A stretch of DNA of 64,000 nucleotides, from contig NC_087250.1 in assembly GCF_037042905.1 (NCBI RefSeq), forward strand, positions 11,348,001 to 11,412,000. Reading direction: 5' to 3'. Below, piece after piece: positions 1 to 64,000 of this stretch. Under the pieces are notes generated by a model. It saw nothing but the letters and a program-made list of their open reading frames with translations. It made no database searches and was not told where the DNA came from. Made by a program: the position numbers and the translations under genes. Within the stretch, counting starts at the first letter, position 1, and every line of letters begins with the position of its first letter. Source of the stretch: Lytechinus pictus (taxonomy: Eukaryota).

Positions 1-1900
1 TTTATTGAATAGACAGAATCAAGCTTTATATTGACATTCCTCTAAGGAATAGTCCAAACAATATTAGAATATAATTTCATTTGGTTGTATACTCACATTC
101 TGTCAATTACGATGAGGAAAAAGAGAAAGAATAACAAAATGAAAAAAAAAACATTGAAGAATATTTTCAAAAACGTACTTTGAAACGTACTTGAAACTAT
201 TTGTATGGTTTCAGAAGTGGTCTGATTATAAAAAAGGTAATTTCAGAGAATAAAAAAATAAAAATGATTAAATGTCAGTACACTAAATAATATAAATAAT
301 ATTCGTACTTATACTCCGGGTTGATCAAGGTGACCTTACGTTGTATTTAACATATCTAATTTCATGAAGATTTTTTTTCCATTAATATATTAAATAGACG
401 TAAATCAAGCTTATTGACTTTCCTCTAAACAATAGTCCAAAGTACATTAAAATATGAATACATGAACGTGTATACTTACGCACTGTCAAATAAGATAAGG
501 AAAAAAAAAAGAATAACAAGAATATATAAACATTAAAGAATATTCTCGGAAACATAATTAGAAACGTACTTGGAACTATTCGTAAGGTTTCAGAAATTGG
601 TCTGATTTAAGAAAAGTAATGTTAGAGAATCAAAAAATATAATTGTTTTATTGTCAGTACACTAAACATCAATGGATTTTTGTTCGTACTTATACTCCGG
701 GTTGATCAAGGTGACCTTACGTTGTATTGAACATATCTTATTTTATGAAGATTTTTTTCCCATTGATATATTAAATAGACAGATATCAAGCTTATTGACT
801 TTCCTCTAAACAATCGTCCAAAGTACATTTAAATATGAATACATGAACGTGTATACTTACGCACTGTCAAAAAAGATAAGGAAAAGAGAACAAATAACAA
901 GAAAATAAAAACATTAAGGAATATTCTCGAAAACATTATTAGAAACGTACTTGGAACTATTCGTAAGGTTTCAGAGGTTGGTCTGATTTAAAAAAGTAAT
1001 TTAAGAGAATAACAAAATATAATTGTTTATTGTCAGGACACTAAACATCAATGGATTTTTGTTCGTAGTTATACTCCGGGTTGATCAAGGCGACCTTACG
1101 TTGAATTGAACAACATATCTAATTCCATGAAGATTTTTTTCCATTGATATATTAAATACACAGAAATCAAACTTATTGACTTTCTTCTAAAGAATAGTCC
1201 AAACTACATTAAAATATAATTTCATTTGGTTGTATACTCAAACTCTTTCAATTAAGATGAGGAAAAAGAGAAAGAATAACAACAATGTGAAAACATTAAG
1301 GAAATTTTGCGAAAACGTACTTGGAACTATTCGTGTGGTTTCAGAGGTTGGTCTGATATATAATAAGTAATTTCAGAAAAGCAAAAAATATAATTGTTTT
1401 ATTGTCAGTGCACTAAATATACATGGATTTTTGTTCGTACTTATACTCCGGGTTGATAAAGGTGACCTTACGTTGTATTGAACATATCTAATTTTTATGA
1501 AGATTTTTTTTCCATTCAAATATTAAATAGACAGAAATCAAGCTTATTGACTTTCCTCTAAACAATAGTCCAAAAAACATTAAAATATGAACACATGAAA
1601 TTGTATACTTACGCCCTGTCAAATAAGATAAGGAAAGGAGAAAGAATAACAAGAATATAAAAATATTAAGGAAACTTCTCGAAAACGTACTTCATAACGT
1701 ACTTGGAACTATTCTTATGGTTTCAGAGGTTGGTCTGAATTAAAAAAAAGTACTTTTAGAGAATCGAAAAATAGAATTGTTTTATTGTCATGACACTAAA
1801 CATCAATGGATTTTTGTTCGTACTTATACTCCGGGTTGATCAAGGTGACCTTACGTTGTATTGAACATATCTTATTTCATGATGATTTTTTTCCATTGAA
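1..1900. repeat. Satellite, ~378-bp unit, about 5 copies
   Basis: Motif CGTACTTATACTCCGGGTTGATCAAGGTGACCTTACG (or a close variant) recurs at about 304, 686, 1064, 1436 and 1818; the array resumes at 15498. Confidence 0.95.
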
Positions 1901-1902
1901 AG

Positions 1903-2031
1903 TGTTAAGTCTGCTACGAACTCATACAAAATGTAGACTACAGGCGTATGTGCAGTTTCATTTGGTTCATTTTAATGAGATCAAACTATCCAGAGAAGTA
2001 TCTCATATCGAAGAAAAACTCTCCCTTCCAA
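1903..2031 (-). repeat. Truncated 3' LTR (129 bp)
   Basis: Matches 15113-15241 with one mismatch, then diverges abruptly. Confidence 0.9.
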
Positions 2032-3659
2032 ACAAACAAACTGTAAACCAGGCGAAGTTAAATTCAATTCAATTAAATTCTGGTCTTGTGAAAAATGATA
2101 CACGACAAAAGTCCGAAGACTCATATTATCTACAAAGAAAAAATGTACCTGTATGTCATTAAGAGTTAGGTTCCGAACAGATTACAATGTATCAAAATAA
2201 TATAGTGCCAGACAAATAATCTACATATAAAACCAGAAAATCGATTTGGAAAATCTCAAAGAAAGAATACAAATGACTGAAATTATAACATTGTAAAATT
2301 CATTCAGGTCTAGAAATTGAAACTAAAACCAAGGAGACAAGAAAATGAAGTGTCTGAAACCCTGTTAATTCAAAAAGACTGTTAACAGCAAAATCAGCAA
2401 AGTTTAAAGTAAAATATAAATGTACATTTATTCATGCTCCTAAATATGATATCAAGAGGGAGTAAAACAAAAAAAAAACACTTGCGAATAGCAAGACAAA
2501 ACAAATAGTACATAAACCTTCAGAATTATCAACCTGATCAATGTCGTGAATAATTGCAATTTGGAACCTGTTTCAGAGTAAAGTTTCTTAACAATGGTGG
2601 ATGCAAATTACAGTCATCATTAATTGCCTAATAAGGAAATTAAAAACAAATTATAACCAAATGTTCCCCACACCCTGAAGAAGAGAAAAAGATAAAAAAG
2701 ATATATATGTATATATACATATGAAGAGCCATTGGAACCATGACACAACGACATCTCCTAAAATCAGAGAGGTGTGAAACTTGAAAAAAAAGGAGCAGAT
2801 ATACTCTCATCAGGGGCAATTTTAAACATGTGTATATATAGACCACCTACAAAATGGCTCAACAGAATAGAAACAGAAAGACATTTTAAACAAAAGGCAA
2901 TGTGCCGATAGGAATAAGTACTGTAGGCATATATGTAAGACAGCAACAATACATGTTTACATAAATAAAAAAAACATAGCAAACAAAGCAAGTACACATG
3001 TACTATCAAGAATTTAACACATGAGAACATTTGCAAGATTAAAAAAACATAAAGCAAAGAAAACTTATACTAGTCCAATAGAATAGAATAGGAGAGAGTG
3101 AAGAGAAAAAAAATCAAGAGAGGAAAGAGTGAAGAAAGAAATAACATCAAATATATACACGGAACAATGTATAACGAGAGAGTACATGTACAAAATTCTA
3201 GTTCTATACTATCAATGAAACAATATGTAGGGAGATAAACAAAATCATAAGTTCCTCTAGAGACAGACAAACCTACACACCAACTCTCTGTAATTTATCA
3301 CATCAATAAAACGCATTGGTATCAAGTGGCCTTCACCACCAACTCCACAACATGTAGCTGGCCTGGATGAAAAATGAGGGAGAAAGAGAGAGAAAGGGGG
3401 GGGGGGGGTGGGAGACATACAGACTGCACGCAGACAGAGAGATGTTGGGGGAAAAAATGCCAAAGAGGGTAAACAGCTGAGACCATTGGTCAGAACCAGA
3501 CACATGTAACCATGCCAACAGGAAAGTCGACAGGCAGAAAAAGAAAGAAATTGGATTGAGAGTTTCGTCAAGAGTGAAAATGAAATAGGGACAGGGTTGA
3601 AAGAATAATCAGAAAGCCAGAAAAATAATAGCAAATTGGTAACAATAGGATGGAACATA

Positions 3660-4091
3660 CGGTTACACTTCGTATTTCCGAAGGTTCGTAATTCCGAAGG
3701 TTCTTTATTCCGAAGGTTCGTACTTCCGAAACACGCAAATTGCCTATACCTCGATGTTCGTTAATCCGAAAACGTAAAAGGGTTCGTTAATCCGATCATT
3801 TGTGGCGTTATTCCGAAGGTTCGATAATACGAAAACGAAATAAGGTTCGATGTTCCGAAAACTGAATAAGGTTAGTTAATCATTTAGTTTTGGACTAACG
3901 AACCTTCGGAATTACGAACCTCATTTCTTTTTCGGATTAACGAACATTCGGAACAACGAACCTTATTTCGTTTTCGGATTAACGAACCATCGGAATTACG
4001 AACCTTCGAAAATACGAACCTTCGGAATAACAAACCTTCGGAATATCCGAACCTTCGGAATAACGAAGCTTCGGAATTACGAATGTATGCG
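3660..4091. mobile_element. Palindromic foldback MITE built from TTCCGAAGGTTCG-type repeats
   Basis: The left half repeats TTCCGAAGGTTCG and the right half repeats its complement. Direct repeat GGAACATA(C) at 3652 and 4092 gives an 8-9 bp TSD. Confidence 0.85.
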
Positions 4092-4232
4092 GGAACATAC
4101 ACTGTACTATTAAATCCTAAATAAAACATGACATAAAACAATAATAATCTTAACATACACATTTGTATAACATTACTGAGCAAGATGCTACATGTCAAAC
4201 AAAATATGACATACATTCTTCTTATCGGAAAC

Positions 4233-6733
4233 TTAGTTGTTTGTTTGGACGGAACGGGACGTTGATTTGTTTTGAGTTCCAGATCGCACTTGTTTCTGCA
4301 GTAAAGTAACCCACCCAGGTATATCGTTACTGAGATATTGTTTCAATCTGTTATGGTGGATTACTTTTGGTTTTCCCTTGTTTTGCCGAATTTCAAACAA
4401 CAAATCACTCAAAACTCTTGTTACAACGTATGGTCCCTTCCACTTCTCAGGGTTCAGTTTGGGGCTCAAACCCTTTTGTTTAGTAGAATCCAAACAGTAA
4501 ACTAAGTCTCCCAAGTCAAATGTATTGTGAGCAATCCTCACATCATGGTCTGGTTTCTGCTTCTCCGCAGTTTTGCCAATCTGCTCTCTAGCAATTTGGT
4601 AAACTTCTTCCAAGTGTTGTTGTAACTTAACTACATACTCTTCAGGACATGACTATTGGTTGGCTCTAATTCCCAAATTGATTTCAAGAGGTGTCTTTAC
4701 TTCCCTACCCAACATGAGGTAATTTGGTGTAAATCCAGTCCCTTCATGGACTGTGCTGCGATATGCAGAAGTCAAAAGGTTAAGATTTACATCCCAATCT
4801 TTCTGATGTTTACTAACAAAGGAGGAAATCATATTGACCATAGTCTGATTAAACCTTTCAATGAAACCATTAGATTGAGGGTGATAGCTAGAGGTTCTGG
4901 TTGTGTGAATTTCAAAAAGGTGACAAATTTCCTGAAACAATGAAGCTTCGAATGAGCGGCCCTGATCAGAATGTAATTCAAAAGGAGTGACAAATCGGCA
5001 TATGAATTCGTTAACAATTTTGTTCGCTATCGTCGGGGAGCACTGGTCAGGGATGGCATAAGCCTCTAACCACTTAGTGAATGTATCACCAACAACAAGA
5101 ACATATTTGTTACCTTGATCAGATTGAGGGAATGGCCCTAATATGTCAATTGCTATACGATCCATGGGGGCGAATTGTTGGTAATTTTTGAGGGGTGCAT
5201 GGGGTGTCTTGGGGGGGGGGCCTCTTTCGAGCACCGCATACATGACAAGCTCTTATGTAATTACGTACTGTATCTTTCATGAGGTACCAATAGTAATTCT
5301 GCTTAATCCGACTGAGAGACTTCTTGAAACCCAAATGCCCTGCCATAACCGCATCATGGTTAGCTTCAAGTATGGTGTTGATTAAAGACTTCGGTACTAC
5401 CAATGTTAACCGTACGCGAGATGACCCTTCATCCCATTTCTTAAATAGTACACCATCAATAACTACAAGTTGTTTCCATAGCAACCATAGATGCCTAACT
5501 ACAGGGCTCTTATCATGAACTTGTTCTCTACCCGGTCTTACTGCTGTCTCTGTAAGCCAGCGTAGTACAATACTGATATATTTGTCTTGCCTTTGAAGAG
5601 AAGAAACATTATTAGCAGTAACTCCAATGTCATTGAAAATATGCGGCCCAGAATTACTCATGGCATTCGCGGAAGTTTCACGTCCGCAGGGCATATTTAA
5701 AAGTCTGTTAGAATCACAATTAACAGAATTTCCTCTTTTTCTGGCTTGTTTCCTAGTGGTTACTTGCCTTATATAGGTTGTAAATGATGGTAGACAGAAA
5801 ACATTACGCATAAGGTTATATCAGGAAGACATTACACTTATAATCATCTGTATCATTATCATTACATAACTAAATACCCACCCAATATCTGAAACATACT
5901 GCAAGCTCTCTGGCTCTGATTTCTGCTTGATTTTGGCACCTCTAATTTGCACCGTTGCCGATCCTGCACTTCTCTTCGCGCCGTCTCCAAAATGACGCGC
6001 ACTGCAGCGACGCACTCGCTCATTTATCGTTAACGGCATCACATCATCAAGCTCCATGAAATCAGACCAGGCTGCATGTTGTTTCCTACAGTGCTTACAT
6101 CCATTACAAGGAAGAGAATTCAACATATCCTTTCCATCATAGCACTCACACATTTCTGGGCTACATGGTACACGAGATAAAGCATCGGCATTCGCATGAC
6201 TGCGACCTGCACGATGCTGCATCTTAAAGTTGAATTGCGATAAGATTTCTAACCATCTAGCCATTTGGTTGGATGGCTCTCGAAAGGACATTATCCACCT
6301 AAGAGCACTATGATCATTTCTCACAACAAATTCACGTCCAAGCAGATAGTGTCGAAATTGATTGACAAATGTCACGACAGCGAGAAGTTCCCGGCGAGTT
6401 ACACAATAGCGTCGCTGTGACTTCGTCAGAGATTTACTGGCGAAAACTATTGGCCGCTCCTGGAAACTTTTCTGTAAAGGACCCCACTGCATCTGCAATA
6501 GCGATGCTCCAATACCAAAGTCAGATGCATCGGTATCTAGAATGAAGGTTCCTTCGTTTAGGGGGTATGCCATAACATTGTCACTTGTGAGTGACCTTTT
6601 AAGCTCTGAAAAAGCACTTTCACATGAATCGGACCATTCAAATGGCACTCCAGACTCAAGCAAGTAATTAAGCGGCCGTGCAATTCTAGCAAAGTTTCTG
6701 ATGAACCTACGGTAGTAAGAGCACAGCCCTAAT
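4233..6733 (-). pseudogene. pol: Gypsy pol 3' part: RT connection, RNase H, integrase, GPY/F module (disrupted)
   Basis: LGLCSYYRRFI, DTDASDFGIGA, HDAVMAGHLG...CHVC, IDILGP, HSDQG, ERFN, KWKGPY. Confidence 0.92.
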
Positions 6734-8520
6734 CTCTTTCACATTTTCGCCGTATCTGCTCCGAGGACCCTGATTTTTCCTTCCATACCAGGAATTTGCA
6801 GAAACATCTCTGTGCCAGGGGCCACGGGGCCAGGGCAGTCCAACTGGCAATCAACAAAGTTCGTTCTCTCCCCAGATCTGAAGTTCTCAAACCCAAAAGT
6901 GACAAGAAGACTACCGACAGAATACCGCTTGTGACCACCTTCCATCCCAATCTACCCCATCTCCGCAAAATCCTGTGTGATAACCACCACATTTTACACA
7001 CTTCTGATCGTCTCCAACAGGCCGTTCCCGATACTCCCCTTCTAGCATACCGACGACCACCGAATCTCAGGGACCTCATTGTTCGTGCTGAATTGCCCTC
7101 CCTCACTAACCATTCTTCTCCCATACAGCATGGCACCTTCAAATGCACCAGCAACAGGTGTATTATATGTGAAATACACATTCACGAGGGCGACACTCTC
7201 ACCAGCAACTCTACCAGCCTTTCTCACCAAACCAAGGGCAACATCACATGCACTACCACTAATGTTGTATATCTCATCACTTGCAGAGTTTGTAGGATAC
7301 AATACGTAGGGGAACCAAGACCACACTCAAGAAACGATTCTACGGGCACAGATCCACCGTCAACACAGCAAAGCTGGACACTCCAGTTGGCCACCATTTT
7401 AACCTTCCCAACCACTCCATCACTGACATGATGCTACAGGGCATCGAATCTTTAGGTACCCGTCCTGACTCAGTCCGTACTAGCAGAGAGAAGTTCTGGA
7501 TGAGACGACTTCGCACCATCCAACCTCATGGCCTGAACATTCAAGAGGGGAACGACTGATTTGTCCACTTTCCATTTGTGTACACATATAATGTTTCCCC
7601 TCAGCTCTTTTAGATTAGTTACATTATAGTTTCTGCCAATACTTTCCTCCCATATCTCAAACAAGCTCAGCTCCAATTTTTCCTCCCTTATTCAGACGAT
7701 ATTATAATTATTATTATATATATATATTTTTTTTCTCTCTCTCCACTCACCTCTTAGATTTACCTCTTATTCATTTTGCTTATTTTAATGTTTACTATGT
7801 TTTTTTTCTTAATACACCCCCTCTCTCATACAGCATCAGCTTCTTTATTTGCTTTTACCCTTTTAGGCAATTTACTTCCCTTCCATTTATACAGGTTTCT
7901 GGGTTTTTTTTCCCCTCACACCCAGCGGATTGCTATATCAGTTACACGTCTTGTATATATATATATAATTTTCTTTTCATATACATTCCCTTTTGGAAAT
8001 ATTTACATACTTTTATTCTTACAGGTTTATTTTTACACTTCTCTTAGTTTGTTTATTACTCCATCATACATACTTATGTCTTTTGCACATTATCAGTTGT
8101 TCCCCATTCTTTCCCTTTTCCCCACTCTTATGCACCAGTTTATTATGCCTTTCTTTGTTACCTGTTTGACCCACCTCTCACTAATTCTCTTGTTATTCAT
8201 CCCTTCCTCATACCCTCTAACACTGTTTTGTTCCAGATCCTGTTTGATGTTGCCTGCCTCACATCTTAATCCCTCTTGGCTTGAGGTCTTTCTTTGACCT
8301 TACACTAACTTCCCTTTGTGTCTGCCCACTCCTTTTCTTTCATCCCCTTCATTAACCTGATTGGTCATCTCTTCTCACTAATGCCCCTTTTGTCTCCTTG
8401 TTTCTAGTGTTGCTGTTGAATGTTTGTGGTCTATATTATGGTTGTTCTACTTTACATGTTTGTCATTTTGCCTCCGACGAAGATTCTGCTAGGATCGAAA
8501 GCTTAGGCCCCTTTTGACTC
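6734..8520 (+). mobile_element. 5'-truncated Penelope-like element (RT thumb + GIY-YIG endonuclease + 3' pseudo-LTR)
   Basis: RRICS...IPLVTTFHP...YRRPPNLRD...NVVYLITC..C..QYVGE; after a frameshift RFYGHR...REKFW...GLN, with the stop at 7559. Confidence 0.92.
8470..8508 (+). ncRNA. Minimal type I hammerhead ribozyme motif of the Penelope pLTR
   Basis: GCCT-CCGACGA-A-GATTC-tgcta-GGATC-GAAA-GCTT-AGGC: stem I, core with a U4C variant, stem II, GAAA and a palindromic stem III. Confidence 0.75.
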
Positions 8521-10035
8521 TCTAATTTTTAATAATAATAATAATAATAATGGTGGCTACTTATATAGCGCACAGGTCCGCATTTCGGTGCTCATGGCGC
8601 TTCAAGGAAAATAAACACAAAACACAACAACTATAGAAAACAAACAAGAATGGAATTGGAATTCTCCTGAATGAACATAATATTAAACTGTTAATGGGAG
8701 ATTAAGTAAGTTTTCAACTGGGATTTGAATGTTTCTGTTGATGAAATTTGGCGTAATTGGATAGGCAGTTGATTCCATAGCTTTGGTCCTATAACAGAGA
8801 ATGCATGGTCCCCCATTTGTGTTTTGTTCTGGGCGTTTGGAGCAATAGAGTATCAGATGATGAGCGAAGACTACGCGAAGGCTGATATTTTGAGATAGAG
8901 CTGCTGAGATATGTGGGGAAGATAGAATAAATTGAATGATGTATTAGTAAAAGAATTTTGAAAGTGATTCTTTTACCAACAGGCAGCCAATGTAAGGACT
9001 GGAGGATTGGCGAGATGGAGTCATACTTTTTAGTGTAAGTTAGGAGACGGGCAGCAGAGTTTTGTAGACGTTGAAGTTTCGTCAAATCTTTTTGTGGGAG
9101 GTTACAGAACAATGAGTTTGAAAAATCTAAACGGGAGGAAATTAAAGCATGGATAAGTATCTCGGCTGCAGGTTTAGACAGTGACTTTCTGATGAAACTT
9201 AAATTACGTAGTTGATATCTGACATTTTGTTGGACTTGTGTGATATGGTTGCGAAAAGTCATTTCCTGATCAAATATAACCCCAAGATTACGGGCTGTTT
9301 TAGACGGAGTGATACAAGAGCTACCAAGATGGATATGACATGACTGAAAGTCAATTTTACCAAGCATAAACTTTGATCCAAGTATTAAGAATTCTCATTT
9401 ATCATCATTCAGTTTCAGAAAATTAGATACAAGCCATGTCTTAAGGTCTTGTAGACATGCTTCAAGTTTTGTGATAGCAGAGTTCAGTGATGACATTGAG
9501 GGTTGAAAAGACAAATAGAGTTGTATGTCGTCGGCATAACAATGGTTTTTTTAAGCCATGTTTACGAAATATCTTGCTGATTGGTTGCATATAGAGGGAA
9601 TAGAGCAGTGGACCTCCAACAGAGCCCTGGGGTACCCCAAACTTCAGAGTAGTTAAACCTGAGATAGAACTACCGATTCTAACATATTGAGATCGTTCTG
9701 ATAGATAGGATATGAACCAAGCAAGGGAAGTCCCCTTGATACCTAATGAGTTCAGCCTTTCAATTAGGATAGTGTGATCTACTGTGTCAAATGCTGCACT
9801 CATATCAAGCATAATGAGTGCCGTAATGTTGCCATTATCCATTTCTCTATAAATAGTATCTGATAAGTTAACTAGTAGTGTTTCTACACTATGACCAGGC
9901 TTGTACGCGGATTGATGTGGGTCAAGTAACTCATCATCTTGTAAATATGATGTTAGTTGTGAGAAAACAACTCTTTCCAGTAGTTTACCTAAGGAAGACA
10001 GGTTTGATATCGGGCGGTAATTTTTCAAACACTCT

Positions 10036-12099
10036 TTATCTAAGCCTGATTTTTTCAGCGTCGGATGGATGACAGCTTTTTTTACAGATCTGTGGTACAA
10101 CTCCCGAACTAAGACTTGTATTTACTATTCTAGTAATGACAGGCAACATAACTGTGGAACATTTCTTAACCAAATCTGTTGGGATTGGGTCAAGTTCACA
10201 TGATTTGTTTGGATAATTTTTTATAAATACTTCCATTTCACTGATAGTGACAGGTCGAAATTCCCTCAATTCTGACTTAGTTTCGCTAACAGTGTCATTT
10301 GAGTGTAAGGCAGGAGTTAAAAGGCACTGTCGGATTGTTAGAATCTTATCTACAAAATACTGATCGAAGCAATTTGCTAGCTCAGACTGATCACCATGAG
10401 TGAGATGTTCTGGTAAAGGAGATTTTTGTTTTCTATTAAGCAAATCATTGGCAACTTTGTACAATTTTTTTGTGTCTTTCACACAATCCTCAATCTTTTT
10501 CGAATGGTATTGTAACTTAGCATTCTTTATCAAAGTATTGACACGTTGCTTTTGGTCACGATATATCTGCTTGTGAATCTCCAACCTTGTGGACCTAAAT
10601 CGTCTTTCAAACTGTCTTCGAATCAATTTTTCTTGAGTAATTTCTGGGGTGTACCAATCAGTATTGGGGTGAATTGTAACCTTCAGCTGCTTCTCAGGTG
10701 CCAACTTATCAAGAGCAGAGCTGCGCAATGTATTGTACATATCCACTTCTTCATCGACACCATTAACATGTATACAACCTGATATTAGAGACTTAACATG
10801 GGTGTCATCTGCTAACTCTTTCGGGTCAACGGATTTAAAATTTTGTGTTGTTACTATTTTCTTCTGGTTGGTTTGTTTTGGAAGGCCTAAATCGCACATC
10901 AGTGCTGAATGGTCAGATATGCCTTCTACAACACAAATATTACAAAGGTTAACAGTATTCTCATTATGGGTCATGAGCAAATCTAGAACATGGCCACGGT
11001 TATGGGTTGGCTCATTAATATGTTGAGCCATGTTGTAGGCTGTTAACAACTCAGAAAATGATTTAGAAGTAGGAGTTGACAAGTCCATTGGTATGTTGAA
11101 ATCCCCTGCAATCAGCAAGTCAGAAGAACACAGGAGCTGTCCATCAAGAACATTGGAGAATTCCTCCAAGAAAGTCTGAAACTGTGTTGGAGTAGGTGGA
11201 CGATACACATTTATCAGATGCAAGACTTTCTGTTTGTGATTGAGCGACATTTGGATCATTTCAAATGATGTTATATTCGGAGAGTCCAGGATTCTGACAT
11301 CTAGTTGACTCTTGAACAGCACAGCTACCCCTCCTCCTCGTTTACCGGCTCTGGGAATGTGCTTGAAGGTAAAGCCGCATCGTGTCAGCTGACCAATCAC
11401 AGCAGCATCGTTCGGTGTGAGCCAGGTTTCACAGACAGCAACAATGTCCAACTCATGGTCAATCATGTAGTCGACAAGTTCAGCAGTTTTGTTCTTCACC
11501 GATCTTGCATTTAACATAGCAAATTTGATGTTTTTACTTGAAAAGTCTGAATTCAAGTGAGTTCTTTTTAATTTCATGGAGAGTTTCTCTACTTTATCCC
11601 TATGCTGTCTTCCTGCCCTCTTTCCTCTGCGTGTCTTCTTAACTCTGTTAATCCGCAGTGCAGTAATTTGCTGCCAAGTCTCATCATCAATCCGAAGGGT
11701 CTTGCGAGGCAGACTTATGTTGACATTGTAGGGGTTAAGTTGTAAAAGTTCTGTAACACTATACTTGTACATACATTTTGTATTGTTATCAATCATACAT
11801 GTATGATCCTTAGATACATTAGGCGAAGGGCCAGGGTTAATTTCAATATCCCCACTGGTAAGTAGTGTTAGTTGAAAAGTGGGGCTTGCATTCTTATAAT
11901 ACAAGATACATGCTTTTGAGTAACCTTTTACCCTCAAAGACATATCACTACAATTCTTCACATTAGGATATGCATTATAAGTGCATGGGGCTGTATAGAT
12001 GTGACAGGCAGCCTTACATGTACATGGAAGAAGAGTCAGAATTAGACTCATAATAAACAAACACCTCATTCCTTCCATTGTATTTACCTTTAGTATCAC
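10036..12099 (-). CDS. LINE ORF 5' part: hydrophobic leader + 2A motif + APE endonuclease (687 aa open)
   Basis: ORF track. The RT continues in shifted frames (9462..10100, 8789..9367) to about 8691. Confidence 0.85.
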   Translation of the reverse strand: MILKVNTMEGMRCLFIMSLILTLLPCTCKAACHIYTAPCTYNAYPNVKNCSDMSLRVKGYSKACILYYKNASPTFQLTLLTSGDIEINPGPSPNVSKDHTCMIDNNTKCMYKYSVTELLQLNPYNVNISLPRKTLRIDDETWQQITALRINRVKKTRRGKRAGRQHRDKVEKLSMKLKRTHLNSDFSSKNIKFAMLNARSVKNKTAELVDYMIDHELDIVAVCETWLTPNDAAVIGQLTRCGFTFKHIPRAGKRGGGVAVLFKSQLDVRILDSPNITSFEMIQMSLNHKQKVLHLINVYRPPTPTQFQTFLEEFSNVLDGQLLCSSDLLIAGDFNIPMDLSTPTSKSFSELLTAYNMAQHINEPTHNRGHVLDLLMTHNENTVNLCNICVVEGISDHSALMCDLGLPKQTNQKKIVTTQNFKSVDPKELADDTHVKSLISGCIHVNGVDEEVDMYNTLRSSALDKLAPEKQLKVTIHPNTDWYTPEITQEKLIRRQFERRFRSTRLEIHKQIYRDQKQRVNTLIKNAKLQYHSKKIEDCVKDTKKLYKVANDLLNRKQKSPLPEHLTHGDQSELANCFDQYFVDKILTIRQCLLTPALHSNDTVSETKSELREFRPVTISEMEVFIKNYPNKSCELDPIPTDLVKKCSTVMLPVITRIVNTSLSSGVVPQICKKSCHPSDAEKIRLR
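11827..11850 (-). other. 2A-like StopGo (ribosome skipping) motif DIEINPG/P
   Basis: Exact match to D(V/I)ExNPGP, preceded by FQLTLLTSG. Confidence 0.9.
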
Positions 12100-12458
12100 T
12101 TAGTTGTGAATAGACCCAGAGCTTAAGATACTTAGTAGCTCTTTCATATACAATAGGGAAAAGGCCTATTAATAATAGTGAAGTTGAGTGCACAAACATA
12201 TACTGTACATGAACATGAAAGCTGTAGTATGGCTACTGTACAATCAAGAAGTACTCAGAGAGTGTACAAACCTCAAATCCAAATTACTGATTTTCGTCCA
12301 AATTTCTGAAATACATGACACCAAAATGGTCCAGGAGATTCACAAAGCATATACAATACAGGTAACACACAACTATAAGAATGATATTCCAGAATAACTC
12401 AAGGAAATGACAAAACTTAGAGAGCACAGAGTGAAAGGCAGCCACGCAGGGCGCTCAC

Positions 12459-14181
12459 TCATAAACAAGGTGAAGGTGACGACCACTCCGCCACTGCTGC
12501 TATCTTGTCGGGGTTGGCTTTCACACCATTGGGTGTGACGATGTGTCCGAGGTACAGTACTTCAGATTGAAATAAAGCACACTTACTTGGCTTCGGCTTG
12601 AGCCCGGCCTTACTCAAGCGTTGGAAAACTTCATCGAGTCGAGAGATGTGATCTTCAAACGTAGGGCTGAAAATTCTCACATCATCTAAGTAGATCAGCA
12701 ATGTTTTCCATTGAAGTCCTTTGAGAACTAGTTCCATACACCGTTCGAATGTACTGGGGGCGTTAGAAAGCCCGAAAGGCATAACATTATACTCGTGTAG
12801 TCCTGATCGCGTCCGAAAAGCAGTTTTGTGATTATCCCCTTCCTTAACCTCTACCTGCCAGTATCCAGACTGCAGATCCAAAGTAGAGAAATATTTACAT
12901 CCACTTAAACAATCTTAACAGTCATCGATACGGGGTAAGGGGAAACTATCGAATTCTGTTACAGCGTTCAGCTTTCTATAATCAACACAGGGGCGAGTTG
13001 TCCCATCCTTCTTTTTTACATATACAAAAGGCGATGTCCAGGGGTTGATGAGGGACGGATGATTCCTGCTTTTAGTTGTTCTCCTATAATGCGTTCTTCC
13101 TCATCGTCCAATGCCCGAGGGGGCCTCCAAGCTGGCTGACGGACAGGTTTAGCTCGTCCAGTTTTAATTTCATGCTGCAGCACAGAGGTGCGACCCAAAT
13201 CATTTGATGATTTCGCAAATGTGTCCGAATGTTTATGTAATAACCCATGAAGTATGTTTCTATCTATGTCACTCATTCCTTCACTGCTTTTCACATACAG
13301 TTCATTGAGACTGGGATGTAATTTGTCAACATTATCACGCGGTATGTTCTCTAAATCACTTTTCATATTTACTCGAGATATTCGGTTGATTACTGATTTT
13401 TAGTCATTCTCGAACTCATCAATTTGCTTGGTAGTAATGATCTCGGTCACTATTCCCACGGTTTGTCCTTTACGCAAAATAACATCCTCGGCAGAGGTGT
13501 TCATAATGCGTATCGGCAGCCCGGATTTGATCTGTTCAGAATTGCATAATGTAGCGCCAATCAGGACTGCCTCCTTTCGCAACCCGGTTGACACCGGTTC
13601 AATAAGGATATCCTGATCTTGATGTAAAGTTACAGCATTGTCGACACACCCTGCTGCCAATATTTCACAATTTGCAGGCACAGTTATTGAAGATTGGAGA
13701 ATAACATGTCATATCGTTGTATCACCTGTTATTTCACAATCGATCCAAACATTGCTAATCTTGATCCCCCTCCTTGCTTCAAATACACAGTCAAAGTGAT
13801 ACAAGAAATCAAGTCCGATTAGCACATCATCGTGGATTGGTGCCACATAAACATCCCATGTCAAAATCGAGTTCGCGATTTCAACATGAACGGTTGATAT
13901 CCCCTTTACATCTAGTAAGCTGTCATCTGCTGTTTTGAGAACAATGTCATTTGTCGGTTTCCGAAGAACAGGTTTATTATCACCACACATTTTATCAAAT
14001 ATTGATTCAGAAACTATAGTTACCGCAGCTCCAGTGTCAATCAATAAGCTTGCCCGAACGCCGTTAACTGCTGCTTGTACATGTGCTGATAACCCATTCG
14101 TGTTGCTTTGTGTCACTTTGATGTCAGTGATTTCTTTAGCTGGATGAGAGACCGGTATCTTGCCGGATGAGCCGGTCTCTA
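12459..14181 (-). pseudogene. pol: Gypsy pol 5' part: aspartic protease and reverse transcriptase (disrupted)
   Basis: LLIDTGAAVT, DLQSGYWQV, MPFGLSNAPSTF, YLDD; several stops. Confidence 0.92.
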
Positions 14182-14191
14182 TTAGTTTCCC
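14147..14191 (-). promoter_or_regulatory. Programmed -1 ribosomal frameshift signal (gag-pol)
   Basis: Slippery G GGA AAC lies just before the gag TAA, followed by a 9-bp stem AGAGACCGG/CCGGTCTCT. The -1 frame is open into the protease ORF 13709..14116. Confidence 0.8.
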
Positions 14192-15087
14192 TGATTCCCA
14201 TAGGACACATTCAGAGAGGCTCCCTGGGGGTGTGGGCAGTAGCGCCTAAGATGTCCCATTTCACCACAGTTAAAGCAGGTACGGGTGTCTTGGTAAGCAC
14301 GTCCTCCCAGTCGTCCTCGCCCTCGACCACGGCCGCCAAAACCATTCAGGCTCAGTTTTTCCGCGACCTTCTCTGCGAGTCAATTGATCTTCTCCTCAAT
14401 AGTTGCGTCCATTTTCGCTTCAATTTATTCTCAATAACGGAATTAGGAGAAGGGGCAACAATGCGGACTCGGTGATTAGGCCGATGTTCGTCCGTGACGG
14501 AGCGATACCTCTCTACCAGGTCCTGTGCCTCACCGAGGCTTGCAGGCTCCCTCATCCCAATAGTCAGAGCTGGTCCTGCAAACCACGGATGAATTGCCGC
14601 AAGGCAATTTGTTCCCTTGTAGCTTCGTTGGCAGTCGGGTAGCCGCGAAGAACAAACCGCCTCAAGTCAGCCACGTAGACGGACAGGGATTCACCAGGAA
14701 GGAGCTTCCTTGTCTCCAGCATTGACAAGAAAGAATTTGGCTTAGTCCTTTCCGCAAACCGCGTTGCCAGGGCCTCTTTCATGAGATGAAACGAACTAAA
14801 AAAATCCTCTGGCTGCGTACGGAAGAGATAATCCGCTGCTTCCCATGTCACTGATGATAGAAGGCGAAGCCTCTTCTCCTCCTCTGACCAGGAGCAGGCG
14901 ACTGCCAAGTTCATGAACAGGCGGATAAAAGTCTCCCTGAGCTATCGCCCGAGAAAGCCGTCTGTCGAGGGAGGGGGACGCTTCCAAACGATACCCGTCC
15001 ACCTGCCTGCTTCGACTCCTCCTCACACATAGAGTCAACCTCATCCTCGAACTTCTGTCGCCTCCTCGATTTAGAACAGGGCATCAT
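14182..15087 (-). pseudogene. gag: Gypsy gag (disrupted) with CCHC zinc knuckle
   Basis: Capsid-like segment (ALRQFIRGL) and CFNCGEMGHLRRYC, ending NQGN*; stops and frameshifts present. Confidence 0.85.
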
Positions 15088-15098
15088 GAAAGAGTTTT

Positions 15099-15111
15099 AC
15101 CGCTGCCACCA
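15099..15111 (-). promoter_or_regulatory. Primer binding site, tRNA-Leu
   Basis: Minus strand TGGTGGCAGCGGT, 1 nt from the LTR end, is complementary to the 3' end ACCGCTGCCACCA of eukaryotic tRNA-Leu. Confidence 0.85.
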
Positions 15112-15112
15112 G

Positions 15113-15497
15113 TGTTAAGTCTGCTACGAACTCATACAAAATGTAGACTACAGGCGTATGTGCAGGTTCATTTGGTTCATTTTAATGAGATCAAACTATC
15201 CAGAGAAGTATCTCATATCGAAGAAAAACTCTCCCTTCCAATCGATGTCACCCCAATATATACCCTGGTGATGGTCGAAACTCGACCACCCCTGGAAACA
15301 TGTTTTCTGTCATCATATACATTGTGAGACATTCACTACCTTGGGCCTGTCATTTCCCAGACAAATTTATGTATCCGACCACTTCTGCTGGTCAGTGGAA
15401 ATACAGACCCTATTTATTATCAGGTGGTCAAAATGTTACATCTGCCTAACTATATGACATGTCAGGTCAAACACAGGTCAGGTCTGTGACCGTAACA
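15113..15497 (-). repeat. 5' LTR, 385 bp, TGTTA...TAACA
   Basis: TG...CA termini with a short inverted repeat. The satellite resumes right after 15497 and the PBS abuts the other side. Confidence 0.9.
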
Positions 15498-15885
15498 ATA
15501 TATTAAATACACAGAAATCAAACTTATTGACTTTCTTCTAAAGAATAGTCCAAAGTACATTAAAATATGAATACATGAACGTGTATACTTACGCCCTGTC
15601 AAATAAGATAAGGAAAAGAGAAAGAATAACAAGAATATAAAAACATTAAGGAATATTATCGAAAACATAATTAGAAACGTATTTGGAACTATGCGTATGG
15701 TTTCAGAGGTTGGTCTGATTTAAAAAAAGTAATTTTAGAGAATCAAAAAATATAATTGTTTTATTGTCAGTACACTAAACATCAATGGAATTTTGTTCTT
15801 CCTTATACTCCAGGTTGATCAAGGTGACCTTACGTTGTATTGAACATATCTAATTTCATGAAGACTTTTGCTCCATTGATATATA
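15498..15885. repeat. Continuation of the ~378-bp satellite (one unit)
   Basis: Same sequence as the units in 1-1900, resuming at the unit position where the LTR interrupted it. Confidence 0.9.
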
Positions 15886-17092
15886 TTAACTCTTACTGTG
15901 CCAGTACGAATACCCCTTGACTGCCAGGGGTATTCGAGGGAATCCTAAATTGACCAAAACGTAAGCAGAGACTGATTTTAAAACGGTCATAACTCTTTAC
16001 CCGTACATTGGATAATGAAACTTTCTACACATGAAATCATGCATGGTTCATGGACTTTATGATCGTGTTACTAGTATTATCTTTCTTATTCGCATTTTTA
16101 AAAAATGAGAAAAAATGTAATATTTTACATTGCTTTTTTTTTCAATAAGTAAAACCTTGAAATTATAATTTCATGAACATTTCAACGAGCAAATAACCTG
16201 ATGAATTGTAGAGATACCAAGAAATTAAGAAGATAAAATAAAAGTTCGATGTTTAACCTTTTAAATGACGTAGATATTGATGAAATTGAACAAACAAAAA
16301 TAACAGAAAATAATGCTCTTTTGAATGAAATACTATTTTGGCTATTTAAGTTGCTTCCTCTGAAGAATACACACAAATGAAAGCGTTTTTTTTCAAAAAA
16401 AGGGCATCGTCTTCGATCAAGTGACCAATCACAGTACAGCTGTGATTCCCACACGAACACACACAATGGTATATCAAACGCTGTATCTTCAAAGTGTGGC
16501 CAATCGTAAACTTTCATTCGTGTAGTCTTCAAAATAAGACCCTGTGTTTTTTTTTATTCGTAGTGTAACAAACAAAGTTATTGCCAGTCAGAAGGAGACA
16601 AAATATAAATTTAATATCTCATTCCTAAATAATTTCGCTTCTTTTTTTCTTCGTGATTTTTGTCTACGTCTTTTCTCTATGCTATAGGTGATCTCGGCGC
16701 TTCTATTGATTTATTTTTCTACCATTCTACGGCTATTTTTATTATCATTTACCTCATCTACACATTTTTTCTTCATCTGGATTTCTCTTTTCCTCTTTGC
16801 TATCTATCTTATGCATGTCCTTCCTCTTTCACGCTTCCTCTTTCTACATTAATAATATCAATAAAAATATCAATAATCGTATGATGATAAAGGTAAATAA
16901 TAACGCCAATAGAAACACATATTAGGTTTATCACCACTACTACTACTACGACTACTACAACTACTATAACAACCACTACTACGACGAATATAAGAATTGT
17001 AAGAGCAATTACATTCAAGCATTTTGTAACAATTTTTCCATCCAAATTGACCTTTCAACACTTTGTAAGCACAACCTTTAACCTTTTGTGCC

Positions 17093-19822
17093 AGGCTGAG
17101 GCTGATAAGGTTCCTGAGTGCTTTTATGTCAAAGATGACATTTTGATGAGGAAGTGGAGACCCCCCCCCCCCCTCCCCCGCAGACCTGCTGATGAAGATT
17201 GGTGTATAATTCACCAGGTAGTAGTTCCTCCTTGTTACCGCACGGATATTCTGAAAATGGCTCATAAGTTACCTATGGCAGGTCACGTCGGTAGTCGGAA
17301 GACAGAAGATAGAATTATGAGGCATTTTTATTTGCCTAAGATGCTCAAAGATACTAAATGGGTTCATTATTGCGGAATGAAATAATCGCTAGAGGGTATT
17401 CATTTGTCTCGCAATCTACTATGGTCAACAAGGAAATTCGTGATAACTCTCGCAAAAAGTGTTCACTGGCTCTGGCGATTATGCTCAAAGATGTTGTGCA
17501 TTTCTGTAAGACATGTCATACATGTCATATTATTGGTAAGGCACAGCCTTCTATCAAGCCTGCTCCATTGATACCCATTCCTGCATTTGATGAACCTTTT
17601 ACTAGTGTTCTTGTTGATCGTGTTGGAGCCTTACCCAGAACAAGGTCGGTCACAGATTTCTTCTGACGATTATGGACTTGTCTACACGGTTTCCAGAGGC
17701 GATATCTTCGAGGAGTATCACTGCAAAGACAGTGGTGCAGGCGTTAGTGCAGCTTTTCACTCGGTATGGTCTGCCTAAGAAAATTCAGTCTGATCAAGGG
17801 TCAAATTTCATATCAGGAATATTTCAGCAAGTTATGAAGGAGTTGAGAATAAAGCAGATCAAGTCCTCTGGTTATCACCCACAGTCCCAAGGAGCGTTCG
17901 AACGCTATCATCAGACCCTGAAGACCATGATAAGGGCCTATTGTGAGGACTATCCCGATGACTGGGATAAAGGGATCTCATTCCTACTGTTTGCAACTAG
18001 GGATTCTCCAAATGAGTCCACGGGTTTTAGTCCATTTGAACTGGTCTATGGTCATGAGGTTAGGGGTCCCCTAAAGCTTATCAAAGAGAGGTTTATGGTA
18101 GGATGATGATTATGTAAACCTTCTAGACTATGTGTCAAAGTTTAGAGATGTGGCTAAGGAACACTTGAAAGTGTTGCAGGGAAAATGAAAACTCAAGCTG
18201 ACAAAAATGCAAAAGAGCGAAGTTTCAAGCCTAGAGACAAAGTGTTGGTGTTGTTGCCATTGCAAGATGAGCCCTTGAAAGCTAGGTTTAGTGGTCCGTA
18301 CATAGTCAAAAGGAAATTGAATGATGTCAACTATGTGATCAGTACCCCTGTTCGAAGAAAGTCTCAAAGAGTTTGTCATGTAAACATGTTGAAAGAATAC
18401 TTTGAGCGAGAGGCTAGTCAGCAAATAGGTAAAACACAGGTTAAAGAAGACAAGAAACATCTGAATGTACATGAAGAAGAATGCTATGGAAAGACAGATG
18501 ATAAATTGTCTTATACAGATGTATCTAAGAACGAACCATGTGGTGTAAAGTTGTGTAACTCAGAGATGTTAGGAAATATGGATGAGGCATTAAAACACCA
18601 GCCTGAAGATCAGATAAATGATATATCTGGCCTGTTAAGAGAATATGAGAAGCTATGTAAAGACAAACCAGGTCGTTCACCTTTAAATGTACATGATGTA
18701 GATGTAGGTGATGTAAGACCTATCAAACAGAATCCTTATAGGCTCAATCCAAGCAAGTTGTAAATGGTGAATAAGGAAATATAGTTCATGTAAGATAATG
18801 ACATAATCGAACCGAGTCAGAGCAGTTGGAATTCTCCTATTGTAATGGTTCCAAAGCCAGACGGCTCTCAGAGATTTTGCATTGATTACCGAAAGGTAAA
18901 TGTAGTAACTAAGACTGACTCGTATCCAATTCCTAGGTTAGAAGATTGTATTGATAGGGTTGGAAATTCTGCCTATACCACAAAGATAGACTTGCTTAAA
19001 GGATATTGGCAAGTGTCACTGACTGACGGAGCCAAAGAGATATCAGCCTTTGTCACACCTGAAGGCTTATTTCAATGCAAAATCATGCCATTTGGAATGA
19101 AAAATGCACCAGCAACCTTCCAAAGGTTAACAAATCAAGTGATTGCTGGACTTGACAATTGTGTCGTATACATAGACGACATCCTAGTGTACAGTGATAC
19201 TTGGAATGATCATCTGGATCATCTGAGAGCACTGTTTGACAGACTGGATAATGCCAATCTTGTGATGTTGGAGTAGGAGCAGTATTGCTCCAAGAAGATG
19301 AAGAAGGCATCGAAAAACCAGTGTGCTACTTCTCTAAGAAACTCAATCGGTTTCAGAAGAAGTACTCAACTATTGAAAAAGAGGCCCTGAGTCTTATACT
19401 AGCCCTTCAGCAGTCTGAGGTATATCTAACCAATGGAGAGATTACAGTCTATACAGACCACAATCCTCTTGTGATTTTGGAGAAATTCAAAACAAAGAAT
19501 CAACGACTGTATAGATGGAGCCTAATGCTCCAACGATTCCCTTTGAAAATTGTACACATAAAGGGAAAGAATAATGTAATTGATGAAGCTCTTTCAAGAG
19601 TATCAAAAGTGAAATTATTGTTTTTGACCAAGTGCGTCATTTGAAGAAAATGTCTTTGATGTTCATTTATTTAAACATGTTCGTTAAGTACTATACATTT
19701 GTACACAATAACTGTAAACAATTTATCAAGATGACTTTGAACAGTTAAAAGGAAAAAAAGTAATCTTAAAGAAACCTTTACTACGGTAAAGCTTTCTTTT
19801 CCCCGGTGGGGGAGGTGTTATA
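17093..19822 (+). mobile_element. Degenerate, 5'-truncated Gmr1-like Gypsy retrotransposon (INT-RT-RH order)
   Basis: Integrase (H..GH..CHTC, SDQGSNF, FSGPY) lies upstream of RT (FCIDYRKVN, YIDD) and RNase H (YFSKKL, YTDHNPL). PPT GGTGGGGGAGG at 19805-19815 is followed by TGTTA. An internal deletion falls near 19265. Confidence 0.9.
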
Positions 19823-20981
19823 TGGTCCAGTAAAATGAACTCGACCAGTTAGACCAGTATGCCGTTGTTCCATTTTCCAGAGTTACATTCTGTTACATTC
19901 TTGGCTGACATTGATTTGCAATTTTACTACCATTGACATAACGCATGTCCCCGGTCTTCGATCTTCGTTTTCAAAACCTGTTGTTGGGTGTCTGGAAAAC
20001 GAAGACCGAAGACCGGGGATTGCGTCTATTCGTCTAGCTTAGATAGGCCTATAATCAGTGGCGTACCTAGGATTTTCCACAGGGGGGGGGGCAAAACCAT
20101 CCGCCAGTCAATTCTGGCACGAAGCGCAAGCAAATATTTTTTATAGTTACTTGAAAGATTTTTTTTCTTTTTGGCAAGTCTTCCCCTCACATTATTTCAT
20201 TCACTCGTCTTCCTCCTCTTATTTTCCTCATCTTTTTTTCTTCTGTCTTTCTTCTTCTTTTCCTTTTTTTATTTTCCCCTCTTGTTTTTTTCTGTTTTCT
20301 ATTCAGATTTCATGTTAGCATTTTCGCATCCCGTTTTTTTTTGGCCTCCTTTCCTTCCCTTTCCCGTCTAAATTTTCCTTTCGACTTTGCCATCTCTTCA
20401 TTTCTAACCCCTTTCTCACTTGTTTATTAGTAGGCCCTATTTCAGGATGATTAGATTTGTTCATTGCAATTTTTGGCCCTTTTCCTTTCTCCTTTCTTCC
20501 TTCTCTTTCCCTTTCCCTTTCTCATTGTTTGTCTCGCCCACAAGAGGTGAAGGCGAGACTAAAAGATCCAAATGTCTTCCACCCGTCGATTCCCAGAGAG
20601 GGTTAGCCGATTCTGCGGTGCAAGATAGACCAAAAACCAATTCTGCATCGGCTTTTGGTTCTGAATCAAAAGCCGATGCACGTGTAAACAGGGTAATTTT
20701 CTTCACGCGTACTGAATGTTGCTGTCTCGAAATGTACGTGTGGGAACGTCTCGGGTTTAACTGCAAAGTAGTTTCATGTGCGCCGACCATATAGAAAACA
20801 TCGCATACCGACAACAACATTCTACAAAGGCGCGCTTGCCACCTGTCTTAGGTCGATGACATTGCTTTCCATTACAATTAGGTTTATTTTATACGGAGCC
20901 TTTAAAGTGATGGTCCGGGCTGAAAGCATGTATAGCTTAATGAATAGAGCAGAATTCACTGAACAAAATACCGAAAAATTT

Positions 20982-21330
20982 CGGGATCAGGACAACTACC
21001 CCCCGGACAATTACCCTCCGGACAACTACCCCCCGGACAATTACCCCCTGAGGACAATTACCCCCCGAGGACAATTACCCCCCGGACAATTACCCCCCGG
21101 ACAATCACCCCCAGACAACTACCCCCGGAAAATTACCCCCAGACAACTACCCCCGGACAATTACCCCCCGGACAACTACCCCCGGACAATTACCCCCCGG
21201 ACAACTACCCCCCGGACAATTACCCACCGGACAACTACTCCCCCCGGACAATTACCCCCCAGACACCTATCCCCAGGTCAATTACCCCCCGGATAACTAC
21301 CCCCCCGGACAATTACCCAACAGACAATTT
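20982..21330 (+). repeat. 15-bp minisatellite (GGACAATTACCCCCC)n, one arm of a foldback element
   Basis: Direct tandem repeats; the same family occurs at 38535 and, inverted, at 41150. Confidence 0.9.
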
Positions 21331-22429
21331 TTGATATTGTGATCTGAAACTGGATAATGATTTAAATTGAGTATCTGAATAAACATGCGCGCGAATGTTC
21401 CATATTTAGACTTAGAATCTAGGCATTTTAAATACATATTTCATCATGAAAATCAAAGTGCGAAGTGCGAGCTTAAACTATTTGATATTTCGATTTGCAA
21501 AAGGAGTCAATTTCAGCTCTAAATTTCAAGCACTTTGTCGGAAAATTGTGAGGTGGATATGGATTGCACTTCATAAAGAACTGACATTTTTCATTATTTA
21601 CTTCCAGTTTTGACATAGGACCAGGACATCTTTAGGACATGTCATCATATGAAAATGATGACTATCTTCCTATTCCTCTTCCTAAGCGCGAAATGAATCA
21701 AAAGGGACAATTTAATCATTAAACTGACATGTTATTCATTAATGCCCAATGAGTGCGTGAAATCTAATGATATTATGGCCTGAAACTGGACATTTCAAGC
21801 ACTTTTGTAATTAGAATGCATCAGTTAATGTATTTTTAACCATTAATGCGAGCGCAAGTTGCGAGACAATTTTTTTTTTATAAACTGTCATGAAAAAGGG
21901 ATTTTAAGTAGTTTGTTGTATAATCAATATTGAGACATAATAATCACTGTTTTTCCAAACATTTTGGTTTGGATGCTAATCGTGGTAAGCGTCCCAAATG
22001 CGATTTTTTTTTTTTGGGGGGGGGGTCGTAACGGGGACAAAAACTGGCCAGGACGGTCTTTATTCTGATCTTTTCTGCCGCGTTACTCGCAATTGAAAAC
22101 AGAAAATAGGAGAGAGGAGACTAACAAGTAACATCAGAGTGTATAGGTCAGAACATTTCCATCGGGGGGGGGGGGCTAAAAAAGTATTCATAAAAAATGT
22201 TTGTATTGCTAAGTAGGAAGAGCATTCAATAGGTAATCCTGCCGATAAACACTAATCCTCCTTTCGTTCGGGGCGTTCACCATCTGTATCCTGCTCTTTT
22301 CGGAAGGAATTTGTTTGGGTAGTGCAGATATCATGAACTACTTGGACGTTTCCCTTTTGAAAAGAGCATAAGATGAATGGCGTGCTAAACTGATTTCTTT
22401 TCCCTTTTTTCAGAATAATAGACTAAAAT

Positions 22430-25080
22430 AATGAGAAGAGGGATGATGGGGGGAGAAAAAGTTCAAAAGTGCACCGAGATCAGCTCAAAGTACTAAGACA
22501 TTACAAGATTTTTGTTTTTTCTGAAAATACCATCGATCGATGAAACCAAGGAGATATCATTCTATCTAGAGTAATATCTCCTTGATGAAACAAATAAGAC
22601 GCTATGGTGAATAAACGCGAAGCTTATTGCAGAAAATATTATAGCTCATCTTTCAGAACAACGATATTGATCAAATCACGTGATCAGGCCTAGTGTGCGC
22701 GCGCGTACGTGCACGTCACAGAATTTATCCTCCCGTCTGACTCCAACGAAAAATTCGGGTAAAGTTGAAATGATATCCTATTTTGGGGATTTTCTTCATT
22801 TGGTTATCGAAATAGGTTTATAAAGGAAATATTGGCAGATGTTTTAGTACATAACAATTACGAAAAAGCTTAAAAACTTCATCGAATCAAACCAAACAAA
22901 TATCGGCTTCTGTAGAAGCCCGTCGTAGCTAAGTGAACGACTCGCTGGGCTTTTGTGGAAGCCCGTCGCACGCAAAGGGTTAATGTAGGAAGAAACCAAA
23001 TTACCCATCCTTTTTCATGATTTACAAAATATGATTAGAGTGTCCCATTTTTAGGTCTGAAATCTCAATTTTTTTCCACTCGCGCTTTGCGCTCGCATTA
23101 ATTGTTTGGTTTTATACCTATACCATTTATGATTACAAAAAGTGCTAAGAATGTCATTTTTTAGGTCAGAATATCAAAAGAAATTCAGCTCGCGCTTCGC
23201 ACTCGCATTATTTAATAGTTGAAATATGTATCGTTTTAATGGCTAACTGCAAACTTCCTTAAAAGGTCCCTTTTTGATCAAGCCAGAAACCATATTAAAT
23301 TATAGCTGATGACGTATCCAAGATCAGAATATTCTTGAATTGGTGCTGAATATTATAGGCCCATCTTAGCTAGACGAATGTGATCCCCGGTCTTCCGTCT
23401 TCGTTTTCCAGACACCCAACAACAGGTTTGGAAAACGAAGACCGAAGACCGGGGACATGCGTAATGTCAATGGTAGTAAAATAGTTGCAAACGCCAGTTG
23501 AGTTGAGTCTGCTTGTACGTGATTGCGCAGTATGAGGTGTATTGTATGCAAGTTTTCATTTTTATGACAGTTTTCAGAATTGCAATGGCTGAATTCCGTG
23601 GGTGAAATATGTACGTTATAATTGTTATCTATCCTTATTAATCGACCATGCCCTAGCTGATGGTTAACAATATTCACACAAATAACCATAACTTATCCGC
23701 AGCCAATCATAGATGATGACGTATCCAAGATCAGAATATTCTTGAATTGGTGCTGAATATTATAGGCCCATCTTATAGCTGGACGAATGCGATCCCCGGT
23801 CATCCGTCTTCGTTTTCCAGACACCCAACAACAGGTTTGGAAAACGAAGACCGGGGACATGCGTAATGTCAATGGTAGTAAAATAATTGCAAACGCCAGT
23901 TGAGTTGAGTCTGCTTGTACGTGATTGCGCAGTATGAGGTGTATCGTATGCAATTTTCAGTTTTATGACAGTTTTCAGAATTGCAATGGCTGAATTCCGT
24001 GGGTGAAATATGTACGTTATAATTGTTATCTATCCTTATTAATCATGACCTAGCTGATAATAGTAGACTAAAATAATCAGAAGAGGGATAATGGGAGGGA
24101 AAAAGTTCAAAAGTGCACCGAGATCAGCTCAAAGTACTAAGACATTACAAGATTTTTGTTTTTTTCTGAAAATACCATCGATCGATGAAACCAAGGAGAT
24201 ATCATTCTATCTAGAGTAATATCTCCTTGATGAAACAAATAAGACGCTATGGTGAATAAACGCGACGCTTATTGCAGAAAATATTATAGCTCATCTTTTA
24301 GAACAACGATATTGATCAAATCACGTGATCAGAACAAATCACGTGATCAGGCCTAGTGTGCGCGTGCGTACGTGCACGTCACAGAATTTATCCTCCCGTC
24401 TGACTCCAAAGAAAAATTCGGGTAAAGTTGAATTGATATCCTATTTTGGGGATTTTTCCCCACGTAGCTGTATATTTTTATCATTTGGTTATCGAAATAG
24501 GTTTATAAAGGAAATATTGGCAGATGTTTTAGTACATAACAATTACGAAAAAGCTTAAAAACTTCATCGAATCAAACCAAACAAATATCGGCTTCTGTAG
24601 AAGCCCGTCGTAGCTAAGTGAACGACTCGCTGGGCTTCCACAAAAGCCCAGCGAGTAGGAAGAAACCAAATGCACTCGCATTATTTAATAGTTGAAATAT
24701 GTATCGTTTTAATGGCTAACTGCAAACTTCCTTAACAGGTCCCTTTTTGATCAAGCCAGAAACCATATTAAATTATAGCTGATGACGTATCCAAGATCAG
24801 AATATTCTTGAATTGGTGCTGAATATTATAGGCCCATATTAGCTAGACCAATGCGAGGTGTATTGTATGCAAGTTTTCAGTTTTATGACAGTTTTCAGAA
24901 TTGCAATGGCTGAATTCCGTGGGTGAAATATGTACGTTATAATTGTTATCTATCCTCATTAATCATGCCCTAGCTGATAACGATATTCACACAAATAACC
25001 ATAACTTATCCGCAGCCAATCATAGCTGATGACGTATCCAAGATCAGAATATTCTTGAATTGGTGCTGAATATTATAGGC
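22430..25080. repeat. Patchwork of local direct duplications
   Basis: 22430-22950 is repeated at about 24065-24635; 23305-23710 is followed by a near-copy at about 23715-24060; parts recur at 24670-25080. Confidence 0.85.
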
Positions 25081-25317
25081 ACTAGTGTACCTACGGGGGG
25101 GGGGCAGTCTGCCCCCCCCCCCCCTGAAGAGCCACAACCCATGCAAAAAACGTATCCCTGACGAGCTTCAAAGACCTTTTTTCTTTTTTTTTGCTTGTCA
25201 ATTTTTTTCTGGTACGAAAGGCTTTATTTGTGATTCAAGACCCTTTTTTTTTGGCTTGTCACATTTTTGGGCGAACGGTCCCCCCCCCCCCTGTGGAGAA
25301 TCCTAGGTACGCCACTG
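25080..25317. mobile_element. Short hAT-like MITE (CAGTGGCGTACCTAGG-type end)
   Basis: Right end GTACGCCACTG, degenerate left end, and a flanking TTATAGG(C) duplication. Confidence 0.7.
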
Positions 25318-25326
25318 GTTATAGGC

Positions 25327-27830
25327 CTATCTAAGCTAGACGAATAGCGCGATCCCCGGTCTTCGGTCTTCGTTTTCCAGACACCCAACAACAGGTTTGG
25401 AAAACGAAGATCGAATACCGGGGGCATGCGTTGTCAATGGTAGTAAAATTGCAAATTAATGTCAGCCAAGTAGGAAAAACCAGTTCACAGAATGTAACTC
25501 TGGAAAATGGAACAACGGCATACAGGTCTAACTGGTCGAGTTCATTTTACTGGACCAGTTAAGAATTAAACTGGTCTGAAATTACTGGTCTAGAGTTAAC
25601 CTTTAACTGGAAATTTGAAACTGGTCTTGATTGATTACTGGAGTTTGTTACTTGTCTCAGTAGAATAGTGGTGTAAACTGGGAGACCTATCCCGCCTCAA
25701 CTGGTCTAACTATACTATTTATTGACACAAGCAATTAACATGACTTCATTATCAGCCAATTAATGACAATAATGTATTCAAGATCAGAATATTCTTGAAT
25801 TTGAGCTGAATAATAGAGGCCTTCATAATGACATTTATAAGTGGTATCTTAGCTAAACGAATGCGATCCCCGGTCTTCGGTCTTCGTTTTCCAGACACCC
25901 AACAACGGGTTTGGAAAACGAAGATCGAATACCGGGGGCATGCGTTGTCAATGGTAGTAAAATTGCAAATTAATGTCAGCCAAGTAGGAAAAACCAGTTC
26001 ACAGAATGTGAAATTACTGGTCTAGAGTTAACCTTTAACTGGAAATTTGAAACTGGTCTTGATTGATTACTGGAGTTTGTTACTTGTCTCAGTAGAATAG
26101 TGGTGTAAACTGGGAGACCTATCCCGCCTCAACTGGTCTAACTATACTATTTATTGACACAAGCAATTAACATGACTTCATTATCAGCCAATTAATGACA
26201 ATAATGTATTCAAGATCAGAATATTCTTGAATTTGAGCTGAATAATAGAGGCCTTCATAATGACATTTATAAGTGGTATCTTAGCTAAACGAATGCGATC
26301 CCCGGTCTTCGGTCTTCGTTTTCCAGACACCCAACAACAGGTTTGGAAAACGAAGATCGAATACCGGGGGCATGCGTTGTCAATGGTAGTAAAATTGCAA
26401 ATTAATGTCAGCCAAGTAGGAAAAACCAGTTCACAGAATGTAACTCTGGAAAATGGAACAACGGCATACAGGTCTAACTGGTCGAGTTCATTTTACTGGA
26501 CCAGTTAAGAATTAAACTGGTCTGAAATTACTGGTCTAGAGTTAACCTTTAACTGGAAATTTGAAACTGGTCTTGATTGATTACTGGAGTTTGTTACTTG
26601 TCTCAGTAGAATAGTGGTGTAAACTGGGAGACCTATCCCGCCTCAACTGGTCTAACTATACTATTTATTGACACAAGCAATTAACATGACTTCATTATCA
26701 GCCAATTAATGACAATAATGTATTCAAGATCAGAATATTCTTGAATTTGAGCTGAATAATAGAGGCCTTCATAATGACATTTATAAGTGGTATCTTAGCT
26801 AAACGAATGCGATCCCCGGTCTTCGGTCTTCGTTTTCCAGACACCCAACAACGGGTTTGGAAAACGAAGATCGAATACCGGGGGCATGCGTTGTCAATGG
26901 TAGTAAAATTGCAAATTAATGTCAGCCAAGTAGGAAAAACCAGTTCACAGAATGTGAAATTACTGGTCTAGAGTTAACCTTTAACTGGAAATTTGAAACT
27001 GGTCTTGATTGATTACTGGAGTTTGTTACTTGTCTCAGTAGAATAGTGGTGTAAACTGGGAGACCTATCCCGCCTCAACTGGTCTAACTATACTATTTAT
27101 TGACACAAGCAATTAACATGACTTCATTATCAGCCAATTAATGACAATAATGTATTCAAGATCAGAATATTCTTGAATTTGAGCTGAATAATAGAGGCCT
27201 TCATAATGACATTTATAAGTGGTATCTTAGCTAAACGAATGCGATCCCCGGTCTTCGGTCTTCGTTTTCCAGACACCCAACAACAGGTTTGGAAAACGAA
27301 GATCGAATACCGGGGGCATGCGTTGTCAATGGTAGTAAAATTGCAAATTAATGTCAGCCAAGTAGGAAAAACCAGTTCACAGAATGTAACTCTGGAAAAT
27401 GGAACAACGGCATACAGGTCTAACTGGTCGAGTTCATTTTACTGGACCAGTTAAGAATTAAACTGGTCTGAAATTACTGGTCTAGAGTTAACCTTTAACT
27501 GGAAATTTGAAACTGGTCTTGATTGATTACTGGAGTTTGTTACTTGTCTCAGTAGAATAGTGGTGTAAACTGGGAGACCTATCCCGCCTCAACTGGTCTA
27601 ACTATACTATTTATTGACACAAGCAATTAACATGACTTCATTATCAGCCAATTAATGACAATAATGTATTCAAGATCAGAATATTCTTGAATTTGAGCTG
27701 AATAATAGAGGCCTTCATAATGACATTTATAAGTGGTATCTTAGCTAAACGAATGCGATCCCCGGTCTTCGGTCTTCGTTTTCCAGACACCCAACAACGG
27801 GTTTGGAAAACGAAGATCGAAGACCAGGGA
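25327..27830. repeat. Tandem array of alternating 514- and 432-bp units (946-bp higher-order repeat)
   Basis: Recurrent ORF starts at 25828/26774/27720 and 26260/27206; the short unit lacks an 82-bp block. Confidence 0.95.
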
Positions 27831-28352
27831 CCCGCGTATTGTCAATGTGAGAACATGTGTAGGGGGCAAGGTCCAAGGTCCATTCTAACCCGCGCACGTG
27901 TTTTGTACACACTTTGCACTGCTTTGTACACACTTCGGGCGTGAACTACAAACGCTTTTCACACGAGTGTGATATGAGTTCCCGGTCTTCGGTCTTCGTT
28001 TTCCAGACACCCTGCAATTGATCGCAAATACTTTCTTCAACACCCCCTTCGTGTCACAACTCCTATGGAACGGCCGATTCTACCAACGTTTTATTGCTGT
28101 TCCAGACTTTGGTAAAATAATGGTCTGTAATGCATAAATTCATTTTCTCACCCCTGCCTATACAGTATTATGTGTCTCACCTTTGACTATGCGTACGCGA
28201 GAGTCGGTTACTCGTGTGCAAATTCGGGGAAGAGTGGAGGATATACTGTATTTAGGTGACCAGATTTGGACAGACAAAATACGGGACACTTTGAGATCAG
28301 ATATATAGAACCCAACATTTTATGGGGCTGCTGTCCATATTCTTAAATGATA

Positions 28353-31300
28353 CAGTGCCGGCCGCAGGAAACGTCACGCCCGAGCACGCAAACACCCTAG
28401 GGGGCTTTCGCGTCTAACCGAGGGTATTCAAGGGGAGCAGACTAGGGTGTTTAGACGCACCCGCAGTTTCCTGCGTGCTATATAATATTGGCCATGCCCG
28501 CACTTATCCTCGGGTACCCTAAGGTACGTACATTGCATTATGTTTACATGTGCATGTACTTTGGTTATCTTGTGATAGACCATTATGTTTTTAAACTAGC
28601 GTGATCGGAATCTATTGTAGATTATTATTTTTTTTTTAGATGTTATTTTTCCCCCTTTTTTTTTTTCTGTTTTCCCTTTTAATTCTTTTCCCTTATTCCC
28701 TCTTTCCCTTCTTCCTTCATGTTTTCTTCTGTCTTTGTTTCTTTCAAATAATGAAGGAATTCGTTTTTCTTTCTTTCTCTTTTCCTCCATTTTTCTTACT
28801 CTTCTCTTTTCTCTCCTTATGTTTTTTCTTTCACACATTTATTCATCTTCCCTTCCTTTATTTTAATTCTTTCTTTCTTTATTCATTACAAGTAATGACG
28901 GAAACCGTTCTCTCTTTTATTCAAACTTTTTTCTTTTAATTTTTCCTTATTTTTTCTTTCCTCTCAATTCATTTCTTGTTTCCTCATTATTTTTCTCTTT
29001 TCTTTCTTCCGCTCACCCTCCCTTCCCCTTTCTTAATATATTTTGTTAAAAAGTCTAACATTGTGTAGCCTTTTTGTTGATTTTTTGGCCTGGCTCGGTC
29101 GATCCGATGGTACATAGTGCTTTGTCGATTGTCCCGTATTTGATTTTGTGAAATCTGGTCACCCTGGCTGGAACATCGAATTTATTGTTTTTCATTTACC
29201 GCAATTAATCTAATTTGATGCATTAGGTAAACTTTTTTCCTTACGCCTTACGTGGGAGGCATACATGTATCATACAAACTTGTTTAAAAAAAAATAGGAC
29301 ACAATTGTGATTTAATGTCATGGAGATCAATTCTCTATCTTTTGGGATAATCTTTTTTCCATACGTACCCATTCCTCTCCCTTCAGCGTAAACTATACAC
29401 CTAATCACATCTCCTTATTATGAACAGTGTAAGAACTAGAAAACATTTGAAACATTCTTCCTTGAGTTTAACGGGGTGCACAGGGTGGTATCAGGAAAGA
29501 AGAAAGAAAGGCATATCAACAAAAAATAATTAAAATAGATAAAAGGCATTAATAAGCAGACTTGATTTTTTTGTAAATCAAAATTGACAAGTTATTAACA
29601 GAGTGAATGTTAACAAACATTAATGACAAACTTAAAATAAAACAGAATTATGAATATCAAGGGCATTTGCGAATTCTCATTATGTTAAAACAAACGTGTG
29701 GTCAATATTGGGATCGTCAATTCGTTGACATGGTTGATCAAACCCTAATAAAGGGAATGAAAGGTACGTGAAAACGAATACTAGTATGACCAAGATCATA
29801 CAAAGTAGACGTGCAAAAAGCAAACACCGGCGAAACTGGTTGTGCTTATCGATTTGTTATTTGGTTCTTTTGTTATTGTCAACAGACTGGTAGAGTCTTG
29901 CTCCCCGCCCACACATTTGATCTCCTTTGATCACATCTGCTTCCCAATTTATGACCGGATGTTCATAGAAATGAGGGGGGGGGGGATTAATTTGTTGATG
30001 CGCTAACAACAATAAATGAGGATGTTCTTTTCATTTCGGTTCAAATCGGGTCTCTAAAACCCTCACCCTATAAAAAATATAAATTTACCTAAATGTAATA
30101 GATGTAACAGATTTATCTTTTTGCTAAACATCTGATTATATTACCTGCTCTCTATTGCGGTTTTTAAGTTACATTGGTAGATATTCAAATTGGGAAGAGA
30201 TGAAAGTGGTGGAAATAATAAAGGAGAAGAAGGAAGAGGAGGATGAGAAAAATGAAGAGGGGTTCCAGCTTCATAGTGAGAACAACGCATATATTTCGCG
30301 CAATTTTATACAAAATAATAGATGGGATTAAAACGAATATTAATATCCATGATACACCTACATGATGATAATCACACGAATAATTGACGTCGAAGTAAAG
30401 ATTAAACTATAATATTTACGAACTGCGGTTTTATGTTGATAGATTTGTCGGACATCAATTAAAGTTATAAACGTTTTTTATTTATTTATTTTATTTCAGT
30501 AAAGCAAGATTTTCCATCGAAATATATTTTGTTATATATATGAATTGGAAATGATAAAACCAAGTCACAACTTGGTATAATACAGAATTCAGTGTTATAT
30601 GGCAGCTAAAAATAATAATACATGACATTTGTAAAGCGCACTTTCCATCTTGATTGGATGCTCAATGCGCTTCAGAGCAAAGCAGCAAAAGCTATTTACA
30701 TAATGTAACTATTAAAAAAAAAATCTAGCACATTTAGCTTCTATGTTTAAACACATACCCAAGTAAAAGTATGTTTTCGAAAGCTACTATGACGTAGTGT
30801 ATGGAATGGGTACTTAACGAGTTAATTATCACTTGCCGACAAAGCAAGAATGGAGCTATACAAACCATTATTTTCTTTTGTTAAGAGTTTTGGTGGGTGC
30901 TCACGCAAACGCTAACTATCAAACCTAACAATTCTTTTCGGGGGAACAACGGAATTAGTCAAGCCAAGTTAAAGAATGAAAGCCCCGTCCCGGTTCACCT
31001 CTATATAGTCGAAAATCCTTTTAATCATCACGTGTGAACATTACTGAGTAAAACAAGTTTCATAACTAAGTACCGCAGAACTATATGGTATCCATATTAC
31101 CATGAAACAATAAGCCCCCTCTATTTTTTCTTTCTCCCCTTTCCCCTTCTTTTCTTCGCTCGCTTCTGCTTCTCTCACTTTTTCTATTTTCCTTCTCATT
31201 TTCCCTCCATCCCTTCCTATTTGCCTTTTTCTTTCATTTTTCTTTCTTCTTTCTTGAATGAGCGGATGTTAATTCGGGACAAGTTTTTAATTGATGCAAC

Positions 31301-32578
31301 GAGAGCAGGAAATTGTGAGCAAGGTGAGAGAAAATAATTACAAGATTGAGCGCAAGAATATTCAATACTTGTCATCGGCGTAAAAAATGGGCAGATGCGA
31401 GTTACTAACGTATTTTCTGATATGAAAAACTGGACAATTTCCCAAATTTTTCTTCCCGCTTTCTCTCTTTTCCTCTACCTTTTCTTTAGCCCAACTTCTA
31501 TTGTCCCCTGTACTTCTTACCTTTTCCTGCACCCTTCCTTCTCTTCCCTCCTTCGCTTTTTTATTCCATTTTATTATGTCTCCCTTGTTCATTTTATTTA
31601 ATTTCCCCCTCCTTATCATTCTCTCTTTCTCCTTCTGTCCTTCCTTTTCTTCCTTTGACTCTTCTTCTCCCCTTCGATTTTCAATCTATTTTCATTTTCC
31701 CTCTTTTCTTTCTGTCTCACCTTCCCTTTTTTATCCCCTCTGTTTTCTTCTCGATTTTCACCTTTTCCTTATTTCTTTTCTTTACCCCCTCTCCCTCTTT
31801 CTCCTCTTCGCCCCCCCCCCCCCCCTCTATTTTCTCTTTCTCCCCTTTCCCCTTCTCTCACTTTTTTTCTATTTCTCTTATCTCTTTCCTTCTCGTCTTC
31901 AATCCATCCCTTCATATTCGCCTTTTCTTTCATTTTTGTTTTCTTCTTCTCCCTTTTATCTGCATCTCGTAGATCCGCGCCTGAATAGCATGTCAGGGTA
32001 TATAAAAAAAAGGATGACCATTCAGGGAAAGAATAGAGTAAATAGTTATAGGACGACCTCCGGAATGTAGGGTCAACATCGACAAATACCTGCTCCTTTG
32101 TCAGAAACTCATTTACGATCACGACTAACCATGTCAGTGAATGAAATAACGGACACCACGGGAAGAATATTAATATATAGGAAAGGACCCTTTACGCTGG
32201 TGCCAGTGTGTAATCGAACACAATAAGTAATTCGGTGAAAAAGCCTAAAATCCCAGTTATCAACCCAAAAGTTTGTAATTTTCATAACAGATTTTATCCA
32301 CGATAAATAATCGAAAACTTATGCTTGATATGAGATAAAAATCACATGCAGTCTTGAATGTGTCAAATCAGTCCTCTTCTTTCGACCAAGAATGACCGAA
32401 CATCCTATGGAAACACCCTAGGATAGACGCGGGACTACCCTCGGGCGCTCCCCTAGGGCACTCATGTCCTAGGGGAGTGGACGCGGGCGTCTTCCCTCGT
32501 CCGCTCCCCTCAAATGTCCGCTACGGGCTACCGCGTTCGCCCTAGGGGGCACTGTGACGTTTCCCGCGGCCGGCACTG
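28353..32578. mobile_element. Non-autonomous Tc1/mariner/pogo-type element, 4.2 kb
   Basis: 25-bp TIR CAGTGCCGGCCGC(A/G)GGAAACGTCAC at both ends, each flanked by TA; no transposase ORF seen. Confidence 0.8.
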
Positions 32579-32755
32579 TACATTAAAATACATATTGAAA
32601 TGAAAAAGGTATAATAGTAAATAAATATGTGAGCAGTTATAATTATTCAATCACTTTATTCATAATCAATTTACTTTTTAAAATCTTGTTTATTATAACT
32701 TACAATCAGTCATTTAGAGTGCTCACGTGCAGCAGGGTATGAAGATGAGTGTGTT

Positions 32756-32758
<3 letters not shown>

Positions 32759-32787
<29 letters not shown>
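32759..32787. repeat. (GT)n microsatellite
   Basis: Visible dinucleotide run. Confidence 0.95.
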
Positions 32788-32789
<2 letters not shown>

Positions 32790-33121
32790 GTGGGTGTTGG
32801 AATTCCTATGCATACATGGCCTAGCTTTGGAAGAATCAGAGAAAGAAAAGGATTTGGGCACTACCTTCTTCAGCCATGATGGTATCCTTTTTCTTCAGTT
32901 GGTATCACTGAGCTCACTTCAAAACCCTCTGCGGGTATGCTTTTCTCTCTGTCCTCCACTTGTCCTAGGTTGATTCCTAAAGTTTAAAGGAAACAGATTC
33001 TTAATAAGATGAACATTAGAAATAAATTTATCAAAAAATTAATTTATTAATTATAGTTTAATTAGCATTTGGACTTAATAAAGGTAGTTCGTTGTTGTTG
33101 TTTATTAATATATGTCCTTAA

Positions 33122-34250
33122 AGGGGAGTCCAGCCAAAATAAAAACTTGTTTTAAAAGCAAAGATAAAAATCATACAAGTTGATAGGTAAAAGTTCGAGC
33201 AATATCACACAAACAATAAGACAGTTATGAATTTTTAGAATTGCATATATTGGCAATCACTATTCCCATGGAGACTTCAAATTACCGCATATGTCATGTC
33301 ATAGTGATGTAAGGCTTGGGCTACTCTTCCATGGTCTCCTATCATAACATTGCTAAAATGTCATGTGGCGTGTGATACGTCGAAAACTAAACAAAACCCA
33401 AGAATCATACCGAGTCCAGTGTGTTGATGTGTGCACAATGTGACTGTTACTTCTTTCATATGTTAACAGTTATTCAATAACAATGCATTCATAACGTGCC
33501 CGAAGGCGCCAAATTCAAGTTTCTTGCCTTTCATACACAACTACGCCACGTACAACTGTACGCTTTCTATTACGTAGTGCATGCAGGTATACGTATACGG
33601 CGTTTTCATTTGAACAAATTCACTCGGCCTACATAACTCACATAATTTCCTACCTTAAGAACCATATTTCAGCATGCCACATGGCTTAAATGATAACATA
33701 ACTAATAAACCCAAAGATAAACAAATAATACTCACGTCATTGGGCTCGTATCACCAAATTAAAGAAATTTAACAAAAACTATCGCCCTCAATCGGTAAAT
33801 TTAAATCTAAAAAAAAAATCGATTTACAAGATGAAACTAAAACAGTTTCACAACAATTTGAGACATTCCAAACAATTCATCCTGTAGGCGACATGTAATA
33901 TTTCAAAAGTTTTACTTCAAATTATTGGGGGTTTTTTTTCATAAGGACATAAAGCGTTATACTACTTAAGTGATATTTAGATAAGTGCCCTAGGGAGATA
34001 AGCACTTAAGAGAAAACAACAAATCCTTGATAATTAGGTTCATGGCCTATGAAAATGTTGTCTTTGCCCCTTGTCATAATTTACTTACCCAGTTGCCAAT
34101 TTGAAATCTATATGGTCTTTATAGGAGTCTAAATTCTAAAGCAGCCATAACCTTGTTATTGCTTGTCTGATTTCCTTCAAAACTTTCAACATTCTGCTTT
34201 AGTTTTCTCCTTTCCAACACAACATTTGATAACCAAGGGTGGATTCCCCT
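33122..34250. mobile_element. TTAA-flanked non-autonomous DNA transposon (Kolobok-like ends AGGGGA.TCC)
   Basis: TTAA-AGGGGAGTCCA ... TGGATTCCCCT-TGAA; homologous to 60887-62167 in the opposite orientation. Confidence 0.7.
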
Positions 34251-34464
34251 TGAAGACATGAAATAATGAAAAGTAGAATGCATTTACAAGCCATCATGAT
34301 CTCATGGCTCTATTTCGTATGTTAAAGTTAATAAACGAGGGGTTTCGCATTAAGCGCGCTAAGAGGCCTTTACGAAATAAAGATCTATAGACAATTCAAT
34401 AATTTTTCTTTTCTTTTACGCTTAAAGGATTTCGTACAAAGCAAGGGTTTTTCGGTATAATATA

Positions 34465-35427
34465 AAGTGCGTATCCAAAAAAAGTTTACACTTTGAAAAA
34501 GCTCGGAATAAAAAAAACTACATGTGGGTAGTTTTTTCACATATATTCTTGGGTTTGGGTCTAATCTTCCCAATTAAAGTAAAGGTTTCGACAGAATGTT
34601 ACATTTGAGTGAGCACTGTCCATTTTTGTAAAGCTCGCAGAAATCTGTTTGCGCAGAAATGCTCGTTCTCACGCTGTGTCAAGTGAAAAGGGCGAAATCA
34701 AACTTACCCTACGAAGCATTTCTCATACATTTCCCTTGCACTTTTAGTCAATTAAAATAAAACAGATACATTCAAGCATTTTGTAACAATTTTGTCACCC
34801 AAATTGAAATTTCAACACTTAGTAAGCACAATATTTACCCTTTTTGTGCCAGTTGGATCTGAGGGCATAAACTGAATCTGAATAAAATTTTATTTCAGAC
34901 ATCTCCTGCATTTTCACTAAGTTTTCATCATTTAAAGTGGGTTTATACTCCATTTTTCATTTAATACTTGTTTCTCCACACTTTTCCCAAGCTTGACAAT
35001 GATTAAAAAAATGAAAATCAAGCCAAAGCCATTTCAAGTAAATCACAGCTCAGTGTAAAGCAAATATCATCACGATGGCCTCGGTGTGTGGGGGAGTGGG
35101 GGTGGGCGCAATGCACTCTTTGAAGTGTTTTGGGCAAATAAACTTTAAAAAAAGGCAAACGATATCTTTAAATCTATTTTACTAACTAAATTCCATGTGT
35201 TATTTATGATTAATGTCTACTTCAAAGTTCTGCGCAAATCATTTTTCACTAACTTTTCAAAAGCAAGTGGTGCTCACTAAAGCGGTAATATTTTTCAACA
35301 GTTATATCGTTATTTGCTTAAATGGACCTGTACCAATATTAAAATGTGGAAAAATCTTCACAATATTACAAATGTATAATTTTACAGGATTTTTTCTAAG
35401 TGTAAACTTTTTTTTTGATACGCACTG
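34465..35427. mobile_element. Tc1-like MITE
   Basis: TIR (C)AGTGCGTATC(A)nGTTTACACT at both ends, flanked by TA; fragments also at about 17010-17092 and 53910-54030. Confidence 0.8.
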
Positions 35428-35514
35428 TAGAGTGATCACTAATTGAATACAAAATCCGAGATTCTAGATTCTTCTTTGTGTATTCAAAATTATAAATGAA
35501 TATATCATTCTCCA

Positions 35515-36480
35515 GGGCCTTTGATACGATAGGTCTTGATATTATCTTACACAAACTATCCTATTATGGTATAAGATAATATATCTTGGAGTGGTTCAGG
35601 AATTACCTAACAGATCACAATACGTTTTTGTTAATGGGTGCAAATCTTACTCGGAAAATAGAACATGTGGTGTACCACAGGGATCACTCCTCACCCCCTA
35701 TTATTTATATTGTTTATAAACGACTTCCATACATCTTCAAAATCAATATTTATCATTTATTTCAAATCATATTTTACTCCCATCGTGACCCGACAGCCTT
35801 ACTTAATATAATGAATGCTGAATCGGATACGGGCTAATAAACTGTCTCCGAACATACAGAAGATTAATTAAATGTTTTCTAGTAACTCAATACAAACACT
35901 TCGTGGTGACATATACATTAATGGGGTTAATATTGACTGTTTTCAATTAGCACAACTTTCTCAGGATATTTATCAACAATAAACTATCATGGAAAACGAT
36001 ATTCGTCGTAGAGGGGTCTCTAGAAACATTGGTGTCATAAATAAATTAAAGACTTTCCTACCACACAATACTTTTAATCCTCTACTCAACCCTAGCACCC
36101 CCCCCCCCTTTTTAATTATGGAGATTTCATTTGGGGGAAATTCACAAATAATTCAATCAAGTAGGATTTTGTTGCTTAAAAACGAGCTGTCAGGATAACT
36201 GAAAATGCCAATTACCGTTCTCATACTAACCCGTTGTTTAAAAAATAAAATACTAAAAGTACACGATCTCTATCTTCTTAAACCTTGGAACTCTTATGTG
36301 GCCGCTATATAAAAAAAAAAAAAAAAAAAAAAAAACCTCTGCCATTACTTCACTCTTCACCAAAAACACTGACATTCATACATATCCTACAAGAAAAGCT
36401 AATCAAAATCAATATTACCCTCCTCGAAGGAGAACGACACTTGCACGAAAAAACTTTAATTCATACAGGTCGTTAATACT
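35515..36480 (+). pseudogene. Highly decayed CR1-group LINE RT remnant
   Basis: AFDTI...LHKLSYYGIR...LEWFRNYLTD...GVPQGS...SRNIGVINKLK can be read across frames. Confidence 0.75.
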
Positions 36481-38534
36481 GGAATCAGCGGCGTAACTAT
36501 GGAGGGGGGGGGGGGGCACGTGCCCTCCCACCATCGGCTGGCCCCAAAAAATGGGGGGAAGATAAAATACGGAGAAAAAAAGTATGGTACATTATAATAT
36601 GCTATATTATATATATTATGTTATGATTCATAAAAAAAATCATAACTTTATGAAACATCATTTGCTCAGGGCCTGTGTGATCTGTGCTATAGACCCGGTA
36701 CCCACATTGTCCGTTTAACAAGACATAAGATCCTGTTGTACTAAAACATCCCGTTTTCAAGTCAATATGCACCAAATATGTTTCCTCCGGCGATCTTCGA
36801 GTTGATATTGTTTTATTTAGTGACATAAAATAATAATAAAAATAAAACAATGTATTTATATAGCGCTTAGTACATGGTGTTTCTAAGCGCTTTACAAAAA
36901 CTATTAAGTAGCATACATTAATATAATTGAACATTTAGCAAACAAGAAAGGAAATGTAAAGTGTAAAGTATTATCATATTACAAATTACAAATTAGGCAA
37001 CAAAATGGCCTAATCAAGTTGGTAAATACAAAATAATAATAATAATAATAAAAACAGTGCCCATGATGAATTATCAGAAATCCAATGACAGATAAATAAT
37101 GTTCGAATAATAAAGCAGTGCAATAGCTGTACATAAACAAGAAATAAAGGAACATTCGTTTGATATTGACAAGATTAAACTTAAAACTTAAAGGATGAAT
37201 GGTAAACATAATAAAGGTAAGTTTTGAGGAAAGCTTTGAACGATTCGAATGATGGGGCATTCCTCAATTCTATGGGAAGGTCATTCCAAAGCCTTGGAGC
37301 AACAACACTAAATTTTCGGTTCCCATACCTTGTCCGAGATCTGGGTCCTCGGGCCAGTTGCAGATGAAGAAGTGTGGAAGATCGGAGTCGAATGGGGGTT
37401 GTCGGGATCCTGGGTGAGAGATGGTCGGTAATATAAGAAGGGGCTTGACCATGTTGGGTTTTGTAAGTTAGAATCAAGATTTTGAAGATGATAAGTGCAG
37501 AGACAGAAAGCCAGTGAGGAGAACGGATGATAAGGGTGATGTTGTCTTGCATTCTGGAACGAGTTACAAGCCGAGCAGCCGTGTTCTGGATACGTTTGAG
37601 AGGTTGAATGAGATAGTCTGGTAAACCGTTCAATAAGCAGTAGTCCAAATTTGATGACACACGAATGCATGAAGTAATCGTTCAGTTGCACTTGGGTTCT
37701 GATACTTTCTTATTTTCCCTATCCTGGAAATTCCAAAAGCTGCTGCTCGAGACTTAGATCGGATGTGGTCAGCCATGGTGAGATTCTGATCAAGCATCAC
37801 ACCAAGATCACAGGAAACTTTATTACATCCTACTACCGTCCCATCTCCAATCTGCAGTACGGAGAGATCCCGAGCACCTCCAAACATGAAAAAAAAGACA
37901 TGTAAAACCTAAGTTTTAGGTGCCCTGAGGGACTCCCTGGGTGAGAGATAGCGTTGTTAAATCAGCACTGTAATCTAGTAAAACCAATATCGCCTCATAA
38001 CCCTTTATCGACAGCCAGTATGAGATCCTTCATTTCTTTCACGAGCGCTGTTTCCGTTGTTTGGAATGAACGATAGGCCGACTGCATTATGGGAAAAAAG
38101 CAGTTACTTTCTAGATACGCTTTCAACTGGAAGCTTGCAACGATTTTAAGAACTGTTGCAAGGAACATTTGATTGGACACAGGTCTATAGTTCCAAAGAT
38201 CATTAGGATCTGAAACATGTTTCTTCAGCAGGGAAAAGTACTTGAGCGACCTTGAAGCTGTCAGACAGCAATCCGTTTCCAATGGAAGTGGTAACTGGCA
38301 ACAGTTCACCCATACAACAAGTGACTAATCATGTTGAAAGATGATCCGGCTGATAATATTAGGAAGCTTTTTTAACTTGGTTTTCAGATACTGGTTCAAA
38401 CGAGGAAAACTCACTATCACATCCGGGAATTTCCCCTACTTGACATGGAGTTTGGTCAAATCCTTCAATAATTTTATAAATTTCCCTCTCGAAGAATTCA
38501 CCAAAGTCATTTGCTAGTGACTCATCTGAAACTT

Positions 38535-41150
38535 GGGTTCTAGGACAACTACCCCCTGGACAATCACCCCCCGGACAACTACCCCCGGACAATTACCCCC
38601 CGAGGACAATTACCCCCGGACAATTACCCCCCGGACAATTACCCCCCGAGGACAACTACCCCCCGAGGACAATTACCCCCCGGACAATTACCCCCGGGAC
38701 AACTACCCCCCCCCGGACAACTACCCCCCGGACAATTACCCCCAGACAATTACCTTCAGAAAATCCCCCCTTCTCTCCAGCATCAATGTTAAAATTAAGC
38801 GGGACCCATTGTAAGTTTTGGTCGGTGGCACAGGTTTCCGAAATATTTTCTACTTCATCTTACGTGTATAACTTTTTCTTTCTCTTTTATATTGCTCTTT
38901 CTCCTGTTCTCTCACTTTCTTGTTTTTTCCTTTTTTTTTTAGCGGCGCCTTCTGCATCATGAAAAATGGGGGGGGGGGGGGGGCTTGCACCCGAAACCTC
39001 CCGTTTGGCTATGCATATATACATCAGAAAATTTGTAAACTGGCCCTCATTCTAAGTTTTCATAGAACAATTGAACACGATGAGTCATAATAATCACAAA
39101 TGCTGAATATCTTTGATTCCAACTGATCTGATTTTTTGAATATTTATTTTGGGTTTAATTTCAGGTAAGAAATCAGGCAAATAGATAAATCGTTAAAAAA
39201 ACACCTTTATAGGTAGAAATATTGAAAGTCGATAACGCAACTATGAACACTAACACTGTCAAGTAGACCTATTAATCTGTTTTTTTAACAGTTCAACTAA
39301 CAAGAAGCTAAGAATTATGAAACAATTGGTGCACATTCCAGATTAAGATGTGGCTTTATAACTTGATACAGTAAGCTAAAAAAACTTAAAGCAAAGATAA
39401 TACACACAAGAACACCTTGTAAATTACAAGGTGTTTTTGTGTGTAGTATTCTTGGGTGAAAGCAATTAAACATTAAAGAAGGAAATTAAGTACCAAATTT
39501 ACTAAATTGTAAACAATATGACATATTCAAATACAGTGTTTTTTCTATACAAATTGACAATCATGATGGTATACAATTCGTTTAAGGTGCATTTTAAGGA
39601 CGGTTTGTAAGAATTTATAAAGAAGTAGGCCTATGCAAATCAAATAATGCGACCGAGCACCTTGAGCTGAAAATATTAATATTTAGACCATAAAACGGAC
39701 ATTTTACAGAGCACTTGAAAAATCAATTTGCAAATTTAAAAATAATGAAAGCTCGATATCCGAGATGAAATATGTTTTGTATATTGGCTTCGAAACTTGA
39801 TATTTTAAGCTCCATATCAGCCTATATTGAGCAAGATATTAATCTCATCGAAAAAGCAATGCGAGCGCGAAGCGTGAGCGGAAAATACTTGATATTCCGG
39901 TATGAAAATGGTGAATTTGAGCACTATCTAAAGCATTGTGTAGGGAAATTGTGAAGTGGATTTGGAAAGCACTTAATAAATGATGCGAGTGTGAAGCGCG
40001 AGCTGATATCTTCATTATTATTTTGACCTAGGACCTGGACATTCTATAGGTCTAAGGACATTTTGTCATCGTATGAAAATGATGACAACTTTCTTATTCC
40101 TCTTCCTGAGTGCGATATGAAACATATGAAACTGTGATATTGTCGATATTCTTTTCTGAAAAGGGACAATTTAGTCATTAAGAATTCATGAAAATTTTAT
40201 TATCATATTTATTAATGTAATAAGCCTAAATGAGTGAGTAAAATGAGTTGACACTGAGGCCTGAAAACTGGATATTTTAAGCACTTTTGTAATCATGAAT
40301 AGGATTTGTGAGTTGATATATTTTTAACAAAAATGCGAGCGCAAATCGTGAGACGAAATTTTTGGTAAACTGTCATAAAAGGGGGGTTTTAAGTAGTTTG
40401 TTATATAATTTGGCAAATCAAATAATGCGAGCGCACAGCGCAAGCTGCAAGTTATATTCACACCATAAAACGGACATTAAACAGAGCACTTAAAAATCAG
40501 TTTGTAAATCAAACTAAATTATGAATAATGTCTGAGCTGAAATATGCTTTGTAATATCAACTTCAAAACTTGACATTTTAAGCTACATATCAGCCTATTT
40601 AGCAAGATGTGTATCTCATCGAAAAGGCTATGCGAGCCCGAAGCGCGAGCGAAAAAAATAATAAAGTGACATGAAATATATTTTTTAATCATTTTCCAAG
40701 TCATCCCCTGACCTTTTTTTTCACTCGTCTCCCTCTTATTTTAACTCTTATTTTTCCTCCTTTCTTTCCCCTTCTTTTTCTTTTTTTCTTTCCCCTTTTT
40801 TTTCCATTTTTTTGCTCTGCCGATAGGGGGGGGGGGCGGGCCCCTCGCCCCCTGGATCTGCCTATGGATGGAGCTCAATTTTAAAGCTTTCTTACGGCGT
40901 ACGTTTGATTCCAAGATACTCGAGAATGCCTTGAGTACTTCTTACATCAAACGTACGGCCGACGTATGACTCTGTGCACTCCCTTTGTCTAGGGGGTAAT
41001 TGTCCGGGGGGTAGTTATCCGGGGGGTAATTGTCCGGGGGGTAGTTGTCCGGGGGGTAATTGTCCGGGGGGTAATTGTCCTCGGGGGGTAATTGTCCGGG
41101 GGGTAGTTGTCCGGGGGGTGATTGTCCAGGGGGTAGTTGTCCTGATACCC
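38535..41150. mobile_element. Foldback-like insertion with inverted (GGACAATTACCCCCC)n arms
   Basis: Ends GGGTTCTAGGACAAC and GTTGTCCTGATACCC; it interrupts the L2 ORF; no TSD found. Confidence 0.7.
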
Positions 41151-42030
41151 ATATTGATATCACGAAACTTCCTGCAAGTGACAAGCTTCTTGGTGGCGGG
41201 CGGGCGTTCCAATTTAATAGTGCACCATATACAGTCATGATCAGAAGGAAGAACTCTGATGAAATCAATCGCAGGGACCACTTCGTAGACCCTTCTTGTT
41301 ATCAGCAGATCTGCTGTTGGAAACCGGCCTCATCCAAGGTATTGAGGAAAGTGGTAGCATCTCTATTGCTGCGGTCATCTACATTACATGTTGAAGTCAC
41401 CAACCAACAGTGAAATATTGTCCAAAAAATTGCTATTGATTCCATAAGTAACGAAAATTCCTTCAAGGAAGATAATTTTTTTTTTGTTCTTGAGGATGGG
41501 GGTGGTCTGTAGATGGGAAATATAGGAAACGCCGATGCATCGTTAGACCGAATGTTGAAGTCCAGCAGTCGAATGACTGAAAGTTGCCGAAGTCCTGAAG
41601 ACTCACTTTGACCGTGGAACGGTGGATGATGCAGATACCTCCACCAGAACTGGTCGTACGAGGTTTGTGCACTGTATCGTAATCATGAAGAGTCGCCCTA
41701 ATGTCAGCAAGAGTATGATTGTCCGGATGATCGCCCTTAACCCACGATTCGGTGACGATGAACATATCAAAGTCATTATCAATTATAAGATCACAAATAC
41801 TAGTAGTCTTTTTATTCATAGATCTGGCATTCCAATGGCCTATTCGAACTTTACTCCTAGAAGAACATTTCATATAAGAAGGAGGGGTTCCAGTGAGTTG
41901 TATGAGTCCATAAGTATTCCGAGTCGATTTACCACTAAAAGAAGGAACTTTAGTGTATCGAGTCTGAATGAGAACAGGGATGTTAAATCTACGCCTCATT
42001 ACCCCTCCTCGATCTGTCGATAGCCACGCT

Positions 42031-42204
42031 CAGAGGCCGGGGAAGCGGGGGGGGAGCTGGGGGGCTTCAGCCCCCCCCCCCCACTTTTTTTCCAAAACCA
42101 TGTACAAAAACGTAAAAATGACCATAAGATTGTGATTTTTTGCATGGTCAGCCCCCCACTTTTTCCTCAGCCCCCCCACTTTGAAAACCGTTCCGCGGCC
42201 CCTG
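42031..42204. mobile_element. 174-bp MITE with a 5-bp TSD (hAT5-like)
   Basis: CAG(A/G)GGCCG termini; ACGCT duplicated at 42026 and 42205. Confidence 0.8.
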
Positions 42205-42329
42205 ACGCTTAGTTCTCTGAGCGATTCCCAACTCACTGAAAAGACTCAATTCATCCGAACTGAGGAGCTCAGACCGAGTCCCATTGCCAACAATGTTCAG
42301 TCCTATATACAAGAGCTCCTCACGCGAGT

Positions 42330-42918
42330 ATCATGATGCCAATTCAACACCATGTTCCTGAAACGCACACGGGTATTCCGGGATATATTGCTGCTCTTAT
42401 GTCCAAGTTTCATGAAGCAGATCCATAAAATATCAGGGTTATGATGACAATTCCACAAATACTCCAACATTGTCAAAGTTTGATGACCCTAAATGACATT
42501 TGACCTTGTTCATGTCACCTAAAACTCACACAGGATGTCCAAGGATACCTGATTGCTTTTATGTCTAAGTTTCATTAACTAGATCAATAACATTTCAAAG
42601 TTATGACATTTCCACAAATACCCCCAACATAAGCTAAGTTTGTTGACCCTAAATGACCTTTGACCTGAAACTCGCATAGGATGTTCAAGGATACTTGATT
42701 GCTCTTATGTCGAAGTTTCATGAACTAGACCAATAAACTATTAAAGTTATGACAATTCCTTAAAAAATCTAAACATGGCCAAAGTTCGTTGACCGTAAGT
42801 GACCTTGTACCTTAGGCATGTGACCTGAAACTCAGGCAGGATGTTTAGTAATACTTGCTTACTCTTATGTCTCAGTTTCATGAACTAGATCCATATACTT
42901 TATAAGTTATGATGACAT
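42330..42918. repeat. ~130-bp minisatellite (…AAGTTTCATGAACTAGA…), probably the core of a Helentron/DINE-like element
   Basis: Tandem units continue after the L1 at 49650-49760, ending in a GTCTCGC...GTGAGA hairpin plus A run. The same unit occurs at 59870-60390. Confidence 0.75.
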
Positions 42919-43106
42919 GTCTCTGTGATGTGTGGAGATCCTTCCATCCTGAATTGAAAAAGTATACCAGACATTAGAAATTTCCTCGGGTGCTATCTAG
43001 GTTAGATTTTATTTTGGTTTCAAATAACTTTTTGGAAAATTGTAAAAAATCCAAAATTTTGCCTGGAATCCAATCAGACCATTCTGTCGTTTCAGTTGAA
43101 TTTATG

Positions 43107-43374
43107 TGGAGCGTCGTGGCCCAGTGGATTAGTCTTCGAACTTTTAAACAGAGGGTCGTGGGTTCGAATCCCAGCCACGGTGTAATTTCCTTCAGCAAGA
43201 AACTGATCCACAGTGTGCTGCACTCAACCCAGGTGAGGTAAATGGGTACCGGTAGGAAGTAATTCCTTAAAAAGCTGTGTGCGCTATGAACGCCTAGCTT
43301 AGCCGGGTAATATAGGAGCGCCTTGAGCACCTAACAAGGTGGATATGTGCGCAATATAAATACCCTATATTATA
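43107..43374 (+). mobile_element. tRNA-derived SINE with an L2-like 3' tail
   Basis: A box TGGCCCAGTGG, B box GGTTCGAATCC, a non-tRNA body, and tail AGCGCCTTGAGCACC...GTGCGCAATATAAAT...TATTAT; it interrupts the L1 endonuclease. Confidence 0.9.
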
Positions 43375-46300
43375 ACCAACCACTAAAAGGTAAGGGTTAT
43401 TGGAAACTTAATACTCATTATTTATATCATGATAATTATTTGATTAATCTCATAAAAGACAAAATCAAGGAATTTAAAATCATCCATCTGAATTCTCAGT
43501 GCAATATGACAATATACTTTTGGACTCCTTTAAATGCTTCATTACAGGTATTTCTATTGAGTATTCAGCCCGGAAGAAAAAGCAAAGAAATCTAGAGAAA
43601 AGTCAGTTATTAACAGAAATCAATGGAATAAAAATGTTGTTACCTTCGAGCAACACCTCTACACCTGATGACCCCCTATTTTTACAGTTAGAGGAACTTG
43701 AAGCAAAACTAGACAAAATTTATGAATTTGGAAATAAAGGTTTGATAACTAGGTCTAGAATCAGGTGGTTAGGGGAAGGTGAGAGGAGCAGTAAATATTT
43801 TTGTAATTTGGAAAATAGAGCTTGGCAGAGGAAGAATATTACTAAACTTAAAGATAACCAAGGCATTTTGATAACAAATTCCAATATCATCTTGAAAAAT
43901 ATCCATGAATTTTATGCCAATTTATATTCAACACCAGATGTTAATTCAATTCCTGTTGACGATAGTGTTCGTAATAGTGCAGTTTTTGACAACATCACTA
44001 TTCCACAATTATCTGAAGATGGTAAACAATTTTTTGAGACTATTTTTTCCAGAAATGAAATATATGAAGCTGTCAAATCAATGAAAATAAATAAAGCCCC
44101 AGGTTTAGATGGGCTCCCTGCTGAGTTTTACTTAGTTTTCTGGAATGATATTTGTGATATGTTAATAACATCTTTTAATTATTCCTTGCAAAACGGTTCC
44201 ATGTCCTTATCTCAGAGAAATGGCATTATTACTCTTCTGCCTAAAAAAGATAGAGGTCCTTTGTTAATAAAAAAATATCGACCTATTACTCTTCTGACCA
44301 CAGATTACAAAAATATTTGCCAATAGTCTAGCTACCCGAGTAAGTTATTCATCCTGACCAGTCTGGTTTTATGAAAGGTCAAAATATCGGCCATAATATT
44401 CGTTTAATTTTAGATATTATTGAATATACTGACTTTAAAAATATTCCAGGTGCAATTTTGTTACTCGATATTGAAAAGGCCTTTGACAGCGTTTCTCATA
44501 GCTTTCTATTCCAAACTTTGAAAAAAATTAATTTCGGTGAAAATTTTATTAACATTGTTAAGACCTTGTACTCCCCTCGTTTAAGTTATGTTTTGAATAC
44601 TGGATATTTAACGGAACGTATATCTATGAAAAGAGGTATTTTTCAAGGATGCCCGATTTCTCCATACCTGTTCTTATTAGTTATTGAAAAAATGGCCCTT
44701 TCCATACGTCAAAATGACCAAATCAAAGGGATTCCATTAGACAATAACATTGAAGCTAATATTTCTATGTTTGCAGATGATTCAGTTTGCTTTTTAAATG
44801 GATCTATATAGTAACCCGTTTTCTCAACTGTTTAAGTTGTTAGACAATTTTGGGAAGTATTCTGGATGTAAAATAAATTTTAGCAAAACTGAAGCAATTT
44901 GGATTGGTTCAAAAAAAGGAAGCCAAGTTTTCCCTTACACCAACCAGGGCATATCTTGGAAAACATCTCAATTTAAATGTCTTGGAGTAAATTTTCCTTG
45001 AATTTGAGCCTACTTTGTTTAAATTACAAAGAAAGGTTGAAAAAATGGAACTTAAAATATCATGCTGGAAAATGAGAAATCTTTCTTTAATAGGAAGGAT
45101 TTGTGTAATTAAAGCTCTTGTGCTTCCAGTGATCTATTTATATTCAGTCCTTTGTATTAAAATACCTCGCTCCTTTTTTAACCAGTTGAATAGCATGTTT
45201 ATAAGTTTATCTGGAGTGGGGGTAAAGATAGGGTCCAAAGAATTAATGTTTGTAATGATTATAAAAATGCTGGTCTCAAAATGATTGACCCCTCAAAATT
45301 TGCCATTGCCCAGAAGATGACATGGGTCAATATCTACTTGATGATACTTTTGATGCTTCTTGGAAATATATTGAACTATCGTTTTTGAATGATTTAAATC
45401 AAGATACCTCATTTTTGTGGAAATGTTATGCCCCAGAATGTGTATTGAACGCCTTGGGCAATGCAGTTAGCTGATTCTTTGCGTTCATGCCTTTATGGTA
45501 TTTATATCGAGAGGAAGCTGCTAAAGAATGTTACGGCTTCATTTTCTCAGAATTGAGCGCATGTTAATCTCTGTGGTTTAATAAATCAATTCGATCTAAA
45601 TCCAAACCTTTTTTCTTTTATGATGTATGGTATGATAAAGGTATTTGTACCATTGCCGATTTGTTTAATCCACCCCTCCCTGGTCACAATGTTTTTGAAG
45701 AATTGGCATTAGATTTTGACATCCCCTCTTCAGATAGAAGGAAATTTAATTTTTTAATGAAAAATATTCCAGAAGAATGGATGGTAAATTTTGATGTTGA
45801 TATTGTTGGCGTTCACGACACCATTGTTGTAAACCTATTAAATTACAAAAAAAATCATAAGAAGTGTACAATGTACTTCTTGGCTCTATCCAGACGGTGA
45901 TATGCTTTTTGGAGCAACAATTTATTGCTCCCTGTTAACATCAACTGGGAAAAGGTTCATTTGAATAATTTATTTTGTTCTCTTGATACTAACTTAAGAT
46001 CCTTTTACTTTAAAAAATTTCACAAAGCCATTGCTTTAAATAAATTAATTTATCAGATCAAACGAAAAGACTCTCCTAATTGCTCCATGTGTGGAAAAGA
46101 AGAGGAAACACTAATTCATTTGTTCTGCGAATGTGAAAAAGTCACATCTCTTTGGCACGCTCTTGAAATTGTAATCACACAGAAAACCGGTTCCCGCTTT
46201 TCTATAACTAATTATGAAAAAATGTTTGGTATACGTAGTGATAAATTTGTTTCATATTTGTTTTTACTATTGAAGTATCATATTTATTCTTGCAAATTTA

Positions 46301-47093
46301 GAAACGAGCTCCCAAACTTTGTCATGTATAAATCTTTTGTTAAGAAACAAAAAGAGTTAGAATATTTGGCAGCAAAAAAAAGCAAAAAGTTACCTAGTCG
46401 AAATGGCGTTTCGATATCTAGGTGTTTTATAATTCTGAGCATTTAGCGCCATTTTATATGTAACTCTGAAACTCTTCCTTTCCCTTCATTTTATCTTATG
46501 TATACATGTTATTTGCACTCCATGTTTGCACTTTTCTAGCAAATTTCTTTGTTAATTTCTGTCCTCTTGATACTTGTGCTGTATTATGGCTGACCTCTGT
46601 AACCTAATACAACCATTCTAACTCGACCCTTTGTTTACTATTCTACCGCCACTGTTAACATGTGCGATGACCCCAGAATGAAAATCGATCAAATTCTTCT
46701 TGTCTTTTCTCACGCTCAGCTTTTATTTTGACCACGTGCAATTCTCCGGCTGGAATGGGCGGGATGGGGGGGACGATGATCTTTGAGTGTGGAGTTTCTT
46801 ACAGTATGTGATGGAAGGGGGGGTGCGAGTATCAGTGTGAGGATATGATTCAAGGCGAGGCGAGCCCCCGGGGGGGGGGCACTCGACCAAAAAAATGGGG
46901 GTCCTTGGAGCGGATCGCCAGCGTGTGAGTGCGTGTGCATCCCTATGGAACGGTCATGCGTGCATGATGCAGCTAGCGCGGCCTCCACCGGGTGCGCTCG
47001 CGCAGAGCTGAGGCGATGGTCGGACAGCGCTCTGCAGCCGCTTTTCATCAAAATTGCAGCTCATTGTAGCAGATCAATGCAATCGGAACGGCG

Positions 47094-49035
47094 CACAGTG
47101 GGCCAGGAGAGAGCAAAAGCAAAGATAAGAACCTGTAGAATGCCTCCATACAATATTTCTCCATTAAATTGATTATAAGTTGCCCATTTTTATTCAATAT
47201 TACCGGAAAATGACTCTATACGGCTACCGCATGTGTAAACGACACGTTTTAGATATTTCACTGTTTTAACAAAACGGATTGCTTAATTTATTTCTTATTA
47301 ACGGTGCTCTTTGATGAATGATTGTTTTAAGTGATGAAAGATTTTCAAGATAAAATGATAATCCCTTCAGAGGCAATTTTGGACGAAACCATTTGACAAT
47401 GGAGGGTTTTAGCATTTTTTTTTTTTCATGAGCATATCTTTTACAAATTGCTGCCGATTGCTGCGCTGTAAATACCATGACGGTCTTTGTTATAGTTCAT
47501 GCTTTACACTGATACCAAATTTAGCAGCATATACGTGCATTTTCTGGAGATATAACCAATTTTCCAACCACATGTTCGCCGTATTTATCACAAAAATCGT
47601 TCCAAGTTAGTGTCCCATTATGCGCGAGCCGAACGTTGCGGGTGACATTGAAACTCCCCGCCGCGTGCTGGGAGAGAGAGAGAGAGAGAAAGGGGGGTGT
47701 CTGGCTCAAGTGTCTGGCTCTTGTGACTGGTGTCTGCCTTTAAAATATTTTCGTTAAACATACGTAAAGGCAAGCTTTCATTTCCAATTCCACTAACTAT
47801 ATAATAATACATGTAACACAACTTCATTTTGATGCCAAACTGTTCCATCCCGTGTCCCATATCTGATATGCTGTCATCCTGAGAAGATTAATTCTTAAGA
47901 TAAGATTCCCGGGTAAGATTATATATTTGTTTTGTTGTTCATAAACCAAGTAGGGGCTACTGTATATCACTATAACACACATGACTAGGGATGTGATAGG
48001 TCTCACGCAGTTTTCTGACAAAATATGAAAATGTGTATAGGACAGAGATGGGATATACGTGGGCTCTATTACATGCCTAAGTTGCATTATCATTATTAGT
48101 ATTTATCCCCCCAAAAGGGTTTGTAACTTCACATACACGTATGAATTCGTTCATCTCTTGGCTCATTTCAAATTTGCTATAATTGTTAGTATCGATCAAG
48201 AAGGAAGTGTATATTATCATTTCAAAATTCAAGGATTGTTTGGTTTATGACTCTCATTGACTTTATATGTATTCCACAGACTAATGGTAACAGGTGACAT
48301 TGTGATTAGTAGCAAATTTTTAAGAGTACAACAATCACAGCCTCTTCCCACTGATGTTCAAAATATGCTAAAAGATCCTCTCACCAAAGACATAATAGTT
48401 GGTGAGATAGTAGAGAGAGACTCTGATTCGGAATAACTTTGTATACGCCGTTCTTGGTGAAATAGGTAGGCCTTGTAGGGCCTTGTACTGATTAACCTGC
48501 AGAGGACCCGGCTTCTATTATTTATCACTAGAATCATTATTTTAAAGATTTCACTGTCCACTTCTGGTATCAATCCATTTTAATTCATGTAGGTGTGGAT
48601 AATCATTGTACCCAGGGAATGAAAATACTTTTTTTACAATTTCACTTTGAATTTTACAATTCCGGATTCTTGGTAGGGCGCCCTCTTTAAGCGATACTCG
48701 AGTCACCATTTGAATTATTTGTACCCCGAGCACAGACTTTTCTTGTTTGTTTGCCTGTTTGTGTGTTTGCTGTTTGCTAATATGCTTAATTATTGCTGAA
48801 ATTTCTCTAAAACTAGTTTCTGAAAATTTGAAACTTATTGTAGAATTAGAAACATGTACTTTCTTCTCAAATGTTAACAGCCAATCAGAAAACAGTATTT
48901 TAACGACGTCATCAATATTTGAAAATACTTTTATTGAATTCTACGGGTGAAATTACCCCTATCTTCAAAATTTAATCGTACAAATGTGTGAATAATGGGT
49001 TTTGGCGCACTTTGGGTTCATTCTGGCCCACTGTG
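47094..49035 (+). mobile_element. Non-autonomous Transib transposon (RAG-related superfamily) with RSS-like ends
   Basis: 13-bp TIR CACAGTGGGCCAG; perfect GC-rich 5-bp TSD CGGCG (47089-47093, 49036-49040); residual transposase-like exon inside. Confidence 0.92.
48280..48436 (+). pseudogene. Last coding exon of a Transib-type transposase
   Basis: After the acceptor ATTCCACAG it reads (R)LMVTGDIVISSKFLRVQQSQPLPTDVQNMLKDP...DSE*, resembling the Transib C-terminal RLLxxSDPxISS...LPxEVxxLL pattern (from memory, not searched). Confidence 0.65.
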
Positions 49036-49814
49036 CGGCGTAACGAAAAATATGCGAAGCTTTGGAGCGGATTTCTTTCTTCTTTTATTCTCGATAAGAA
49101 GAAGATGATATGATTTGGAGCGGCTTTCTTTGTTCTTTTTCTCAATAAGACAAAAATGCTATACCTTGGAACGGAAATTTGAGTGTAAAAATGGGGGTCC
49201 CCTCCGCGGCACATACCCACTATGCATTATATACTGAGTGCCCCCCCCCCCCCCCCCCCGGGAGCGAGCCGAGGGGGAACGTGTGAGAGAGTTAGAGGGC
49301 GGCTGGTCGTCTCCTCCCTCACTTCTGCCCTTTCCAGCCTGAGTAGGTTTTTGTTTTAATGCTTTGCATCATGGTATTTCTTTCTATCATCTTTTTAATA
49401 ACTTTGCCAAAGTTTGTTGCTGATTGGTTTCCATTATAGGGGTTCTTGCTCATGTAAAAGTATGATATTGTTTTAATGAAATGATATACATGTACTCCGC
49501 TTTCTCCTTGTTGCTTTTTTTTCGATCACTCCAATCTTTTGTATATATTTTTATATATATTTGATTTTTTTAATGTAACTTTTATACTGGAATTTGATGT
49601 AAATGATTTATATGTTGATGATTTATCAATAAAAAAATAAATAAAAAAAGGTACGATGACATTTCAAAAACTTAACATAAGTTAAGATTTCATTGTTGAC
49701 GCCGCCGTCGAAAAAGCGGCGCTTACAGTCTCGCTCTGCTATATGCAGGTGAGAGAAAAATGGAAATGGCAAGTTCACAAAAATAACCCTCAAGGTCTAA
49801 AGACTTAGAACAAC

Positions 49815-52800
49815 GGCTCGGTGTAAAAATGGCAGAGGTAAAAATGGCAGAGGCAATAATGGCAGAGGTAAAAATGGCATAGGTAGAAATGGCAGAGGTA
49901 AAAATGGCAGATGTAAAAATATCAGAGGTAAAAATGGCAGAGGTAATAATGGCAGAGGTAAAAATGACAGGGGTAAAAATGGCAGAGGTAAAAATGGCAG
50001 AGGTAAAAATGGCAGAGGCAAAAATGGCAGAGGTAAAAATGGCAGAGGTAAAAATGGCATAGGTAGAAATGGCAGAGGTAAAAATGGCAGATGTAAAAAT
50101 AGCAGAGGTAAAAATGGCAGAGGTAATAATGGCAGAGGTAAAAATGACAGAGGTAAAAATGGCAGAGGTAAAAATGGCAGAGGTAAAAATGGCAGAGGCA
50201 AAAATGGCAGAGGTAAAAATGGCATAGGTAGAAATGGCAGAGGTAAAAATGGCAGATGTAAAAATAGCAGAGGTAAAAATGGCAGAGGTAATAATGGCAG
50301 AGGTAAAAATGACAGAGGTAAAAATGGCAGAGGTAAAAATGGCAGAGGTAAAAATGGCAGAGGCAAAAATGGCAGAAGTGAAAATGGCAGAGGTAATAAT
50401 TATGGCAGAGGTAAAAATGGCAGAGGTAAAAAAAATGGCAGAGGTAAAAATGGTAGAGGTAAAAATGACAGATGTAAAAATGGCTGAGGTAATAATGGCA
50501 GAGGTAAAATGGCAGGGGTTATACTGGGAGAGGTAAAAATGACAGCTCTAAGTAAAATATGGCCAGTCTTAAACCCCCATGCAATGAATTGTCAAAAAGC
50601 CAACGCATGTACATACATTAAATAAGAAGTGCATGTCACGGTTAGGCATTTCATCATCATTATGTCTTCATCGGCCTAACAATGCTATTTACGAATTCGT
50701 TGGAGGTGTACCGTTAACGCTTTTTAAAAAGAAATCAAACGACAGATTTTTTTTCATTCAATTTATCAGGAGCAAAATGAAACTGCACTATTCTCATTCA
50801 TCATTTCATAACATTCCTTTTTGTCTGGCTGGTTTCTTTATATCTATTTTTTTTTTTTACCTTGGTATTTTTTTTCTTATGCCTATTATTGCAATTGTTG
50901 TAAGTTGTTATATTTCTTCTATGCCCCCAGGAGGGGCCGTCAAAGAAATAAAATCATTGTCATTGTCATTGTCATTGTCATTGCCAGGTTTACCGATGCA
51001 AAAAGGAGGAAGAGTAGACATAAGAGAGATGGAGAGACAGAGTGGGTTACGGGGGCGGGGCATGGACGGAAATCTGTCCCGAAAGGTAGGGGGGACAACG
51101 GGCTGATCCAGCCTTGGGGGGGGGGGCAAAAACATTTTCAGCCATATGTTAATCCCCGATCGGCTGCTCGAAGGTAATTTTTGTCTGTTTCATTGAAGGA
51201 GTAGTCCTCATGGTCACTTTTTAGCTTTATTCTTATAAATCAACATAAATATATGATATCATTGTCCTTATTTGTATAATGCGAGCGCGAAGCGCGAGCA
51301 AAATTTTTTGGGAAAATTTATGTATTTTTTTCCTAAAATTTGAACATTTTGGGCAATGTTTGTTATCCTGAAAAAGATGTATATACAACTAAATATTTAC
51401 CACGACCGCGAAGTGCGAGCAGAGCTTAACTGATGGAAAAGGTACCTGTTAAAGACTGCTTGCAATTAGCCATGAGGACGTTACATATTCCAACAATCAA
51501 ATAATGCGAGCGCAAAGCGCGAGCTGAATTTTTTTGAAATTTTTACCTAAAGACTGGAAATTCTAAGCACTTTTTGTAACTTAAACATATAATAGGTATA
51601 TAACTAAACAATTGATGCGAACGCGAAGCGCGAGCGGAAAGTTTTGAGATTTAGACCTAAGAACGAGACACTCTATTCATGTTTTGTAAATCATGAAAAG
51701 GATGAGTAATTGGGGGTCTTTCTTACACCCGGTCCTTACATAAATAAAGCGAGTGCAAAATGCAGCCAGAAAATGTTCATATACGTTTAATTTGAATTGA
51801 TCGAAAAGGTACTTGTTAAGGACTGCTTGCACTTAGCCATGAAGACGTTACATATTTCAACAATCAATGCCAGCGCGAATCGCGAGCTGAAAATTTTTAA
51901 CATTTTTTCAAAAAGAATCGAAAATTTTGATAAATTTTTGTAATCGTGAACAGGGTAGCTATATAACTAAACAATTGATGTAAGCGAAGCGTGAGCAGAA
52001 AAATTCGAGATTTAGACCTAAAAAAACGGGACACTCATGTTTTGTAAATCATGAAAAGGATGAGTAATAGGGGATCTTTCTACATTAATAATGCGAGCAC
52101 AAAATTTTTGATATTGTAATCTGAAACTGGATGATATAAATAGAGAACAAATTGAATATCTGAATAAACATAAGCGTTTTTCAGATTTAGACCTAGAATC
52201 TCGGCATTTTACACATCTATCAGCGAGCGCGAAGCGCGAGCTTAAACTTTTTGATATTCTGATCTGAAAAAAAAAGAGTCAATTTCAGCTATATATTTCA
52301 TGCACTTCGTAGGAAAATTGTGAGGTGGATATGGATCACACTTAATATTTCATTATTATTTGAGTTTTGACATAGGACCGGGACATCCTTATAGGACAAG
52401 TCATATGAAAATGATGACTATCTTCCTATTCCTCTTACTAAGCGCGAGATGAAACAAAAGGGACAATTTAATCATTAAATTTATATCTTATTTATTAACG
52501 CATTTTGCGGGCGAGAAATCTGATGATATTATGGCCTGAAAACTGGACATTTCAAGCACTTTTGTAATTAGGAATAGAATGCATGAGTTAAAATATTTTT
52601 AACCATCAATGCTAGCGCAAATCGCGAGCCAAAATCTTTGATAAACTGTCATGAAATTAATATTGAAACATAAATCGCCAATCAAAATACAAGTAGCACT
52701 ATCTGCTACGTTTTGACAATCAGACTTGAAAAGGGATATTTTCAATCTAAATGGAATACACAAAAATAATAGGTACTGAATAAATCGAATTTGCGAGCGC

Positions 52801-54262
52801 TCAGTGCGAGTAGAAAATGCCAATATTCAGACTATAAAGCTGTAACTTTTATAGATCACTTTTTTTTTAAATCCGTTTGTAAATCACACAAAATAATGAA
52901 AGTTCGATTTCCGAGGTGAAATGTATAATAAATATTGACTTCCAAACATGATATTTAAGCTCCATATTGAAAAATCACCTAACAGGCAATGCGAGCGCGA
53001 AGCGCGAGCGAAAATTTTATATAGTGACATGAAAGATTCTTTCCAAGTTTTCCCTCATCTTATTTTATTCATTCTTGAAAATTTGACAAGCAAAATAAAC
53101 AAAGGTTTTCACCCAAAATGTAAGGTCATTTAGTCCAAAATACATGTATTATTTCGAATGTGAATGAAGCATTTTTCTCCATCATAAAAGACATTTGATA
53201 TTGTGTCCCCCCCTACTATTTTTGGTAGGGGGGACACGTCCCCCCTGTCCCCCCTGTCCCCCCTGGGATTTCCGCCCATGGGGCGGGAAACAACATAGAG
53301 AACATAGCGGGGAAAGCTTAGAATAGACGTTGAAATTGTCACGAATGATTGTGGTTAAATATTATGTCCTTATTTGTAATGTCGTCTGTACTATTCTTTT
53401 TAAATATTTAAATGACAATAAGCATGTGTTCCCAGGCTTGGCACTGAATATGTAACATATTATGAAAATCAATAATAATCCTGTTTTGAATGGTAAACCA
53501 ATGGGTCGATCGAGGGGGACCGTCTGGTTCAGATTCTTTGCATAAAAGAAGACCCTGAACCTTAACCACTGCATCCAATATGATATAAACGCCTTGATGG
53601 TCATAACCCTTGGAAGCGGAAGTACTGTTGGGTATTTTGTACACCATAAGCAGCACCCTCTTGGTAATTAGCTTGGTATGCTAAAATGTAGAGATTTGAT
53701 ACAAATCTCTGTTATTTTTCAAACAGAAAAAAAACATTGTTTATTATCTAATTGTTATTATTTTTGTTGTAATTCGTTTTCTGACCTAAAAGAACTTCAT
53801 TTAGTTGAAATATTTTTGTGTCATTTTCCCCCTTAACCAAATCCCCTTTCATTTTGGATTGAAAACTTTTTTTCTCGGCTTTTTAACAAACCGGCACCCC
53901 ATCTTTTAATAACTTTTCAAAAGTAAGTGGTGCTCACTCAAGCGGAAATATTTTTCGACAGTTATATCGTCATTTGCTTAAATGTATCTGTACCAATGTT
54001 AAAATGTGGAAAAATCTTCAGGATTTTACATGCGGGGGCTTTTTGACAATTCATTGCATGGGGGTTTAAGACTGGCCATATTTTACCTAGAGCTGTCATT
54101 TTTACCTCTCCCATTATAACCCCTGCCATTTTACCTCTGCCATTATTACCTCTGCCATTATTACCTCTGCCATTTTTATTTCTGCCATTTTTACCTCTGC
54201 CATTTTCACCTCTGCCATGTTTACCTCTGCCATTATTACCTCTGCCATTTTTACCTGGCACC
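49815..54262. mobile_element. 4.4-kb foldback-type element with long inverted arms of (GGCAGAGGTAAAAAT)n
   Basis: Arms at 49815-50600 and about 54035-54262 are reverse complements, including unique sequence beyond the minisatellite; 8-bp TSD AGAACAAC/AAAACAAC. Confidence 0.8.
51061..53280. mobile_element. hAT-like non-autonomous element with internal GCGAGCGCGAAGCGCGAGC repeats
   Basis: Ends CATGG(A/G)CGGAAATC; TSD GGGCGGGG/GGGCGGGA; the interior is homologous to 21330-21950 and 39620-40700. Confidence 0.8.
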
Positions 54263-55713
54263 AAAACAACTTCCCCCTCATTTTCTGTTCACCACTGTAC
54301 AAACGAAATATTTTCTCTCCTGAAAATGAAACTTCAGTTCCCAATTTTTTAAGACGAATTACGCAATTAATGTCATTTAGGCACAGTGCAGGCGATTCAC
54401 GGATATAACGGGGTTGGTTCGTCTTACCCCCTCACTTTTATACATCGGGGCCTTGGTATTTGATTTGCGTCTGACAAAACTCAATCACACAAAGTCAAAA
54501 ACTAAAGATTGCTATCTACAAGGCAATAAAATAATCATATCATTAAAGGTTACTCCGGGCTGTAAGTAATTATTTATAAATAGCGTAAAAGTCACCAGGG
54601 AAAATGGTGGCAATTCATCATAATCTGATAACAAAATGACTTATAACGGAGTGATTGAATTTTAATGTTAATCATTTTTTCTTAAAACGGTTATAATGCA
54701 CGTTATCATAAATATCCATTAATAAGGGTGGCCAAAAAATAGAAACGGGTGGATTCAGCTACTGAACACAAATCCGACAATCATTTTGACCTACGGTATG
54801 GTTTTATATTGGTTCCATTTCAATGGCGGGAAAATGGCTTTTCGGCATTTTTTTTTTTACATCAAACGGCATAAAAGGGGTGTTTAATATGTTTTATATA
54901 TATTTTTTTTTTCAAGGGTGCCGAGTTCAAATATTAGCATATCTAAGAGGTTATAAGCATTGTTATGGTAATATACTTGAAAAAGTAGATTTTTCACACG
55001 ATTATGCAAAAATACACACTTTGAATCTGTAGAATGAATGTACTGATAATTATTTACTTTTCATTAGTTATGCAAAAAATATTAATTAATTGCTTATCCA
55101 AAAACGGCTACATTATCATCTGACATTGTACTTATAATGCAATATGTATTCACTTTCTCCTTTAGGAGAAATGAAATCGTTAAAAGCCAAGTAGTAATAT
55201 AATGTAAATAATGAAACAATGAAATAATGAAAAGTTAAATTAGAAAAGAACTTAAATTTTTAAACTTTTTTAAACTTTTGTACAGAATTTTTACCTTTAT
55301 CATAGCCCCAAAACACACAGTACATTATCATGATTATGCTCTATACTTATCTTTCAAAAGATATTTTTACAGATATCACTCTATATTAGTATCTCTGTCT
55401 TCAGAAGGCAGGGGTAGCAGGGAGGTCAGTTGTAACAAAAAGGTGCAAAGGCAGTATATCGTATTGTTTTGTTTTTTAAAGATTGATTTTGTATTGACTT
55501 ATGTAATTGATTTGTATTTATGTATCTTTGGTTTGTATGGTGAAAAAATGGATAAAGAAATGAAATAGACCAAATTAGTTCGATTAAAATTCAATTGCAC
55601 AAACAACTCCTTACAGAGGAGTTTTATGGACACATAATACGCAAAATTATCGACCCTCTGAAATACATTTTGCGAATCTTGACGTCAGTTCTTAGAATCC
55701 GTATTCCCCTATA

Positions 55714-56909
55714 CAGTGGCGTACCGTGGGTCACGGCATTGGGGGGGGGCACCAGCAAAAAAATTGCGTCACTTAGTGAGCGCGCGAAGCGCGCCCAGTT
55801 GCCAGGTATACTGGCCTAATAGAGACATTTTAAGGACAGTGCCATTAAACGGATATGTATCTCACTGGTCACATAATGCGAGCGCGAAGCGCAAGCTTAA
55901 GATTTTTGATATTCAGACCTAAAAAGGGACATTATAATCAATCTTTTGTAATCATGATACGTACCTGTCTCGCTAAATAATGCGAGCGCAAAGCGCGAGC
56001 TGAAATTTTTGTAAATATTGACCCCAAAACAGGAAGATTTTAAGGACTATATTTTAGGAATTCATTAAGAGTATACACATCTCATCATAGTCATCTAATG
56101 CAAAGTGCTAATTAGCGCTTGCTGATTTTGTTAGAATTACATCTAAACATGCACATAAAGCACTTGTAATCATGATTAACATACCCATCTCACTAATCAA
56201 ATCTTGCGAGCGCGAAGCGCGAGCTGAAATTTAGGAAATTCAGACCTGAAGAGGGGCATTTTAAGGCTTGTTTGTAGGAATTCACGAAGACCATACGTAG
56301 TTCACTAACCAAGTGATGCGAGCGCGAAGCGCGAGCTGAAAATTTTTGATATTCAGATCAGAAAAAGGGACATCTTAAGGACTGATTCTAGGAATTCATG
56401 GAGAGCAGACACATTTCACCAATTCACTACTGCGAACGTATGCACGGACATGAAATGTTTTATATTAAGACCTTAAAATGGGGCAATCACTTTAAGTAGT
56501 CATGAAAAAGAAGCATACTATTGTACAAAAAACTATGATAACTCGAAGTGCGAGGAAATATATTTGGCAGTTTGGTGTATATTGACTTGAAAACGGGAGG
56601 TTTTAGTATAACAGGATTATATATCTCGATAAACAGACAATGCGAGCACCAGGAACAATGACGACATAGGCCCTGAGCAAATTATGCTTCATAAAGTTAT
56701 GAAAAAAATGTTTCTTATGTAATATAACATATCATAATTATGATATTATATAACATTATAGAATGAACAATAATGTCTTCTTTTCCACTACGTTTCTCTT
56801 CCTTTCTCCCTCTTTTTCTCCTTTTCCCCGTTTTTTTTTTTTTTTTGGTCAGCCGATTGGGGGGGGGGCACGTGCCCCCCATGCCCCCCCCCCCGTAGTT
56901 ACGCCACTG
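55714..56909. mobile_element. hAT-like MITE (CAGTGGCGTA ends)
   Basis: TIR CAGTGGCGTA; perfect 8-bp TSD CCCCTATA at 55706 and 56910. Confidence 0.9.
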
Positions 56910-58576
56910 CCCCTATACCATGTATACAGCTAATATGTATCATTCTCGTAAGGGGGAGGGAACGAACCAGGTCCGCACCAGGCCCGCGTTAAAAATAGTC
57001 CAAACCCACAATAAAAATTGCGTTCAGAGCTGCGCTTCTTTTACGATCATACATTAAAAAACTTGGGCACGCGGTCTGATAAAAGCAGCACCGAAATAGC
57101 ACTGATTATAGCACTGATTATTTCATCCGCGCCATTCATATTACTCAACTGAGCCGGGACTGTATCAGCGAGATACTAAAAGCGGTAGTTTACTTGAATG
57201 CGCGCCGTAGAGCTATTGCGGCAACAACAGAGGGCAAAGTACAGGTGTAAGTTGGGTCGATGAGTTGATCTCTCACTGTCTTTTTAACAATTTCTTGTCT
57301 CGCTCAAATAATATCAAAATCATTTAATCTAATTTTATTCAACACTTTGGCATCAGCATAATTCAGAATCACAACGATGGATAAATAACGAGCCGGTACC
57401 TGCACAATTAACATTATGTCTTGTACATTAAGCATGTGGTTAACGTACATTCTAACATAACATAATAAAAAAAAATTAGTTGGGTGATGAAAATTAACTA
57501 TAATTTTAAAAATACATAAATTTAGCATATTTTTTGTCACAAATCAAGTCATTATAAGCACTCGACTCTTTTGACTTCTAAACATTACAAGGTAAACTTA
57601 AAAACATCTATCCATAGCGTTTAGATTAATATGCATAATATGCATGGAGAAGTAATTATTTAAAAAATTGTGAATTGATTAATGAAATACATTTGTAACC
57701 TGCCAATTCCCAACCAACAATGAGTTGTCCCGAATGTGTTAGGGTTTTTTTTTAAGATTTATATTGACCATTCGGATCGGATGCACACTAAATTCGGAGA
57801 AAGCTTCAAACATTGCAGGAGAGAACAAGTTATGACGTTTGGGGGTTCATTGAAGAATAAGATGAAGCTTCCAAGCAATCCGGAAGTAGAGGTGTAAAAG
57901 AAACACTTTGTCTTCACTTTATCTGAAACTTTACTATTTGAAAATTTTGACAATTGAAAGAAAAAGAAATACTCTTCCAGATAGAACTAGATTGCTTACT
58001 TTAATTTTTCGAAGCCATTTCGGTTATTTCCAAGGAGCCTTTCACGTGACTGATTGTTGGTTTTTGGAATGGCTTGTCACATTTGCTACTGCATGCATTA
58101 CCATGTCCTGCATGATGTACATGTACATGATATACGACTCACAAATAAACGTAGTGCAATCATAAATTATGTACAAAATACTAGCTTCTGTGAGAAGATA
58201 TCGATAAAGAAATGCTATATTGAAGCATTCATAAGTAATAAGTCCATACATTAATTTGATTCGCCTTAATTGATATGATTAAGCATATTGCTTACCTTCA
58301 AATCGTGGTTCTTAACAATCTAAAATGGCGACAGAAGAAACTTCCTTGTTCGGGATCACATGCACAAATCATGAAAAAAAAATTCTTCAATACAATGCAA
58401 GCATTTATACACACTGGCAATAATACATGTAATATGCGCTTTCGAAAACCCACCCGTGTGTCGCTTCAACGGGTTCGAGTTCAAGGTTTTAATGCAAGCA
58501 GAATCCCTGGTGTTATTTTTGATTCCCGCATATCCATGTCGTACGATATCTCTTATATATGTAGCACAGATACTTA

Positions 58577-58993
58577 AAGGCCACCGCACACCTTGCGACT
58601 GTTCGCGATCCGATTTTGGAACAAATCGCATTTTGCTCATTTTCTGAAGATGTGAATGGAACATATCATTTCATTTGAGGTTAGAATTAATTGAAATAAT
58701 AATATTATAACCATTTTGAAAGATTGCAAGCCCTAATTATGGAGTAAAGGCCAAATTAGTTTCAAATCGTAGCCAATCGTACGATTGCTATGACGTCATT
58801 ACGACTAGATATTAAATTTGCTTTTATTCTAAGAAGGATTATAGCATAGTCACAGATTTGAACATAGGTATTCGTAAGATGATTTTGAACATTAGACAGT
58901 AAGATATTCCAAGTCTCAATATTAGCATCAAATTCTACTACATTTTATTCTAAAATCGGGTCGCAGACCAGTCGTAAGGTGTGCGGTCGCCTT
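58577..58993. mobile_element. MITE, possibly Harbinger- or Kolobok-type
   Basis: TIR AAGGC(C/G)ACCGCACACCTT(G/A)CGACTG flanked by TA-rich target. Confidence 0.75.
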
Positions 58994-59215
58994 TATATTT
59001 AATACAGATTTCTATATCGAATGGTTCATTGATCATTCTGTCTGTCACAATGTGGTTCGTTCATTTTTATCTAGCATCGATTATATTTGCAATGGATTTC
59101 GTTCTTAAATCCCCTCTAATCAATTTATTCTCATATTCAACGACTACAAGATTGAGCAACACGATTGGGGTTTTTCGAGATCAACCTTCCCAGCCACTCT
59201 CTTCAATTAATTTAA

Positions 59216-60729
59216 GGACGTTCCACAGTTAATTTGAAATCCATGTACTTTCACCAAAATCTGCATATAATATACTTTAGCTTTTGAATATTCCACTTAA
59301 CACGGGTCCAAGTGCTTGATGTTTTGATATAGATCTTCAAAGTTCACCCAAATGGATGTTCCTAAAGATTGCGCATTTATTTGGCATTTTAGACCTCACG
59401 AGATCACTTCAGCAATGAGTTTAAACCAAAAATACATGAAAATTTCATTAAATTTCGCAATATATAGAGTTAACAATTGTATCCTTAAGATAGAGAATAT
59501 ATTTATATTGCTATGTGTTTGCTCTTTTCAGTCTAACAGCACTGTCAGTCCTTACAAATGGTGTGAAAGTTAACTAACACTAAATCTTAAAATGTGAAAT
59601 TTCATTAACAAACTCGAGAAGTACAATAAATGCTGCACTTTATTCAAAACCCATGTCATTTTCACCTAACATTGCGAAGTTGTAGAGGAAGATACACTTA
59701 AGAGGTGCAAAGTGCAAACATTAAGAAAATAGGGGTTCATGTGCTTGTTTTCAAACTTTCAGCACTTTGCTGGTGTTTGAAAAAAGAATGTGCTTTTTAA
59801 AACACAAATGATCAATGGCCATGATCATGTGAATTAAGACGTGTGCAAAACAATCAATTATACCTGATTACCCTTATGTCTATGTTTCATGTACTGGATC
59901 TTTCTAAGTTATGATGCCAATTCAACAAATACCCCCAATTCTGGCAAAGTTCATTGACCTTAAATAACCTTTGATATTCGTCATGTGACCTGAATCACGC
60001 ATAGGATATTTAGTGATATATGGTTGCCCTATGTGTCCAAGTTTCATGAACTAGACAAATATACTTTCAAAGTTATGATGACAATTCCACAAATACCCCC
60101 AACGTCACTTAAGTTCGTTGACCCTAAGACCTTTGACCTTCGTCATGTGACCTGAATCTTGCACAGGATGTTCAGGCATATTTGATTGCTCTTTTGTCCA
60201 AGTTTCTTGAACTAGATTCATAAAATTTGTAAGTTATAACAATTCGAAAATACCCCTAACATAGCCTAAGTTGACTCTAAGTGACCTTTTAACCTTGGTC
60301 ATGTGACCTGAAACTCAAGCATGATCTTAAGTGATACACCATCAACCTTATGTCTACGTTTCATAAATTAGGTCTAAATACTTTCTTAGTTAAGACGATA
60401 TTTAGTTTTACCAATTAAAAGACTTTCTTTTACTTTGGTAAACACTTTCTTATATATCTTGAAAATTGTATGAAGTTTGATGCGGTATCCACTGAGTAAA
60501 GATGATTTAAACTCATTTGGTGAATTCGTGAGGTGTATAAGAGAGGCATAATTCTCTTGATTGTGCAAGATTGCATAATTCAAATACGGCTATTTTGAAT
60601 ACCCGTATAAAAAAATAAGCACATGAACCTATATTATTTTTTGCATTTTCATAATGCATAGATACCAAAGTAACTCTCTGCAAAATTTGTTGAAAATGGC
60701 ATGGACTTCATTTTAACTGTGGAACGTCC
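59216..60729. mobile_element. TTAA-flanked non-autonomous element carrying the 130-bp minisatellite
   Basis: TIR GGACGTTCCACAGTTAA at both ends with TTAA flanks. Confidence 0.85.
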
Positions 60730-60886
60730 TTAAGAGGCTTCCTTTGAAACAGATAATTGCGTTCAAATTACTTTTAATCGTCTACAAAACACTGAATAAA
60801 CAGGCTGGTCGACTCTCTACACATCAATTAGAGTACTTGGGTCAGCCAGCGACCCTCTTCGTCTCACACGTACATTCATTATATAA

Positions 60887-62167
60887 AGGGGAATCCAGCC
60901 TTGGTCATAAAATGTTGTGTTGGAATGGAGAAAAATAAATAAGACAGAATGGGGAAAGTTTGAAAGAAATCGGACAAGCAATAAGTTATGGCTGTTTTAA
61001 AATTGAGGTCCATGCTAAGACTATGTAGATTCCAATTGGCAACTGCATGTGTAAGTAAATTATGGCAAGGGGCAAGGACAACTTTCCCATAGGCCATGTG
61101 CTTATTACCCGGGGGGCCACTTACATTGACGAGTGGATACCATGCGCGACCAAAAAAACACGTAAAACGGATGTCTTTTTCAAGATAGGGCACGTTACGT
61201 ACGTAACGTGATAAGGGTGTCAAAAACACAAAAATATTGAAAAAAGGGTATCTATTTCGCTAGGAAAAATATACGTGTTTAGGGTCAAATGTGCGGGGAT
61301 GATAAAACAAAATCAAAATGTTTTATAAAGGATGTCCTTTTTGCCCCAACACTACGTGTTTAGAGTCCGATTTGCGCGAGGTGTGGAAGGTGGGGCCGTA
61401 CTAAACCAAAATAATGGTGTCTAAAGGTAAAACCGACGACCGACGGACGCGTGACATAACAATAAAATACCTCTGTACTTGTTAAGGGGTTCATTTCAGG
61501 GAATACTTGCTAAGAGTATCGTTTTGTTTCCAATTCTTGTTAAGGGGTGCATTTTCAGAATATGGAAAATACATCGCTGTACTTGTTTAGGGGCTCAGTT
61601 CTGGGAATACTTGCCAATAGTATGTGTTTCCAATACTTGTTAAGGTACCGTAGGGTTTCACACGCCAATACTTGTTAAGGGGTGCATTTTCAGAATATGG
61701 AAAATACGTGTTTAGGGTGCTTTTCAAGACCCCGTGGTCGCGCATGGTATCCACTCGTCAATGGAAGTGCCCCCCCCCCCCGGGGGCTTATTATCAAGGA
61801 TTTGTGGTTTTCTCCTAAGTACCTTTTCCCCTGGGGCAGTAATCTAAATATAACCCAGGTAGTATATTGTTTTATGTCCTCATGAAAGAGAAATATAATT
61901 TGAAGTAAAACTTTTGAATAAAATCACATTTTGGCCGTTTTATGTGTTGGAGTACATGGAAAAGCAGTCCTTGCCTTACATCACTGTGACATGACATATG
62001 CAGCCAATCTGAAGTCTTCATGGGTATAGTGATTACCAATATTTACAAATTTTAAAATTCATAACTTTTTTTTTTTTTGCCCAATATTGTTCACACTTTC
62101 ACCTATCAACTTGTCTGATTTTTCTTTTTCCTCTAGAAACAAGTTTATATTTGGGTTGGATTCCCAT
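60887..62167. mobile_element. Kolobok-like MITE with a nested MITE
   Basis: Ends AGGGGAATCCA / TGGATTCCCAT-TTAA; homologous to 33122-34250. Confidence 0.75.
61108..61785. mobile_element. MITE with ~45-bp TIR (CCCGGG...CACTT.CATTGACGAGTGGATACCATGCGCGACC)
   Basis: Long TIRs; TSD GCTTATTA on both sides. Confidence 0.9.
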
Positions 62168-64000
62168 TTAACTCGTAGATTTGCCGGTGATAGAACTAAT
62201 ATACTAGTGTCAGCTTCAAAATACTTGAATGATTTACCACTAAGATAGTCTCTATTACTAGCAATGTTTAGAAAGGCAATCAAAATCCCCATCTCTTTCG
62301 TAGTTTTTAGTTACAGCATTATGATTCCTTTTGATTATTTCATTGTAAGCGCTTTGGGTTTTATAGGAATAAGCACACTGAATAATGATAGTAATTAGTA
62401 ATAATGATAGTAATGATAATAATGATAATGATGATGATAATTTAAAAAGTAAAAAAATTTCATAGTTTAGGTTTCTTCTTCCTTTTCACGAAATGAGCAT
62501 TATTGGCGAGAAAAGAAACAGTTGATAGTTGTGTATATTATATTGTGTAAAATTTTATACTGACGTCGACTGAAATCGATCAGCCATACATCTGGAATTA
62601 CTTTACAAAAAAATGTTCCAAATGTGAGTGAAAAGGCGGAATAATGCAATAATGACGCGTTGGATGTTTTCATGAAATCGAGGAAAAATACTTTAAAGAT
62701 CATGTTGCTAACATTACAAATACTCGTCATAATCTTGGAATTCGTTTTCATTTTTATATCGAAATCCTTGCATCTATTGCAATGCAATTAAAATTTACGA
62801 AGTGTAATCTGAGAAATTATATCATTCCTCTAGGGCTATTTAAGATAACTGTGCTATCTTTTCGGGGGTTCATAAAACATATAACAATTATTTAAGAGTG
62901 ATATTGTCTTTAAAAAAAATATGTATATACATTTTTTCTAGATCAATTTACATCCTAAGACTTACTACATATTATTTTTAAGAAAAAGGAAAATAATTCA
63001 TAATCAATTATATTTGCTATTTTTAAATACCCCTGTTAAAAATTTTGAACGCGGGTGACCTATATATTTTTAAGTTCGCTAAAGGTGTTTGTATAAAACA
63101 TATTTTCTTGCCAGGTCATATCTAAATAGTGTTCATTTTTAAAAAAGTTATATAAGGCGATCACTGATGAAAGTTTCACATCAATAGAAAGATTTGAACC
63201 CTTACAATAGCATCTAACTTCGTGCAAACAGATAACCTTAAAACTATCAACTTAAACCAATGAAACTTATAAGCGGCGAATGCAGCTTTTGCCAATAAGG
63301 GGGGGGGGCAAAAGTATTTTCTTCAAAATGTTCCCCGCACGGCCTCTTAATTTTAACGCGTAGTCCTAACAGTTACTACTTAGAGAGTAATAATGAACCC
63401 TAAGGCCCATGTTCTTAAAAACAATATATTTCTATCTCAATAGCCATAATTGTAACGATGCGAGCGCGACGCAAGAGCTATTTTTTTTATTTAAGTATTT
63501 TATCCTAAAATTGAATAGTCTGAGCAACGGTTTGTGATCATAAACAAGAGGCGTATATACGTACTGTGAGTGGAAAGCGCAAGCTGATATTTTCAATATG
63601 CTGGCCTGATCGAAAATGGAACTGTTAAAGGGGTACTCCAGGCTGAATATATTTATATCTTATTAAATAAATTCAAATCTACCGAGCGAAATGCTGAAAA
63701 ATTCATCAAAATCTAATATAATGCTGAAAATTCATCAAAATCTAACAAATAACGAAGTTATTGAATTTTAAGGTTTATGAATATTTTGTGAAAACAGTTA
63801 TATGCACATCATCATGAATATCTATTAGGTGGGGTAACGTCACATCAATACTTTCCCTTTTGTGTTATTGAATGAAATATTATTACTTCATATTTTCATA
63901 CATGCGTGTCTGATGTCTCCTTTATATTAAAATAAGTTATACCAATGTATATTTAATGCATGCATTAAATCGGTTGTCAATCTAATTTAGTGAGTTCTTG

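Follow-up and report, generated by a model that had tools for sequence, protein, structure and literature searches.

Results

Structure and borders of the element

The window, the whole 64,000-nucleotide stretch of Lytechinus pictus DNA analysed here, contains a Transib transposon that lies inside one copy of a repeat of very high abundance. Its outline is defined by the following features.

47094..49035, + strand: the entire element (1942 bp), a Transib that is non-autonomous and internally deleted
47089..47093, no strand: left copy of the target site duplication (TSD), CGGCG, read in the sequence; uninterrupted paralogous sites hold a single copy
49036..49040, no strand: right TSD copy, CGGCG, read in the sequence, with the same contig evidence
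47094..47106, + strand: outermost 13 bp of the 5' end, CACAGTGGGCCAG, made up of the heptamer and GGCCAG; the 3' terminus has the same 13 bp
47094..47100, + strand: 5' heptamer, CACAGTG
49029..49035, − strand: 3' heptamer, CACAGTG, read in the sequence

The termini consist of CAC words, similar to the heptamer of the recombination signal (RSS), which lie in inverted orientation inside a perfect 13-bp terminal inverted repeat (TIR). The transposase reads along the + strand, which makes the left tip the 5' TIR and the right tip the 3' TIR. When the window was searched for the exact 13-bp TIR with up to two mismatches, the two element tips were the sole occurrences (2 matches against 0.58 expected). 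Contigs of paralogous empty sites pass directly from 47088 to 49036, skipping 1947 bases, with 5 letters common across the joint. Among the rows listed, this joint was found in 15 contigs of run X2, 14 of X6, 2 of X15 and none of X1. These contigs prove independently that a precise 1942-bp insertion took place with a 5-bp duplication.

An earlier sequence-only reading had described CGGCG as a 5-bp TSD and both tips as exact RSS heptamers; the former is read on both flanks and proven by the empty-site contigs, and the latter was confirmed by reading the sequence. It had also given the strict TIR as 13 bp, which stands. The two ends continue alike without gaps to position 26 (20 of 26 identical). 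The assignment to Transib is borne out by the CAC-heptamer ends together with the proven, GC-rich 5-bp TSD. Furthermore, at about 26 element positions, among those listed, nearly all contigs of all runs read a base other than that of the window; the element is an aged copy with many private substitutions. None of the variants listed falls within the TIRs, but as the listed rows are a subset this is no sign of conservation.

The transposase remnant and its full-length relatives

The element retains a single piece of its former gene.

48269..48436, + strand: last 55 codons plus stop of a Transib transposase, the sole transposase remnant (tblastn)

Residues 267–321 of P0121, a Lytechinus pictus protein, match this remnant with 89% identity (tblastn, E 3e-26). 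The C-terminal tails of P0124, P0125, P0126, P0129 and P0130 (695–719 aa) match it at E 1.5e-10 to 4e-7, as do 9 of 120 insect-type Transib proteins. The element is a non-autonomous Transib in a sea urchin, without an intact gene. A RAG1-core-like DDE transposase is present in the full-length relatives, of which the element itself keeps the 55 C-terminal codons. Residues 213–683 of P0124 align with residues 7–460 of HzTransib (6pqn) at E 1.7e-96, and the family profile reaches 3.2e-188 against HzTransib. On the other hand, P0124 matches amphioxus RAG1L (6b40) only at E 6.5e-4; the full-length relatives match RAG1 chains at 1.5e-9. The view that the surviving coding piece is of the Transib type, and not RAG1L, is thus upheld.

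Three residues, D319, D434 and E642 in P0124 numbering, are invariant in 27 sequences, and in our reading form the putative catalytic triad. The sea-urchin-type proteins and those of a metagenome family, M1 (see below), have about 180–210 additional N-terminal residues with a near-invariant GRP motif, which in the full-length relatives is collinear with the RAG1 nonamer-binding domain. A Foldseek search with a model of this N-terminal region returned nothing at E ≤ 0.001, with RAG1 chains taking most of the top ranks at E 0.35–4.

Pfam assigned no family, RAG1 and Transib included, to the element's 11 ORFs of at least 60 aa, giving sub-threshold noise only; it also fails on true Transib pieces (L011, 0 of 2; P0001), so that for short fragments this blank is weak evidence. 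A 129-aa minus-strand ORF (48551–48940) had no PDB sequence match at E ≤ 10 and was thereafter treated as non-coding. No RAG2-like or kelch match appeared among the 42 window ORFs scanned with Pfam (59 ORFs of at least 110 aa listed). The M1 elements (1.9–2.5 kb) gave transposase matches only, plus a piggyBac-type fragment in locus L011.

Nonamer-like boxes at the two ends

Four nonamer-like words are found near the termini; their scores refer to the nonamer consensus ACAAAAACC quoted in PMC1131882.

47113..47121, + strand: 5' box 1, GCAAAAGCA, 12 bp from the heptamer, 6/9 to ACAAAAACC
48997..49005, − strand: 3' box 2, CCAAAACCC, 23 bp from the heptamer, 7/9 to ACAAAAACC
49008..49016, − strand: 3' box 1, CCCAAAGTG, 12 bp from the heptamer, 4/9
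47125..47133, + strand: extra 5' nonamer-like word, ATAAGAACC, scoring 7/9 at a spacing of 24 bp, its nonamer position 5 being G

The 12-bp spacer between the 5' heptamer and box 1 is GGCCAGGAGAGA. Nonamer position 5 is one of two positions called essential in PMC1131882. On re-reading, the 6/9 and 7/9 words noted earlier lie exactly 12 bp (left) and 23 bp (right) from their heptamers. The 3' end of the element has both boxes, at 12 and 23 bp. Of all 9-mers in the window, 1.85% score at least 6/9 to the nonamer and 0.33% at least 7/9. The chance of a 6/9 and a 7/9 word at spacings of exactly 12 and 23, either way round, is p ~1.2e-4, rising to ~1e-3 when spacers may vary by ±1.

Related ends in metagenome contigs

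Metagenome loci were collected with a pattern consisting of the 13 terminal bases and C-N-AAAG at the place of box 1, with box 2 left outside the pattern. Of 61 loci, 53 were kept as Transib element ends. The other eight (L002, L017, L018, L025, L035, L039, L055 and L061), which lie in GC-rich sequence and are similar within the pattern only, were taken as chance and removed before all counts. The 53 loci share the same 13 terminal bases, but those bases belonged to the search pattern.

In the related elements each of the two ends has one box at 12 bp and another at 23 bp. Family M1, which encodes a Transib transposase, yielded 19 distinct 5' ends and 16 distinct 3' ends, and its consensus ends are alike at 36 of 39 positions, with both boxes on both ends and with the agreement stopping at position 39; its TSDs read CA-N-TG at 21 of the 35 ends. 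Across nine family-level ends, the mean majority fraction is 0.78 in box 2, compared with 0.53–0.62 in the spacers and 0.54 beyond the box. A C[C/T]AAAA word is present in six of the nine, and L040 has AAAAAT at the same place. Box 2 is absent from the 5' end of the element in the window and from L029, which is unrelated to L036, the relative described below. The conservation of box 1 across families is partly built in, as the pattern demanded C-N-AAAG there. With this bias on box 1, the nonamer positions, at fixed 12/23 spacing, are more conserved than spacers across related families, which on this point supports the sequence-only reading.

Orientation is known for two families, M1 and that of the window. 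In both, the 5' box 1 outscores the 3' box 1 (7/9 against 5/9 in M1; 6/9 against 4/9 in the window), which would be compatible with a functional asymmetry.

Similarity at the 3' end extends beyond the TIR.

48881..49035, − strand: 3' subterminal region and TIR, homologous to the + end of L041, 69% over 174 columns

Within it, 49000–49035 is 81–87% identical to the ends of other families, and this cross-family similarity stops at 49000, TIR position 36, as it also does in the loose ends of X15, among those listed. A relaxed search of the loci for partner ends (13-mer, up to two mismatches) gave further M1 ends and chance words and no new family, and tblastn of sea-urchin-type transposases against L003, L015, L029, L036, L040 and L041 found no coding remnant. 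A pattern of box 2 only had no match in viral_contigs and one in genome_contigs, in a bacterial MAG; this match, being without other TIR similarity, was taken as chance.

A probable 57-bp deletion at the 5' end

Could the lack of a 23-spaced box on the 5' end be a peculiarity of this copy? Two features bear on this question.

47112..47123, + strand: deletion junction, two adjoining AGCAAA words, between which L036 has 57 bp
47118..47174, + strand: 5' subterminal region, homologous to L036 131–187 (77%)

L036, the closest 5' homologue, matches 47089–47119 at 90% and 47118–47174 at 77%, with 57 additional bases between the two segments. These bases contain a 23-spaced box, CCAAAATAG, and the 5' end of the element in the window lacks that box because it is short of the 57 bp relative to L036. 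The 24-bp distance of ATAAGAACC from the 5' heptamer is, likewise, a product of the deletion. TIR positions 20–36 of L036 agree with the window's own 3' TIR at 15 of 17 positions, including an identical 14-base run, AAAGTGCGCCAAAA. Since the start of the 57 bases thus continues the TIR and matches the 3' TIR of the window, the state in L036 is the ancestral one.

Contigs of two other organisms point in the same direction. Record 3 of X1 and record 9 of X15 (organisms A and D), otherwise 97–99% alike, align solely from 47117 rightwards; to the left of this point they have 46 and 295 letters that do not align and that may hold the 57-bp segment. The X15 depth is 34 across the whole bin 47100–47174, which would fit a single contig that runs through the TIR, then an insert, then 47117 onward. 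A private deletion is plausible, given that this is an aged copy rich in private substitutions. With the 57-bp gap relative to L036 and the contigs of other organisms ending at the junction, the most likely origin of the 12/23 pair is a deletion confined to this copy or to a small sub-lineage. The sequence-only reading had suggested that the family may use a genuine 12/23 asymmetry. This copy does show such a pair of ends, but the suggestion for the family is not supported: 57 bp are gone from the 5' end at the point where the organism A and D contigs break, and the relatives have both boxes on both ends.

Discussion

Origin of the 12/23 pair

The explanation that we consider likely is that the element is an aged deletion derivative of an HzTransib-like Transib with a symmetric, two-box ancestral end, its present asymmetry coming from the 57-bp 5' deletion. 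A full-length partner (~700 aa, with a RAG1-core-like DDE) would supply the transposase in trans, cutting at the border between flank and CAC and reinserting the element with a 5-bp stagger. The ancestral end of the clade would have been an essentially symmetric TIR of ~36–39 bp, in the order CACAGTG, GGCCAG, a CAAAAG-type box at 12 bp and a CCAAAA-type box at 23 bp, so that box 2 would sit one helical turn inward of box 1. The 3' end of the element in the window would retain this TIR in full, and the 5' end would have lost the 23-spaced box. In the pair first noticed, box 1 would then come from the end shortened by the deletion and box 2 from the end that is still complete.

A true 12/23 design, in which the 5' end uses its 12-spaced box and the 3' end its 23-spaced box for a RAG-like synapsis of unlike ends, is in our judgment unlikely. 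The motifs do lie exactly 12 and 23 bp in, an improbable outcome by chance; Transib5, Transib2_AG and TransibN1-3_AG set a precedent in the same orientation (PMC1131882); box 1 is better on the 5' ends of M1 and the window; and the GRP motif of the full-length relatives is collinear with the nonamer-binding domain of RAG1. However, the 3' end has box 1 too, the 5' end has a 7/9 word at a spacing of 24, and both boxes occur on both ends in relatives. Moreover, L036 has box 2 where the window is 57 bp short, and near-identical copies from two other organisms do not have the junction.

Far less probable is a reading in which the AT-rich subterminal DNA holds A-rich words that resemble nonamers by chance; on this reading they have no role, and the terminal 13 bp alone matter. 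The scores are modest (4/9 to 7/9), L029 is without box 2, and the TIRs of HzTransib have little or no nonamer similarity according to Carmona et al. 2016 (PMC4840297). On the other hand, the joint chance is ~1e-4 to 1e-3, and box 2, for which no search was made, recurs in place in ends from unrelated metagenome contigs. The agreement of M1 5' and 3' ends runs to position 39 and then ends, and similarity across families stops at position 36. The nonamer-like motifs are real conserved boxes and not chance, and they are probably recognised by the transposase.

That the element is instead a relic of a RAG-like (RAGL) transposon is scarcely credible: an RSS-consensus heptamer and a 5-bp TSD are common to RAGL elements (PMC7204232) and RAG1L/RAG2L genes occur in sea urchins (10.1101/2023.08.20.553239, PMC8355894), but relatives of the remnant favor HzTransib over RAG1L (E 1.7e-96 versus 6.5e-4), the 42 ORFs scanned with Pfam gave no RAG2-like or kelch match, and GGCCAG adjoins the heptamer in place of an A-rich TR2.

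Implications for the history of the 12/23 architecture

If the sequence-only reading were true, the element would be fresh evidence for a 12/23 architecture older than RAG1/RAG2. That Transibs have 12/23-like ends, which therefore possibly predate RAG1/RAG2, is already published (PMC1131882, PMC8355894, PMC9435367 and the preprint 10.1101/2023.08.20.553239). The case for insect Transibs dates from 2005; Transib subgroups and elements of the RAGL-A/B kind have followed. As its asymmetry is best explained by deletion, the window copy adds little to this argument.

We advance one further possibility tentatively, and rate it as rather improbable. In it, every end of the clade would have two boxes, and a transposase dimer that read box 1 at one tip and box 2 at the opposite tip would make a 12/23-type synapsis latent in the symmetric TIR. 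If so, a single deletion, such as that in the window, would yield a pure 12-signal, and this would show concretely how a symmetric Transib TIR could turn into an RSS12/RSS23 pair.

The two-box clade spans sea urchin and insect-type elements, with transposases that are 36–41% identical and ends that are 81–87% conserved. Such conservation of the ends despite diverged transposases suggests either a strong constraint on end recognition or horizontal transfer. The element is useful as part of a well-delimited echinoderm Transib family with an exact RSS heptamer, and the conservation of the two-box end between phyla offers a further, modest lead. A GRP-bearing transposase with two-box ends would be good material for the study of nonamer reading in a RAG2-free system.

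Comparison with known systems

The closest published parallels are Transib5 of Drosophila melanogaster and Transib2_AG and TransibN1-3_AG of Anopheles gambiae, which have RSS12/RSS23-like ends (Kapitonov and Jurka 2005, PMC1131882). The Transib TIR described there is ~38 bp long, and ~23 bp separate its heptamer from an A-rich nonamer-like block. The corresponding block in the window, CCAAAACCC, is present at the 3' end and absent from the 5' end, which is 57 bp short relative to L036. Common to these families and the window are the CAC-heptamer termini, a GC-rich 5-bp TSD, an A-rich box ~23 bp in, the combination of an RSS12-like 5' end with an RSS23-like 3' end, and the existence of non-autonomous members. 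They differ in that the 12-type 5' end in the window can be traced to a two-box end that lost 57 bp, with symmetric relatives, and in that its host is an echinoderm and its heptamer CACAGTG, compared with the Transib consensus CACAATG. The orientation of the window's pair agrees with the published pattern (5' RSS12-like, 3' RSS23-like; PMC1131882), an agreement that counts against the deletion reading.

HzTransib of Helicoverpa zea (6pqn, 6pqr, 6pqu, 6pqx, 6pqy, 6pr5) shares its transposase core with P0124 and, like the window, has a 5-bp TSD (PMC4840297, where its nick-hairpin mechanism is cited from Hencken 2012). In contrast to the sea-urchin-type and M1-type proteins, the crystallised HzTransib chain is without the N-terminal GRP motif, and the low nonamer similarity that PMC4840297 reports for its TIRs is unlike the window ends.

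The Nozomi/Kodama Transib lineage of Drosophila (10.64898/2026.08.26.747230) also contains internally deleted, TIR-retaining, non-autonomous and partner-dependent elements of 1.4–2 kb, and the 5-bp CARTG TSD given for Nozomi resembles the CA-N-TG TSDs of M1. Lineage and host are different in the window, whose family has GC-rich TSDs.

RAGL-A of Ptychodera flava, as presented in 10.1101/2023.08.20.553239, resembles the window in its consensus-like heptamer, in the conserved block directly after it and in an AT-rich nonamer-like box, and its enzyme, like the Transib relatives of the window, has a GRP-type nonamer-binding-like region. RAGL-A encodes RAG1L and RAG2L and its ends differ by a 10-bp spacer asymmetry, whereas the window has a Transib-type enzyme, no RAG2L seen in the ORFs scanned, and ancestral ends that would have been symmetric.

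With the V(D)J RSS, finally, the window shares an identical heptamer, CACAGTG, and nonamer-like words placed as spacers of 12 and 23 bp would require. Its signals, however, are transposon ends and not the flanks of receptor gene segments, and the Transib end bears both spacings, with the first 6 spacer bases invariant.

Ends and Insertion of the Element

Direct reading confirmed the sequence-only description of the two ends of the Transib element (1942 bp, 47094..49035), namely the duplication, the heptamers, the spacers and the 12/23 motifs:

47089-47093 and 49036-49040, both flanks: target-site duplication CGGCG, read directly from the sequence
47094-47100, + strand: left heptamer CACAGTG, followed by the 12-bp spacer GGCCAGGAGAGA
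47113-47121, + strand: left 12-spaced nonamer-like word GCAAAAGCA
49035-49029, minus strand: right heptamer CACAGTG, followed by a 23-bp spacer
49005-48997, minus strand: right 23-spaced nonamer-like word CCAAAACCC

The ends form a 13-bp exact inverted repeat, whose only matches in the window with up to two mismatches were the two element tips (0.58 expected). Without gaps, the similarity between the ends extends to position 26 (20 of 26 alike). We also observed a 12-spaced word on the right end (CCCAAAGTG, 4/9 to the nonamer consensus) and a 24-spaced word on the left end (ATAAGAACC, 7/9). The latter carries G at the fifth nonamer position, which PMC1131882 counts among two essential ones. 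Chance was gauged from the 9-mers of the window: a score of at least 6/9 at the 12-bp spacing of one end combined with at least 7/9 at the 23-bp spacing of the other, in either arrangement, has p ~1.2e-4, or ~1e-3 if the spacers may vary by ±1; therefore, the nonamer-like motifs exceed chance. Inside the element, 47247-47264 and 48540-48557 are direct copies of TTTTA-N-A-N-ATTTCACTGT (16/18 alike), both holding the heptamer-like word CACTGT.

Contigs from four public sequencing runs (X1, X2, X6 and X15) of three organisms were aligned to 46950-49180. Contigs of uninterrupted copies of the flanking repeat join 47088 to 49036, skipping 1947 bases (1942 + 5) and sharing 5 letters where the two sides meet; X2 supplied 15 such contigs, X6 14, X15 2 and X1 none. 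These contigs fix the element borders and the 5-bp duplication. The insertion was of the cut-and-paste type. The flank repeat is hugely abundant (summed X2 contig depth 3e5 to 9e5), and the element's own family is moderately repeated (~1e4). Furthermore, one X1 contig (record 7) crosses the right end into another flank; therefore, copies of the element exist at other loci. The window copy is aged, as nearly all contigs of all runs disagree with its base at ~26 positions or more. The abundant repeat itself (46700-47093 and 49041-49350) has inverted arms containing G10/C10 at 46870-46884 and 49236-49250, and tandem units of 51-53 bp at 49062-49175.

Transposase Remnant and Related Families

Metagenome contigs scanned with the pattern CACAGTGGGCCAG-N7-C-N-AAAG gave 61 loci, 8 of which were dropped as chance matches in GC-rich sequence. 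The largest family, M1, accounts for 47 loci (several share a contig and overlap), and six belong to other families (L003, L015, L029, L036, L040 and L041). M1 encodes a Transib transposase: L021/L037 span aa 1-700 of protein P0001, and L047 spans aa 22-629 of P0099. An M1-fragment query returned 136 proteins at E<=1e-3; most of the 120 listed are 600-740 aa long, and the named ones among them are insect. Two of four M1-related proteins tested passed Pfam RAG1 (PF12940). Among the M1 examples (L011 1156-3413, L004 2501-4369), L011 holds a nested piggyBac-type transposase fragment at 1885-2283 (-) (PF13843, E 1.7e-13).

A Pfam search of the element's own ORFs gave no match, and the sole coding remnant found with M1-related probes lies at 48269-48433 on the + strand (matched by 9 of 120 proteins). 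Its + strand and its place close to the right end orient the element, making the left TIR the 5' one and the right TIR the 3' one. The remnant retrieved P0121, a 321-aa Lytechinus pictus protein (89% identity, tblastn E 3e-26) equivalent to the C-terminal half of a Transib transposase, the L. pictus gene model P0122, and the full-length transposases P0124, P0125, P0126, P0129 and P0130 (695-719 aa). P0124 matches HzTransib (6pqn) at E 1.7e-96 but amphioxus RAG1L (6b40) at only 6.5e-4, bearing out the earlier view that the exon left in the element resembles Transib and not RAG1L. The element is a Transib and a non-autonomous deletion derivative.

In P0122 (LOC129267468, predicted, 368 aa), a Transib C-terminal tail exon with 88% identity to that of the window is joined to immunoglobulin-superfamily domains (PF13895, PF13927 and PF08205). 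This may reflect a chimeric annotation, or a Transib copy exonised within an Ig-superfamily gene; in the latter case, RSS-like signals would sit within such a gene.

Two-Box Ends across Transib Families

We compared 19 distinct 5' and 16 distinct 3' ends of M1, each with its own flank, calling the nonamer-like words 12 and 23 bp from the heptamer box 1 and box 2. The two consensus ends are equal at 36/39 positions, and their agreement ends at position 39 (= 7 + 23 + 9). Box 1 is ACAAAAGCT at the 5' end and TCGAAAGCT at the 3' end, and box 2 is CCAAAATTC on both. The same plan is seen in L036 (GCAAAAGTG, CG, CCAAAATAG), on both ends of L041 (ACCAAAGTG, TA, CTAAAAT) and in L040 (CCAAAAGCG, GC, AAAAATTAA); the L029 end lacks box 2. 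Both boxes are thus features of both ends.

Table. Conservation along the TIR (mean majority fraction over 9 family-level ends)
TIR positions; part; fraction; in search pattern
1-13; heptamer + GGCCAG; 1.00; yes
14-20; spacer; 0.62; no
21-26; box 1; 0.93; largely
27-30; spacer; 0.53; no
31-36; box 2; 0.78; no
37-45; beyond boxes; 0.54; no

The end boxes are conserved. As had been proposed, the nonamer positions at fixed spacing exceed the spacers (0.53-0.62), both in box 2 (0.78) and in box 1 (0.93, largely contained in the search pattern). At the window's 3' end, 49000-49035 shares 81-87% identity with the ends of other families, and at least three X15 contigs have just these terminal 36 bp in common with the element. 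The ~39-bp two-box end is kept in both sea-urchin Transibs and insect-type ones, at a transposase identity of only 36-41%; this is a new, if modest, lead.

Origin of the 12-Type Left End

In L036, positions 45-75 correspond to 47089-47119 of the window's 5' end (90% identity) and positions 131-187 to 47118-47174 (77% identity), with 57 additional bases between these blocks. The additional bases open with AGTGCGCCAAAATAG, which is box 2 and extends the inverted repeat, and L036 TIR positions 20-36 agree with the window's 3' TIR at 15/17, including a 14-base identical run AAAGTGCGCCAAAA. Because the 57 bases continue the inverted repeat seen in the 3' TIR, the L036 state is ancestral and has been lost from the window's 5' end.

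Independently of L036, two contigs (X1 record 3, organism A; X15 record 9, organism D), elsewhere 97-99% alike to the window, align from 47117 rightwards only, leaving 46 and 295 letters, respectively, unaligned to the left. The X1 depth in the bin 47100-47174 is 4.3, equal to 5.56 x 58/75; therefore, X1 does not cover 47100-47116. The X15 depth of 34 across this bin would fit one contig with the TIR, an insert and then 47117 onward. The earlier interpretation holds in part, for the assignment to Transib and for the RSS-like boxes, which are real; the asymmetry probably reflects a 57-bp deletion, relative to L036, in the window copy or a small sub-lineage.

Transposase Domains and Proposed Mechanism

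In an alignment of 27 full-length Transib proteins (P0124 numbering), D319, D434 and E642 are invariant and are read, from sequence, as the catalytic triad. The GRP motif (G138, R139), S148, K152 and R154 are at least 90% conserved. The family profile matches HzTransib at 3.2e-188 beginning only at profile position 181, and the crystallised chain therefore does not include the GRP region. RAG1 chains are matched at 1.5e-9 through three collinear stretches. In the first, the GRP motif aligns with the GRPR of the RAG1 nonamer-binding domain; taken alone, this stretch is not significant (i-Evalue 15).

P0124 aa 1-263 were modelled confidently with AlphaFold2 (mean pLDDT 87.9). In this model, residues 212-261 can be superposed both on mouse RAG1 460-510 (50 aligned, Z 9.0-9.6, rmsd 0.9-1.0 A) and on HzTransib 21-74. 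A single alignment of model residues 138-263 with RAG1 409-531 (6dbw_C) gave Z 8.4 over 100 residues at an rmsd of 12.8 A; hence, the pieces are collinear but hinged differently. Foldseek E-values for this N-terminal model were not significant. A GRP-type nonamer-binding-like region has already been described in Transibs (PMC9435367, PMC1131882).

By analogy with HzTransib, as cited in the accessible part of PMC4840297, the transposase of a full-length partner would nick the flank/CAC border, then make a hairpin on the flank, and integrate the element with a 5-bp stagger. The A-rich boxes are 11 bp apart, on the same helix face; they may be read by an N-terminal GRP domain or may help bending.

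Other Features of the Window

Much of the window is filled by LTR-retrotransposon pol fragments (protease, RT, RNase H, integrase) and LINE elements (endonuclease plus RT), found by Pfam:

3257-7181 (-), 12459-14245 (-), 16897-19644 (+), 9462-12099 (-) and 43478-46446 (+): LTR-retrotransposon pol or LINE fragments

For one LINE ORF, the best named relative likewise comes from Lytechinus pictus (91% identity across 32% of the query); the host is a sea urchin, either Lytechinus or close to it. At 49823-50545, a tandem array holds 47.9 copies of the 15-bp unit GTAAAAATGGCAGAG, and its translation (ORF 49723-50547) gives spurious Pentapeptide Pfam matches.

Comparison with Known Transibs

The insertion sites of M1, an insect-type Transib family, are mostly CAGTG, CACTG, CAATG or CATTG (21 of 35 distinct ends). 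They resemble the CARTG duplication of Nozomi, as given in the accessible part of preprint 10.64898/2026.08.26.747230, and also the core of M1's own heptamer.

As far as the available portions of these sources go, RSS23-like TIRs occur in most Transib families (Kapitonov & Jurka 2005, PMC1131882), and the "Transib seed" hypothesis was built on RSS-like Transib TIRs (Yakovenko et al. 2021, PMC8355894). TIRs are all asymmetric in Transib Subgroup I and of both kinds in Subgroup II (Tao et al. 2022, PMC9435367). According to Martin et al. 2023 (preprint 10.1101/2023.08.20.553239), Transib transposons are known with asymmetric TIRs, with the CTT and with an NBD bearing GRPR/K, and many echinoderms have Transibs with intact TIRs. 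An embedded 12-spaced box may already be visible in published TIR alignments, and the element is a further Transib with RSS-like ends, a type already published.
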